A DNA stretch of 64,000 nt from Strigamia acuminata. Lineage: Eukaryota. The stretch covers positions 19,158,001-19,222,000 of the forward strand of contig OX442314.1 of the NCBI GenBank assembly GCA_949358305.1, written 5' to 3'. The position numbers and the translations under genes are program-made. Positions 1 through 64,000 of the stretch are shown one piece after another; position 1 is the stretch's first letter; each line of letters opens with the position of its first letter. The notes beneath the pieces were generated by a model that worked only from the letters and a program-made list of their open reading frames with translations, was not told the origin of the DNA and did not search any database.

Positions 1-2759
1 TCTCTTCCCTCGAAAGTACTATAAGAAAACCCAAAGTGCTTCTATAAAAACTTTGCCTCGTTGTCTTATCCCATTTTACGCCTACTTCCTCTGCAATAAC
101 ATGTTGCTAAAATATTTGACTTTTCAGGAAGACTCGACGCTTGGATGAAACCCAACAAGTTTTCATAAACGAGGCGAGTGATGTTTCCGAACAACATCAA
201 ACCAAAAGCCACCCGGAAGTAGAACCGAGTTCATTTCTTCAACGAGACACGCCACATCTCCATAACTTAATCAGACCGGTCTGAATAACGATCGACCTTA
301 TGAAGATTTACTTGAATAAGAGAAGCAATTCACTGATTCCCTGTGTCAAGAAAAAAGCCAGGCGTCTTGCTGATGCCTGCTGAATCAAAATCACGACAAT
401 TGGCACGAAGGGTATAGCAGTGAGATGGGATGGGACTTCCATTTTCACACCCCTGCCTTACACACACAATGTCAGAATCCCTGCACCTCCTCCTGTTATT
501 ACAGCATCAGGAGCTTTCAACTGACTAAACACAAGTCACACGACCAGAATACAGATAAGCTGAGAAATTGCACTCAGAATTAACGCAGGAAGAAGCAGGC
601 TCATACATTTCTACAAGAATGCATAAAATATCCGTCGAGCTTCGTCTAATTTTAATCTTTAAATCACATCAAGTTTTATAAAACAAATTTTATAAAACGA
701 ATGTGAAAAATCGTTAATAATGCAGAGAATTACCATTTGTATCCGAATTGTTATCGATTTTCTGTCAATCTCGATCGTGATTTGCGACTGTCTAATTGCA
801 ATAAAATAAATGAAATAAAACAATTGGCAAGTTGTCTGCTACAAATTCTTAGCCCAAAGTTCAAATCCTGTGAGGTGTGGATAATGAAACCAAGAGCAAA
901 TCCACGAGGCACAAAAAGGGGGCAAAAAGGTCTTGGAAATGTTTCCTTTGGCTGAGGTGATTTGCTGTAATTAAGTTATCTGATTGCATTGACTTGGGCC
1001 TGACTTGCAAGAAGCATAATGAGAGGGAAAAGGCAGCACAGGGTGATTGGAGGGGATATAAAAAGAGGGGAAAAGCGTGGAAAAAGAAAATAAGGGAAAG
1101 CAACTTCCTTCGTGTAAATTGAAAAAACGCCCTTGTAGGTGCATAGGTAAGTTTCTATTTCATTAATTCGTGCAGTAAAAATGGGGGAAAACTTTCGTGT
1201 TTGTATTCAATCCGAACGAAGCCCTACTGCAATTGCAAATTTACAAATAAAAATAAATACAACTGCAGAGAATTATTGATAAAATCTACCAAGAAAACAG
1301 TAATAAAACGATGCAGTAAACCAATATCATGAAAAAAATATTGTATTCTATATTATATTTCGCAATTCACACTACCAATTGCAGTTTGTATTTCCAATTT
1401 AAACTTAACAGCATTTTAAATAACATATTGCTTTTTAAACTCGTTCTGACTTAAAAAATGGCGGCCGATTTAGACTATTTTCAATCGCAGTGAACATTTA
1501 ACCATAACTTTAAAATACGCCTACTACCAACTGCAATTTTTGATGTATAAAAGTCGATTGGTCGCAAACAGAACAAATATTTAATAATTCATCACCCATA
1601 ATGTGAAACAATGTGGACTTTTCGAGACTTTAGAGATTAAATTTCTAGATTATTTCTCTTTGAAAGAAGATTTTACATTTAAAATATTCCTTTTGTTGTA
1701 ATCGGCTATGCTTGCACTCACAAGCTCACAAGCTCACAAACCACTTTAACTTAAGCCAGTACGGCCGACTAACCCACTATATTACCCAGCAACCCATTAT
1801 CTACACTGTAACATTATTTTATAACTATTTCAGAATCTAAAACCAAAACTAAAGTAACCAATAAATTTAAAAACGGGAAACACCAAAGAGTTCAACGGTT
1901 TTGTTGTTGATCTTGAGCAGTAATTTAAAGCCCTACAGTTAAAGAAGCAGTTATGGTTTTGAGAGTTAACTTTTTTTGTGGGTACAATTTTAATTGCATA
2001 AATACATTTTTAAAAATTCAACCAATTCTGGCATGTAGTCTTGCAAAAGACATTCAAAATATGCCTAAGGTCTAGATTAATTGTGCAGCGCTGTCTAGCA
2101 AAGTCTGCTCAAAGATAACTGCAGCAGGAAAGGAGTAATGGGTCCCAATACGAAAGGGGAAATAAGCTGAAGGCTCTTTGGCAATAAGATCTCTTCACTT
2201 GCTTCTAACGGAACTATACAAAGTCAAGAGTAATTTGAAATCAATACTCTAAGTCATTAGGAAAAGTTCGCAGAAAAACTTTTGTAAGTTTAAGCAAAAA
2301 ATAAAATAAAAAAGTTTTAAAAAAAATTATTTTTCCCGACTCCTTTTAACTTTTTTTCTTCTTTCACAGTCTTCACTTATACCCGACCCTCTGCCCTCAA
2401 TTAGACTACTAATGGAAATTTAGCAATATCTTTTTACAAAAGAAAACATCGATATGTTTAAATTTAAGAAATCAGCACTGAAAGGGTTGAGCATCAATCA
2501 CTAAATGCGTTCAAATTGGTTAAGCAAATACTAAAAGTTTGTTTAAATGAATAAAATAAGTGAAATAAATTACTCATTGAATGAAATATTAAATTTTCTA
2601 ATGCACAGGCTGCACAAATAGCATTATTGTTGCTTAAGAAAAGTTAAGGAAAATAAGTGACACAACTCCTCGCTTAAAGCTAAGCAGAGTATAAATGAAC
2701 TAACTTAATAAAATATGACGTAAAAACCGTCGTATCCTGAAATGAAAACGAGTTTATCA

Positions 2760-3125
2760 CGGGGGTACGTCATAGGTGGAAAAAGTGTACAGATTCCAAT
2801 CTCGAGAATTCTCGCAAATCTTGCAAAATCCCACGAGATCTCATAAAATCTTGCAAAATACCACGAGATCACATAAAATCTCGCAAAATATCACGAGATC
2901 TCGTAAACCTCGCAAAATACCACGAGATCACGTAAAATCTCGCAAAATATCACGAATCTCGTAAAACCTCGCAAAATCTCGCAAAATATCACGAATCTCG
3001 TAAAACCTCGCAAAATCTCGCAAGATTATACCCAAATCCTGAGATTCCAGATTCCAGACACAGTATACTGTGATTTCAGAGATTTCCTAGTGGACTCTTA
3101 ACCCTCCCGTACGTCGTACCCCTCG
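2760..3125. mobile_element. Non-autonomous DNA transposon (MITE) with 8-bp TSD and internal ~30-bp minisatellite
   Basis: GTTTATCA at 2752-2759 and 3126-3133; imperfect TIRs CGGGGGTACG / CGTACCCCTCG; internal repeat unit like AAAATCTCGCAAAATATCACGAGATCTCGT at ~2808-3023. Confidence 0.75.
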
Positions 3126-4644
3126 GTTTATCAAATTAATACATTTAAGCAGATTTTTCTTAACTATTTTTAACACACCTATTCTTATCCTGTTTTTTTA
3201 TTATTAATTCACCAAATCAAATATTCCCAGCTTTAATTATGTAACAGTTTTACATAGAAATAAAGCAAAAACTTTTTTTTCATTATTTTTATGGATCTTT
3301 TTTTTGTTGTTGTCTAGTTTGTTCGTTAAGTATATTTCCGTTCTAAATGTTTTATGTTTCTCCTGCTTTGTCCCATTTTTTTCTCCTTCCTATTTTCTTA
3401 AATTTTTAAACTCTCACTAAAGACCACGTCCCATTCCCATTCCCAGTTGTTGTTCGCATTTGCTAAAGTACACCGCCGTCGAAGACCATTCGCAACGACA
3501 AAGGTACGTGAGCATTAATTCGTAATAGGTTAAATTAACCCAATTCCAAACCACTTTCAAAGGGCGGAAAGAAAACCCAGAATTAACAAAACCCCACAAG
3601 ACATCAATAAATTTAATAAACTGTCCTTCCGTACGAAATTCTATTCTAACTTAATACGTTTCTCCCACCAAAAATTAATTTCTTACAAGTTACAACAAAC
3701 TGCGTTTCACCCATTTCTCTCCAAACTTCCCTTAACTTTGCGATTGTCCCGCTTAGGAGTACAATATTACATGCGGCCAACTTCTTTCTTATTAAGTCTA
3801 GATATAAAACCGACTAAAAAGAAGTTGGTACGTATACAACCTAAAGGAGAGGGGAAAAATTCTGACAAAAAAAAAACGAAATCACCAACATACATGAGAT
3901 GGTCGGAGATGGAATTATAAATAAATAACGAAGAAAGAGGGGGAAAGGAAATGGAAAGAGCAAAGATAGTAATGCTTCCATTCTAGAAAATGCTGCTGGC
4001 AGTGAAGGAATGAGAGAAAACTTGCATTAGACTCAAGCCTAAGGGATGAGTCTCAAGAAGGGTTTCCAAATTGATAGCTTTGCACAAATAATGTTGAATA
4101 AATGCATGGAAATATCTGAAGGTGACATTCTCTTTTTCTTTTATAAAGAGAAAAAGAAAAAAATCTCTTAAGATAGGATCAATTCAATCAGAAATAAAAC
4201 TACAGTATGGCGTAATTGAATGAGCTTTATTTTGTGTTTGTAAAAAGGAGGGGAAAATCAACATTCCAGCTTTTTGTTTTTATTATTTAATACTGGTGCA
4301 TCATCATTATTTTATTACCAGAATACCCCAACTAAAAAAAAATAACTGAATAGGATAGTAGTAAAAAACATGATTGCTTTCTGCAAGAGCCCAAAAATCG
4401 ATATATGTTATTAAACGCCGCCAGATAGCACCAGTTACCAGAGAAGCAAAACAATTGGGGTATTACAGCACCAACTTTCACTACAAATATCACAACAGAA
4501 TGACCCAGTTTGTGTACCCCTTCAAAAGTACACTTTTTGTGTTTTATTCTTTTTTGTAATCATGTATGCATTAAAGAATGTGCAATATTTTAATGAAGAC
4601 CTTAAATAAAATAACCTTTGAGTTTTTTTCTAATTGAAATCAAT

Positions 4645-5081
4645 AGGTGCGTTCAAAGTTTATGCAGTTTATAAAAACGGTCGAAATCGTCAGCAAAAAT
4701 GCGTTGTTTTTGGCCCGTTTGTTGCATCGTGATCGCACGAGTACGTGGTGCATAAAAATTCCTTTTCTTTCATTTAACCAACGAATTGTGGTTGTGGCCT
4801 CTTATTTAAACATAATTTAGCATTTACTTAAATTTTAGGAAGTGGATGCTTCGCCTAAAAGTGTTTATAACATTTTAAAGTCTGATTCCTTGATCTAATG
4901 TTCGAGGCGGCTAGTTTGAATTTGGTTGTAAAAACCAAAACTCAACATAAATCGTTTCAAAAACAACTCCAGTCGTGGTTTTGGTTTTTGCGATGTTGGG
5001 TGATTGTTTTTGGCTAATTTAGATGTTATTCCGTTTATTGAAACGGTAACAACAGTAAAAACCGGAACATTGAACGCGCCT
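4645..5081. mobile_element. PIF/Harbinger-like MITE
   Basis: TIRs AGGTGCGTTCAA / TTGAACGCGCCT; 3-bp TSD AAT on both sides. Confidence 0.65.
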
Positions 5082-5295
5082 AATGTATTTCCATCCCGAG
5101 TAGAAAAATTCAGGAACAGACTGACAATACCCTGCTCAGTATAATCAAAATACCTGCAATTTCAGTGCAAAATATATTTTACTCAATTCACCCCTGCAAT
5201 CTCATAGAAAAGCATATCCATAAAACTTCATTAAGTTTATGCTTTTCCACAAGTTAACAGGTTCTATCTAATTTACGTAGGATATTCTCTAGTTA

Positions 5296-7175
5296 CTAAC
5301 CTGTAGCAGTGTTGTACGATGTCGACCATGACCCACGAAGTCCTTTCATTTGACGTTCCTGCAGTGCTATTTTACTCTTGTGTTTGGTGCCAACCAAATG
5401 TGAATCAAGTTGCAGCTGAGATGTCATCGTTGTATTGCACACAGTACAGATAAATTTCTGCTTTGCTTTGGTCTGTCCTTTCTTTGGTGGATTACTTGCT
5501 GCTGGTGGCAACCTATTTAAAATAATTTATTTAATATTGTCGCCACTAACAAATTTTCCATTATAGAAAAAGAATTTAAAATGAATCATGATTGAAATAA
5601 TAAATTTCTGAATTTTCTAAATGTTTAGAATTTTTTTTTTTACTGCTTCAACGACGTTAAATAATTTGAAAATTCATAAATTTATAATTACAAATTCTTA
5701 GAAATTAAAATTATCGTCCATATAAAGAGGTTATTAACTGTCGTTGCCATTTGCCCGTCGTTTGATTGAAGAAACCCTTAGAACACGGTCCTTCGCCTTG
5801 AATCCGTCTCAAGTGGTTTCGTCCACTATAATGTTGCCTAGCTTGAACATCTGAATTGAAGGCAACATCACATAATTTACAATATAAATCCTCTTCCTTC
5901 AGTTCTTTCTTTTCCTATTTAAATAAACAAGAGATAAATTATTACCATCCGTACAGAATCCATCAATTACAATACAATTTTGAAGTGAAATTTTTTTGTA
6001 CGTAGAGTGTTAGATCATTTTAATACTATTAGCACGATGAGACTGAAAAAAAGCAATAGGATTAAACTAAATATTTCGCCAAAATTAACAAATTATGTAC
6101 AATTTAAACACCACGTTGCTGCTAACACCATTAACTAAAAGATGCTGGGATTCAAACCAAATTATAGAAAAAAAAATAATAATTATTAAATATACAATTA
6201 AAAAAATTTCAAAACAAAAGTATTCTTGATTCGTCCATTTCTTTACCACTCAAGTCCAGTCAATATTTTTCCTAATGCTTTCTTAATATGAATTCTAAAC
6301 ATTGTGTCAACCAAATTGTAATAAAAAAAAATAAAAATAAAACTTTGTGTAACAATGGCATCGTCTCACTTTTTCAATTTTGCCGTTCATCGGATGAATA
6401 GGAATTCCTTGATCTTTCTTGATCTTTTCAACGTATTGTTTTTCCTTTTTCTTATGATTTTTCCCATCGTAATGAGACGAAGCTTGCAGCGATCCATTAA
6501 GTTGAGTTCCACATAATTTACAGTACAATGGCTGCATCAACTCGGAAGGAACTCGTACTTCTTCCTCGCAATAGTTCGTAACTACTAGTGACTCGCTGTG
6601 CACCACGAGTTTATTTACAACAGTTACATCGGAAACTTGCATTTCATTCAGAAAAACACTCGGTTTTATCGGTGTCTCCGCGAACTCGCTGAATTTCCTT
6701 TTCTTCACAGGCATCTGAGCTTCCCTTCTAAATGGACGTGGCATGTAGGGAGGAATAACTCCGTGACTGAAAGCTCCTGGTATTGGAGGGAGTGGAGGCG
6801 GCGGCGGAGGCGGGGGCGGTGGCGGAGGAGGTGGGCAAGTTTGTCTTGGTCCAACTGATGGTAATCTTGGAACGTTGTAATTCGCTGGAAAAACGGACGT
6901 AAAATCTAAAATAAAAAATTAATAAAAACTATTAGAATAAATAATTTTTAAAAATCGTAGGAAGCAAGATCAGCATCGTTTTTTGTACGTTTGTCCGTGT
7001 AACTGTGACAGTTTGAATTGGATTGAACACATATTTTTTAGTTTTGTCACTTGTGTGTGCCATTACTAACACGAGATTTATACGCTTGAGTTTTAATGTT
7101 GAGAATTCTTTTTTTTGATCAATCAAAATTGTTTACAAATTCTTTTAAATACATACCTGTAGGTCTAATTGCCAT
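5296..7175 (-). CDS. Multi-exon matrin/U1-type C2H2 zinc-finger protein (ZNF385/ZMAT-like) with N-terminal polyproline tract
   Basis: Phase-consistent GT-AG exons 7175-7157, 6905-6370, 5914-5739, 5512-~5300. Three fingers: YCKLCGTQLNG..SHYDGKNHKK, YCKLCDVAFNS..QHYSGRNHLR, FICTVCNTTMTS..SHLVGTKHKS. 3' end uncertain. Confidence 0.85.
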
Positions 7176-7762
7176 TTTTAAGCCTTGGTCTCTGTTAAAT
7201 AAGATTTGCATCAGTGTAATGTCGCTGTAAACACATTGTAATGATATCTACGCTAACATGGCAACCATGTTGACACGTTAGTTCTCCTATTTACCACGAG
7301 ATGGCGGTAAATAGAACTCCCGTGACTCAACAATAAAAATGCGGCAATTTCAAATACAACAATTGGTTTTAGATATTTAATTATAATAAAATAAAACACA
7401 TCAACAAATATTTACAATTTATTTTTTGTTTGATAATTCATTTAGTATTTTTTTTTATAAACATCCAATTTTCTAGGATCTAGATTAAGAAAGTAAAGAA
7501 ATATAAGTGATTTATTAAAGTTGTCTAAAATTTACCTCGCCATAGTTCTGCAACCGAAAACCAATCGCATATCGGCAAATAAAATAATCTATCAAGATAT
7601 AAATGAATGTAGTTTTCCAATTTGCAAGCAATTCAATTGTCTGAATCCTGATGATTAATTCAATTAAGTTTGATGTACTTGTATAGATTTTGACGGAGTA
7701 GATCGTAAAATGGCCACTTATTTACATCTGACACTGAAATTAAACACAATTTTTTAAAAATT

Positions 7763-9351
7763 TGTGACGATTGACTTGGCGAGATACAAATTACTTAACT
7801 ATTAACATAGGAACTCGTGTGAAAGTGTAAAAATACGGAGGCTTGTGATTTCTCAAATCATGTAACAATTTATTACGAATGGGAGACTTATATAAAACCT
7901 ATGCCTACAAATGGCTAAATAACTTCATGTTAAATATACAATGGGTTGGCAAAAGCCCTGAAATAATATCACTTGCGGTTTTCAGTCGTGCAATAAGAAT
8001 GTGTATCTTTCTTATTACGGTGACGTAAAAGATGTCGTCTGAGTATGGTTCAGGCTTCCAAATGGTCCTGGATTGGTTCTAAAATGGTGTGTAATGGTTA
8101 GGCTTGGGTGTGTTATATCCGAGAGGTGCGGTTGACTTTGGCACAATCATCACACGTGTAATTATTATATTGTTAATAATTACACAGCGCGATCATAAGA
8201 ATGATGCAACAATCGGAATAAATATTCATGTAAATTCCATTGAATTTAACATGATATTATGTTTCTAAGTCGAGCAAATAACTGTAAAATAAAGATGAAT
8301 TAAAATAGCGCCGAGCTATTTTTTGCCCCGAGTGCAATCAACATTTAAGTCAGACTGAAATGTTCCGTCAAACCAACAACGAAATGAATCGAAGTATTTC
8401 GCAGGAAAGGTTATCCATCGCCGGGAAATTACTCCACTCGGTCCTGGCTGGCGGGAGAGTAACCGGGAAATTACTCCGCGTCGATTACTCTGATAATGCG
8501 CCTGTGAAATATAAATACTCCACTCTAGATTCTACATTACCAATGCGTCTGTGAATTTTACTCCACTCTAGATTCTGCATTCTACAACGGAATGTTGGCA
8601 TGAAGCTGGAGGGAGTGCGTCTGTGGGTTGTACCCCACTCTAGATACTACACTTAAATGTGTCTGTGAATCTCTCCACTCTAGTTACTACATTTCTACAA
8701 CGGAATGTTGGCATGAAGAGGCGGGCAGTGTGTCTGTGAGTCTTCTACCCACTCTAGATACTTACACTAAATACAAAGTATTTCTACAACGGATTGTCGG
8801 AACGCAGAGAAGTATAATATGTGCTCAAGTAATATCAGTATCAAACAAAAACAGAACAAGAGCGAGCTATATCCGTTTTGCAGGGGGATATATACTCGGT
8901 GAGGAGAATAGCTGTTCAGTGATCCAATGGGATCACTGGGCAGTCAAATCCATCCAATCCCAGATCATAGGAAGTGGATACCCAGGACATAATCTTCTAC
9001 TAAGTCCACTACAGGAACTGGATACGCAGGACACACTTTGGATTAAGTCCCTTTGACTATAATCCAAAATGGGTCCAACTCACAGTGGGTGATGAAGGGT
9101 GACTTCACCAGGTGTAGAGTTTGCACATAATTCAATAGAATTATGTGACAAATAAATCAACTAGTATTTAAACATCCAAAAGTATTTAAAAGTGTCTAAA
9201 GTCGCAGTGGAATAAAATATAAATAGTAATTTATATTTTATTCACTCAAAAATTGTCGAAATTTGAAATTACCGCTAAAACGTATCAGCGCCATCTATTG
9301 GTGAAATAATCGTCCTATACTATCAAAGTGTATGACAGTGTAACCGTCACA
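7763..9351 (-). repeat. E1 3' LTR (1589 bp)
   Basis: Direct repeat of 16845-18433 with about 7 substitutions seen; PPT AAGGGGGACT (minus) adjacent at 9352-9361. Confidence 0.97.
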
Positions 9352-9848
9352 AGTCCCCCTTAAATATATGTTAATACCTGTATTAACATACTATTTATTC
9401 CGAATATCTTGAGGATCAAGACCACACTGTCATCTATGGAACTGGAGCTGAAATCCTTGGTAAGTAAAAACCTTTATTTTATATCTTAATAGTATAAATA
9501 AAGAGTATTTCTTAATCAAATGCTTCAAAAAATATTTATTAGGGTTATAAAACTTCCAATTATCAATAATAACTTCCATCTCTCTTTACAGGTGGACTTA
9601 CAACTGCATCAAGAAAAGGCGATAACTTAAACTAACATCAAACTCTTGTATCAAACAAATGATTAATAAAATTTAACAATTATTTTCACAAAACTTAACT
9701 TCTCACTGGAAATATAATGATTTGCAAAATAACACTTTACACGTTAAAATTCAAATATTTAAAATTTAGTATTTTTATAAACAAACTCACATTGACTCGT
9801 AATCAAATTTTAACGAAATTGTTAATTTAAATATCAAAGATCTTTGAA

Positions 9849-12800
9849 TTATTCACAAAAAACGGCATAAAATACACCTGAACCTGAACCTGACTCAATC
9901 TTTGTTTCATCTCGGGTTGGGAATGAAGATGGAAGAATTGAACTCGCTACCTCTGGTCTTGCCCTTAAAGGGGGAAATGTTGGGAAAGTAGCGGATCCCG
10001 ACATCGTTGACGCTTTTGCTTTTGAATTGTCGGAGAGCTTCCGTAGTGTGTAGGAACCTCCGCCGAGAACAGCCGTAATCTCCCAAGGTCCATCACGTTT
10101 CTCAGCGAATCCTGCCGAAATCCCTTTATCTTTATTCGATAAAATATGTGTGGCTTTCCACACGAGATCTCCTTTGGCAAATTGACAAATATAATATTTG
10201 TCTTTATGTAGTCGATCATGCTTTTCGTAATTCGATTGAATTTTCCGATGCATTTCGCTGTGTGCACGTCTAATTACGTCTAAAATGCTGTAGACGTAGG
10301 CTTCGGGGTTCTCTTTGTCGAATTTGATGGCGTGTTTAGTAATACGCGGGTCAAATGGCAAAGGAACGATTCTTCCCGTATTAAGAATCATCGGAGAACA
10401 ATTTGTTGCCTCGGACTTAGCGGTGCGCATCGCAAAGGCAAAAGAATTTAAATATTTTGGCCAGTGGGAGTGAATGTCCGAGTATAAAGCTAACATCATT
10501 TTTAAAGTCCTGTTAGCCCGCTCTGTAATATTAGCGGCAGCGTGATATGGGCTAATGTGAGCAATATCTACGTGATTTTTTCGACAAAAATCATTAAATA
10601 TTGTCGACACGAATTGTTTGCCGTTGTCGGAGATTATCTTTTTTGGATATCCCCAACGGTGGAAAACTTCGCTCATCTTATTAACAATACATTCACTTGA
10701 TGCAGTTGCTAGTGGGAAGACTTCAATCCATTTTGTACAATTATCAATGATTACTAAAATCCATTTTAATTGTGAACGACCGGCTGGCTTTGGTCCCATC
10801 AGGTCAATGCTTATTGTCTCCCACGGGTTGGTCATGTTGTGGGGTGTATAGCTTGCCCGATGCTTTTGGTGTTGACTAGGTTTGTATTGTTGGCAATGAG
10901 TGCAACTGCGAACGTAGTTTCGAGTGTCTTTGCTCATTCTAGGCCAGAAATACATCTTCTTTGCTCTATCTAGGGTTTTACTCATGCCAGCGTGTCCTGT
11001 AAGTGGATGGCCATGGCATGCGAATAATGCACGTCTCACAAGAGAGCGTGGAATTACCGCCTTAAACCCGTTGCCGGAGTCGTTTAACTCTTCCTCATCG
11101 GTCAGAGCAAAATAAATTAGCATAACACCTTTATTTTCTTCCGGTTCGTCGAGAGTGTAGCCACGAATCGCATTTAACCAATGTTTATCCGTGATACGAT
11201 TTTTTAATTTTTTGTCTCCTTTTAGGTAAACAAGGATTTTACTACATGCTGGATCTTTAAGCTGCGCTTCGATAATTTCGTCTCGCGTCGGCGGAACTAC
11301 TTTTAGGATATCTGTTAGCGCAGTGTGTACATTTTCGTGATTACAATTGTGGACATCTATATGTCTGCAATTTTCTCTCGTGCATCCTTCTTCCTCCCCC
11401 TTTTCTCCAGAATCATGAAATCAAACTGGATTATATGATTCTGAGAAAAAATCTAAACTAAGGCCAACATTTGTAAGAAAATGTTTGCGCTCAGTCTCCG
11501 TCACTTGTAAAGATGCACACCTGTTTCCATTCCAAGTTGGATAGAAATGAGTAATTTCCTCTGGTTCGATATAATCATAATCCGGAGTGTCTAGTGCAGA
11601 CAGTGGAGCGCGTGATAATGCGTCCGCTACTTGGTTCATTGCACCGCGTCTAAAAATAATTTTAAACGCGCCACATTGTATTTTGACGGCCCAACGACCA
11701 AACCTTCCCGATGGTTCCGGCGTACTCATCAACCAGCTAAGGGCCTTAGCATCGGACTCGAGAGTGAAAGTCGTGTATTCAATATATGGGCGAAATCTTT
11801 CGATTGCCCATACAACGGCCAAACACTCCAATTCCGGCGTAGAATACCTTACTTCGGCCCCGTGTAACACTCGACTGGCGTACGCGACTGCTTTCGGGAC
11901 CATTATTAATTTCTGTTTCTTTTCACAGAATAATTCTACGTCCTGACAGAGTACTGCACCTAAGCCTGAATGAGAAGCATCTGTCAAAATGACAAAAGGC
12001 TTATTCATATCTGGCATGTGGAGAAGGGCTTGGTCCTTGTCACACAAAATATCTTTGATAGTTTCGAATGCAGTTGTTTGTGGATCATCCCACACAAACT
12101 TTGCTTGATCATGCATAATATTGGTCAATGGACGAGCAATATTTGCGATGTTAGGAATGAATTTTCGGAAAAAATTCGCAAGTCCTACAAATCTTTGAAT
12201 GTCTTTAGAACAAGTCGGTTTGGGAAAATTCCTTACAGCCGAGACTTTGTCAGGGTCTGGAAGAAGAGATCCCTCGGAAATTAAATGGCCTAAAAATCGT
12301 AATGATGTTCGACCAAATTTTGACTTGTCTTTATTGATAGTTAGATTTGCGGCATCTAACTTCTCAAGTACGTCTTTAATATGTAATAAATGATTTTCCC
12401 ATGTGTCGGAAAAAATAATTATATCGTCTAAATAGACCAGAGCGTGTTTATATAAAGAGTCACCCAATACGGTAGTCATGAGGTGTTGAAAAGAACTAGG
12501 TGCATTACAAAGACCAAATGGCAATCTCTTGAATTGAAATTTGCCTTTTGGGGTGTAAAAAGCAGTTTTGCTCTTATCCTCCTCCTCCATTTCCATTTGA
12601 TGATAACCTTTAGTTAAATCAATGGACGTAAAGTACTTGGCCTGATTAGTATGATGAATTAACAGGTCAATACTTGGCATTTGAATTGCATCAACTTCTG
12701 TGATTGCATTCAACCAGCGGTAGTCGATACATAATCGATACTTCCCGCCGGGTTTAGCCACTATGACGGGGTGACTTATATAGGGGCCGGTGGCAGGTTC

Positions 12801-13931
12801 GATTAACCCATCGGCCTCTAACTCCTCGACCAATTCCGTCATAATCGCCTTCTTGGCCGGATTGTACATTCTATATGGCTGGTGTTTCCAAGTAGCACCA
12901 GGTTTAAACTTGATGCTGTGCTTGGCAACCTTCGTGCAGCCCAATTGATCTCGAAATACTTTTTTTAATTTCAAAAGAACGTTTACGAGTAACTGCTTTT
13001 CTTCCGCCGAGCTGTTGCAACCTTCGACGAGTTTTCCTGCCCAGTCGGGTGAAGTGGGAGTTCATTCACCTTGGAAACCCAAATTCCTAATGCTTGCTAA
13101 GCAACAGTTAAGTTCAGTGGTCTCATATGGTGCTGTCCATCCGGGCATGTCATCACAGGTGAACACCGCTCGTTTTGGATTTAAATTGACTCCAGTTCTA
13201 CGCATAAAGTTGTGGCCTAAAATCAACCCACATACATTCTTGTGTAGAATTATGAAGGTCATAGGTGTAACTCTCTTTTTATCGGCCCATTTGACACAAA
13301 GACAAACTTGACCGATAGGTCGGTGATCTATTCCGACTGCGCAGACACGCATTCCCCGCGGACATTCTTGTATGAATTCCACCAGAATTTCTGTGTTTGA
13401 AAGGAGTTGTACTCCAATAAAACATTGGGTGGCTCCAGAGTCCATTAGTGCGTTGTAATCCAAACCTCCAATTTGGACATTCATACGCGGATCATCTTTG
13501 CCACCATTGATTAATTTGCTATTGCACAGTTTGCCAAGAAATACTTTACGTTCTTTCTTGTTCCATTTTTCAAGTTTAAGAAGTTTTCTTAACTTGAAAA
13601 CCTTAGGTACAAGTGGTTTTTTCGGTGCATTCCAACTTCCACTGAAAATACTCAAATTTTCTAGTTGGTCTGTCATGATTTTTAAATCTTCATCGACACC
13701 ACCAGTGGAACTACTCGCTTTCCGACAGACAGGTACTGCTTCGTAAGAAATGACCAATGATGGTGGTTTATTCTTCGAATCGTCAACATAAGGCACTGTG
13801 AGATGACTAGGCTTATGTCTTATTTTAATTTCTTTTTTATGTGAAAATAAATCATTGGACAATTCCGAGAGAGGAAACTTCTCTTTAGGCGGGGGTTGGG
13901 CAATTTGAACAACCCCCTGAATCAGTTTTTT
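9849..13931 (-). pseudogene. pol: E1 pol (PR-RT-RNaseH-IN); two in-frame TGA stops and an aberrant IN C-terminus
   Basis: LMDSGA protease, YLDD RT, TDAS RNase H, HHCC and DDE integrase. ORFs 13062-13862, 11421-12974 and 9849-11123 share one frame, separated by TGA at 13062-13064 and 11421-11423. Confidence 0.93.
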
Positions 13932-15973
13932 GTCTCGTCGGGAGTGACTGAATCAGTGGCTGCTGGTAAATGCTTAATTAACAGGTCAACCATGTTTTTC
14001 TGGAAGTCAGTAAATTTGGAGTCTAAAGTTTCTGACGTAACCCAATTTTGTTTGGGTCGTTTAAACTCGGGGTTGGGAGCAGAGTGGTTAAATCTTTTAT
14101 TTGAATTTAACGAGTCTGTTTTCCCTGCTAATTTTTTGGCAAGAGCGGGACATTCTCTTTTAAAATGTCCAGGCTCGTGACAGAAAAAGCATTTTCCAGT
14201 AGTCTTTTCATACTGGGCGGCAAATAATCGCTCCATTGAACCATCGTCAGTTGAGTCGTCATTTTCCGACTCGTCTTCATCTTCAACCTCATCTTGTGTT
14301 TGCGTTAAACGTAGTGAAGTTTTAGATGGAAAAATCTTAGATTTTTCGTGAACTTTTGGAGTAGGATGATTCTCTCGATTATCATACTCCAATTTTGCTG
14401 CAAGTTGAGCAGAACTTTCAAACTTCGAGCGATTTGCTCCTACATATTGTAGAATGTCATCTACTGTAAAGTCACCATACATTCCTTGTGTACATAACGC
14501 CGTGAAACTTTCTTGATTTAGATTGTCAAATAATTGCGCACGTCCAGTTTTATCACCTGGCGGCACTTCACCTTGTTCTTGCGTATAACGCAGAAGAAAA
14601 CTATAAAGTGACTCGTCGGCTCGTTGTTTTACATTAAGAAGTCGCCTTTCTCTTGTAAGTGGAACGAGATCGAAACAATCGAGGAAAGAGGCTTCGAAAG
14701 TTCGCCAACTATTAAAGGTATGGCGTTGCTTATGGAACCAACGTTGTGCATGGCCTAATAGTCGTCCAGGTACAGCAGTGTGTACCATGTCGTCTAAAGG
14801 GATGCCTTTCCCGAGTGCGACAGCTTTGACGATTTCAAGGAATCGCGCAACCTCTGTCTGTTTCCCGTCAAAAATAGGAATCTCGATTCCTTTTCCAAAA
14901 TTCTGACTGGGATTACTCGGGCTTCGGATTTGACCAACTAAACCCTGAATAATTTGTTTTACATTTTCGTCCGACAAATTAGAAGCAGAGTTCGAATTGG
15001 GTGTAGACCGACTTTCTTGGTCCCGGGGTGGCGGATTTGGTTCTCCTCGCAAATTTTGATGTCTATCAGGTGGCGGTGGAGAACGCGAATTATTTCGTCG
15101 GTGGAAATTATTGTTATAATTTCCCCCTCCACCAGCGTGAGATTCGTCACTACTCGAGTTAGGATCGGAGTCACGAGGATCACCAGGAGCTCCGGGAAAT
15201 CGTTGATTTCTCGGCGGAGCTCGTCCACCTTGAGAGCGGGAATTTCTATAATTCCTAAAATCTCCATCAGATTGGGTGTGAGATTGAAAATTTTGATAAT
15301 TTTCATTTCTCCCCCTTGGTTGGACCGACAGATTAGTTCGAGGCTGTGAAACTCTGAAAGAATCATTCAAATTCCCAGTGGGAGCGGGTAAATTATTATT
15401 TACTGCCGTCGCACTTGGCAAATTTCGGGAAATTGGCGCAGAAATATTTCCTTTTCCGGAATTTCCCATTCTTTCGGCCGAATTCGATCGCCAAGAACTA
15501 GCTGGTAACTGAATCGAAGGTTGAACAGATAGTGAAGAATTTAACTGCCCATTGTCGTCACGAGCAACATTCATTCGCCATCCAGGTAATTGCTGGTAGC
15601 GATATGTGGCCGGTGAACGAAGGCCAGTTCGATCTACAGAAACACTTTGTTCGTTGGTTACAACTACATCGGGAGTAATTACACGATTTCTCTCGTGATG
15701 ATTATTCGCCGTGTATTGTTGAGCTTCACACAAAGAGGAAAACTGCGTCACCTCCAATTGGTAATGGCGACAGTAAACTTCTAAATCATGCGGGACTGAT
15801 AGTGGATCTATCCGAGAACTACTTGGGTTGGAAACGTCTCTAGGAACATTTTCTTCCCCCTGGCTTTCTAGATCAGACTCCACAATTCCTCTTGGTGTTT
15901 CACACATACCACCACGTCGTCGTGCTCCACGATTTCCTCGTGTTCCACGAACTCTTACAGGTCTACGGGCCAT
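13922..15973 (-). CDS. gag: E1 Gag with long disordered N-terminus and CCHC knuckle
   Basis: IPIFDGK capsid-like motif; CFFCHEPGHFKREC; ends on slippery heptamer A AAA AAC. Confidence 0.92.
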   Translation of the reverse strand: MARRPVRVRGTRGNRGARRRGGMCETPRGIVESDLESQGEENVPRDVSNPSSSRIDPLSVPHDLEVYCRHYQLEVTQFSSLCEAQQYTANNHHERNRVITPDVVVTNEQSVSVDRTGLRSPATYRYQQLPGWRMNVARDDNGQLNSSLSVQPSIQLPASSWRSNSAERMGNSGKGNISAPISRNLPSATAVNNNLPAPTGNLNDSFRVSQPRTNLSVQPRGRNENYQNFQSHTQSDGDFRNYRNSRSQGGRAPPRNQRFPGAPGDPRDSDPNSSSDESHAGGGGNYNNNFHRRNNSRSPPPPDRHQNLRGEPNPPPRDQESRSTPNSNSASNLSDENVKQIIQGLVGQIRSPSNPSQNFGKGIEIPIFDGKQTEVARFLEIVKAVALGKGIPLDDMVHTAVPGRLLGHAQRWFHKQRHTFNSWRTFEASFLDCFDLVPLTRERRLLNVKQRADESLYSFLLRYTQEQGEVPPGDKTGRAQLFDNLNQESFTALCTQGMYGDFTVDDILQYVGANRSKFESSAQLAAKLEYDNRENHPTPKVHEKSKIFPSKTSLRLTQTQDEVEDEDESENDDSTDDGSMERLFAAQYEKTTGKCFFCHEPGHFKRECPALAKKLAGKTDSLNSNKRFNHSAPNPEFKRPKQNWVTSETLDSKFTDFQKNMVDLLIKHLPAATDSVTPDETKN

Positions 15974-16824
15974 AATACTCAAAAGAAATACACGTACAAA
16001 AAAAAATAAACTTTTACAGAGCTAGCGTAAATGTAACACGCTTAATATTAAACTAAGAAATAATTTGAAAAAATACAACCTTAGCTGCTGAAACTGAAGT
16101 GGCTTCGGGAAAGAACTGTCCTGTTGCGTGGTCAAGAATGGTCCAAACGGGCACTGGTCACAAAGGCACAACTGGATGGTCGCACTGTCGAAAAGCAAGT
16201 GTGGCTGAATATTGGTTGTCAAACTAGCTTCCGGAAAATCTCCTTTGTCAAGACAGTCTGCTGTGATTGGCGATGTTGAAAAATTCCTGATAATTTCTAA
16301 CCCGAAATTCTCAATAATGTCACATCTGGATGACCTACTCCGAGCTGCATCGTGAGTGGCTCTCTTTGGCACATTCTTTACCTTGTCAAGGATTAAGAAT
16401 AATAATCCAGAACATTGGCAGAACAATAGAAAACTGGTCAAGTTTTCAACCAGTAAAATAAAATATTTTAACTTTTTATTTTTTAGTCAGCAGAATTTCC
16501 AGTCAAATTCGTTTTTTGATCGAGATTCAAGGTTTCGAAATTTTCCAGAATATAGCCGAATATTCTGGGAAACTCAATAAAATCAAAATAGATTTTTTGT
16601 TGGAAATTCGGAATTATAATGAGTTTTCAAAATAATCCAAAAATTCGAATTCAGATATTTCCAAAAGATAATGAGAATTTTTTGAAAACAAATGAATATT
16701 TCACAGTAAATTTAAGGAGAAAAATCGGAAATTTTCTAATTATAATATCTACATAAAATAATCAAAAAATTCACTTTTCAATTTTACACTTGATCACAGA
16801 GTTCACTTCAATAAAATGCAACCT

Positions 16825-16842
16825 ATCTCGGTGGGACCTCCA
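16825..16842 (-). promoter_or_regulatory. E1 primer-binding site, tRNA-Gln
   Basis: TGGAGGTCCCACCGAGAT (minus), 2 nt from the 5' LTR; complementary to the 3' 18 nt of metazoan tRNA-Gln (recalled sequence). Confidence 0.9.
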
Positions 16843-16844
16843 CG

Positions 16845-18433
16845 TGTGACGATTGACTTGGTGAGATACAAATTACTTAACTATTAACATAGGAACTCGT
16901 GTGAAAGTGTAAAAATACGGAGGCTTGTGATTTCTCAAATCATGTAACAATTTATTACGAATGGGAGACTTATATAAAACCTATGCCTACAAATGGCTAA
17001 ATAACTTCATGTTAAATATACAATGGGTTGGCAAAAGCCCTGAAATAATATCACTTGCGGTTTTCAGTCGTGCAATAAGAATGTGTATCTTTCTTATTAC
17101 GGTGACGTAAAAGATGTCGTCTGAGTATGGTTCAGGCTTCCAAATGGTCCTGGATTGGTTCTAAAATGGTGTGTAATGGTTAGGCTTGGGTGTGTTATAT
17201 CCGAGAGGTGCGGTTGACTTTGGCACAATCATCACACGTGTAATTATTATATTGTTAATAATTACACAGCTCGATCATAAGAATGATGCAACAATCGGAA
17301 TAAATATTCATGTAAATTCCATTGAATTTAACATGATATTATGTTTCTAAGTCGAGCAAATAACTGTAAAATAAAGATGAATTAAAATAGCGCCGAGCTA
17401 TTTTTTGCCCCGAGTGCAATCAACATTTAAGTCAGACTGAAATGTTCCGTCAAACCAACAACGAAATGAATCGAAGTATTTCGCAGGAAAGGTTATCCAT
17501 TGCCGGGAAATTACTCCACTCGGTCCTGGCTGGCGGGAGAGTAACCGGGAAATTACTCCGCGTCGATTACTCTGATAATGCGTCTGTGAAATATAAATAC
17601 TCCACTCTAGATTCTACATTACCAATGCGTCTGTGAATTTTACTCCACTCTAGATTCTGCATTCTACAACGGAATGTTGGCATGAAGCTGGAGGGAGTGC
17701 GTCTGTGGGTTGTACCCCACTCTAGATACTACACTTAAATGTGTCTGTGAATCTCTCCACTCTAGTTACTACATTTCTACAACGGAATGTTGGCATGAAG
17801 AGGCGGGCAGTGTGTCTGTGAGTCTTCTACCCACTCTAGATACTTACACTAAATACAAAGTATTTCTACAACGGATTGTCAGAACGCAGAGAAGTATAAT
17901 ATGTGCTCAAGTAATATCAGTATCAAACAAAAACAGAACAAGAGCGAGCTATATCCGTTTTGCAGGGGGATATATACTCGGTGAGGAGAATAGCTGTTCA
18001 GTGATCCAATGGGATCACTGGGCAGTCAAATCCATCCAATCCCAGATCATAGGAAGTGGATACCCAGGACATAGTCTTCTACTAGGTCCACTACAGGAAC
18101 TGGATACGCAGGACACACTTTGGATTAAGTCCCTTTGACTATAATCCAAAATGGGTCCAACTCACAGTGGGTGATGAAGGGTGACTTCACCAGGTGTAGA
18201 GTTTGCACATAATTCAATAGAATTATGTGACAAATAAATCAACTAGTATTTAAACATCCAAAAGTATTTAAAAGTGTCTAAAGTCGCAGTGGAATAAAAT
18301 ATAAATAGTAATTTATATTTTATTCACTCAAAAATTGTCGAAATTTGAAATTACCGCTAAAACGTATCAGCGCCATCTATTGGTGAAATAATCGTCCTAT
18401 ACTATCAAAGTGTATGACAGTGTAACCGTCACA
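16845..18433 (-). repeat. E1 5' LTR (1589 bp)
   Basis: Direct repeat of 7763-9351; abuts the PBS. Confidence 0.97.
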
Positions 18434-20544
18434 AATTTAACAGGTAAGAAATTTTTATACATACCGGTACGTCCAAATTGTCCTAACTGAGGCCCAACGA
18501 TGGAAACAAATGTTTTTATATTGTGGCTGCGAGAGGACTCTATAATTCCTCTCCCAATTAATGCACCTGTAATTACACATGTTGAATAATGTACGAATAA
18601 CTTGTTGTGTATTTACCTTGAGAAATTGCTATCATATGAATTCCTTTAGGGTGTAAGCCACTAATTGATTCTACTGCTTCTCGAAATTTTGTTACTTGGT
18701 CCTAAAATGGCGCAAAACTTTTGACTCCAGCGTACAAATCTATAAATTCAACGTCCGTACCTGGATGAACCTTTTAAAGGAAAAAGAAATTAAAGTAATT
18801 ATAATTTCTCCGCGGAATATGTACTCGGGAACTCTCTTCGCGAATTGTGTCAGTGAAACGATTCAGATTGGATTTAGGATCGAGTAATGCGGGATTAATA
18901 ACAACAGGTTTATAACCTTTTGGATTTTGCATTTTTTCTTCTATTGGTGTTCGAGACATATCCCGTGTATAGACGTGAAATTCCGCAAAAATTATTCGAT
19001 AAATTACAACGCAAATGAAAATCACAGTCGAGATGGCCAAAAACAGAAGAATCTGAAATATATTTCACACGGTTAATCACAAGATTTAACGAAGTTGGGG
19101 ATTAGTGCAATTTACTCCTTTGGAGTGCAAACCAATAAACCAATAAAAAAATAAATAAATAAATTTTAAGTTCCATTCCGATAAGCGAGAAGTATAACAT
19201 TCCACCAAGAAAAGTAAAATAATTAATACCGTAGCATTTTCAAGAGGATATTTTGTGAAATTTTTTTCGGGGCGTTCTTTGTTCTTTGTGAGTGTTAACC
19301 ATACATAATTTTCGTACTGATTTCTGATTTCTAGATTACGTATTCCCTGGTTGTGACCTCATGCAAATAGCTCGATAAAACAAAATGATTGATTGGCTAA
19401 ATATAAATAAAATGTATAGAACATGCAGGACTACTTTGGTACAATAAACCAGTTACACTGCAAAAAATATTAGATTTTATGATTGATATACATAAATAAA
19501 TATATTGTAAACAATATGATTTAATCATTGTAAATCATGTTTATCAAGATTGTTTGATCTAATATTTATCATTGCGTTTACAAGTTTTAAAAGGACCACT
19601 TTACAATCCATATTAACATTGCATTTACTTTTGTGTATCAAGATTTTTTCTATATATTTATGAAAGATTTTCATACTGTTTAATTAAGCTTTATAATAAT
19701 TTTATCATTTGATTTAACTTTATTTATTTTTTTGTGTAACAGATTTATCAATTGTTTTAAATAACATTTAAGTGAATTGTGTTATAGTTTTATCATCAAT
19801 TTTAAAATGCTTTTTCTAAGATTTTAACTTTGTTTATCAATAGTTTTGTTTTATATTATATTAGTAATAAATGTAAATAAAGTAAAAGCTGATTTTATTA
19901 ATGATAATGAAATCATCAAGTAAATAAATTGATAAATTACAAAAAACATATTATAAAATTCTAGTGTAAATCAATATAAAATTTTCATTTCATTCAAAGG
20001 TTAAGAAACAAGTAATCACAAAATTATATACATGAATAATAATAATCATTAGTTTAAAAAAATTACACAAATAATAGCTGAATGAAATAAAATTCCAAAT
20101 ATAATTAGTAAAATTGGTAAAAAGGTCCTCACAAAATTATTTTTAAAAAACTTAAAATCAATGTTACAACTTTGAACAATTTAATAATGGAATAAATTTA
20201 TTCAATTATTATACATAAATCCAAAAAATTATTTTTTTGAAAAATGAATTTTGTGGAATGGTAGGCTCCTGAAGTTAAATCTGAAGCCAAGCCAAACCCA
20301 ACATTCATTTGTTGTAGTATAAATTATTTGGTAGACTCCTGAATAATCTGAAGTCCAGTCAAACATACAGTATACTACACTTCATACTAGTATACTACAA
20401 CTTCATAGAGTATAGAACCAAAAGTTACTCTATGCCCAACTTGCTTTGTATCCGACAATTTGAGAATTGAATACATTTGCTTCATTTGAATTTCCCTCCG
20501 CGTTGGCTTGCCATAGATCGTTGTATCGGCTTTCGAGTTATCCT

Positions 20545-22866
20545 TGATTTGCAGGCATTTGTGCAGTAAGTTTACGGGACAGGATAATTTGCGGAACCGC
20601 GGAACTGGCGGAACAGGCGGAACCGATGGGTTTGTGGAAAACCCGGTATCGCCAATTCTGTGGAAACGGCGGAACGGCGGAACTAGATTGTTTCATTGCC
20701 AAATTCCGCTGAACAAGCTGAAATATTGTAATCAAAATATCAAAATTAAACAAAAGTTTAATTAAATAGAAATAACCAAAAACAAAAATAAATAAAAATC
20801 AACAAAAATAAAAATAAATAAAAATCAACAAAAATAAAAATAAATAAAAATAACCCAAAATAAAAGTACGATTGAAGTTTTGATACTAAATAATCTTATT
20901 TATTTATCATTTTATCACGAGTTTTGTGCCTAAAAAATTAGATTTTACGCCCAACTTTTGTTTTTTACAATAAAAATGGTTTTTCCGTTTGATAAATTCG
21001 TTTTACACCGATGCAAATTAATTAATTGAGACAAAAAATTGATTTTGGCCAAAAAAATGAATTTTTGGCCAAAAAAATGAATTTTTGGCCAAAAAAATGA
21101 ATTTTTGGCCAAAAAAATGAATTTTTGGCCAAAAAAATGAATTTTTGGCCAAAAAAATGAATTTTTGACCAAAAAATTCATTTGTGGTTCGAAAAAGGGT
21201 TTTTTGAGTCAGAAAATTGATTTTTGAGTCAAAAAATTCAATTTTGACTGAAAAAACTTAAATTTTGACAGAAAAAAATTAAATTTTGACAGAAAAAAAT
21301 TAAATTTTGACAGAAAAAAATTAAATTTTGACAGAAAAAAATTAAATTTTTACAGAAAAAAATTAAATTTTGACTCAAAAAATTGAATTTTGACAGAAAA
21401 AAATTAAATTTTGACTCAAAAAATTGAATTTTTTTACCAAAAATGAATTTTTTCACCAAAAATGAAATTTTTCACCAAAAATGAAATTTTTCACCAAAAA
21501 TGAAATTTTTCACCAAAAATGAAATTTTTCACCAAAAATGAAATTTTTCACCAAAAATCAATTTTTTTGCCAAAATCAATTTTTAGTCTCAATTAATAAA
21601 TTTGCATCGGTTTAAAACGAATTTATCAAACGGAAAAACTATTTTTATTGAAAAAAACGAAAGTTAGGCATAAAATCTAATTTTTTAGGCACAAAACTCG
21701 TGATAAAATGATAAATAAATAAGATTATTTAGTATCAAAACTTCAATCGTACTTTTATTTTGGGTTATTTTTATTTATTTTTATTTTTATTGATTTTTAT
21801 TTATTTTTGTTTTTGGTAATTTTTATTTAATTAAACTTTTGTTTAATTTTGATATTTTTTTGGCCTGATCACAATATTTCAGCTTGTTCAGCGGAATTTG
21901 GCAATGAAACAATCTAGTTCCACCGTTCCGTCGTTTCCACAGAATCGCCAATTCTGCGGAAACGGCGGAACGGCTGAACAATAGCTATGGAGGTCAGGCA
22001 AAAATTAATTAAAATTAAAAATTAAAATTTACAAAAGCAATCTTACAAAATTACAAATTCCAAGGTAACGAGTTGGATATTCTTTGTTTTCGATGTTTTT
22101 GTTTCAATTTGATAAGTTATGACTAATTTGATACATCAATTTAAATGCCCTACCAAAAGCCCCAAAATCCAAAATTCAGAACTGATTTGTTGAAAATATT
22201 TTAACACTTAATGTGAAAAACTCCCCATGACATCCAGCAGTTATAGTCTCAGTGAAATTAATCAACTACGAGTATTTTGTAAGGTTTAAAAAAAAATAAC
22301 AAGAACTACATAAAATTTATCTACTTGCAACTGCAAAAAGATTTACAACTTTTTAAAATTAGCTTAACACGTAATTACGGTTGCTTTTTTAAAAAAAATT
22401 TAACGTAAAAAGCTTAAAAAATTAGGCGTTTAAACGAAATCAATTTCAAACATGAGCTCAGTGTGAATATGGCATTCTCTAATAAATGATTTATTCCTAG
22501 CAATTAGTATCTATCTGTTTAATGGGAGATTTTTTACAACATAGTGGTACATTGTTTTTTTCAAATCAAGAAAAATTAATACATTAAAACAAAACCCACT
22601 CGTTTATTTATTTTATTTTTTTGTTCTAATATATATTTTTATATATATTTCTACGTGCCAGTATCCAACCACGAACACAACAGTAATTTACAAATTTTAT
22701 TTTCTCCCGATCAGCTTGTTCAGCTTGTTCCGCCGTTCCGCCGTTTCCGCAGAATTGGCGATTCCAGGTTTTCCTCAAACCCATCGGTTCCGCCTGTTCC
22801 GCCAGTTCCGCGGTTCCGCAAATTATCCTGTCCCTAAGTTTACTGCACAAATGCCTGCAAATCAAA
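20545..22866. mobile_element. Foldback-type element with ~140-bp TIRs and an internal palindrome
   Basis: 20545-20681 is inverted at 22729-22866; inner arms ~20655-21060 are inverted at ~21560-21945. Confidence 0.75.
21041..21570. repeat. 20-21-bp AT-rich minisatellite arrays
   Basis: Tandem units ATTTTTGGCCAAAAAAATGA, AAATTTTGACAGAAAAAAATT, ATGAAATTTTTCACCAAAA. Confidence 0.9.
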
Positions 22867-24261
22867 CTTTAATCTTTTTAGGTACACCTTTCATAGTGTT
22901 TCCATGCATTTACGCACCTTACGCGGTCGACTGACGGCTACTGCATCGCCCAAACCCGCGGCATCGTTGCACCCGCCGTCCTCCAAGTCGGCTGCTTTTC
23001 GCGCCTGTCGCGCACTCGCTCCTGGAGCGATCTTTTTGTCCCGCTCCAAAGTCGTTGTCGCGGATAAAGGTCGCTGCTGAGGCCTTTTAACCACTGCAAA
23101 GGGGTTATTCGGCACCCTTCTCTCGTTTCCGCCCCTTGTTTGACCAGATCTCGGACCCCACAGTTCGATATCGGCGTCGCAAGAGGCATTTAGCTGTACT
23201 GCGCCTGGCAACGCCGCCATTTTGAACGACCTTGGTCGTTTCCCAACTCGTTTTTAGATTGTTTCGACTTTTCGCCTAATTTACTAGTAATTCGAACTCT
23301 CTTCCGCCGTGTTAGCATTTATTTAAATACTAATCGCTTATTTGTCCGTTCTAAAAAGCCTTCACTTCGATCAAAACAAGTCACGTGACTCCAGCACCTT
23401 CGCTTCGGTTCGTTTCGCCTGCCAACTAGGTTTTAGCACTACCGGAGTAGCTCACCACGTTCTAACGTGCATTTCTGCCCGTTTTGGTTTGTTTTTGGTC
23501 TGTTTGACCACTCCTAAACGTTTGAAGAGGTTCCTAAACCTCTCGTCGGGTCTTTCCCGGAGGTTTGGCGGCCTTAATTGTCGTTTTCAACGTTTGGATC
23601 GCGCATCCCGCCTCGCGTCGGGTTTTAGTAACCGCACGACCCGACTCCTCTCGTCTGCTCGCCCTTTGAGTTTGTTTTTTACACTAATTTACGTGAATAA
23701 ACGGTTTTTGGGGAATTTTGGGATTACTACTAGTTTGATTTAATTAATCAATATTGTGTTTTCAGAGCTCGTAGTTGAGTTTAACTTAAGTTTGGATGTT
23801 TTATTGATTCTGTATTGTGTTGAAGCCCAACCGTTTTTTTGTCGTTTTTACAACATATTTTATCATTGCATAAATATAAATATTTATAGTTAGTTAAACA
23901 TGTGAAAACTAAATGAAAATCCTTATGTTTAGCCAATACAGAAAATTAATTTATAAATACATGGTAAATGAAATATTTACCTATAGATTTATCATTACAT
24001 TTAAAATAATTGATTATACTAATATTTATCATTATTTTTAAAATATATTTAATTTTGAAAATCAGATCTTTTTTTGCAGTGTGATTTATTTATTATTAAT
24101 AGAATTTGTTTTTTTTTGCATTATTTTACGTCACAACGAACTCTGATTCATCAGCTGATAATGAGAATAACAATCAATATGCAGATGTAGACGTGTAATA
24201 AAATAGGTGAGAAAAAGATTTAATTTGCGCAAAACATGCTAATAATTTTGCACTTACAAAT

Positions 24262-24420
24262 AACAATTTTGAACGAAATACTACAAATTTTAACAAATTT
24301 AAACGAAGTACTACAAATTTTAACAAATTTAAACGAAGTACTACAAATTTTAACAAATTTAAACGAAGTACTACAAATTTTAACAATTAATCCGATTAAT
24401 ATCCGATTAATATCCGATTA
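24262..24420. repeat. 30-bp tandem repeat (x4) followed by an 11-bp repeat (x3)
   Basis: AAACGAAGTACTACAAATTTTAACAAATTT units; ATCCGATTAAT units. Confidence 0.9.
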
Positions 24421-24454
24421 ATTATTCGATAAATTCTCAGATGAAGCTTACTGT

Positions 24455-26445
24455 TGTGACGGTGACGACCACAACTCCTATCGCATGATAGTACCGGGTA
24501 TAAGTCGCGCAAATAGTGAATAAAATACGAGATAATAAAGACAACAGAGTTTCTCAAAACGTGACATTTATTGGTTTTATCCAATACAATCAATTACTAA
24601 AGTTATACAAATTCTAATGCCGACATTTGGCAAGTTAATTTACAAGTTAAACTATACAAATAAATCGGCCAAATGGCCCTAAAATAATAACATTACGGTT
24701 ATTGGTGATCCGGGGTTCGGGAACGGCAAAACGCCCGCTCGACCGAGTTAAAGATGTCATCTACGCGTAGCCGGGCTGGCTGTGTCCTCGCGGCTTCCGT
24801 CGGCGCTCCGTAATCGTGAAACTGGTTCCTTCGCGTTCCTTCGCGTTCCAGGTTCGTATATCGTGTAATGGTCCGTGTAATGCTTCTTGGTTCGATCCGA
24901 GAGGTGCGGTTGACTTTTAACTGCACCGCCACAACTAGGGTTGGAAATTGGTAATGAATAAATGAAGTCATTTATTCTTCAAGGTTCCACTTCTGAATTA
25001 TAATTAATTCGGGATGTTGTGAGTTTAATAAATTGGCAGTGGCTACGTTCATGTCCGACATGAACGTATTATTTTCATGACGCGCTGTGATTGGCTGAGA
25101 TCTATTCATGTCGGTTCGTTTCCTCAACGTAATTTTTCTCAAATTCAATGTTTTCGAGGTTTTAGCTTCTTTTTTTCTTACAAGGGGGGTCGTAGCCCCC
25201 CCTTGACCCCCCCAGACCTAACCTTATCCGTTTTTAGCAAAGTTGACAAAATGAGGATTTTTATCAATGTATTTCAATGCATCTCTCAACCAATCACAGC
25301 GCGTCATGAAAATAATACGTTCACGTCGGACATGAACGTAGCCACTTCGTAATAAATTAACTCAATAAATTGTATTCAATTTATTGTTACGAATTTGATT
25401 CGTCATATGGTGAAACAAGTCTCGTGACTTGCTTCGATTGTTAACTTGTTGCCAAGTTTAAACAATTAATGTTTATTATCAACTACAAAATAAATTAGGG
25501 TTAAAACATCGCAACACACAATTGCCGTCAAAGTTCGCCTTGCTGAGCAGAACAGTATCGCGCGTGCCCTAAATAACAGTGCGGTGAGAGACGGCACTGG
25601 TATTCAGGGGGATATAGCCCGCAGTTCTGCACAACAGAATTAATCACCCGAGATACTACTCATAAGTAGACTGCTTTGGCACCATCACCGAAGAGATATA
25701 ACATTCCCAAACACATAGTGCTACTGGCGGTAACTGCATGTTTTGCATGCAGACTGCTTTGGCACCATCAGGTGATGGAGACAATCTCTTGCAGTAACAG
25801 TGCTACTGACGGTTACTAAATACTTTGGTATCACACGTGATTCTATTGTCCGACCACGAGGATACTTATGCGGGAGGCTTTCTCCTCGGCAAGACCGTTT
25901 GACGGAAACATGAATAGTCCGAACTTCGCCTTCAGTTGACGGGGGTTGCATGGCTCAGCAGAGCCATGCTATGCATGGTCCGGTAGGACCATGCCCTGAG
26001 TAAGAAACAGTTATTTGACATGCGGAACATACCAAATAACCAGAAATCAAGAACTAACTTAACTTCCTGTTGTCAGGGAGTTTTATACTCGGTGGGATTA
26101 GGTTCCACCAATCTCGTATCGCAGGAAGTGGATACGGAGATGCAAATTGGGATTATGCTAATCTTTTAGCATAAACCGGAACTGGATACCGGGGACAGGA
26201 AATGGATACACAGAACGGAAATACATTCTGAAAATGGGTTTCGTGTCGCGTACCCGTGATAAAGCAAGAATACCTGCTTTATCTTATTGAATATTGATAA
26301 TATAACTTTATATTATCGATTTAGATTACATTTATTCGTAACAAACATAATAATATGTTTGTGAACTATTTCTGCGGAGAATAGGAAGTTCGAGGTTGAA
26401 TTTGCCGCTAGTACTAGTGGCGCCATCTATTGCTAATTTGTCACA
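24455..26445 (-). repeat. E2 3' LTR (~1667 bp native plus a MITE insertion)
   Basis: Matches the split 5' LTR apart from the MITE, 10- and 11-bp indels and a few SNPs; PPT AAGGGGGATG adjacent at 26446-26455. Confidence 0.95.
25035..25349. mobile_element. Mutator-like MITE inside the E2 3' LTR
   Basis: ~65-bp TIRs (..AGTGGCTACGTTCATGTCCGAC..); 9-bp TSD TAATAAATT; absent from the other LTR. Confidence 0.92.
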
Positions 26446-26808
26446 CATCCCCCTTAATAACTAAACATATACTCTTATATTTTATGTTATTCTTTAGGAA
26501 TATCATTTGTGTCAAATTCATCCATATTAATAAATATTTTATTTCCTAATATTTATAAGGTCCATGAGTGTTTTAATAAACATGTTCTTATCTTTTAGGA
26601 TGCTCAAAAATTGTTTTTATTTTTTCCTTACAGAGACGGTTATAAAAAATAATTTGGTTATTAAAAAAATAAACATGAAAGTCATTCTCTTATATCGAAG
26701 AAGCACTTCTTACAAAAATCTTAGTTAAAGAAATTTTCGGTTACATATTATATTCTTTTATCACAGAACACACAAACAAACTGCTAATTTTCTAAATTTG
26801 AACACAGC

Positions 26809-28419
26809 TTAATCTTGACCTTTTTCGGTCTCCGTGGCGGGCTTTTGCCTATCCTTCGAAGAGGAACTTTTGCCACGTTTTTTGACGGGAAGAGGTTCTT
26901 CCGGTTGCCTGTCTATGAAGAAAGTAGTGGTCGCAACAACTTCCGTGGCGATGGGGGACTTGGATGCCTTATCATTCGATTCAGGCTGATCAGTCGATCC
27001 GTCTTCTTCATCGATCATCTTTTTGAGATCTTCATAGATGTCAATTACCGGGGGCAAAACCAGGATCCAGCCTTCGCATATTTGATTTTTCATCTCATCT
27101 GCGATTTTTCCCACAAGCAGATTCCAAAGGTGCTCCAAAATGTTGAAGCCCTCAACGCGACGTGGATTCAAGATCATTTGCATGATCCTGGTCACATATC
27201 CTACTGTGATTTGATCTGGTAGACCCGTAATCAATTGACGAGAGATTATAATTGCAAGTCGAGCTACGATGGGGTAGTAGTACTCGACCTCCCAAACGAA
27301 TAACTGTCCTATCTTGGTGTTCGGAGGAACTTGGTAAGGTTCAATTAAGAATTCGTTTGAAATTCCGTGTTCCACAACGTTTGGCATGGGGACTAATGCG
27401 GCTTCTTCCGTTTGGGTCGCATTATCTACGCAGACAATACTTGGCATTTTTTCCAAACCCATTTGTAGGCCAAGGGGCGTTCTTCGCGAATTCATAAATT
27501 CAGGATCCTCGTACACAGCTTTGTCATCGTTGGATAATAAAGCTTTACAAAGGTGGCAGGTTGCCCATTTTCGGGGTTCTGGATCGAACAACCCTTTAAT
27601 CACGAACGAAACAAACTTTGGGTTCCAGGGTTGGATTTTTAATCGTCGTTTCGTTCCGAGGCAATTCCCGCACGATGCCAAATGGCATCCGGTCCCGGAG
27701 CCGGACATCCAGCCGACCTCGAAACAGAAAGGGCACGGTATTTCGCCCTTCGCGAGCTCCAAATTGTCGTGTGGAATTCCCAATTCCAAGTCGCGATTGC
27801 AGGCGGCTTTTCGACGCAGTGCCTTTTCTTGCTTACTCGCTGCTCTTTGTTGAGCGGTCATCGGTTGTAGTTTGGGTGCTCTAGTGGACACAAACGTACG
27901 GTTTCCTCTAGCAGTATTATTTCTAGGGGTATATACTACTTCGCGTGAAGTCGTGGGTGGCGGCGAGTCGTAATGAACGTACTCTCGCTGTTTGCGTTTG
28001 TTGTCTTGGTGGCGATTTCCCTCGGGATTTCAATTCGCCTCTAATTTGACAATCTCGTCCAGACTTCTCTCATGAGAGGTCGATGAATCTTCCATTCGAC
28101 TCGTACCCGGTTTATGGATCGACTGTAAAGGATGGCTTTTGGAAAAACTGTCCTTTTTTGGTATAATAAAGGTTTCCTGGGTAACTTCCATCGCCGTTTT
28201 GGGTACAGTCGTTTTTGGGCGAATTTCCTTTGGGAGGGCATCTGGGTTGTTTCGGGCCCAGGTTAATATGTCCCATCCTTTTTGGTCGAGCACAATAGGA
28301 GTGTTTGGCGCTCCCGGGATCGTTACGATGGTCGGGTTGACCGTGGGCGTAATTTCTTCCTCTGAAGAGCTCGACTGAATCACAATTCGCCGCTTTTTAA
28401 TCGGTATCTTCTTGACCAT
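26809..28419 (-). CDS. E2 ORF3, ~536-codon accessory protein of unknown function (basic N-terminus, Cys/His cluster); one in-frame TGA
   Basis: ORFs 28030-28419 and 26809-27891 are in one frame; only the TGA at 28030-28032 separates them. Splice acceptor TTTTCTATATTTGTAG lies 4 nt before the ATG. Motif CPFC-x12-CH-x3-CGNC...CHLC. Confidence 0.75.
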
Positions 28420-29011
28420 AATTCTACAAATATAGAAAACGTCTTAGTTTTATTTGCAATACTTTTGTATGCGCGCGCCCTCTATTGAGAAAACGCGTAA
28501 CTGAATTTACGAATTTTATAATTATAATTCGTTATAACTTTATGCTTTCGTGTATTGATAATTTTATCGAACTTACGAAAATGTCCTGCTTCCTTTAGAA
28601 GCGTAGCTTGTAGAATTATAAGTGTAGTCGCCTCGACGACAACTTGGAGTTTAGAGCACGTGGCTTTCAAATCCTCCGCCGCTAATAAACGAATTCCGCT
28701 GGTCCGTATTTCTTCGAACATTCAAAGAAATTTCATGATATATATATATAACTTTATATGCATAATCATAATACCTGTATTTGCTGATTAATAGCTAACA
28801 ATGTCAACGCGTTTGACCGTGATTTTTGTTGAATTCGACGAAGTTCTTCTTCTCTCACGTGTGTGTTAGAAGACTGAATATAGAACGAATCTTTTACTCT
28901 CCACCCGGGGTCGTACTTTATCAGGTGACTTCGCGAATTTCGATTTGAATATTCAGTATCTGAATTAAAATCAATATCTTTTTAGAATATTCTTTTTATA
29001 TTTAGAGTCGT

Positions 29012-32000
29012 TTAACGACGTTCTTGAATCATCTGCACAAAATCCGTAGTATATTTTGGATTTGGTTTCGAAGTTCTTTTCGGTCTCGAGATTATCTCCG
29101 GAAGGTCAGCTGTTCGCTTCCGTTTATTTGAGTTATTACTTCGTGGGTCGATAATCTCGTCTCCATTTTCATTTGAGGTAGGAATTATTCTTTCTTCTTG
29201 TTCAAGACTTTCTTGAGGAAGTTCTTCCATATCTTTTTCAAGATTTTCACGAGGGGTTTCTTCCATATCTTGATTATCTAATTCTTGTGAATTAGATTCG
29301 TTAAATTCGGAATTTGATGACATCCAATCAGGATTTGGATGATCTTCCAGCTTTCCTTTTTTCTGACCCAGAGTCCATGTCTCAATTGGGTACGAAGGGA
29401 TATACGGGGTGAGGTTGTCCGTATTTATTGATGGTTCGATTGAATCATCTAATAATTTTCGTAAGGTGTACGCACCTCCTGTTAATACGGCCGTGATTTC
29501 CCACGGTCCGTCTCGTTTTTCCGCAAATCCTTTAGTAATACCTTTGTCTTGATTGGAAAGAATATGCATATTCTTCCAGACTAAATCACCTACTTCATAT
29601 TTGCAAATATGAAATTTATTGCGATGAATTCTGTCGTGTTTCTCGTAATTTAGTTGGATTCTACGGTGCATTTCTTGGTGTGCTCTCCGTAAAATTCCGA
29701 GTAAATTAAACACGAATTCCTCAGGGTTATTTTTATCGAATTTATTCGCATGTTGAATAATTCGCGGGTCGAAAGGTAGTGTTACAATTCTTCCCGTATT
29801 CAATAAAAATGGCGTCGATCCGGTTGCTTCGGATTTTGCCGTTCTGGATGCAAATGCAAATTCATTCAGAAATCGTGGCCAGTGAGAGGGCACGTCAGAA
29901 TAAATCGCAAGCATTATTTTGATATCTCTGTTTGCCCGTTCTGTGGGGTTGGCCTGAGCATGGTAAGGACTTATATGAGCCATTTTAATGTTATGTCTTT
30001 TACAGAAACCCTCGTAGATGGTGGATACGAACTGTTTTCCATTATCACTGATAATTTTCTTGGGGTATCCCCATCTATGTACGATATCACCCAACTTTGT
30101 TATAATTGCTTCACTTGAAGCTTTGCTTAATGGAGCTAATTCTACCCATTTGGTACATTGATCAATTCCTACTAAAATATATTTATGTTGGTATTGACCA
30201 GCAGGTTTGGGACCCATAAAGTCTAAACAAAGAACTTCCCATGGCTGTGCCATATTGTGAGGAGTATAACTCGCTCTGTGTTTGCGGTGTTGACTAGGTT
30301 TGTATTGTTGGCAATGAACACAACTACGAACATAATTACACGTGTCTTTGCTCATTTTAGGCCAATAATAGATGAGTTTCGCTCGTTCGAGCGTTTTACT
30401 CATCCCCGCGTGTCCACTTAACGGATGTCCGTGGCATGCGAACAACACTCGTCGTACTAAAGAAGGTGGAATCACCGCTTTAAATCCGTTGCCGGAATCA
30501 TTTAATTCTTCTTCAAATGTTGGTTTGAAGAAGATTAACATTTCAGAATCATTACTATTCTCATCTTCATTATCATGATTTTCTTTGAAATCTAGTTGGT
30601 AGCCTTTGATGTCTTTCATCCATCGCTTTGTTTTCTTATTTTTTCTTTGCTCAACTTCATCTAATTTTAGATGAGTTATTATTTTTCTACATTCATAATC
30701 TTTGAGCTGAGCTTCGATGATTTCTGCTCTGGTAGGAGGAACTATACTTAGTACTTCGGTTAAAGCACTAAATAAAGTTTCTGGTTCTACATGACCTTTC
30801 TCCCCCTTTTCCAAAGAATTATTTAATTTTTTGGAATAATCAAACTTTACTGACACGTTTGTTAAGAACTGACAGGGTTTTGGTTCTTCTCTACGGGTAA
30901 CTTCTTTATTTCCGTCCCATTCGGGCCAGAATTGAGTTATTTCCGTGGGTTCGATATAATCATCCTTCGGAATGTCTTCAATACTCAAAGGAGCTCTTGA
31001 AAATGCGTCTGCGACTTGATTTTGAGTACCACGACGATACTTAATTTTAAAGGCGCCGCATTGCAGTTTAATTGCCCATCGGCCAAAACGACCAGAAGGT
31101 TCTGGCGTTCCCATTAGCCATTTTAATGCTTCTGCATCTGACTCCAAGGTGAATGACGTGTATTCTATGTAGGGTCGGAAACGTTCTACAGCCCATACTA
31201 CAGCTAGACACTCTAGTTCGGGAGTAGTGTAACGTTGCTCGGCTCCTCGAAGTACGCGACTAGCGTAAGCTACGGGTCTTGGAGTTTTAATCTATTTGTC
31301 CTTGTATTTGTCAAGAAAATCCACATCTTGGCATAACACCGCTCCTAATCCTGAATGTGAAGCGTCTGTTAGAATCACAAAGGGTTCGAGCATGTTAGGC
31401 ATTAACAAAACTTGAGTTTCGTCGCATAAGATGTCTTTAATTCTTTCGAAAGCGTCTATTTGCTCTTGTCCCCAGACAAAGGTTGCTTTCTCATGCATTA
31501 TGCTAGTCAGTGGAGTAGCAATTTCACCGTGGTTAGGAATAAACTTCCTAAAGAAATTTGCCAACCCGTGAAACCTTTGAACATCTTTCGATGTTTTTGG
31601 GGTTGGAAATTTTCTTACTGACGCGATTTTGTCAGGATCCGGGGCCAATCCATTCGGGGTGATTAAGTGTCCCAGAAATTTTAGCGTAGTTCTGCCGAAC
31701 TTAGACTTTTCTTTATTTACGGACAAGTTTGCTTTGTCTAGTCGTTCTAAGACATCTTTAATGTGACCAAGATGTTGGTCCCAGGTCTGAGAAAAGATAA
31801 TTACATCGTCTAAATAGACTAATGCGTGTTTATATAACGCTTCACCCATGACTTGTTCCATTAGGGCTTGAAAGGTACAAGGCGCGTTACATAACCCAAA
31901 TGGCATACGTACAAATTGATAGTTGCCTTTCGGAGTATAGAAAGCAGTTTTCTGCTTATCTTCGTCTTCCATCTCTACTTGATAATATCCTTTTGTAAGG

Positions 32001-33379
32001 TCAAGTGAGGTGAAGTATTTTGCCTGATTAGTATTGTGCATGAGCAAATCAATACTGGGCATTTGGATTGCATTGATTTCGGTGATCGCATTTAGCCATC
32101 GGTAATCAATACATAACCTATATGTGCCATTTGGTTTGGCAACTATTACGGGATAACTTATGTAAGGTCCCGTAGATTTCTCAATGAGATTCTCTGCTTC
32201 TAGCTCTTCAACTTGTTTAGTCATAATCGCAATTTTAGCTGGATTGTACATGCGAAACGGTTGTTTTTTCCATTTCGCGTCCTTTTTAAACGTAATTTTA
32301 TGCTTAGCAAGGTTCGTACAACCAACTTTGTCCCGAAAGACGTGCTTGATTCCGGAAATTACTTCTAGTAATTTGGTCTTTTCCTCGTCGGAGCAATCAC
32401 AATCTTTCACCAACAATTCTTCCCAATTGTCGGGTGTATGAGTGACTGTTCCGTCGTCTTTTAGTGTGCGTAACCTCGCTAGACTGTCATTAAATTCGTT
32501 ATCTACGTAAGGCGCAGTCCAACCAGGTTTGTTGTCACAATCAAATACAGCTCGTGCTGGATTTAAATTAATTGTTGTACGACGCATAAAATTGTGTCCT
32601 AAAATTAGGCCACACACATTTCGGTCTAAAATGATGAAATTCATTGGAGTGAATTCTACTCCATCTGCCCATTGAACACAAAGGGTTATTTGTCCTAGCG
32701 GGATATGAGTTATACCGACGGCACAAACTTTCATATTTCGTGGACAATCTTGAATGAAGTCAGGGGAGGCACAAGTACTATCAAGTAATTGTAATCCAAT
32801 AAAACATTGGGTGGCTCCTGAATCCATTAAAGCATTGTAGGTGAGTCCACCTATTGTTATTCTCATTCGGGGGTCGTCGATACTGTTTCCCAAACGTTTG
32901 ATGTGTTCAACTACTTCAGCTCTCTTGAGCTGATGTTCTTTGACATATTTACGAAGTCTATGATGTCTAGATAATTTTGAGGAGATATCTAAATTTTCCA
33001 TCATTGCCTCCAAACTTTCGCATACTCCTCCACTAGAACTAGTGGTTTCCTCTCGAACAGGAGGATTTATAGCGTTTTCGATTATTGCATTCAAGGACTC
33101 TCGCCAAGATTCGTCCCCCTTATCCGCAGGAAAGAGGTCGTCATCGAATGATGTAAATGGATTTTCGGTCTCTTCCATCGAAAAAGGAGTGTTGGGATAA
33201 GGTTCCTTAAATACATACTTTGGATTCCTTTTCTTAGTTTTACGATTAGGTCGTTTAATTTCCTCATCTTGAATTACTAATTTATTCAGAGTTTCGTTTA
33301 GAACATTTTCTATTTCTGAGGACAATGTACTACTCTGGTTTTTTAGGGGGTTTTCGGTAACCCCCTCTATTAGTTTTTT
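29012..33379 (-). pseudogene. pol: E2 pol (PR-RT-RNaseH-IN) with one in-frame TAG in RNase H
   Basis: LMDSGA, YLDD, TDAS, HHCC/DDE and GPW motifs; TAG at 31292-31294 (DK*IKTPRPVAYAS) with the frame continuing. Confidence 0.93.
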
Positions 33380-35481
33380 GGGGCCGGTGGACCTTCAATC
33401 GCCAAAGGCGGAGTGGTTGCATTTTTTGGATCCAAAAATTTAGTGAATAAATCCGACATGGATTTTGTCATACTAGTTTGCATAGTAGTTTTGAAATCTT
33501 CAAGTTTTTGGTCCAAAGATTCAGCTGTTACCCAATTTTGTCTCTGCCGTTTAAAAAGATCAGAGGCGGGATTGGTATTGGTATTATTACCAGTACCTTG
33601 AGGCTTGTCCTGAACAAATTTTCTTTTTTGTAACAAAGGACATTCCCTCTTAAAGTGTCCTGGTTGATTGCAATGGAAACATTTTCCAGTTGCTTTCTCC
33701 GATATGGCACATACCATGTTGTTGAATCCAACATCGTTTTCAATATTGTTTGTCTCGTCAGATTCCATAGGTTCAGCTTCTGGTTCGGCGTTCAACGTCT
33801 GAGTGGATCGTATGAGTGGGCGCGAACTCCTGGCGTCTTTACCTTTTTGAGTATTTGACGGGACAGTTTCGTCCTCTTTATTGACAATAGTGTCCACACT
33901 AGCGTTTTGGGCTTCGAAAAGAGCCCTATTCTGTCGGACAAATTGAAATATGTCATTGAATGATTCTTCATAGAGACCTCTATCGATTATTCGATTGTAA
34001 CTAACTAAGTTCAAATTCTCGAGAAGAGTGGGAGCTTCATCTCTTTTTGAATAAGATCCTTGAGCTTGTTTAAATCTCAAAAGAAATGTATAAAGTGGCT
34101 CTTCTGGGCCCTGGATTAGATTTCGAAGCTTTCGGGCTCGAGTGACAGGGATCATGTCAAACTCCGCTAAAAACAACTTTTCGAAAGTTTTCCAGTCAAC
34201 AATTTTGTCGATGTTATCTGTATGCCATTCTTGGGCTATACCGGATAAATAAGTTGGTATTCCGCGTTTTACCATCTCATCCAGAGTTAAACCTTTAGCG
34301 ACAGCGACTGTTTTGGCTGTGGCTAAAAATTTAGCCACTTCGTTCTGTTTCCCATCGAAAACAGGCATATCTTGACCTTTGAAAAAGGTTTTGTTCGAAT
34401 TGTTTGCATTATTATTTTGCTGTGCATTATTCTGCATAAATTGTTGTACTTGATGTGCACAATCAGTTTGAATATTTCGCACATAGGTAAGGATGGTTCC
34501 CAAGTCGTCGGTAGAAAATCTCGCTTGAGATGAACTACCAGCGGAGGATGCCGAACCAGAATTTTGTTCAAAATTGGGCAGATTTCCCCTAGGGACCTGA
34601 TTGTCCTGGGGGATTTCTTTCCTTGGAGGAACATAATTCTCATATTGTGTATGATTGCCAGATGATACATGTTGTCCATGTGGAACACTGCTTTTATTTT
34701 GTACACGTTCTGGGGGTGTCTGATTTGAACGAGTCTTTCCCGCCGGTAAATTTTGAATAACGGGGGACGGTGAGATCGAATCGGATCTCCTTGGAGTTCG
34801 ATTTGACACTCTTTTTGACTGTGTTGGGGGGACAAACTGTCCTTTCCCCGGTGTCGGAGGGACATAATGTCTATTTCCAGGTGTCGGAGTAACATACTGT
34901 CTATGTCCCGAGTTTTGGGAGACATTTTGTCTATTCCCTGAAGTTTGGGGAATAAAACCCGAATTATTATTGTTAATCGTTCGATTAACACTATTCGATC
35001 TAGACCTTGGTTTGGCTAGATTTAAAGGACTATTAGAACTGGGTGTTCTTTGTCCAGAACTTTGTTGACTACGGGATCGGCTAAACGATGGTTCGCGTAC
35101 CATTCTATCGTTTAGCTGTGGAGTCGACACTATCCGGGCTTGATATCCCAACCTCTTTTTAGGAGAGGGAAAGTCCAGCTTACGATTCGTGGGAATCGTT
35201 TTTCGTGGGGTTCGGTGAGAAGTCCGCGAATGCCGACTTTCATTTTCCGAACCTTCATCTTCATCAGGCCTAATTCTTTGATTTCTTTTCTCAAGTACGC
35301 GTACATGATTAACCGCTTCGGTTATTGTTTTGAAATCAGCCCGATTTAGATTATAGAGTTGACAATACTCTGTCAAATCGTCCGGAATTAAATCCGTTTG
35401 GTCTTCGAGTCGGACGTAACTATTTTCCAAGTTTTCCTCCTCGACTTCTCGTTCATTCATATGAATGTTTTCGTCAGACAT
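33370..35481 (-). CDS. gag: E2 Gag with CCHC knuckle
   Basis: MPVFDGKQNEVAKFL; CFHCNQPGHFKREC; homologous to E1 Gag. Confidence 0.92.
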   Translation of the reverse strand: MSDENIHMNEREVEEENLENSYVRLEDQTDLIPDDLTEYCQLYNLNRADFKTITEAVNHVRVLEKRNQRIRPDEDEGSENESRHSRTSHRTPRKTIPTNRKLDFPSPKKRLGYQARIVSTPQLNDRMVREPSFSRSRSQQSSGQRTPSSNSPLNLAKPRSRSNSVNRTINNNNSGFIPQTSGNRQNVSQNSGHRQYVTPTPGNRHYVPPTPGKGQFVPPTQSKRVSNRTPRRSDSISPSPVIQNLPAGKTRSNQTPPERVQNKSSVPHGQHVSSGNHTQYENYVPPRKEIPQDNQVPRGNLPNFEQNSGSASSAGSSSQARFSTDDLGTILTYVRNIQTDCAHQVQQFMQNNAQQNNNANNSNKTFFKGQDMPVFDGKQNEVAKFLATAKTVAVAKGLTLDEMVKRGIPTYLSGIAQEWHTDNIDKIVDWKTFEKLFLAEFDMIPVTRARKLRNLIQGPEEPLYTFLLRFKQAQGSYSKRDEAPTLLENLNLVSYNRIIDRGLYEESFNDIFQFVRQNRALFEAQNASVDTIVNKEDETVPSNTQKGKDARSSRPLIRSTQTLNAEPEAEPMESDETNNIENDVGFNNMVCAISEKATGKCFHCNQPGHFKRECPLLQKRKFVQDKPQGTGNNTNTNPASDLFKRQRQNWVTAESLDQKLEDFKTTMQTSMTKSMSDLFTKFLDPKNATTPPLAIEGPPAPKN

Positions 35482-36267
35482 AATAAAAGTTTTAAATTCT
35501 TTATTACTAAAGAACGATAACACACTTTATAAAAATACACTTCAAAATAACAATACACTTCGATAAGGTTAAGTTTAAACTCCACGGGGTGGTTAAACGT
35601 GTTAAACTATCGACAAACTTTAAGCAATCAAATGAATCCTACTACAAGTAAACTAGCGTCGGGTGAGAAATGCGCTTTAAACTATTTGTTAAAATAATAG
35701 ATGAAATACACTTAACTTTAGCTGGTTTACGGCGTGGAAAATTCGAATCGGGACTGAACGGGACGGCGTGGTCAAGATGGCTACTGGAACACGTGTCTGC
35801 AGGTCTGGTCTGGATACGAATGGTCGTCTGTAGTCTGGATCCGCGTGGCATCGAGGATCGATAATCCTTTAATCCCTCGACACTTTATTGGTGGAAAGTT
35901 ATTTTATCCAATGATAAAATGGAAACTAATCCTTTATTTTAGTAGTTTTCTACTACGTCCGCACTTTGGCCTGGTCAATCTCGTTATTGATTGGATATTT
36001 CTTTCGAAAATATACAACTAACATTAAAATTTTACCAAAACCTTTTTTCGTGAAAATTAAAATTAATTTTACTTCGATTTTAAGTGTTTTTTCAACACAA
36101 CGAAACTTTCCCTTTAATGTTAGAGTTCTCTCGAATCCCAACGTTCTTAAAGAGAATTTCCTACTTCGCAAAAGCAGAAACATATAAAAGTTTTGAAATG
36201 TTATAATCTTTATTTATCTCAATTTTCACTTTTATTTAAATTCTATAAATTTAAGACTGTGCAACCT

Positions 36268-36285
36268 ATCTCGGTGGGACCTCCA
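36268..36285 (-). promoter_or_regulatory. E2 primer-binding site, tRNA-Gln
   Basis: Same 18-mer as the E1 PBS, 2 nt from the LTR. Confidence 0.9.
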
Positions 36286-36287
36286 CG

Positions 36288-36981
36288 TGTGACGGTGACG
36301 ACCACAACTCCTATCGCATGATAGTACCGGGTATAAGTCGCGCAAATAGTGAATAAAATACGAGATAATAAAGACAACAGAGTTTCTCAAAACGTGACAT
36401 TTATTGGTTTTATCCAATACAATCAATTACTAAAGTTATACAAATTCTAATGCCGACATTTGGCAAGTTAATTTACAAGTTAAACTATACAAATAAATCG
36501 GCCAAATGGCCCTAAAATAATAACATTACGGTTATTGGTGATCCGGGGTTCGGGAACGGCAAAACGCCCGCTCGACCGAGTTAAAGATGTCATCTACGCG
36601 TAGCCGGGCTGGCTGTGTCCTCGCGGCTTCCGTCGGCGCTCCGTAATCGTGAAACTGGTTCCTTCGCGTTCCTTCGCGTTCCAGGTTCGTATATCGTGTA
36701 ATGGTCCGTGTAATGCTTCTTGGTTCGATCCGAGAGGTGCGGTTGACTTTTAACTGCACCGCCACAACTAGGGTTGGAAATTGGTAATGAATAAATGAAG
36801 TCATTTATTCTTCAAGGTTCCACTTCTGAATTATAATTAATTCGGGATGTTGTGAGTTTAATAAATTAACTCAATAAATTGTATTCAATTTATTGTTACG
36901 AATTTGATTCGTCATATGGTGAAACAAGTCTCGTGACTTGCTTCGATTGTTAACTTGTTGCCAAGTTTAAACAATTAATGT
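36288..36981 (-). repeat. E2 5' LTR, PBS-proximal part
   Basis: Matches the E2 3' LTR from 24455; interrupted by E3. Confidence 0.95.
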
Positions 36982-37997
36982 TGTTGTGACCCGACTGGAC
37001 CGGGGTCAACGAAGAGTTTCTCTCGTGACCTCGTTTCGGGTGTAAGGGGAGCCGCAAGCGCGTCTCCCTTCCCTCAGTGCATTGACATCTAGTCAATGGA
37101 CAGGCGTCTGCCCTGAGGGAGTGGGGATGGCTCGTCCACCCCACCATTGGGTGATTCCGGTCACCTGTCAACCCCGCTTTGTGCAAAGGAATGTGCCTTG
37201 CACTGAGCGGGCAGAACCAACACAACCATCAAACGAGAAACACACGTAAACCCGTCGTCCTACAAGATCAGGCCCAAGTAAATATACTGGGATTGACCAA
37301 GGACAAAGGACAATTTACCGTGAGTACGTTTGGTCAGTGTCAAACTCCGCAGAGTAACCTGCGAGATAAGATTACCACACTATTTTAGCACACCAGCTAG
37401 AAATAGTAAAAACCACTCCAGTTTAGCGAGTTGTGCAGACAAACGGTCGCACAAGCCTAAACTGCAGTAAAACCACGACGAGCGTTCCCGCCGCTGTGTG
37501 ACCGCCGGGAGCCAGAAGAGTCCGCCGCTGTGTGATCGCCGGACACCACACAAAAACCTAGACAACAGCCCGAAGTAAGCCTTTTAACTAAGCATTCACT
37601 CGCGCCCGACCAGCGTGAGCCCGAAGGACCAGCCAGAGACGAGCCGAGGACGCCATATTGCCACGCCGGCCCAAGACGACACCACGTTGCCACAACGAGG
37701 ACGCCATCTTGGACACGACCGAGACAACAGACGACCTCGCCGATTCCAGCCAGCTTTCATCATACCTTTACCTTTCCATTTCCCTTCACCCATTCCGATT
37801 TACCTTTTACCTACCTTTCATATATATATATAAGATATATCTGTACATTGTCCCACAGAATAAATCTATATTATATTTTACCTTTTATATCTGTGTAATC
37901 ATTTCTTTGGGTAAACCGCTTGAGACAAAGCGGTAGTGAGTTAGTCGAATTAAGTAATCAACCCACGAGTTAGCGACGGTTAGAGTAGAGCGCGACA
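36982..37997 (+). repeat. E3 5' LTR
   Basis: TG..CA; direct repeat of 49429-50444; AATAAA at ~37859. Confidence 0.97.
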
Positions 37998-37999
37998 CG

Positions 38000-38017
38000 T
38001 GGGGGCCTGTCCGGGAT
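38000..38017 (+). promoter_or_regulatory. E3 primer-binding site, tRNA-Pro-like
   Basis: TGGGGGCCTGTCCGGGAT versus the canonical tRNA-Pro PBS TGGGGGCTCGTCCGGGAT (16/18). Confidence 0.85.
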
Positions 38018-38069
38018 CAAGTTGAATAACTGATTCTAACCTGTGATTACATCATACCCAAAGCAAGAA

Positions 38070-41000
38070 ATGGCAGATAATACCCGAGTAACAGATTCCG
38101 ACTCCGACGCAAACAAGAGAGCCGGCAGTCGTAAAGGCGCCGACTATCACTTGCGATCTGGAGGTCCCTTACCCAAAGCCTCAGCGCACGAAGCGAGGCA
38201 AAAACGGCGTAAGCCTAAACCCGATCGTAGAAGCGCATCAGAGGCATCGCACCCGTCTCGCGCCGAGACGAGGCAGCGATTGGACGAGACAGAGCGGGGT
38301 GAAGAGCAATCTCACTCCAAACTGCCGCGTTCTAACCGTGACGGCGAGACGAGCGGAAACGAGGTTTTATCCCGTAACCAATCGCCTCGTCTAACGCACG
38401 ACACCGAGGTGGGCAGTCCGAAAGCAGCGTCTCCGATACAAAAGACGGCCTCAAATACGACCGCTAATTCGGCACTAAACACGCCAGTTACGCACAGTCG
38501 ACCAGCCTCGGTAGTGTCTGAAGGGCACAAGTCCAACTCGTCCTCTGTCAAGCGTGTTTCAAGCCAGCCTTACAGCGTCTCGGGCACCTTGATTGATGCG
38601 ATGCAGTTGGCACAAGCGGAGGGAGTGAGATACACCCTTCCGACGGGGAAGATTACCGTGTACGAAACGTTACAAATCGTACGTGCAGCTTTAAAAGCGC
38701 ACAGTGTATCCCCACAAATCACCATTGTTGAAGGTGCACACGCTCAACAATTGGTTGATTCCGCTCAATTTGAAGCGGATGCAGAGAATGAGGCTCGACA
38801 AGCCATTCGCGAGAGACGGAGGAAGCTGGCGGAAAGAGAAGCGCAAGCTCTCGAGTACGGCAGAACCCAGCCCAATCCGACTACTCCCGAGGAGGTAGAA
38901 ATAGTTGACCGAGCCCTGAGAGCACATCGATATGCTTTCCACTCGCAACAAGAAGCAGAGCGAGCATTTATGGCCAGATTGCGACGAGATGACCCGAAAT
39001 CCGTTCGCAAACCAGAGGTCAGTTCATCCGAGCTGTCCGACGAGAGCCTAGAGGGAGACCCAAAGCGCACGCCGAAGGCCAAACCCAAACCCCAGCCGGA
39101 GAGGGCAACACCAGCTACTCCGCGCAAGAGAGATGCGTCGGCCAGAGAACAACAAACTCGGCCCCGCATGCAAGCTCTCGATTCAGCCACAAATAATGCG
39201 ATAACGCGGTTAATCAACGCTAATAATGCTAGGCGAAATGAAGAGCAAGCTCTCACAAGCCAACAGCAAGATAATCCGCAAGGGACTGAGTGGCAACAAC
39301 CAGTGCCCATCCTTAAAGACGACGAGTCGTCAAGGAGACAATCGCATGATCGCACCTCTTCGCGAGAAGAAGGCAAACGCGATGAAAGACCGAAATATTA
39401 TCACTACGGAAATAGTGATTCGTCGTCAGATGGACTGGAGTCAAATGCACCCAGTCATCACGATTCGGAGAGAGGTTCCGGAGAAAGACGAAGGGAAAGA
39501 GAACGCGATGAACGCAGGGAAAGGGAACGTGACGACCGTCGTAGGGGCCGGAAAGAGTCAAACTCTTCACGGCGCAACCCGCCACGCCGCTCACCGTCTC
39601 CCGACCCCAGCTCCGACCCCTCATCCAACGACGACAGACGAAAGGAGAAATCAAGTAATCGCCGGAAGAGATCCAACTCTCCGCGCGATAGAGAGAAACG
39701 ACGTCGATCGGAAAATAGCGACCACCGACGGGAGGAGTTTCAGGACCTTCCCCGACAAAGCGCGTTTACCGATTCGACGGGTCGGCAGTATACGATGGGA
39801 GAGCTTGGAAGAGCCCTACTCGGCTCGTTGAAGGCCGAGGGAATCGATCTGAGCAAACGAAACGATCGTAATCGTAGCACTGGCGACCGCGTAAAGAAAA
39901 AATACGCTGTCTCCCGACGTGACACCATGAGTGTTACCGGGAATATTAGGTGGCAATTTTATATTCAGAACCGTTTCGACGGGTCATGGAAAGCGGGAGA
40001 TCGCTTCCTTGACGAAGTAATTCGAATTAAGACTGCCACCAAAGCCACCGTAGGAGACATGCTCACCCACGGTATTGTCGAGCTAATGACAGGCTCGGCA
40101 CGTGAGTGGTACCAAGGATTGAAAGGCGTCAATTGGGACGACTTTTTAATGAGATTCGACCTACGCTACGGCGAGACACCCGAAGAGGTGAGCCGAAAGA
40201 TGCGAGGTCTTCGCCAGATGCCTGGTGAAACCATAATGGATTACGACATTCGCGCCAGATTGTTGTTCGAAAAGGCCCCGATGGAATTTCATGCCACGGG
40301 ATTCAACCTTTTCTTTCTCGGCGGTTTGTCGGAATACTCGCAACGGGTGCTACTTGAAGAAAGGGCACCGACAGGAGGCAGCTACGAGGAGATGAGCGCC
40401 TTCCTGTTTGAGAACACGATAGATATCGAGAAAAGATATTATTCCGCTTTACCAGAAGCGGAGAAAGCAGCAACCGCTAAACGTCTCAAGTTGAGTGCGG
40501 AAAGATATGGGGCGACAGATAAAATTATGCGCCCTACTGAATATCTTAGCGGTATAATGGAGCTGGCAGAAGCTAGCGTTGGTTTACAAATAAAAAATAA
40601 ACTGACATCCACGCTGCCTTCCAACCCTTTGGCCGCCCCTAAAAAGGCACCGACAGCGTCAGCCATGCAAGCGACACTGGAGGAGGTCAAGGAGGGGGAG
40701 GAAGCCGGACAAGATGCCGGAAAATCAGACAAAAAAGAAGAAAAAGACGATTATTCGACGGACGAAGAAATACGAAGCTATCGCGATACCTTATCAACGG
40801 GTTGCGATGAGGAAGGACCGCTAGTACATCTCATCCATCGAGATAGAGCGGTAGAAGAATTTCGCGCCAGGTTAAAACCAAATGCCGGCCGAATTCCGAA
40901 GTATTTTCGAAAAAATTACACGCCACCGTCGAAAGCAGACCCTGAAAAGAAAAAATCGACTGAAGCCCCAAGAGACAAATCAAATATTCGTTGTTTCAAG

Positions 41001-41153
41001 TGTAACCAACCGGGTCACTATTCCAATGAGTGCCCAAGAACAGCGAAAGAAGACGCTAAATTTGACGCAATAATGAAGCAGATGGCAGAGATTAAACTCG
41101 CCATGGCAAAAAACGAGTCAAAAAACGAGTCAGCGCAGGCGGCGAAGAAATAA
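38070..41153 (+). CDS. gag: E3 Gag (~1027 aa), long Arg/Ser/Glu-rich N-terminal half, CCHC knuckle
   Basis: RFDGS..FL capsid-like region; LRQMPGETIMDY; CFKCNQPGHYSNEC. Confidence 0.92.
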   Translation: MADNTRVTDSDSDANKRAGSRKGADYHLRSGGPLPKASAHEARQKRRKPKPDRRSASEASHPSRAETRQRLDETERGEEQSHSKLPRSNRDGETSGNEVLSRNQSPRLTHDTEVGSPKAASPIQKTASNTTANSALNTPVTHSRPASVVSEGHKSNSSSVKRVSSQPYSVSGTLIDAMQLAQAEGVRYTLPTGKITVYETLQIVRAALKAHSVSPQITIVEGAHAQQLVDSAQFEADAENEARQAIRERRRKLAEREAQALEYGRTQPNPTTPEEVEIVDRALRAHRYAFHSQQEAERAFMARLRRDDPKSVRKPEVSSSELSDESLEGDPKRTPKAKPKPQPERATPATPRKRDASAREQQTRPRMQALDSATNNAITRLINANNARRNEEQALTSQQQDNPQGTEWQQPVPILKDDESSRRQSHDRTSSREEGKRDERPKYYHYGNSDSSSDGLESNAPSHHDSERGSGERRRERERDERRERERDDRRRGRKESNSSRRNPPRRSPSPDPSSDPSSNDDRRKEKSSNRRKRSNSPRDREKRRRSENSDHRREEFQDLPRQSAFTDSTGRQYTMGELGRALLGSLKAEGIDLSKRNDRNRSTGDRVKKKYAVSRRDTMSVTGNIRWQFYIQNRFDGSWKAGDRFLDEVIRIKTATKATVGDMLTHGIVELMTGSAREWYQGLKGVNWDDFLMRFDLRYGETPEEVSRKMRGLRQMPGETIMDYDIRARLLFEKAPMEFHATGFNLFFLGGLSEYSQRVLLEERAPTGGSYEEMSAFLFENTIDIEKRYYSALPEAEKAATAKRLKLSAERYGATDKIMRPTEYLSGIMELAEASVGLQIKNKLTSTLPSNPLAAPKKAPTASAMQATLEEVKEGEEAGQDAGKSDKKEEKDDYSTDEEIRSYRDTLSTGCDEEGPLVHLIHRDRAVEEFRARLKPNAGRIPKYFRKNYTPPSKADPEKKKSTEAPRDKSNIRCFKCNQPGHYSNECPRTAKEDAKFDAIMKQMAEIKLAMAKNESKNESAQAAKK

Positions 41154-44100
41154 CTTCTCGACCGTCTGCGCCATTCATGAAGAAGAAGGGGTTTAACAAA
41201 GGGTTCGATAAGCCGCCACCAGTCAAAGAAATGGGTAGTGACATAGCTAACGCCCAAATTCAAGACAGGGCCAACAACGCTTTGCAGGTAATTACCGCAA
41301 ACGCTGAGGCTGAGGCGGAAGAACCGAACCTACTGCTTGAAGAATTACCTCAAGTAGTCGAAGACACAGAAGAATTTCGTGTTTTCATGTGCAACGTGGC
41401 GGTCGAATACACCAACCGCCTATGCATGTTGCCCATGACAATAGAACGTGAAAAAATTATGGGACTACTAGACTCGGGAGCAGATCGCTCGTTCGTTTCC
41501 GAAGACATAGTAGCATCATTGGGTCTCACCGATAAGATAAAAGGCGTTAATAAAAATATACGTCTAAAAACCGCCAACGGAATGGCGCGTCCAAAAGGAG
41601 TTATATTATTGACCATGGAGTGGCTCGGAGGGGTAGAACAGCACCCTTTCCTGGTCCTGCCCACATGCGACAGAATTTTTCTGTTGGGCTTAGACCTCAT
41701 GGCGTCAATGGAAATACAACCAAATCCAATAACGAAATCTTGGAATTATATCAGAAATGATAAGGAAAGACCCGCAATTGTCGTGCCACCAGCTCTTGTA
41801 AAAGAAGCGGCCGACAAGACACAGTGGGAGAAAGGCCTAAAGAAATTCGTTCAAGACTACGATTTTAAAGCATTCGTAACAGAATTGCAACGGGACAATG
41901 TAGTGGAAACACTTGTCGCCGACGCCGCTTTAGAATTAAACGAAGCGGCAGCCCTACGAAGGGTCCTACTTAAATATGAGGGGATCCTGTCGAAAAAACC
42001 GGGCCGAACGAATAGGGCTATTCACGAAATTAAATTGACGGATAATAAACCTATACGAGTTGCGTATAAGGGAATGAACCCGCAAAAACGTGAAATAGTG
42101 CAAAAAATGTGCCAAGAAATGCTAGACAGTGGCATTGTCTCCGAGGCCCAGGGAGAATACGCGACGCGGGTTGTGCTCGTGATGCGCCCGGGCTCGGACC
42201 CACGCCTATGCATTGATTACCGCCCATTAAACGCGGTGACAGAGATAGATCCCATACAGATGCCGTCTATCGAATCCATTTTGAGAGAGCTTAGCCCCTT
42301 TTCTTGGGTTACGACGATGGATCTGTCGAAGGGGTACTGGCAAGTTGAGATGAGGCCAGAGGATAAGATAAAAACAGCATTTTACTCGCCAATTGGACGG
42401 TTGATGTTCAACGTCATGCCATTTGGTTTAGTGAATGCTCCCAGTACCTTTCAGAGGCTAATCGAAAGCGTATTGGGTGATATCCTGCATCAGTTTGTAT
42501 GGGCATACCTAGATGACATAGTTATTGCCTCTAAAACATTCGAAGAGCACATTGAGCACATCGACCAAGTGCTCACCCGGCTGGCAAAAGCTGGGTTACA
42601 CGTGCATCCGGGCAAGAGCAAGTTCTGTCGAAAGGAGCTTGCCTTCCTGGGTTATCGCATTGGAGTCAATGGTTTAGCTATTGGCCCCGAAAAAATCGAT
42701 GCGATTAATCGTTTCCCACCACCCGAGGACGTTAAAGGTGTCCAACGGTTTATGGGAATGATAAACTTCTTCGGCAGGTTGCTACCGGGTCTAGCTGAAG
42801 TGGCAGCCCCAGTTACCGACCTCCTGAAGAATGAAAACGAATTTGTATGGTCAAATGAGTGCAACATCGCATTTAATGCAATAAAGAGGATGCTGACGGA
42901 AGTCGGCGTAATGCCTCTACCCGACTTAAACCGGCCGTTCATATTACACACGGACGCCAGCAGAGTTGGGTTAGGAGCGGCGTTGCTCCAAACACACGTG
43001 CGCGACGGAGTCGAACAAGACCTGCCGTGCATGTTTATAAGTCGCAAACTCCAAGGCGCTGAAAAGAATTACAATGCCACCGAGTTGGAGTGTTTGGCCG
43101 TTGTGTGGGCCATAAGGAAATTCAGAGATTATCTCGAATATACCAAATTTGTGGTCCACACAGATCATCAAGCGTTACAATGGCTGATGAAATTAAAAGA
43201 GCCAGCCGGTCGACTAGCCAGATGGCAGTTAGAACTGATGGCATGCGACTTGACCATTCAATACAAGCCCGGCAAATATAACGTCGTGGCTGACGCTCTG
43301 TCACGGGCACCAGTGTCAGATCCAATCGACGCTGACGATGATGGCGAGGATGACTCCCGCATCATTTATTGCCCTACGAGTTGTCACCGTTGGGATTTAA
43401 GGAAGATGAATGAAATTCCCACCGCGTCTCCGGCAGACGTAAAATTCTGTGGATTCTGGACGCGGTTATACCAACCAGCTGCTGACAATTACCCAAACGC
43501 AAAGAAGGAATTTAAGCTAGAGCGGAGAATAAATGACCCGCTTCTAAGCGCCTTCCACGCTCGTGTCGGCAAGCAAATGAAAAGCAATCCCCCAACAAGG
43601 GAGGAAATAATTGTGCAACAAAAATTAGACAAAAAATGTCAGGACAGAGCTAGATTCGTACTGACAGGAAGATATCCGCCCAACTTAACCAGAAGGCAGA
43701 AGCGTCGTTATGCACACGAATCCATAGATTACCTATTGGATGACGGCCTTTTAGTGAAACATCACCCAAATCACCAAGATGACTTGAGTGAATCGGACAC
43801 CGCAGTAAAGGTAGTAATACCTGCTTCCTTAATCGGTCGCGTGCTGTGGTTGTTACACGGGCACCCGCTTGCGAGCCATGCGGGAGTAAGCAGAACACTC
43901 TATCGTGCTACACAGCTTTTTCACTGGACAGGGATGAAAAAAGATATTGCTCTTTTTGTCCACCAATGTCAGCGATGTCAAGCGTGCAAGCCGAGGAGTA
44001 AATCACCATTCGAAACTATTTTCTTAGGGCCTTACGCGCCTTTTGATTGTTTAAGTGTCGATGTGATGGGCCCAAAACCCGTTACGGGAAATAAAAATGC

Positions 44101-45247
44101 GTACATTATCGTTATAATGGACGTGGCAACTCGTTGGCCCGAGTTGTACGCCGTCGCTAGACCTTCAGCAGAGAAAATCGTTGAATGTATCTACGACGTG
44201 GCGTTACGTTACGGATTTCCACGTAAAATAATATCCGATAACGGACCCCAATTTATCTCGAAAATTTGGGGTAAGTTTTGTGAGAAATTCGGGATTGTGG
44301 CGTCACATACTTCGACCTACAATCCCAGAACAAATCCCGTTGAGCGACTCAACAGGGACATTAAATATGCACTAAGCATATTCACTGACATCCACAATAG
44401 GTGGGATGAATACTTGAGGGAGATCGCGTTCAGCATACGAACAACAGTCTCGAGGACGAGAGATTTTTCTCCGGCCTACCTCAACTTCGCCCGAGAGCTA
44501 CGAGTGCCTTGGGACCCACGAGTGGCAGAGTCGGTAAATGTGGTGGACCCAGAGAAACCACATGAGTATGTGTATAAATTGGAGCAAACAATTTCGAACA
44601 CATACAAGCATATGATGGCGCACATTTTTAACATGCGCGACCGCATTTTACAAGATAAAAGCGGTGGAAAATTCGTGAATTTCGAGATCAATGATTTGGT
44701 GTGGAAAGATGCACACACCCTCTCAAATGCAGCGAGAGGAATCACCGCCAGCTTGGCCGACAAGAGAGATGGTCCATATGTGATCATCGGCAAGCATGGC
44801 GGTAACGCGTATAAATTACGTAAGCTCGAGGACAATACCGAGCATAAGTCGATACAAGTACGAGAGTTAACTCCGTACATTCCGGAATTCCCGCAAGAAA
44901 TGTGGGCCAAGGGCCAAGTCAAGTCTAAAACTGACGGCCAAATCGTCGATATGTTCGCTGGCGAGTCGGAAAAAGCACCGCCAAGTGACAACGAGGAGTA
45001 TTTCGACGCCCCTTCACCTCCGGTCAACGAGATCGTTGAATCCGTTCCGGATCCAATTTTGGTCGGGGGGGAAACAGGAGAAACTCCTGAAACAAACACA
45101 AAAAACACGGATAAAAAAGAAAACAATAATGAGGAGGTACAGACACAAAAAACAACAAAAAATATCGTACCTGCCTCGATCCGTAACCTGCGACCAAAAA
45201 GAGATAATCCGTTTATAAAAGGCGGAAAGGTCGTAGGAAAGAAGTAA
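41120..45247 (+). CDS. pol: E3 Pol (PR-RT-RNaseH-IN), -1 frame relative to gag
   Basis: LLDSGA, YLDD, HTDAS, HHCC, DDE and GPY motifs; frame open from the slippery site at 41120. Confidence 0.96.
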   Translation, partial: KKRVSAGGEEITSRPSAPFMKKKGFNKGFDKPPPVKEMGSDIANAQIQDRANNALQVITANAEAEAEEPNLLLEELPQVVEDTEEFRVFMCNVAVEYTNRLCMLPMTIEREKIMGLLDSGADRSFVSEDIVASLGLTDKIKGVNKNIRLKTANGMARPKGVILLTMEWLGGVEQHPFLVLPTCDRIFLLGLDLMASMEIQPNPITKSWNYIRNDKERPAIVVPPALVKEAADKTQWEKGLKKFVQDYDFKAFVTELQRDNVVETLVADAALELNEAAALRRVLLKYEGILSKKPGRTNRAIHEIKLTDNKPIRVAYKGMNPQKREIVQKMCQEMLDSGIVSEAQGEYATRVVLVMRPGSDPRLCIDYRPLNAVTEIDPIQMPSIESILRELSPFSWVTTMDLSKGYWQVEMRPEDKIKTAFYSPIGRLMFNVMPFGLVNAPSTFQRLIESVLGDILHQFVWAYLDDIVIASKTFEEHIEHIDQVLTRLAKAGLHVHPGKSKFCRKELAFLGYRIGVNGLAIGPEKIDAINRFPPPEDVKGVQRFMGMINFFGRLLPGLAEVAAPVTDLLKNENEFVWSNECNIAFNAIKRMLTEVGVMPLPDLNRPFILHTDASRVGLGAALLQTHVRDGVEQDLPCMFISRKLQGAEKNYNATELECLAVVWAIRKFRDYLEYTKFVVHTDHQALQWLMKLKEPAGRLARWQLELMACDLTIQYKPGKYNVVADALSRAPVSDPIDADDDGEDDSRIIYCPTSCHRWDLRKMNEIPTASPADVKFCGFWTRLYQPAADNYPNAKKEFKLERRINDPLLSAFHARVGKQMKSNPPTREEIIVQQKLDKKCQDRARFVLTGRYPPNLTRRQKRRYAHESIDYLLDDGLLVKHHPNHQDDLSESDTAVKVVIPASLIGRVLWLLHGHPLASHAGVSRTLYRATQLFHWTGMKKDIALFVHQCQRCQACKPRSKSPFETIFLGPYAPFDCLSVDVMGPKPVTGNKNAYIIVIMDVATRWPELYAVARPSAEKIVECIYDVALRYGFPRKIISDNGPQFISKIWGKFCEKFGIVASHTSTYNPRTNPVERLNRDIKYALSIFTDIHNRWDEYLREIAFSIRTTVSRTRDFSPAYLNFARELRVPWDPRVAESVNVVDPEKPHEYVYKLEQTISNTYKHMMAHIFNMRDRILQDKSGGKFVNFEINDLVWKDAHTLSNAARGITASLADKRDGPYVIIGKHGGNAYKLRKLEDNTEHKSIQVRELTPYIPEFPQEMWAKGQVKSKTDGQIVDMFAGESEKAPPSDNEEYFDAPSPPVNEIVESVPDPILVGGETGETPETNTKNTDKKENNNEEVQTQKTTKNIVPASIRNLRPKRDNPFIKGGKVVGKK

Positions 45248-46665
45248 AATAAATTACGAGTCGATGGCGGCACTAAAAATAAATTCTAATCGACCGATAG
45301 TGCAAGCCATCACGTTGCGAGACTCGAAGAAAATTCCGCTAAGTCCAACAAAGCGGATATCGGTCGAATTCACGTCACAAGATGGCGTGGAAGCGCGGGA
45401 CCCAAAGCAAAATTATCGGCACGGGTCGGATACCGCGTGCAAAAGACCCCGTAGCAGCAATCGCGCACGGGAGTGAAAACAAAGGAGACCCGTAGCGTAA
45501 CATGCGCACGGGTAGGTGCGCACTAGTCTCAAACACCCGGGTTCTGGAGTATATTACCCAGAATCCATCGCGATTACCTCGTGTTCACACGAACTTCCGC
45601 TTTTCACAGCTGATCGCTGCATTCGTGCGTGATCCTCGTTTTTAACGTTTTTATCGAGTTTTTTGAGATAGTTTTATCATCCTTTTTTCAATCGTGATTG
45701 AGCTTTTTGTGCGCGCTCCTCGCCATGGACGAGGAAGAGAACGACGTGCTGGCCATAGAGCACGAGGACGAGGAAAACTGGGACCGCGATGTAAACCAAG
45801 TCCATCCCGATCAGGTAGAAGTCGGCATCGGCACATGAGAACTAGTTCCGTGCTGCTGAAGAAGAAATTTTGTTGACTAATACCTGACATGAGTGCTTTG
45901 CACTCACAATAGCGTATAATTAATTATTAACCGCGATCGCTCACACGATCGTATTTTTTCCTTGTTAATTTGTTTTCGGGGTGCGAGCGCAGACTTCACG
46001 TCGCCTCGCGTCTCGAAAATTCCTCATGACTTGAGTCACGAGCGAGACAATGGGCTCGAGCCATAAATAATTTTATGACAAGGGGAGAATATTCTGTAAA
46101 AGAATAATTTTCTCCACAAGTAATTTGACGCATCGAATTGATGCAACTTAACATTCGTACGATGAATTTTTCGGTGTGTTGGATAAATTTAATTTGACTT
46201 TAACTTTTTTAAAAAAAAAAATTAGACAAAGTCCGACTTCGGAATAATTCTTTATTAGATTTATTTATTTAATAAAATTTCGACAAGCACATTTATTGTG
46301 CAATTTTAGTAATAATTTACACCCGACGAATTCTCTTTACGAATGACGGATAATTATTAATTTAATTATTAGTAATGTTCTAATTAACGTTAGAATTAAT
46401 GTGAAGTAAAATCTGATGATAAAAATCCGGATTAAAGGCTCGATTCCGTCTCGCTGTGCGTTTTGGACATGAGACAGATTTTTTACGTGATGACTTCTTT
46501 TTTTTCTATCCGACGAGGGACAATTCGTCCTACGTTTGCACCGATAGACAGGAATCGGTCTCGACGGACGGCTGCACGTATCGGCAACGTCCCTCGAAAC
46601 CAACCATTTATCTACGTATTTAAATATTAACTTTTTATTAATTGTTTATTTCTCCATCCTTCCAG

Positions 46666-49392
46666 ATGGCACTACGTAAAACATGGGGACCATTAGACCC
46701 CGCTTGCATCGCTCGTGGCGGGATATTTCGAGGCGCGCTGCCCGAATTTTACCGACGATGTTTCGGCGAGGACGCCGACCCTTGGCGCCTGCGAATACTA
46801 CATTCCCGATGCATCGCCCGACGTTGGGTACGAGACTGTACGCTCCTGGACACGTTCCCGGAGGGGATGCGCGAAGGCATCGCCACAGAGTTAGCTCGTG
46901 ACGAGGACCCGAAATCGCCAATTTTCCACCCCGGATTGTCAAGTCAGTACACTGGCACTCCGGCGGAGGAACACGTGCTGCATGCGTGGCGAGCAGCCGA
47001 GACAGAAGAGGCCCGTGAGGCCATCTATCAGCAGTATAGACAACAGCTGGTGGATACCGCTGCGGCAGTGGCCGAGCGCATCCTCCAAAACGAGGGGATG
47101 ACCGCGGATGATATTCATCTGTGGTTTGAGAGGCTGCGATTGGGAGAGAGTACGCCCCAGTGGAGACCTCGGATGGGAATTTTAACGTCCCAGGCCGAGA
47201 TGTGGCAGCTCCACCACCTGGGGATTTTGGGGCCCAAAAGCAGCTACCCGCGGAAGCGCAAGCGCTCCAAAGGCGCCGGGAACAGCCAGTCGCGTTCCCC
47301 GGTGACAACCAAGAAGCAGCGTGTCGCTCAAAACACGACTGAAAGCAACGAAGCTGGGCCATCCACTAGTACGGTGCGTGACCCTTCGCAGTATTCACGA
47401 CCGCGAATTTTCGTAAACCGTCAGATTAAGGACGGTAAGGAGTACAAGGAGGTTTGGATGTCTGGTGACGAAGAGCGAGTCTCTCGTCCCAGCACTTCTA
47501 GACGTCCGCTGACTCATCGCGAGCAGCGGAAAAAAGATCGCAAAGAGCGATACTTCGCGAGGTGCGAAGCTCGGGGCCGTCCCATCCCCGAACCCGCCTA
47601 CGTCTCCAAGAGAGCGGGTCGACGAAGTGGTAGCCAGTCAGGTGAGCGAAGCGTCCCAGCGGCAGATGCGCGGGACCTTCGCGAGATTCTGACTCAGATG
47701 AAGCGGACGAAACTGACACGTTTCGATCCCGCGATGAAACACGCCAGGAAGATGGGTGTTGTCACCAACGGAAAGGTGACCCCACACGAGGTGGCAAGGT
47801 GGCTCGCAGACTACATAAATTCGCGACCGCGACCCGATGGCATGCCAACCGCCATCGTGCAGCCTTCGAGCTCCGAACAACATCTCCCGGCGCCCCAAGT
47901 CGCAATGACTGGGGTGCAGACGACGGAGACGCCACCGCCGCCGACCAAGACGCAGCCGCCTCCGGACCTGCCGCCACCGTCGTTGTTGAATTCGAGCGAT
48001 CCGCCGGATTTACCCACCGACCGCTCAGTCCCTCTCCCCGTTGGACAGAGCATTATGCAGGAATGTCGAGCCAATTTGACCGACATTTACAGGCCGAGCC
48101 GACCCCGACCCGGTTCCTCGGCCCTGTTCTTCGAGAGGCGAGACGAAGAAGCGCGACTCGCGAGAGAAGCCGCCAACCCGACTATCTCCGAGCTCTCAGC
48201 GTTTCGCTTCGTGATGGAAGACCCAAGAGTTTCCGCACCCGCCTTGCGAGGTGTGGATCAAGCCCAGCGATATTTCATCGAATGGGCAACGGCGATGATG
48301 AGTAAGCTCTCGTGTGCCTTCACTGCGGATTCAGAGCGATCGAATCCAGTGAATCGTCGCAGCCTACAGCTATCATTGACCAAGGTCATGATGCAGCTGC
48401 TAACCCCAGCACTCTTCGGAGAAGGGCGTCAGGCGATGGCCGCATGGTCTGTCGTGGACAGAGAGGGTGTACAGGTTCCCCGTGCACTCCTCGCAGAGTG
48501 GAGTTCCATTCTGCCCGACCCTGTGTTGACTCGGTACGAGCTAACCAGGGATGTGGTAAACCCCGAATTCGAGGGGTACAAGTTGCGAAGCACGGCGTTT
48601 CGTTACACCTCCGCCACCTGGACAGCGGCGCCTACCCAACAACTGCGCGCCTTGACCATCCAGACGGAAGAATCGGCAGAGGATGTAGACATGGTGATCT
48701 CGCCGACGAGCGGAGTTCCGATTCCGCCACCGATGCCTGCGGAGATATCCCCGCAAGGACCCGCCCTGTTCGAAGTGGCGGGTAAACCAAAGCGCTTGCT
48801 GTGCCGAACGCCACCCGTCAGGTCCGTCGAGCAAACGAAGCCGACACCGCCCGGGACCTCACCGGCCCGAGCGGCGACATCAACGCAAGCAGTGATTCCC
48901 GCGGCCACCCAGAAGCCGAAGCCGGCACCACCTCCACCAGACTATTATGGGCGAATCATCGACGAGTTTCCCCATCTTTCGATGACGACGGCGACCAGGA
49001 GGTTTATCCTCGCGCAGCGGGACAAAGGCAAATCGGTCTTCATCTGGCTTCACAACCAGATCCGGAAGACTAAAGACCTCATCTTCCACCAGAGGTTGCT
49101 GAGAGCCCACCGTGCGCCAGTGACGCCAGCGGAAGCCAATGCCATCCGGCATACGAACACCGGCTTCTCCGCCTACATCCCGAGCGTTTGGTTACACGAG
49201 AGGACGCGTGCCCCGCATGAGCCAGTTGACGGCCATGCATTATGTTTCATTACGGAGCATGAGGACCCCCGTGATCGGTCCTCGGCGCTAGTAGGCGATC
49301 TACCCGCGCCACCCGGCACTCAACCGCCTGTCCCTGGAGTGAGTTACGCCCAGGTGACGGACTCAGTGTCGGGTCCCCCAGGAAAGAAGTGA
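46666..49392 (+). CDS. E3 ORF3, ~908-aa non-env accessory protein of unknown function
   Basis: Uninterrupted ORF between pol and the PPT; acceptor TTTCTCCATCCTTCCAG abuts the ATG; no signal peptide or TM segment visible; basic and Pro-rich tracts. Confidence 0.88.
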   Translation: MALRKTWGPLDPACIARGGIFRGALPEFYRRCFGEDADPWRLRILHSRCIARRWVRDCTLLDTFPEGMREGIATELARDEDPKSPIFHPGLSSQYTGTPAEEHVLHAWRAAETEEAREAIYQQYRQQLVDTAAAVAERILQNEGMTADDIHLWFERLRLGESTPQWRPRMGILTSQAEMWQLHHLGILGPKSSYPRKRKRSKGAGNSQSRSPVTTKKQRVAQNTTESNEAGPSTSTVRDPSQYSRPRIFVNRQIKDGKEYKEVWMSGDEERVSRPSTSRRPLTHREQRKKDRKERYFARCEARGRPIPEPAYVSKRAGRRSGSQSGERSVPAADARDLREILTQMKRTKLTRFDPAMKHARKMGVVTNGKVTPHEVARWLADYINSRPRPDGMPTAIVQPSSSEQHLPAPQVAMTGVQTTETPPPPTKTQPPPDLPPPSLLNSSDPPDLPTDRSVPLPVGQSIMQECRANLTDIYRPSRPRPGSSALFFERRDEEARLAREAANPTISELSAFRFVMEDPRVSAPALRGVDQAQRYFIEWATAMMSKLSCAFTADSERSNPVNRRSLQLSLTKVMMQLLTPALFGEGRQAMAAWSVVDREGVQVPRALLAEWSSILPDPVLTRYELTRDVVNPEFEGYKLRSTAFRYTSATWTAAPTQQLRALTIQTEESAEDVDMVISPTSGVPIPPPMPAEISPQGPALFEVAGKPKRLLCRTPPVRSVEQTKPTPPGTSPARAATSTQAVIPAATQKPKPAPPPPDYYGRIIDEFPHLSMTTATRRFILAQRDKGKSVFIWLHNQIRKTKDLIFHQRLLRAHRAPVTPAEANAIRHTNTGFSAYIPSVWLHERTRAPHEPVDGHALCFITEHEDPRDRSSALVGDLPAPPGTQPPVPGVSYAQVTDSVSGPPGKK

Positions 49393-49428
49393 TCGCTCAG
49401 CCCCACGGTCTGAGCTCGGAGGGGGAAG

Positions 49429-50444
49429 TGTTGTGACCCGACTGGACCGGGGTCAACGAAGAGTTTCTCTCGTGACCTCGTTTCGGGTGTAAGGGGAGCC
49501 GCAAGCGCGTCTCCCTTCCCTCAGTGCATTGACATCTAGTCAATGGACAGGCGTCTGCCCTGAGGGAGTGGGGATGGCTCGTCCACCCCACCATTGGGTG
49601 ATTCCGGTCACCTGTCAACCCCGCTTTGTGCAAAGGAATGTGCCTTGCACTGAGCGGGCAGAACCAACACAACCATCAAACGAGAAACACACGTAAACCC
49701 GTCGTCCTACAAGATCAGGCCCAAGTAAATATACTGGGATTGACCAAGGACAAAGGACAATTTACCGTGAGTACGTTTGGTCAGTGTCAAACTCCGCAGA
49801 GTAACCTGCGAGATAAGATTACCACACTATTTTAGCACACCAGCTAGAAATAGTAAAAACCACTCCAGTTTAGCGAGTTGTGCAGACAAACGGTCGCACA
49901 AGCCTAAACTGCAGTAAAACCACGACGAGCGTTCCCGCCGCTGTGTGACCGCCGGGAGCCAGAAGAGTCCGCCGCTGTGTGATCGCCGGACACCACACAA
50001 AAACCTAGACAACAGCCCGAAGTAAGCCTTTTAACTAAGCATTCACTCGCGCCCGACCAGCGTGAGCCCGAAGGACCAGCCAGAGACGAGCCGAGGACGC
50101 CATATTGCCACGCCGGCCCAAGACGACACCACGTTGCCACAACGAGGACGCCATCTTGGACACGACCGAGACAACAGACGACCTCGCCGATTCCAGCCAG
50201 CTTTCATCATACCTTTACCTTTCCATTTCCCTTCACCCATTCCGATTTACCTTTTACCTACCTTTCATATATATATATAAGATATATCTGTACATTGTCC
50301 CACAGAATAAATCTATATTATATTTTACCTTTTATATCTGTGTAATCATTTCTTTGGGTAAACCGCTTGAGACAAAGCGGTAGTGAGTTAGTCGAATTAA
50401 GTAATCAACCCACGAGTTAGCGACGGTTAGAGTTGAGCGCGACA
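49429..50444 (+). repeat. E3 3' LTR
   Basis: Direct repeat of 36982-37997. Confidence 0.97.
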
Positions 50445-50448
50445 ATGT

Positions 50449-51400
50449 TTATTATCAACTACAAAATAAATTAGGGTTAAAACACAATTGCCGTCAAAGT
50501 TCGCCTTGCTGAGCAGAACAGTATCGCGCGTGCCCTAAATAACAGTGCGGTGAGAGACGGCACTGGTATTCAGGGGGATATAGCCCGCAGTTCTGCACAA
50601 CAGAATTAATCACCCGAGATACTACTCATAAGTAGACTGCTTTGGCATCATCACCGAAGAGATATAACATTCCCAAACACATAGTGCTACTGGCGGTAAC
50701 TGCATGTTCTGCTTTGGCACCATCAGGTGATGGAGACAATCTCTTGCAGTAACAGTGCTACTGACGGTTACTAAATACTTTGGTATCACACGTGATTCTA
50801 TTGTCCGACCACGAGGATACTTATGCGGGAGGCTTTCTCCTCGGCAAGACCGTTTGACGGAAACATGAATAGTCCGAACTTCGCCTTCAGTTGACGGGGG
50901 TTGCATGGCTCAGCAGAGCCATGCTATGCATGGTCCGGTAGGACCATGCCCTGAGTAAGAAACAGTTATTTGACATGCGGAACATACCAAATAACCAGAA
51001 ATCAAGAACTAACTTAACTTCCTGTTGTCAGGGAGTTTTATACTCGGTGGGATTAGGTTCCACCAATCTCGTATCGCAGGAAGTGGATACGGAGATGCAA
51101 ATTGGGATTATGCTAATCTTTTAGCATAAACCGGAACTGGATAGCGGGGACAGGAAATGGATACACAGAACGGAAACACATTCTGAAAATGGGTTTCGTG
51201 TCGCGTACCCGTGATAAAGCAAGAATACCTGCTTTATCTTATTGAATATTGATAATATAACTTTATATTATCGATTTAGATTACATTTATTCGTAACAAA
51301 CATAATAATATGTTTGTGAACTATTTCTGCGGAGAATAGGAAGTTCGAGGTTGAATTTGCCGCTAGTACTAGTGGCGCCATCTATTGCTAATTTGTCACA
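50449..51400 (-). repeat. E2 5' LTR, distal (promoter-containing) part
   Basis: Resumes the E2 LTR after the E3 TSD; ends GTCACA followed by TSD CTGT. Confidence 0.95.
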
Positions 51401-51988
51401 CTGTGAAACACACTTTGCCACTTTGCCACACTTTGCCCTGATTGGCTTACACTAATGACGTCTTGTAAACGTCGTAACGTTCATACGACGTTCCTAACAA
51501 ATGTCCTCTGGCGGTTAATATCACCAACAAATTCTCCTCGATTCACACTTAATTCATTTAATTATACTTTACATCAAGTAAATCAACATTCTGACTTCGA
51601 TTTCTTTCAATCTACTCTCTCTCATTCGGATATTTCCCTGCATTCTTCTGCTGACCTCCAATCTCCGTAATACCTATCTGTACTTAATTTTTTCTGAGCA
51701 ATTTTCCTCTCGTGGTTCGTTATCTCCTCGTGGCTGGTTTTCTCTTCGTGGTTCGTATTGAATTCGTATTGATTATTTACGTCTCTCGTGGATCGAATCA
51801 CCGCTTTTACCTTTTCTTCCGTTTGCGTCCTCGTCGTATCGCTACTCGTCACTTTTCATTTCTCCGTCGTCTTTTGTTCTCTCGCCGTCTGTTTTTCTTC
51901 CTTTTATCGTCGTTCGATCCCGTATCAATGACGTCTAAATTCGTGTCGTCTTTATTCGTTTTAAATGCTTCGGTATTCGTATTCGGTA

Positions 51989-52406
51989 TTCTTGTCATCC
52001 GAATCGTCGTATTTCGAGTCGACGACGTTACCGATGGTTTTTTTAGTTACAACTATGCGTATCTATTATTAATCAATGGTTGAGATAAGGAATGGTGATC
52101 AAGCAAAAGATTGTAATTTTTGAAAATTAATTTTTAAATTAAATTCGAATTAATTCCCAAACTAACTTCTGGTTGGCAGATTTAACTAAACAAAATGCAG
52201 CTGACTTTTATTACTTTTGTAATGTACAGAAAGTAGAATTTATCGACAACTTTAATCTAAATGTGGTATCACAAATTCTTTCATAACGTAGTTGTAGTTG
52301 TAGTTGTAGACCTAACGTGCGCGAAATTCAAATTTTACTATTTTTGGTCTAAAAAAACCATCGGTAACATCGTCGACTCGAAATACGACGATTCGGATGA
52401 CAAGAA
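51989..52406. repeat. 58-bp inverted repeat pair ~300 bp apart
   Basis: 51989-52046 versus 52349-52406, near-perfect reverse complement. Confidence 0.8.
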
Positions 52407-52806
52407 GCCAAGGTCGAATTTAATTTAATGAAAATAACCCGTGTATGTTCGAAACCAGCGACGACGGGCCTGACAAAACTTTAGAGTTTTAGAAAAATTT
52501 TGTAAAATATAAATAAGAAAGTTTCGCAGAAAATATAAAGGGATTTTTAATCCAGGAGCAAAATTATGTAAAAGTTATATACAGTACTTTGTTGAAGTCC
52601 TAGGATGAGAGACAACAATAAAAACTCAGATGTTATTGTTTTCCTGTAAATTATCAGGGGAGGTGACGGTAACATCACAACTATTAGTATTGGGAGATAA
52701 ATTTGGAAAACCGTACAGGCCATAATTAAATCCCTTTAATTGCACAATAACTTTCCTCCTTCTAAGATTTTAGATTTTTTTGTAGAATTATATCTCCTAA
52801 TTAAAA

Positions 52807-53107
52807 CAAATTGGCAATGTTCATGTCCTACACATTACAACATATTATTTTCACGATATGCTGTGATTGGTCGAGAGATGTATTGAGATACATTAATGAA
52901 AATACTCGGTTCAGTCTATGTTCAGTCTACGTTGCTAAAACAAATAAGGTTAGGTTTGGGGAGAAAAAAAAAGATAAAACCTGGAAAAAACAGTTTTAGA
53001 AAAAGTGCGTTGAGGAAACAAATCGACATCAATAGATCTCAACCAATCACAGCGCGCCAATTAAATAATACTGGTACTTCGTGTCGGATATGAACGTAGC
53101 CACTGCC
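52807..53107. mobile_element. Mutator-like MITE, same family as 25035-25349, opposite orientation and more diverged
   Basis: 9-bp TSD TAATTAAAA (52798-52806 / 53108-53116); end ..TGAACGTAGCCACTGCC. Confidence 0.85.
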
Positions 53108-53310
53108 TAATTAAAATCCTTAATACCGGTAATTAAAATCATTAATTATCCCAAGCAAAGTTTGCGGATCAAGAAGTGAAAGAAAAAAAAATTTATTAAA
53201 AACTTCTGCAGTAAAGTTATCATACAAGGTAAGAGTTTATGGAATTTAGACCCAGTAGATTCTCATCCCAGTGAGAGTCCTAATAATTGTGACAATAATC
53301 TATGATTATA

Positions 53311-54430
53311 CCTAGACTGCCAGGGTGTGATAATTCTATCATCCAATTAATACCATTTTCTTTATTTTTAAAAAATTGTCTTTTACATTCTATAAATAAA
53401 ATAATAATTAATAGTATTGGAGTTGTAACACCAATGAGCACAGCATACCAGCAAACTGGCTCTGTTCAACTTCATTATTCAGGATTGGCAAAAATATATT
53501 TTTCTCTTTATAAACATCCAATTTTCTAGAATCTAGATTAAGAAAGTGAAGAAATATAAGTGATTTATTAAAGTTGTCTAATATTTACCTCGCCATAGTT
53601 CTGCAACCGAAAACCAATCGCATATCGGCAAATAAAATAATCTATCAAGATATAAATGAATGTAGTTTTCCAATGTGCAAGCAATTCAATTGTCTGAATC
53701 CTGATGATTAATTCAATTAAGTTTGATGTACTTGTATAGATTTTGACGGAGTAGATCGTAAAATGGCCACTTATTTACATCTGACACTGAAATTAAACAC
53801 AATTTTTTAAAAATTTAACAGGTAAGAATTTTTTATACATACCGGTACGTCCAAATTGTCCCAACTGAGGCCCAACGATGGAAACAAATGTTTTTATATT
53901 GTGGCTGCGAGAGGACTCTATAATTCCTCTCCCAATTAATGCACCTGTAATTACACATGTTGAATAATGTACGAATAACTTGTTGTGTATTTACCTTGAG
54001 AAATTGCTATCATATGAATTCCTTTAGGGTGTAAGCCACTAATTGATTCTACTGCTTCTCGAAATTTTGTTACTTGGTCCTAAAATGGCGCAAAACTTTT
54101 GACTCCAGCGTACAAATCTATAAATTCAACGTCCGTACCTGGATGAACCTTTTAAAAGAAAAAGAAATTAAAGTAATTATAATTTCTCCGCGGAATATGT
54201 ACTCGGGAACTCTCTTCGCGAATTGTGTCAGTGAAACGATTCAGATTGGATTTAGGATCGAGTAATGCGGGATTAATAACAACAGGTTTATAACCTTTTG
54301 GATTTTGCATTTTTTCTTCTATTGGCGTTCGAGACATATACCGTATATAAACGTGCGATTCCGCAAAAATTATTCGATAAATTACAACGCAAATGAAAAT
54401 CACAGTCGAGATGGCCAAAAACAGAAGAAT
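53311..54430 (-). pseudogene. PPT2: PPT2-like pseudogene, copy 2
   Basis: Near-identical to copy 1; extra 3' exons (DVYKEKNIFLPILNNE; KMVLIG / DDRIITPWQS) carry frameshifts; same TAG at 54080-54082. Confidence 0.88.
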
Positions 54431-54867
54431 CTGAAATATATTTCACACGGTTAATCACAAGATTTAACGAAGTTGAAGATTAGTGAAGTTTACTCCTTTG
54501 GAGTGCAAACCAATAAACCAATAAAAAAATAAATAAATAAATTTTAGGTTAGACAATGGTTAAACAATGCAGGACTACTTTGGTACAATAAACCAGTTAT
54601 TTATTTATTATTAATAGAATTTGTTTTTTTTTTTTGCATTATTTTACGTCACAATGAACTCTTGATTCATCAGCTGATGATGAGAATAACAATCAATATG
54701 CAGATGTAGACGTGTAATAAAGTAGGTGAGAAAAAGATTATTTTTAACCTGTGATTTGAAATAAAAATTAAAAATGAATTTTGCTTGAATAAATCATCTT
54801 GAACAAAATTAGAAGAGCATATTAATAGAATTAATTCTAACGGATTTGTTTTCGATATTTCAGTGGA

Positions 54868-56070
54868 TTATGTACGCCTGAATGGTTTTACGTTTTTCAA
54901 ATGTTTCCTTGTGCGTTCTGACAGCTTGGTTTCCCTGCAACAGCTGTTTTGCTTTTGGAATTGCAGTTCAATATCTTCTTTAAAATACTGGTCATTCGGA
55001 AACCATAATCGAAACTTGCGCAAGTTAGAACCAATGTGGCGAGGGCTAAACACACCTATTGCGTTGTATTATTTATAAAATAAAAAATTAGATTATATTT
55101 CCGAAGTTCAAAGCCAATATTATAGTGACAGATAAAAGTTGAACTTTTTATCACACTGCTCAATATTTCACGACATCACTTCCAAAATGCATTACACACG
55201 TAAAAAATTAAATAAACTAAGTTTTAAATACTGTCTAATTTTTTAATCTTTGCGTCAAGTACAGTATTATTTAGGCTTTATAGCCTAAAATCATTTTTAA
55301 GCAGTCTCTTCATAACTTTCAATCAAAGTAAATTTGATTCCGCCAAGAGCAAACGCATCTGTTAAATTTGCAGGCTGCGACAAAATGAGATTTCATGATA
55401 AAAGTGTGATTAATAATTAAAAACATTTCTAATTTTGCGATAGAATTTATTATTTTTTTTTATACTGTGTAATTTTCTGCGACAGAGGGGGCTGTTCTTG
55501 CGTTATCTCTTGATGGGAATTACTTTCCATTGTGGCATTGTTTAGATCTAGAACTACGCCTAGGACACAGATTAATCTGAGCACACGTCCATCCAGGGCA
55601 ACCGACTCAAACAATATGAATACTTGTATTCTTATATGCAATAAGGGATCAATGTTATTGTCAAAACAGTACAGATTTGAAGCTTGATTACTGACATTAA
55701 TGGCGCTAAGATCTTACAAAAACAAATACTTCTTCCGCACTGTCCATTTTGAAACGATTCCCTAAACTCGGATTCAGTCGATCTAGTGACTTCGCTAATT
55801 GAATTTGATTCATTGCTGACTCATCAATGAACGGACAAGGAAATCGAGCAAATAACAGAAATTCAACACTCAGCCATTTGTAATCTTTTGAAACAATACT
55901 ATACTGTATATTATACGGAGTACAATCAATGTACTTCATTTGTTTTAAAAATTGATTATCAATTTGTATATTCAACGCATTGTAGTTGCCAAGTTGATTG
56001 CTTAGCAACTTATACAGTTAAGCTTCTGGAATAAATGAGTTAACTCCAAATTGTGGTTTGAACAACATCA
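54868..56070 (-). pseudogene. Possible decayed coding sequence, family not identified
   Basis: Several adjacent protein-like minus-strand ORF fragments (55706-56008, 55450-55641, 54868-55053). Confidence 0.25.
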
Positions 56071-56543
56071 TTTATTTTGGTTCGTACAAAGCAAAAAATG
56101 AGTTAAGTTGGACAAATATTTTCTAAATCTAAATGAAAAGAATAAGTAACATAAACTATCCAAACAGTTCAAACACGAAGCAGCAGCAACACGAATCAAA
56201 CGAATCTTCTCGTTATTCCGTTTACCAAGAACAATTCACTCAGGAACTGAAAGTGCAAGACATGGGGCAATGGCAAATGATGGACGATACAGTAGACTCG
56301 TGAGGTCTAACGACAATATCAATCAACCCTAAATCGCCAAAAATCTGACCCAAAATCCGCCTCCGTGCGCAATTTGGAGAAAAGATTTTCCCCTCGCGCG
56401 CAGTTGGAGGCCTGCGGACAAATCGAAGATAACAGATAAAACGTCCAGAGGACGTTCAGCGTATAGTACGAATAGCTTCACGTATATAAAGAATTTGTTG
56501 TCAATACATTTTATTATTCTCGACTGTGCTGTCAAATCTCAAC

Positions 56544-57944
56544 ATGCCTTACAAGAAATCACCGTCGAGCCTAGAAAAATTGTGTTTCGATTTGGTAATC
56601 ACTCGTTATGATGTTATGGAAGATAAATTAAAATTAGCGAATTTACCTGGTAGATTTATTGATGAAATCCGTGAACGTATGCGTCTGCATGAATTCAAGC
56701 AACACGACAAACCTTACATACGAATTATGTCTTCAGACATTTTTGTTAATTCACGCACCAGATCGTTAGGTGATTTCACTTCGTTAGATCTGCCCATGGA
56801 ATCTTTATTGGACAAAATCTGCCAAGTTTGTGAAAAACTTGTAGAATTAAACTTGAATTCTTGGAGAAACAGGTGCGTTAAAATTTCATCCGAATCGTTA
56901 ATCAAACTGGTACAACATTTACCAAAAATTGAACGTTTATCCTTCAAAGCGCAGAAGAATTGTACGGACGAAGTTTTAACGGTGATTTCTAAAAATTGTC
57001 CGCTATTGACACATCTCAACATCGCTTTGACTCCTATTACCAATTGTAGTCTTTGTTTGTTACCAAGTGGGTGCCCTCGACTACAGTTTTTAAATGTCCG
57101 CCATAATGGAGTAATCACACACGAGGAATGTCTTTTCGTTCTAAACCACCTGCCACTTTTAAGAAAGTTTTTATGTCATTTTTGGGAAGTGTTTGTTGTT
57201 CCGAAAAAAGAATTTAATTCAAGCAAGACATTGCCCATTTATTTGATCAACGAAATGGCTATAGAGGATTTAGATTATTCCTCCGAAGATTTCAACAATC
57301 TGATCACTATTTTCCCAAATTTGCGCAAATTATTAGTTTTCCCGACATCAGATAATATTCTGGATTTTAATGTTGTTTTGATGTCGGCACAACGATTAAC
57401 CACTTTATATCTACGTAATGTTGTATTAGTTGATCTGAGACTTGTGGACCACCACTGTCCAAAGCTGGAGAATTTATCATTAAACAGGTGTTCTATTTTA
57501 AACGAACCTGGCAATACAGTTTTGTTTAAGAGCCTACGCGAACTACGTGTAGTTGCAACTGAATTCCCTGAATTACAATTGAAAATGCTTTTGATGCACT
57601 GCATTAATTTAGAAGATTTACAATTTGACGAATGTGCCGTCGTCTCTGACAATTTATTTTCACAACTTTTTGTAGCCAAGGCGCTTCGAAATGTGAAATC
57701 GATATCATTTTCAAAGTGCGACTCAATTACTTTCGGATGTATTGAAAAATTGTTAGAAATGAAAAGTCCGTTAAAAATGTTGATGTGCGATACAATTGAT
57801 ACTTCTGATGGTAGAATTCAAACATACATTCGAAAAGAAAACTTGGATTTGCAGTTTTTGGATTCTGCTGGGATGAAATTGTATCAATTGAAAAAAAAAC
57901 ATTTTGACATCCGCGATTTCATATTGATTCAGGAGGATGTATGA
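56544..57944 (+). CDS. Intronless leucine-rich-repeat protein (FBXL/AMN1-type LRRs) with N-terminal BC-box-like motif
   Basis: 466 aa; SLEKLCFDLV...LPGRFIDEI; repeats such as CPLLTHLNI, CPRLQFLNV, CPKLENLSLNRC, CINLEDLQFDEC. Confidence 0.85.
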   Translation: MPYKKSPSSLEKLCFDLVITRYDVMEDKLKLANLPGRFIDEIRERMRLHEFKQHDKPYIRIMSSDIFVNSRTRSLGDFTSLDLPMESLLDKICQVCEKLVELNLNSWRNRCVKISSESLIKLVQHLPKIERLSFKAQKNCTDEVLTVISKNCPLLTHLNIALTPITNCSLCLLPSGCPRLQFLNVRHNGVITHEECLFVLNHLPLLRKFLCHFWEVFVVPKKEFNSSKTLPIYLINEMAIEDLDYSSEDFNNLITIFPNLRKLLVFPTSDNILDFNVVLMSAQRLTTLYLRNVVLVDLRLVDHHCPKLENLSLNRCSILNEPGNTVLFKSLRELRVVATEFPELQLKMLLMHCINLEDLQFDECAVVSDNLFSQLFVAKALRNVKSISFSKCDSITFGCIEKLLEMKSPLKMLMCDTIDTSDGRIQTYIRKENLDLQFLDSAGMKLYQLKKKHFDIRDFILIQEDV

Positions 57945-58234
57945 TATAATTCTTGAGTGCATAATGGCTTTTGGGTTTAATCTTTTCGTATATTTTGATA
58001 CATGTTTTAATGAAATAAAAACATTTATTTTAAACATTTTAATAATTTGCGATTTGACTTGGCACTACGGTTTCAATTTCCGATGCTAACGCTAGTTTCT
58101 GTTTAGAGGATAGTCCTTTTATTAGACGTAGTTCTATACGTCAAATTATCCAACTTTGATACCATTTACATAAGTTATTTAATTTTAATTTTAAAACTGT
58201 ACTGGTATACTTAAGTATAAATATTTCTTACCGG

Positions 58235-64000: not shown

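What the first reader, a model, noticed from the sequence alone, without database searches (positions are those of the whole stretch)
26809..28419. E2 carries a different ORF3 with an unrecognised Cys/His cluster
Seen: two track ORFs are one ~536-codon frame broken by a single TGA. It has a basic N-terminus (MVKKIPIKKRR), a CPFC-x12-CH-x3-CGNC...CHLC cluster, a helical C-terminal block and no TM segment. An acceptor lies just before the ATG, with a candidate Inr (TCAGTC, ~28875) and donor (~28774) upstream. No similarity to E3 ORF3 is visible. Inference: related Gypsy lineages independently fill a post-pol cargo slot with nuclear proteins, here a possibly new zinc-binding domain.
Basis: partly seen in the sequence, partly recalled or inferred. 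Interest (0 to 1): 0.8.

Follow-up and report, generated by a model that had tools for sequence, protein, structure and literature searches.

The report
Conserved zinc-cluster third gene in Gypsy
A young Gypsy-type jumping gene carries, where retroviruses keep their envelope gene, a conserved extra gene of no known family that centipede elements share; its cysteine cluster likely binds zinc, and the protein may act in the nucleus to help the element's own RNA get out.

Summary
Observation confirmed: 26809-28419 (-) is a 536-codon frame with one TGA, behind pol of a young Gypsy element. The stop is private to this copy: all 25 contigs listed at that codon, in 3 runs, read otherwise. The Cys region is under strong purifying selection (24 of 29 differences synonymous, no indel). 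The only relatives with the domain are three Strigamia (centipede) gene models that join it to Gypsy pol pieces, so ORF3 is an inherited lineage gene, not a one-off cargo. They keep three CxxC pairs plus C207/H217 and, in two models, the helical block, but not the CH dyad, which undercuts a RING reading. No TM segment; no Pfam, PDB or fold match, but the models are poor (pLDDT 37-43). The Inr and donor are at chance level; the acceptor is plausible. Homology to E3 ORF3 is not shown. Closest analogue: Cer1 CERV, a post-pol, spliced, Cys-rich nuclear RNA-export factor. Best guess, untested: a CERV/Rev-like regulator (0.35). New variant of a known kind; interest 0.45.

The parts
26809..28419 (-). 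ORF3, 536 codons, one in-frame TGA at 28030-28032 in this copy
   Evidence: stop private to this copy
27850..28419 (-). aa 1-190: basic, S/T/P-rich, predicted disordered arm with KKRR (aa 8-11); poorly conserved
   Evidence: composition
27445..27849 (-). aa 191-325: conserved domain; basic helix, then C207, H217, C229/C232, C250/C253, C288/C291, W237, W265, W285; likely binds zinc
   Evidence: conservation; selection; low-confidence model
27001..27273 (-). aa 383-473: predicted four-helix block, shared with centipede models P0005 and P0003
   Evidence: shuffle tests (0 of 2000; 6 of 2000); only generic bundle matches
28424..28440 (-). pyrimidine tract and AG splice acceptor 4 nt before the ATG (candidate)
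28420..29011 (-). pol-ORF3 spacer: candidate donor 28774, candidate Inr 28877-28872, four upstream ATGs (28769, 28763, 28736, 28721) all inside the candidate intron
   Evidence: mild folding z -1.9 and -2.7
29012..33394 (-). pol (protease, RT, RNase H, integrase), one in-frame TAG at 31292-31294 in this copy
33370..35481 (-). gag with one CCHC knuckle; overlaps pol at an A-rich site typical of a -1 frameshift (recalled)
36268..36285 (-). primer-binding site, identical in E1 (tRNA-Gln by recall, not tested)
24455..26445 (-). 3' LTR, about 1.65 kb plus an inverted-repeat insert at 25035-25349; polypurine tract adjacent
36288..51400 (-). 5' LTR, split by nested element E3 (36982-50444, + strand); 4-bp target duplication CTGT flanks E2

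Best explanation
ORF3 is a conserved, selected accessory gene in the env slot of one Gypsy lineage, likely made from a spliced subgenomic RNA, whose product likely enters the nucleus and would use a predicted zinc cluster to bind the element's own unspliced RNA and license its export, as CERV does for Cer1. Shown: the gene, its position, its constraint, the private stop, the conserved C/H set, the lack of a TM segment, and its presence behind pol in centipede elements. Inferred: splicing (acceptor before the ATG, upstream ATGs inside the candidate intron), nuclear import (basic clusters), zinc binding (eight conserved C/H would fill two sites), and the helical block as a docking surface for a host factor. 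By analogy only: RNA binding and export. This copy cannot make the full protein and also has a pol stop, so it would depend on intact siblings.
For: Selection: 24 of 29 differences synonymous, 0 stops, no indel; 12 of 32 indels were shown for the wider stretch and all 12 lie outside the frame. Homologs: three Strigamia models, each with Gypsy pol pieces N-terminal to the domain; both folded blocks align. A splice acceptor inside the genomic RNA means full-length RNA must leave with an intron, the problem CERV solves. [quoted passage not shown] E3 also has an acceptor directly before its ORF3 ATG. E1 lacks ORF3, but its integrase breaks off too and pol has two stops, so it is no case of a working element without ORF3.
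Against: No functional or RNA data. No sequence link to CERV: both hits among 1.84 billion representatives were Strigamia; Cys spacing differs (CERV C193/C195/C200/C269). Most env-slot Gypsy and simple retroviruses export RNA without such a protein (PMC10309623 section 15 names the direct NXF1 route). NES-like patterns are uninformative: 4997 of 5000 shuffled blocks have one. Inr and donor are at chance level. The models are too poor to show a nucleic-acid-binding fold. Other nuclear roles fit the same anatomy about as well.
Confidence: 0.35

Rival explanations
1. A transcription activator (like foamy-virus Tas or lentivirus Tat; both recalled) made from an internal promoter in the pol-ORF3 spacer, binding the long LTR through the zinc cluster.
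For: Candidate Inr 5' of a donor, with no ATG before the donor. A diverged subfamily shows 24 differences in 28675-28847 but apparently only one more up to 28940, the patch holding the Inr (table 8; Fisher p 3e-4, assuming the contigs of different runs are one variant). Plant Retand/Grande accessory genes are proposed regulators (PMC11963269).
Against: Inr-like hexamers occur in 2411 of 5000 shuffles; no acidic activation tract is conserved; the patch could equally be an RNA element or a recombination boundary.
Confidence: 0.22
2. An anti-silencing factor: the zinc domain acts as a degenerate RING-like adaptor or chromatin binder that blocks or removes a host silencing protein.
For: In this copy the cluster reads in C3HC4 order, matched by 0 of 10000 shuffles under a pattern I relaxed after seeing it; Atlas neighbours include RING-type clusters at 0.76-0.77, below the level the tool calls meaningful. 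Arthropod retrotransposons do capture chromatin domains (PMC6673714).
Against: The strict RING pattern fails; C245 and H246 are absent in 3 of 3 homologs, which carry a fourth CxxC instead; no RING family in Pfam. CpG observed/expected is 0.96-1.19 in elements and host DNA, so no sign of methylation to counter; piRNA or H3K9 routes stay open.
Confidence: 0.2
3. A cytoplasmic or particle protein (RNA chaperone, particle transport, cell-to-cell spread without a fusogen).
For: It sits in the env slot; non-env ORF3s with such roles are described in bdelloid rotifers (PMC5408684 abstract).
Against: No TM or signal segment; basic NLS-like clusters at both ends; no enzyme family match.
Confidence: 0.13
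4. A remodelled capture of a host gene, for example a piece of seryl-tRNA synthetase.
For: The isolated domain matches human SerRS 355-432 at E 0.38 with a visually tidy alignment.
Against: Not significant; not recovered with centipede P0002, with profiles A2 and A5, or by Pfam and NCBIfam; SerRS lacks the first and third CxxC in that alignment.
Confidence: 0.05

Closest known systems
CERV of C. elegans Cer1 (Sun et al. 2023, PMC10309623; abstract, passages, sections 4, 9, 15 read)
   Same: [quoted passage not shown]
   Different: CERV shares its N-terminal exons with Gag, has a C-x-C-x4-C...C loop and a G-protein-like domain; ORF3 has its own ATG behind an acceptor, three CxxC pairs and a helical block. 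No sequence link found; function here untested.
Non-env ORF3s of bdelloid LTR retrotransposons (PMC5408684; abstract only)
   Same: Third ORF in the env position that varies between lineages.
   Different: Those are GDSL esterases, DEDDy exonucleases or small TM proteins; none matched here.
Plant Retand/Grande accessory ORFs, TRP28 (PMC11963269; passages)
   Same: Conserved post-pol gene of unknown function, proposed nuclear regulator.
   Different: Antisense, plant-only, PF04195 not matched.
CopiaMBD of centipede and spiders (PMC6673714; passages)
   Same: Arthropod LTR element with an added domain, same centipede genome.
   Different: Copia, host-derived known domain; the MBD model P0004 touches our profile only through a 42-residue linker and looks like a chimeric gene model.
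Errantivirus env (PMC13524379; passages and supplement rows)
   Same: Same slot and likely the same spliced expression.
   Different: Env has a signal peptide, ectodomain and TM anchor; ORF3 has none.

Membership tests
Ty3/Gypsy LTR retrotransposon (the carrier) | TG...CA LTRs, target duplication, PBS/PPT, PR-RT-RH-IN order | tested here: met
Envelope glycoprotein | signal peptide and C-terminal TM anchor | tested here: not met
   hydropathy maximum 1.28, N-terminus -0.07; centipede ORF3 part 1.09; no env family in Pfam
RING-HC (C3HC4) finger | eight ligands in C3HC4 order, conserved in the family | tested here: not met
   strict pattern fails; third Cys and His absent in 3 of 3 homologs
RING-HC (C3HC4) finger | cross-brace fold | tested here: inconclusive
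   model pLDDT 43; no usable match
DnaJ-type CxxCxGxG finger | four CxxCxGxG repeats (pattern recalled) | tested here: not met
   three CxxC in E2, four in centipede models; 0 of 3 in E2 complete the GxG; no Pfam hit
CERV | non-env ORF between pol and 3' LTR | tested here: met
   PMC10309623 section 4
CERV | C-x-C-x4-C...C loop | tested here: not met
CERV | spliced mRNA sharing N-terminal exons with gag | tested here: inconclusive
   acceptor plausible, donor not identified; no run on record as RNA
CERV | G-protein-like C-terminal domain | tested here: inconclusive
   low-confidence model gives a helical bundle with generic matches, best Z 8.7, rmsd 3.5, 92 aligned
CERV | sequence homology to CERV | not tested
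   CERV sequence not obtainable from the tools; one search gave only two hits, both Strigamia
CERV | required for export of unspliced RNA | not testable with these tools
   needs knockdown and RNA localisation
Seryl-tRNA synthetase fragment | significant, family-wide similarity to the class II catalytic core | tested here: inconclusive
   E 0.38 for E2 alone; nothing

The most novel reading that the evidence does not exclude
An arthropod Gypsy lineage has evolved, independently of HIV Rev and nematode CERV, its own RNA-export or self-regulation protein built on an undescribed two-zinc domain whose ligand set has been rewired between lineages (a fourth CxxC in the centipede elements, a CH dyad here), making these elements 'complex' retrotransposons.
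Probability: 0.3. Interest if true: 0.75.

Novelty: new variant of a known kind. Interest (0 to 1): 0.45.

Why it matters
Regulatory accessory proteins are the mark of complex retroviruses, and in animal LTR retrotransposons my searches turned up one worked-out case (CERV). A strongly constrained, non-env third gene shared between this host and centipede elements points to a second such system and to an unannotated, probably zinc-binding domain that gene models currently hide inside 'RNA-directed DNA polymerase' entries. The kind (unknown ORF in the env slot) is common, and the function is not shown, which caps the score.

Tried and rejected
No genome is held for this window, so copies were seen only through run contigs. 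No RNA holder listed; no splice joint in the three contig sets: neither bears on expression. Word-based homolog search with the whole protein: 0 of 4048 candidates; with profile A2, 1 of 3990 (the chimeric MBD model) and 3 of 7991. Metagenome and viral contigs: 0 of 313 and 0 of 21 pattern matches confirmed. Pfam, NCBIfam, PHROGs: only sub-threshold hits, best Lar_restr_allev E 0.035. PDB sequence: calpain small subunit E 1.1, SerRS E 0.38, none by profile apart from integrases for the pol columns. AlphaFold2 on 3-row alignments: pLDDT 37 and 43; Foldseek 0 hits at E 0.001; VIA generic bundles for the helical block and 5 of 48161 chains at Z 2.1-2.4 for the Cys domain: none of this shows a new fold. 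ESM Atlas: best 0.77; no usable hit for the helical block. RING, DnaJ-finger, env and SerRS readings were rejected or left unsupported as listed. E2/E3 ORF3 homology: one weak pairwise match, not reproduced. Rfam: one sub-threshold microRNA-hairpin match on the inverted-repeat insert. Paper searches (listings only, except the five papers named) showed no description of this ORF3 family; subscription journals, Repbase and Dfam could not be searched.

Full report
Observation. On the minus strand, 28419-26809 is one frame of 536 codons with a single TGA at codon 130. The acceptor 4 nt before the ATG is plausible (2 of 281 YAG sites score higher, at least 9 tie). The Inr and donor are present but not above chance (2411 of 5000 shuffles; 46 of 397 GT sites), although all four upstream ATGs fall inside the candidate intron.

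The carrier. E2 is a Ty3/Gypsy element: gag with one CCHC knuckle, protease-RT-RNase H-integrase, TG...CA LTRs of about 1.65 kb, a 4-bp target duplication, PBS and PPT. It spans 24455-51400, with E3 nested in its 5' LTR. Its LTRs differ by 3 substitutions and 2 small indels, so the insertion is young, yet pol also has one internal stop. The host is not identified; no genome is held. An arthropod is inferred from the nearest relatives of the element.

Is it a gene? Three public runs of one organism (2 studies, contigs only) cover the stretch. At the stop codon all listed contigs (13, 2 and 10) read otherwise at full depth, so the stop is private to this copy or strain. Of 32 indels, 12 were shown and all 12 lie outside the frame; one low-depth variant skips about 91-93 nt in the disordered arm. 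For aa 204-300 the full table was shown: 29 differences, no indel; 24 are synonymous, 5 not, none a stop, omega about 0.07-0.09. No listed change alters a Cys or His, but C207, C288 and C291 lie near the ends of that stretch, where differences are under-listed. Over the whole ORF, the 18 best-supported differences classed (stop site left out; most rows not shown) gave 11 synonymous and 7 not, with more change in the arms.

Relatives. A full HMMER pass over 1.84 billion representatives gave 2 hits and a profile search a third; all are Strigamia maritima gene models that join Gypsy pol pieces to this domain. Their pol pieces are 53-60% identical to E2, against 65-73% for E1 and 22-43% for E3, so ORF3 is likely older than the E1/E2 split. 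The three models are close to one another and count as about one independent lineage. Conserved in all: C207, H217, C229/C232, C250/C253, C288/C291, W237, W265, W285. Not conserved: C245, H246, H289; the centipede models have a fourth CxxC nearby where E2 has none. The helical block aligns without gaps over 73 residues with P0005 (6 of 2000 shuffles) and more loosely with P0003 (0 of 2000); P0002 ends before it. The protein is thus a two-domain unit between basic, disordered arms.

What it is not. Not env (no signal or TM segment). Not a RING finger as a family, although this copy alone mimics the C3HC4 order. No Pfam, NCBIfam, PHROGs, PDB or Atlas assignment. A SerRS look-alike at E 0.38 did not repeat with the homolog or profiles. 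Structure models were poor, so the empty fold searches say nothing about novelty of fold. E2 and E3 ORF3 share one weak helical match that profiles did not confirm. E1 lacks ORF3 but is also broken in integrase and pol.

Mechanism. Shown: a selected, lineage-wide, non-membrane protein in the env slot. Inferred: spliced expression, nuclear import and zinc binding. For the job, I commit to a CERV/Rev-like role at 0.35: an element that splices its own RNA must also export the unspliced form, and the one characterised animal Gypsy protein of this anatomy that my searches found, Cer1 CERV, does that through a Cys loop (PMC10309623: abstract, passages, sections 4, 9, 15; its held supplements were strain and data tables). 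This is analogy, not homology. Rivals: transcription activator from an internal promoter (0.22), anti-silencing adaptor (0.2), particle or cytoplasmic factor (0.13), remodelled host capture (0.05).

Comparison and novelty. Unknown ORFs in the env slot are a known kind: CERV, bdelloid ORF3s (PMC5408684, abstract), plant Retand ORFs (PMC11963269, passages); added domains in centipede elements are known from CopiaMBD (PMC6673714, passages); the errantivirus survey that included Strigamia dealt with env-bearing elements (PMC13524379, passages and supplement rows). Eight paper searches listed no description of this family; repeat databases and subscription journals were out of reach. Earlier notes of this scan report other zinc-cluster ORF3s in other genomes (unchecked); none resembled this one by sequence. 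Verdict: real, conserved, unannotated accessory gene; new variant of a known kind; interest 0.45, up to 0.75 if the regulatory role holds.

Noticed in passing
window 36982-50444 (+); ORF3 46666-49392: Nested element E3 is very young (LTRs differ at 1 of 1016 sites), has open gag and pol and its own ORF3 of about 900 aa with a strong acceptor directly before the ATG, no TM segment, no CxxC cluster and no family match.
   Followed up: partly
window 7763-18434 (-): Sister element E1 (pol 65-73% identical to E2, same PBS) breaks off in the integrase C-terminus near 10050, has no ORF3 remnant and two pol stops; LTRs differ at 7 of 1590 sites. Looks like an internal-deletion derivative.
   Followed up: yes
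window 28030-28032 and 31292-31294: E2 has two coding stops although its LTRs differ by only 3 substitutions and 2 small indels; it may have been copied as an already defective, trans-mobilised element, or the assembly may hold errors.
   Followed up: partly
window 28848-28940: Apparently conserved non-coding patch in a diverged subfamily, holding the candidate Inr (table 8).
   Followed up: partly
window 27661-27744: Run contigs of 427-1041 nt fit only the Cys-cluster DNA and run on unlike, suggesting more distant ORF3-bearing subfamilies in the same organism (tables 7, 8).
   Followed up: no
window 25035-25349 and 52806-53113: Inverted-repeat (MITE-like) insert in the 3' LTR with a duplication of about 9 nt; a 70% similar copy lies at 52.8-53.1 kb.
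   Followed up: partly
whole window: No CpG depletion in elements or host DNA (observed/expected 0.96-1.19).
   Followed up: partly
window 56490-57944 (+), 6307-6918 (-): Host-like genes: an intronless LRR/F-box-like ORF and a U1/matrin-type zinc-finger ORF.
   Followed up: no
window 20544-22865, 59400-61615: Large foldback and tandem-repeat structures.
   Followed up: no

Follow-up and report, generated by a model that had tools for sequence, protein, structure and literature searches.

E3 is a young Gypsy element with a third open reading frame

The window, a 64,000-nt stretch of the Strigamia acuminata contig OX442314.1, contains a retroelement (E3) in which a long open reading frame, ORF3, follows pol and precedes the 3′ LTR. 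Its features, in window coordinates, are as follows.

36978–36981, no strand: left ATGT target-site duplication, right copy at 50445–50448 (compare the empty site below)
36982–37997, + strand: 5′ LTR, 1,016 bp, TG...CA, with initiator-like TCAGT at 37074 and 37334 and AATAAA at 37859
38000–38017, + strand: primer-binding site, starting TGG
38070–41153, + strand: gag, 1,027 aa
41096–45247, + strand: pol, intact, in the −1 frame and overlapping the end of gag, with AAAAAAC heptamers at 41108 and 41120
45248–46665, + strand: pol–ORF3 spacer, 1,418 nt, first half GC- and CpG-rich, second half AT-rich
45725–45838, + strand: acidic mini-ORF of 37 codons, a candidate first exon
46627–46665, + strand: branch-point-like motifs, pyrimidine tract and AG acceptor adjoining the ORF3 ATG
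46666–49392, + strand: ORF3, 908 aa, pI 9.7, Pro/Arg-rich, without transmembrane (TM) or signal segment and without detected homologue
49418–49428, + strand: polypurine tract
49429–50444, + strand: 3′ LTR, with its sole mismatch to the 5′ LTR at LTR position 1006 and AATAAA at 50306

E3 has the hallmarks of Ty3/Gypsy elements, namely two LTRs (TG...CA), a target duplication, a primer-binding site and a polypurine tract, with gag followed by a pol of the domain order PR–RT–RNaseH–IN. The LTRs are mismatched at 1 of 1,016 positions, and the ATGT target duplication has its counterpart in an empty paralogous site at 25450–25495 that carries a single ATGT. The primer-binding site may correspond to tRNA-Pro. 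The N terminus of Gag is disordered, basic and RS-rich over about 630 aa, and the protein contains a capsid-type Retrotrans_gag domain (residues 670–753) and a single CCHC knuckle (974–989). The best single-domain matches of pol are 44–47% identical and mostly to unnamed proteins, the named ones including ants, moths, a bee and fish; the subclade may be Osvaldo-like. Sequencing depth of the family was very high in both DNA runs that we used, with depth over ORF3 below that over gag and pol, although contig depth is unsuited to ranking genes. E3 is a young, high-copy Gypsy family.

ORF3 runs from the ATG at 46666 to a stop codon ending at 49392 with no internal stop, whereas the longest frame averaged 170 aa, and never exceeded 350 aa, when the bases of the region were shuffled 300 times. 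It starts 1,418 bases past the pol stop and ends 36 bases short of the 3′ LTR, that is, in the env slot, as the sequence-only reading had described for an element with near-identical LTRs.

ORF3 is maintained in the E3 family

Variants of ORF3 were taken from two DNA runs of one study and are expressed relative to this single copy. Of 49 variant sites, the 40 listed comprised 25 silent and 15 replacement changes and no stops, and 27 of these 40 fell at third codon positions. The resulting pN/pS of 0.21–0.28 (on 40 of the 49 sites; binomial P of 1e-6 to 5e-5) is well below 1. All 30 bins of ORF3 were covered in both runs. Among the indels listed at a frequency of at least 5%, just one touched this region, at 46622 upstream of the ATG, and none lay inside ORF3; likewise, none of the 12 listed of the 45 indels in the whole element fell within gag, pol or ORF3. 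The spacer, by comparison, tolerates indels among copies. In addition, contigs 80–84% alike match ORF3 in five blocks, and two of these blocks are collinear within a single contig; it therefore seems that a diverged sister family has retained the gene. The family-wide carriage and purifying selection that characterize conserved additional ORFs (aORFs) are both seen here, in the bins, the pN/pS on 40 of 49 sites and the diverged contigs, as opposed to a capture confined to one copy. Neutral dN/dS or frequent disruption in sister copies, which the sequence-only reading had named as grounds for abandoning its view, did not materialize: pN/pS was far below 1 and no common disruption was found at the listed sites.

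The 1-in-1,016 LTR difference means that this copy has had scant time for decay, and ORF3 could in principle be a functionless passenger whose frame is open just because the copy is young. The silent excess, the lack of stops and frameshifts among the listed variants, the retention of ORF3 in the diverged contigs and the placement of the element's best splice acceptor in front of it (see below) all argue against this reading, which is the least probable of those we considered. Together, these results support ORF3 as a real, selected, non-Env third gene common to the E3 family.

A strong candidate splice acceptor adjoins the ORF3 start codon

An AG at 46664–46665 directly precedes the ORF3 ATG, in agreement with the earlier claim of a splice acceptor abutting it. 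Scored with an approximate matrix, it ranked first of the 947 AGs in the element, and the AG-free run of 114 nt upstream of it was the longest (rank 1 of 946); branch-point-like YTRAY motifs lie at 46627 and 46638. The spacer contains candidate donors at 45512 and 45815, as well as AATAAA at 45248, 45278 and 46271. A weak donor at 45815 would fuse 30 codons of the acidic mini-ORF in frame to ORF3, making the mini-ORF a putative first exon. The ATGs closest upstream of ORF3 lie in other frames, an arrangement that speaks against plain scanning from a promoter close by. Judging from these signals, ORF3 is probably expressed via a spliced message. Drosophila gypsy splices its env and is not known to have a Rev-like protein; a strong acceptor therefore does not require an export factor.

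Segments of the spacer fold well (z of −4.5 to −5.3, for segments chosen after the scan), and mean z values of gag, pol, ORF3 and LTR range from −1.5 to −2.3 compared with −0.8 for host DNA. Because folding is element-wide, no dedicated response element stands out. A structured RNA element or IRES specific to the spacer was also rejected, as it had no Rfam match at gathering level and the folding extends across the element.

ORF3 lacks the membrane segments of an envelope protein

Hydropathy analysis bore out the earlier statement that ORF3 has neither a signal peptide nor a TM anchor: the best 19-residue Kyte–Doolittle mean was 1.07 and the best N-terminal 8-mer 1.35. Being without a hydrophobic segment by this measure, ORF3 is very unlikely to be Env. 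Its position in the env slot, the splice acceptor in front of it and RxKR-type sites would suit an envelope protein or fusogen, or the remnant of one, serving cell-to-cell spread; against this stand the missing signal and TM segments, the few Cys residues (nine, scattered, with no cluster), the high-Pro disordered composition and the failure of Pfam and PDB sequence searches to pair it with baculovirus F, with gB or with retroviral Env. ORF3 has three N-glycosylation sequons. Errantivirus ENV ectodomains lie between signal and TM segments (PMC13524379), and sORF2 of MDG1 is a TM protein of about 70 aa (10.1101/2025.03.14.642691). We consider the envelope reading highly improbable and already largely refuted. 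A small fusogen of the sORF2 or FAST type (about 70 aa, a single TM segment and a polybasic tail) was separately rejected for a 908-aa protein without a TM segment.

ORF3 appears to be a new protein

Searches of ORF3 against protein collections returned no homologue. A phmmer search of 1.84 billion representatives yielded no match at E ≤ 0.001, and two word-seeded searches, one of near-length proteins with the whole ORF3 (7,994 candidates scored) and one of shorter proteins with residues 455–870 (7,951 candidates, E ≤ 10), found none. There was likewise no match in the ESM Atlas (whole ORF3 and residues 1–190), in IMG/VR, among 120 pol homologues (local blastp) or elsewhere in the window (tblastn), and none of 55 pattern matches in JGI metagenomes was confirmed. 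Pfam gave no family match for the whole protein or four slices of it, with helix matches to FAM192A and FliH in the slice search rejected, and NCBIfam returned a single chance row. The best hit among PDB sequences (E = 0.016) was a phycobilisome linker whose score was summed over repeats, with no single significant stretch. Structure comparisons used low-confidence models (pLDDT of about 40): Foldseek reached TM ≤ 0.12 against viral structures and nothing at E ≤ 0.001 in the PDB, and VIA-align gave generic helical-hairpin matches alone, to residues 521–597 (Z ≤ 8.0). These outcomes are no evidence that the folds are novel. A word search of the open-access literature found no paper on E3 or ORF3; a Repbase or Dfam entry is possible. 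The sequence-only reading had assigned the apparently folded blocks to no family, and the confident match to a fusion glycoprotein or host gene that it named as refuting its accessory-factor interpretation was looked for and not found. The protein appears to be new.

The following blocks and tracts can be distinguished within ORF3.

46666–47235, + strand: N-terminal predicted helical block, residues 1–190, with pLDDT 60–84 only over residues ~100–160
47248–47271, + strand: basic tract PRKRKRSK, residues 195–202, a candidate nuclear localization signal (NLS) by sequence, its density not clearly above shuffles
47518–47562, + strand: Arg/Lys-rich predicted helix, residues 285–299, a candidate RNA-binding arm or NLS
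48022–48660, + strand: middle predicted helical block, residues 453–665, covered by contigs 82–84% alike
48928–49290, + strand: C-terminal hydrophobic block, residues 755–875, with a contig 80% alike over residues 811–869

The folded blocks proposed by the sequence-only reading were upheld in part: hydrophobic content and predicted helices are there, but single-sequence AlphaFold models had a mean pLDDT of 40 for the whole ORF3 and 39 for residues 453–665. The variants listed in the middle block were four silent and one replacement. The Arg-rich stretch is one of just two regions with pLDDT above 70 (72–77 over residues 281–300). A similar split applies to the NLS-like tracts, which are present at 195–202 and 285–299 but are close to expectation for so Arg-rich a protein, K/R windows as dense occurring in 42 of 500 shuffles for 8-mers and 78 of 500 for 12-mers, and the same basic motifs are carried by Gag. 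Three patterns resembling nuclear export signals were attributed to chance (185 of 300 shuffles).

Possible roles of ORF3

The sequence-only interpretation, a nuclear accessory factor for anti-silencing, transactivation or Rev-like RNA export, is supported in part. We suggest, with a probability of roughly 35%, that ORF3 is made from a spliced message and serves in the nucleus as an accessory protein for the unspliced RNA of its element, by analogy with CERV of the Caenorhabditis elegans Ty3/Gypsy element Cer1. Transcription would start at the 5′ LTR or at a promoter in the spacer, and splicing into 46666 would use a donor in the leader or in the spacer; alternatively, an in-frame donor in gag (38409, 39018 or 40188) could create a Gag-N/ORF3 fusion. 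The protein may then enter the nucleus via its basic tracts, bind RNA through the Arg-rich helix at 285–299 and contact host factors through helical blocks set on Pro-rich linkers. As CERV does for its own element, it might bind unspliced E3 RNA and aid its export or stability.

Next in rank, and tentatively, ORF3 could be a nuclear chromatin or transcription factor, either an LTR transactivator, for which foamy-virus Tas is the model, or an anti-silencing protein acting against piRNAs or heterochromatin, like VANC. Its anatomy fits equally, with basic tracts, linkers rich in Pro and helical blocks but no membrane segment, and the very high depth of the family in both runs is in keeping with such a role. 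There are also published precedents: VANC is an anti-silencing protein encoded by plant DNA transposons (PMC13547354), and Drosophila MDG1 encodes a nuclear accessory protein, sORF1, with a predicted helix–turn–helix (10.1101/2025.03.14.642691). On the other hand, Pfam and NCBIfam searches detected no chromodomain, zinc finger, helix–turn–helix or other DNA- or chromatin-binding family, and the single GW/WG and single PxVxL-type matches in ORF3 are short motifs at chance level.

The weakness of the NLS evidence would also accommodate a cytoplasmic scaffold that acts in particle assembly, RNA packaging, translation or particle transport to the oocyte or nucleus. Condensate or scaffold roles suit proteins that are large, disordered, basic and rich in Pro, and accessory domains of plant LTR elements are predicted to oligomerize and contact many host proteins (PMC13547354). 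We regard this as unlikely, given that ORF3 resembles neither its own Gag nor the Gag and Pol of neighbouring elements (local blastp, E ≤ 1) and contains four K(K/R)x(K/R) motifs.

Slightly less likely still, ORF3 would be a gene taken up from a host or a virus that has since diverged past recognition, such as a GDSL esterase or DEDDy nuclease of the kind found in rotifer ORF3s. The GC content of ORF3 (0.60) exceeds that of gag (0.52), pol (0.47) and host DNA (0.34), residues 73–152 gave a sub-threshold match to the GDSL family of Pfam (E = 0.069, 10 queries), and enzymatic ORF3s usually arise by capture (PMC5408684). Against it are the empty phmmer and word-seeded searches above. The esterase assignment itself was rejected: the match scored 14.1 bits where the cut-off is 32.9, residues 73–152 show no G-D-S block by eye and are all-helical in the low-confidence model, and a PDB sequence search with this block returned no SGNH enzyme.

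Comparison with known systems

The novelty implied by the earlier account was overstated: a Ty3/Gypsy element whose env slot holds a spliced gene for a nuclear protein other than Env has been published. This protein, CERV of Cer1, is homology-free, its three structured domains are joined by flexible linkers, and export of the genomic RNA depends on it (PMC10309623). Non-Env third ORFs are a known kind that also includes the diverse ORF3s of rotifers (PMC5408684) and the aORFs of plants (PMC7264820).

CERV, at 517 aa, has its N-terminal exons in common with Gag and combines a leucine zipper with an essential Cys loop and a G-protein-like domain (PMC10309623), whereas ORF3 has 908 aa and its own ATG at the acceptor. 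In contrast to the C4-type Cys-rich loop in the M domain of CERV, the nine Cys of ORF3 are scattered, and no G-protein-like domain was detected in its low-confidence models. General searches found no homology for ORF3 and yielded no link to CERV, Rev or RNA-binding families by sequence or by structure (low-confidence models); RNA export by ORF3 is proposed by analogy.

Like the ORF3s of the bdelloid rotifer elements Juno and Vesta, ORF3 is a family-specific third frame after pol, theirs being typically expressed from spliced messages, but it matches none of their protein types (DEDDy exonucleases, GDSL esterases, coiled-coil or TM proteins; PMC5408684). It shares with plant aORF-3S the slot after pol and before the 3′ LTR, the sense orientation and conservation in most copies, and differs from many of them, which have TM segments and are env-like, in lacking a TM segment and in its animal host (PMC7264820). 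Errantivirus ENV and MDG1 sORF1 and sORF2 are likewise extra genes in Ty3/Gypsy elements of insects and other metazoans; unlike ORF3, ENV has signal and TM segments and viral fusogen folds of the F or gB type (PMC13524379), and sORF1 (about 110 aa) and sORF2 (about 70 aa) both lie upstream of gag (10.1101/2025.03.14.642691).

For only a few elements is it understood how LTR retrotransposons export unspliced RNA from the nucleus and evade piRNAs in animal germlines. In the literature that we searched, CERV was the sole nuclear factor from the env slot with a shown function. The E3 family, being young, intact and high-copy with a large, selected orphan gene, offers a tractable second case, a value conditional on its transcription, function and fold. 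ORF3 also cautions against calling every ORF in the env slot env. A broader proposal, which we hold as possible but rather doubtful, is that ORF3 founds a previously undescribed protein family, its folds novel as well, makes this arthropod-type Gypsy lineage a complex retroelement and is an independently evolved Rev/CERV-like RNA-export or anti-piRNA factor. The neighbouring E2 family does carry a third ORF, which is basic, Cys-rich and unrelated to ORF3; if the proposal is true, Gypsy lineages within one host would repeatedly recruit nuclear regulators.

ORF3, an intact third gene in the env slot of E3

The young Ty3/Gypsy element E3 is complete and carries a third gene, ORF3, which lies after pol and ahead of the 3′ LTR, starting 1,418 bases past the pol stop (the spacer, 45248–46665) and ending 36 bases short of the LTR. 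Its coordinates and length agree with the sequence-only reading.

36982–50444, E3, complete Ty3/Gypsy element
LTRs of E3, 1016 bp each, TG...CA ends, one mismatch between the pair
38000–38017, PBS
38070–41153, gag, with a Retrotrans_gag domain and a CCHC knuckle
41096–45247, pol, −1 frame, with PR, RT, RNase H and IN in Gypsy order
46666 (ATG) to 49392 (end of stop), ORF3, 908 residues
49418–49428, PPT

The ATGT target duplication was confirmed by an empty paralogous site (25450–25495). Comparison of 36859–36981 and 50445–51401 with 25350–26446 placed the insertion in a second copy of the 3′ internal region of E2, a neighbouring Gypsy element, adjoining the E2 5′ LTR, and the locus is therefore a nested or tandem LTR array. 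A Frizzled domain fragment elsewhere in the window marks the host as an animal. An arthropod is probable: among the named relatives of E3 pol are those of ants, moths, a bee and a pseudoscorpion, although fish, amphibians and plants are represented too, and identities over single domains are at most 44–47%. Immediately 3′ of the pol stop lie two AATAAA signals (45248–45283, + strand), which could end the gag-pol message ahead of ORF3.

Selection on the open frame

Open frames in shuffled DNA of the same composition averaged 170 aa and reached at most 350 in 300 trials, against 908 for ORF3. Variation was read from Logan contigs of two sequencing runs of one study, both containing E3, with no RNA record among them; in each run all 30 of 30 bins of the ORF3 region were covered, at very high summed depth. 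The best-supported 40 of 49 differing sites, all within ORF3, were scored singly as differences from one reference copy, the E3 of the window. The sequence-only reading had proposed dN/dS and frame disruption as a check on ORF3, and the outcome at these 40 sites was favourable: 25 were silent, 15 were replacements and none was a stop, with 27 at third codon positions and pN/pS of 0.21, 0.25 and 0.28 when transitions were weighted 1, 3 and 6 (p 1e-6 to 5e-5, binomial). Replacements among the same 40 were concentrated in the N-terminal block (4) and the linkers, and residues 484–622 had none, with 3 silent changes. The sole indel at ≥5% in the ORF3-region comparison lay upstream of the ATG, at 46622; among the 12 indels listed, of 45 in the whole element, four were in the spacer, seven in the LTRs and one in the flank, with none in gag, pol or ORF3. 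Because low-depth contigs 80–84% alike cover five blocks of ORF3 (residues 484–524, 578–623, 696–729, 811–869 and 875 to the C-terminus), of which 484–524 and 578–623 are collinear on a single contig, the sequences point to a diverged sister family that retained ORF3. We regard ORF3 as very probably a functional non-Env accessory gene; that it lacks function is scarcely credible.

Properties of the ORF3 protein

The predicted protein is basic (pI 9.7; Pro 10.6%, Arg 10.3%), with nine scattered Cys. Its best 19-residue hydropathy value is 1.07 and an N-terminal hydrophobic core is absent, so ORF3 has neither signal nor TM segments, as had been noticed earlier. Despite its env position, an Env identity is thus highly improbable: in the passages cited, errantivirus ENV is flanked by signal and TM segments (PMC13524379), which ORF3 lacks, and sORF2 is a TM fusogen of ~70 aa (10.1101/2025.03.14.642691), unlike the 908-aa, TM-free ORF3.

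Hydrophobic blocks at residues ~1–190, 335–390, 453–665 and 755–875 are separated by basic or Pro-rich linkers. Single-sequence AlphaFold gave a mean pLDDT of 40 (39 for residues 453–665), exceeding 70 only at residues ~101–140 and ~281–300, and fold searches with these low-confidence models returned nothing beyond a generic helical hairpin. Searches of protein, profile, PDB-sequence and metagenome databases, of the window and of pol homologues yielded for ORF3 either nothing or chance-level matches; a captured gene that is no longer recognisable is a rather improbable source. A hint of GDSL similarity (E=0.069) scored 14 bits where the cut-off is 32.9, and this identity was rejected.

The NLS-like basic tracts of the sequence-only reading are present, but their density is unexceptional, with equally dense windows in 42/500 and 78/500 shuffles. 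Gag of E3 has similar motifs, and the three NES-like patterns of ORF3 were matched by 185/300 shuffles; nuclear localisation is therefore no more than plausible. A nuclear role is somewhat favoured overall; action as a chromatin or transcription regulator is possible but doubtful, and a cytoplasmic scaffold is improbable.

Expression and proposed role of ORF3

The AG abutting the ORF3 ATG, already suspected as an acceptor, ranked first of 947 AGs in E3 (9.8, next 4.6) by an approximate scoring matrix. It is preceded by the longest AG-free run of 946 (114 nt) and by two YTRAY motifs 23–39 bases upstream, and the ATGs closest upstream lie in other frames. At the sequence level these features make a good case that the acceptor is genuine. 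Candidate donors are as follows.

38409, 39018 and 40188, in gag, in frame with ORF3; predicted product a Gag-N/ORF3 fusion
45512, in the spacer (CpG o/e 1.75); would serve a spacer promoter
45815, weak; would prefix ORF3 with 30 acidic residues of the mini-ORF that starts at 45725

The predicted fusion would resemble CERV, the env-slot protein of Caenorhabditis elegans Cer1. The cited passages describe CERV as expressed by splicing and located in the nucleus, with three domains joined by flexible linkers, and as required for gRNA export (PMC10309623); in the literature searched it was the one Gypsy protein of the env slot, neither Env nor homologous to known proteins, whose function had been shown. 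ORF3 shares this layout, with predicted blocks and linkers, and has a predicted Arg-rich helix, but it lacks the CERV Cys loop and showed no homology to CERV in the searches made; it may work like CERV, yet we do not place it in that family. Because of this precedent and the anatomy, we propose, with a probability of roughly one in three, that ORF3 would be made from a spliced message and would act in the nucleus as an accessory protein handling unspliced E3 RNA.

The N-terminal region of E3 Gag (38070–39960, + strand; ~630 aa) is disordered and unusually long. It contains RE/RD/RS-rich tracts as well as a number of basic motifs, and could itself take part in handling RNA in the nucleus or provide ORF3 with a first exon.

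Precedents for extra ORFs after pol include, in the passages cited, rotifer ORF3s (PMC5408684), plant aORFs (PMC7264820), a review of large elements (PMC6431247) and MDG1 elements, whose sORF1 is nuclear (10.1101/2025.03.14.642691). Word searches of the open-access literature found no publication on E3 or its ORF3 protein; the architecture is already known, and the protein appears to be new.

RNA structure in E3

Spacer segments chosen after the scan fold at z −4.5 to −5.3. Windows at z≤−3 numbered 4/25 in gag, 6/34 in pol, 3/11 in the spacer, 4/22 in ORF3 and 4/8 in the LTR, against 0/25 in host DNA. Folding is a property of the whole element; no dedicated response element stands out in the E3 folding scan or in Rfam, which returned two rows, both chance-level.

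Neighbouring elements

E2 (24455–36867), whose LTRs are 580 bp long and 100% identical, carries a third ORF of its own, likewise without a TM segment.

28419–26809, − strand, E2 third ORF

This ORF runs for 129 codons from an ATG just past a pyrimidine-rich AG to an in-frame stop (28030–28032); the 406 codons beyond it include a Cys cluster and basic motifs. It matched no Pfam or NCBIfam family and showed no similarity to ORF3 by tblastn or blastp. Downstream lies a very stable predicted RNA hairpin (26235–26354, − strand; z −9.9, neighbours −3.8 to −5.6). E1, another element of the window, has a pol 65–70% identical to that of E2, LTRs of 1590 bp and no third ORF.

Elsewhere in the window, a Frizzled cysteine-rich-domain fragment (59591–60139, − strand, within about 59403–60438; Pfam Fz, E=2.8e-12), has an in-frame stop ahead of it and sits between 60-nt repeats in inverted arrays; it resembles part of a host gene taken up by a DNA element of the foldback or Pack type. 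Two long inverted-repeat elements are foldback/MITE-like (20544–22865, with internal tandem arrays of 19–20 nt, and 60747–61615). Host-like coding sequences comprise a 484-codon leucine-rich-repeat ORF with sub-threshold LRR matches (56490–57944, + strand) and, at 5296–6918 on the − strand, exons from a matrin-type zinc-finger gene (zf-met E=1.1e-5).
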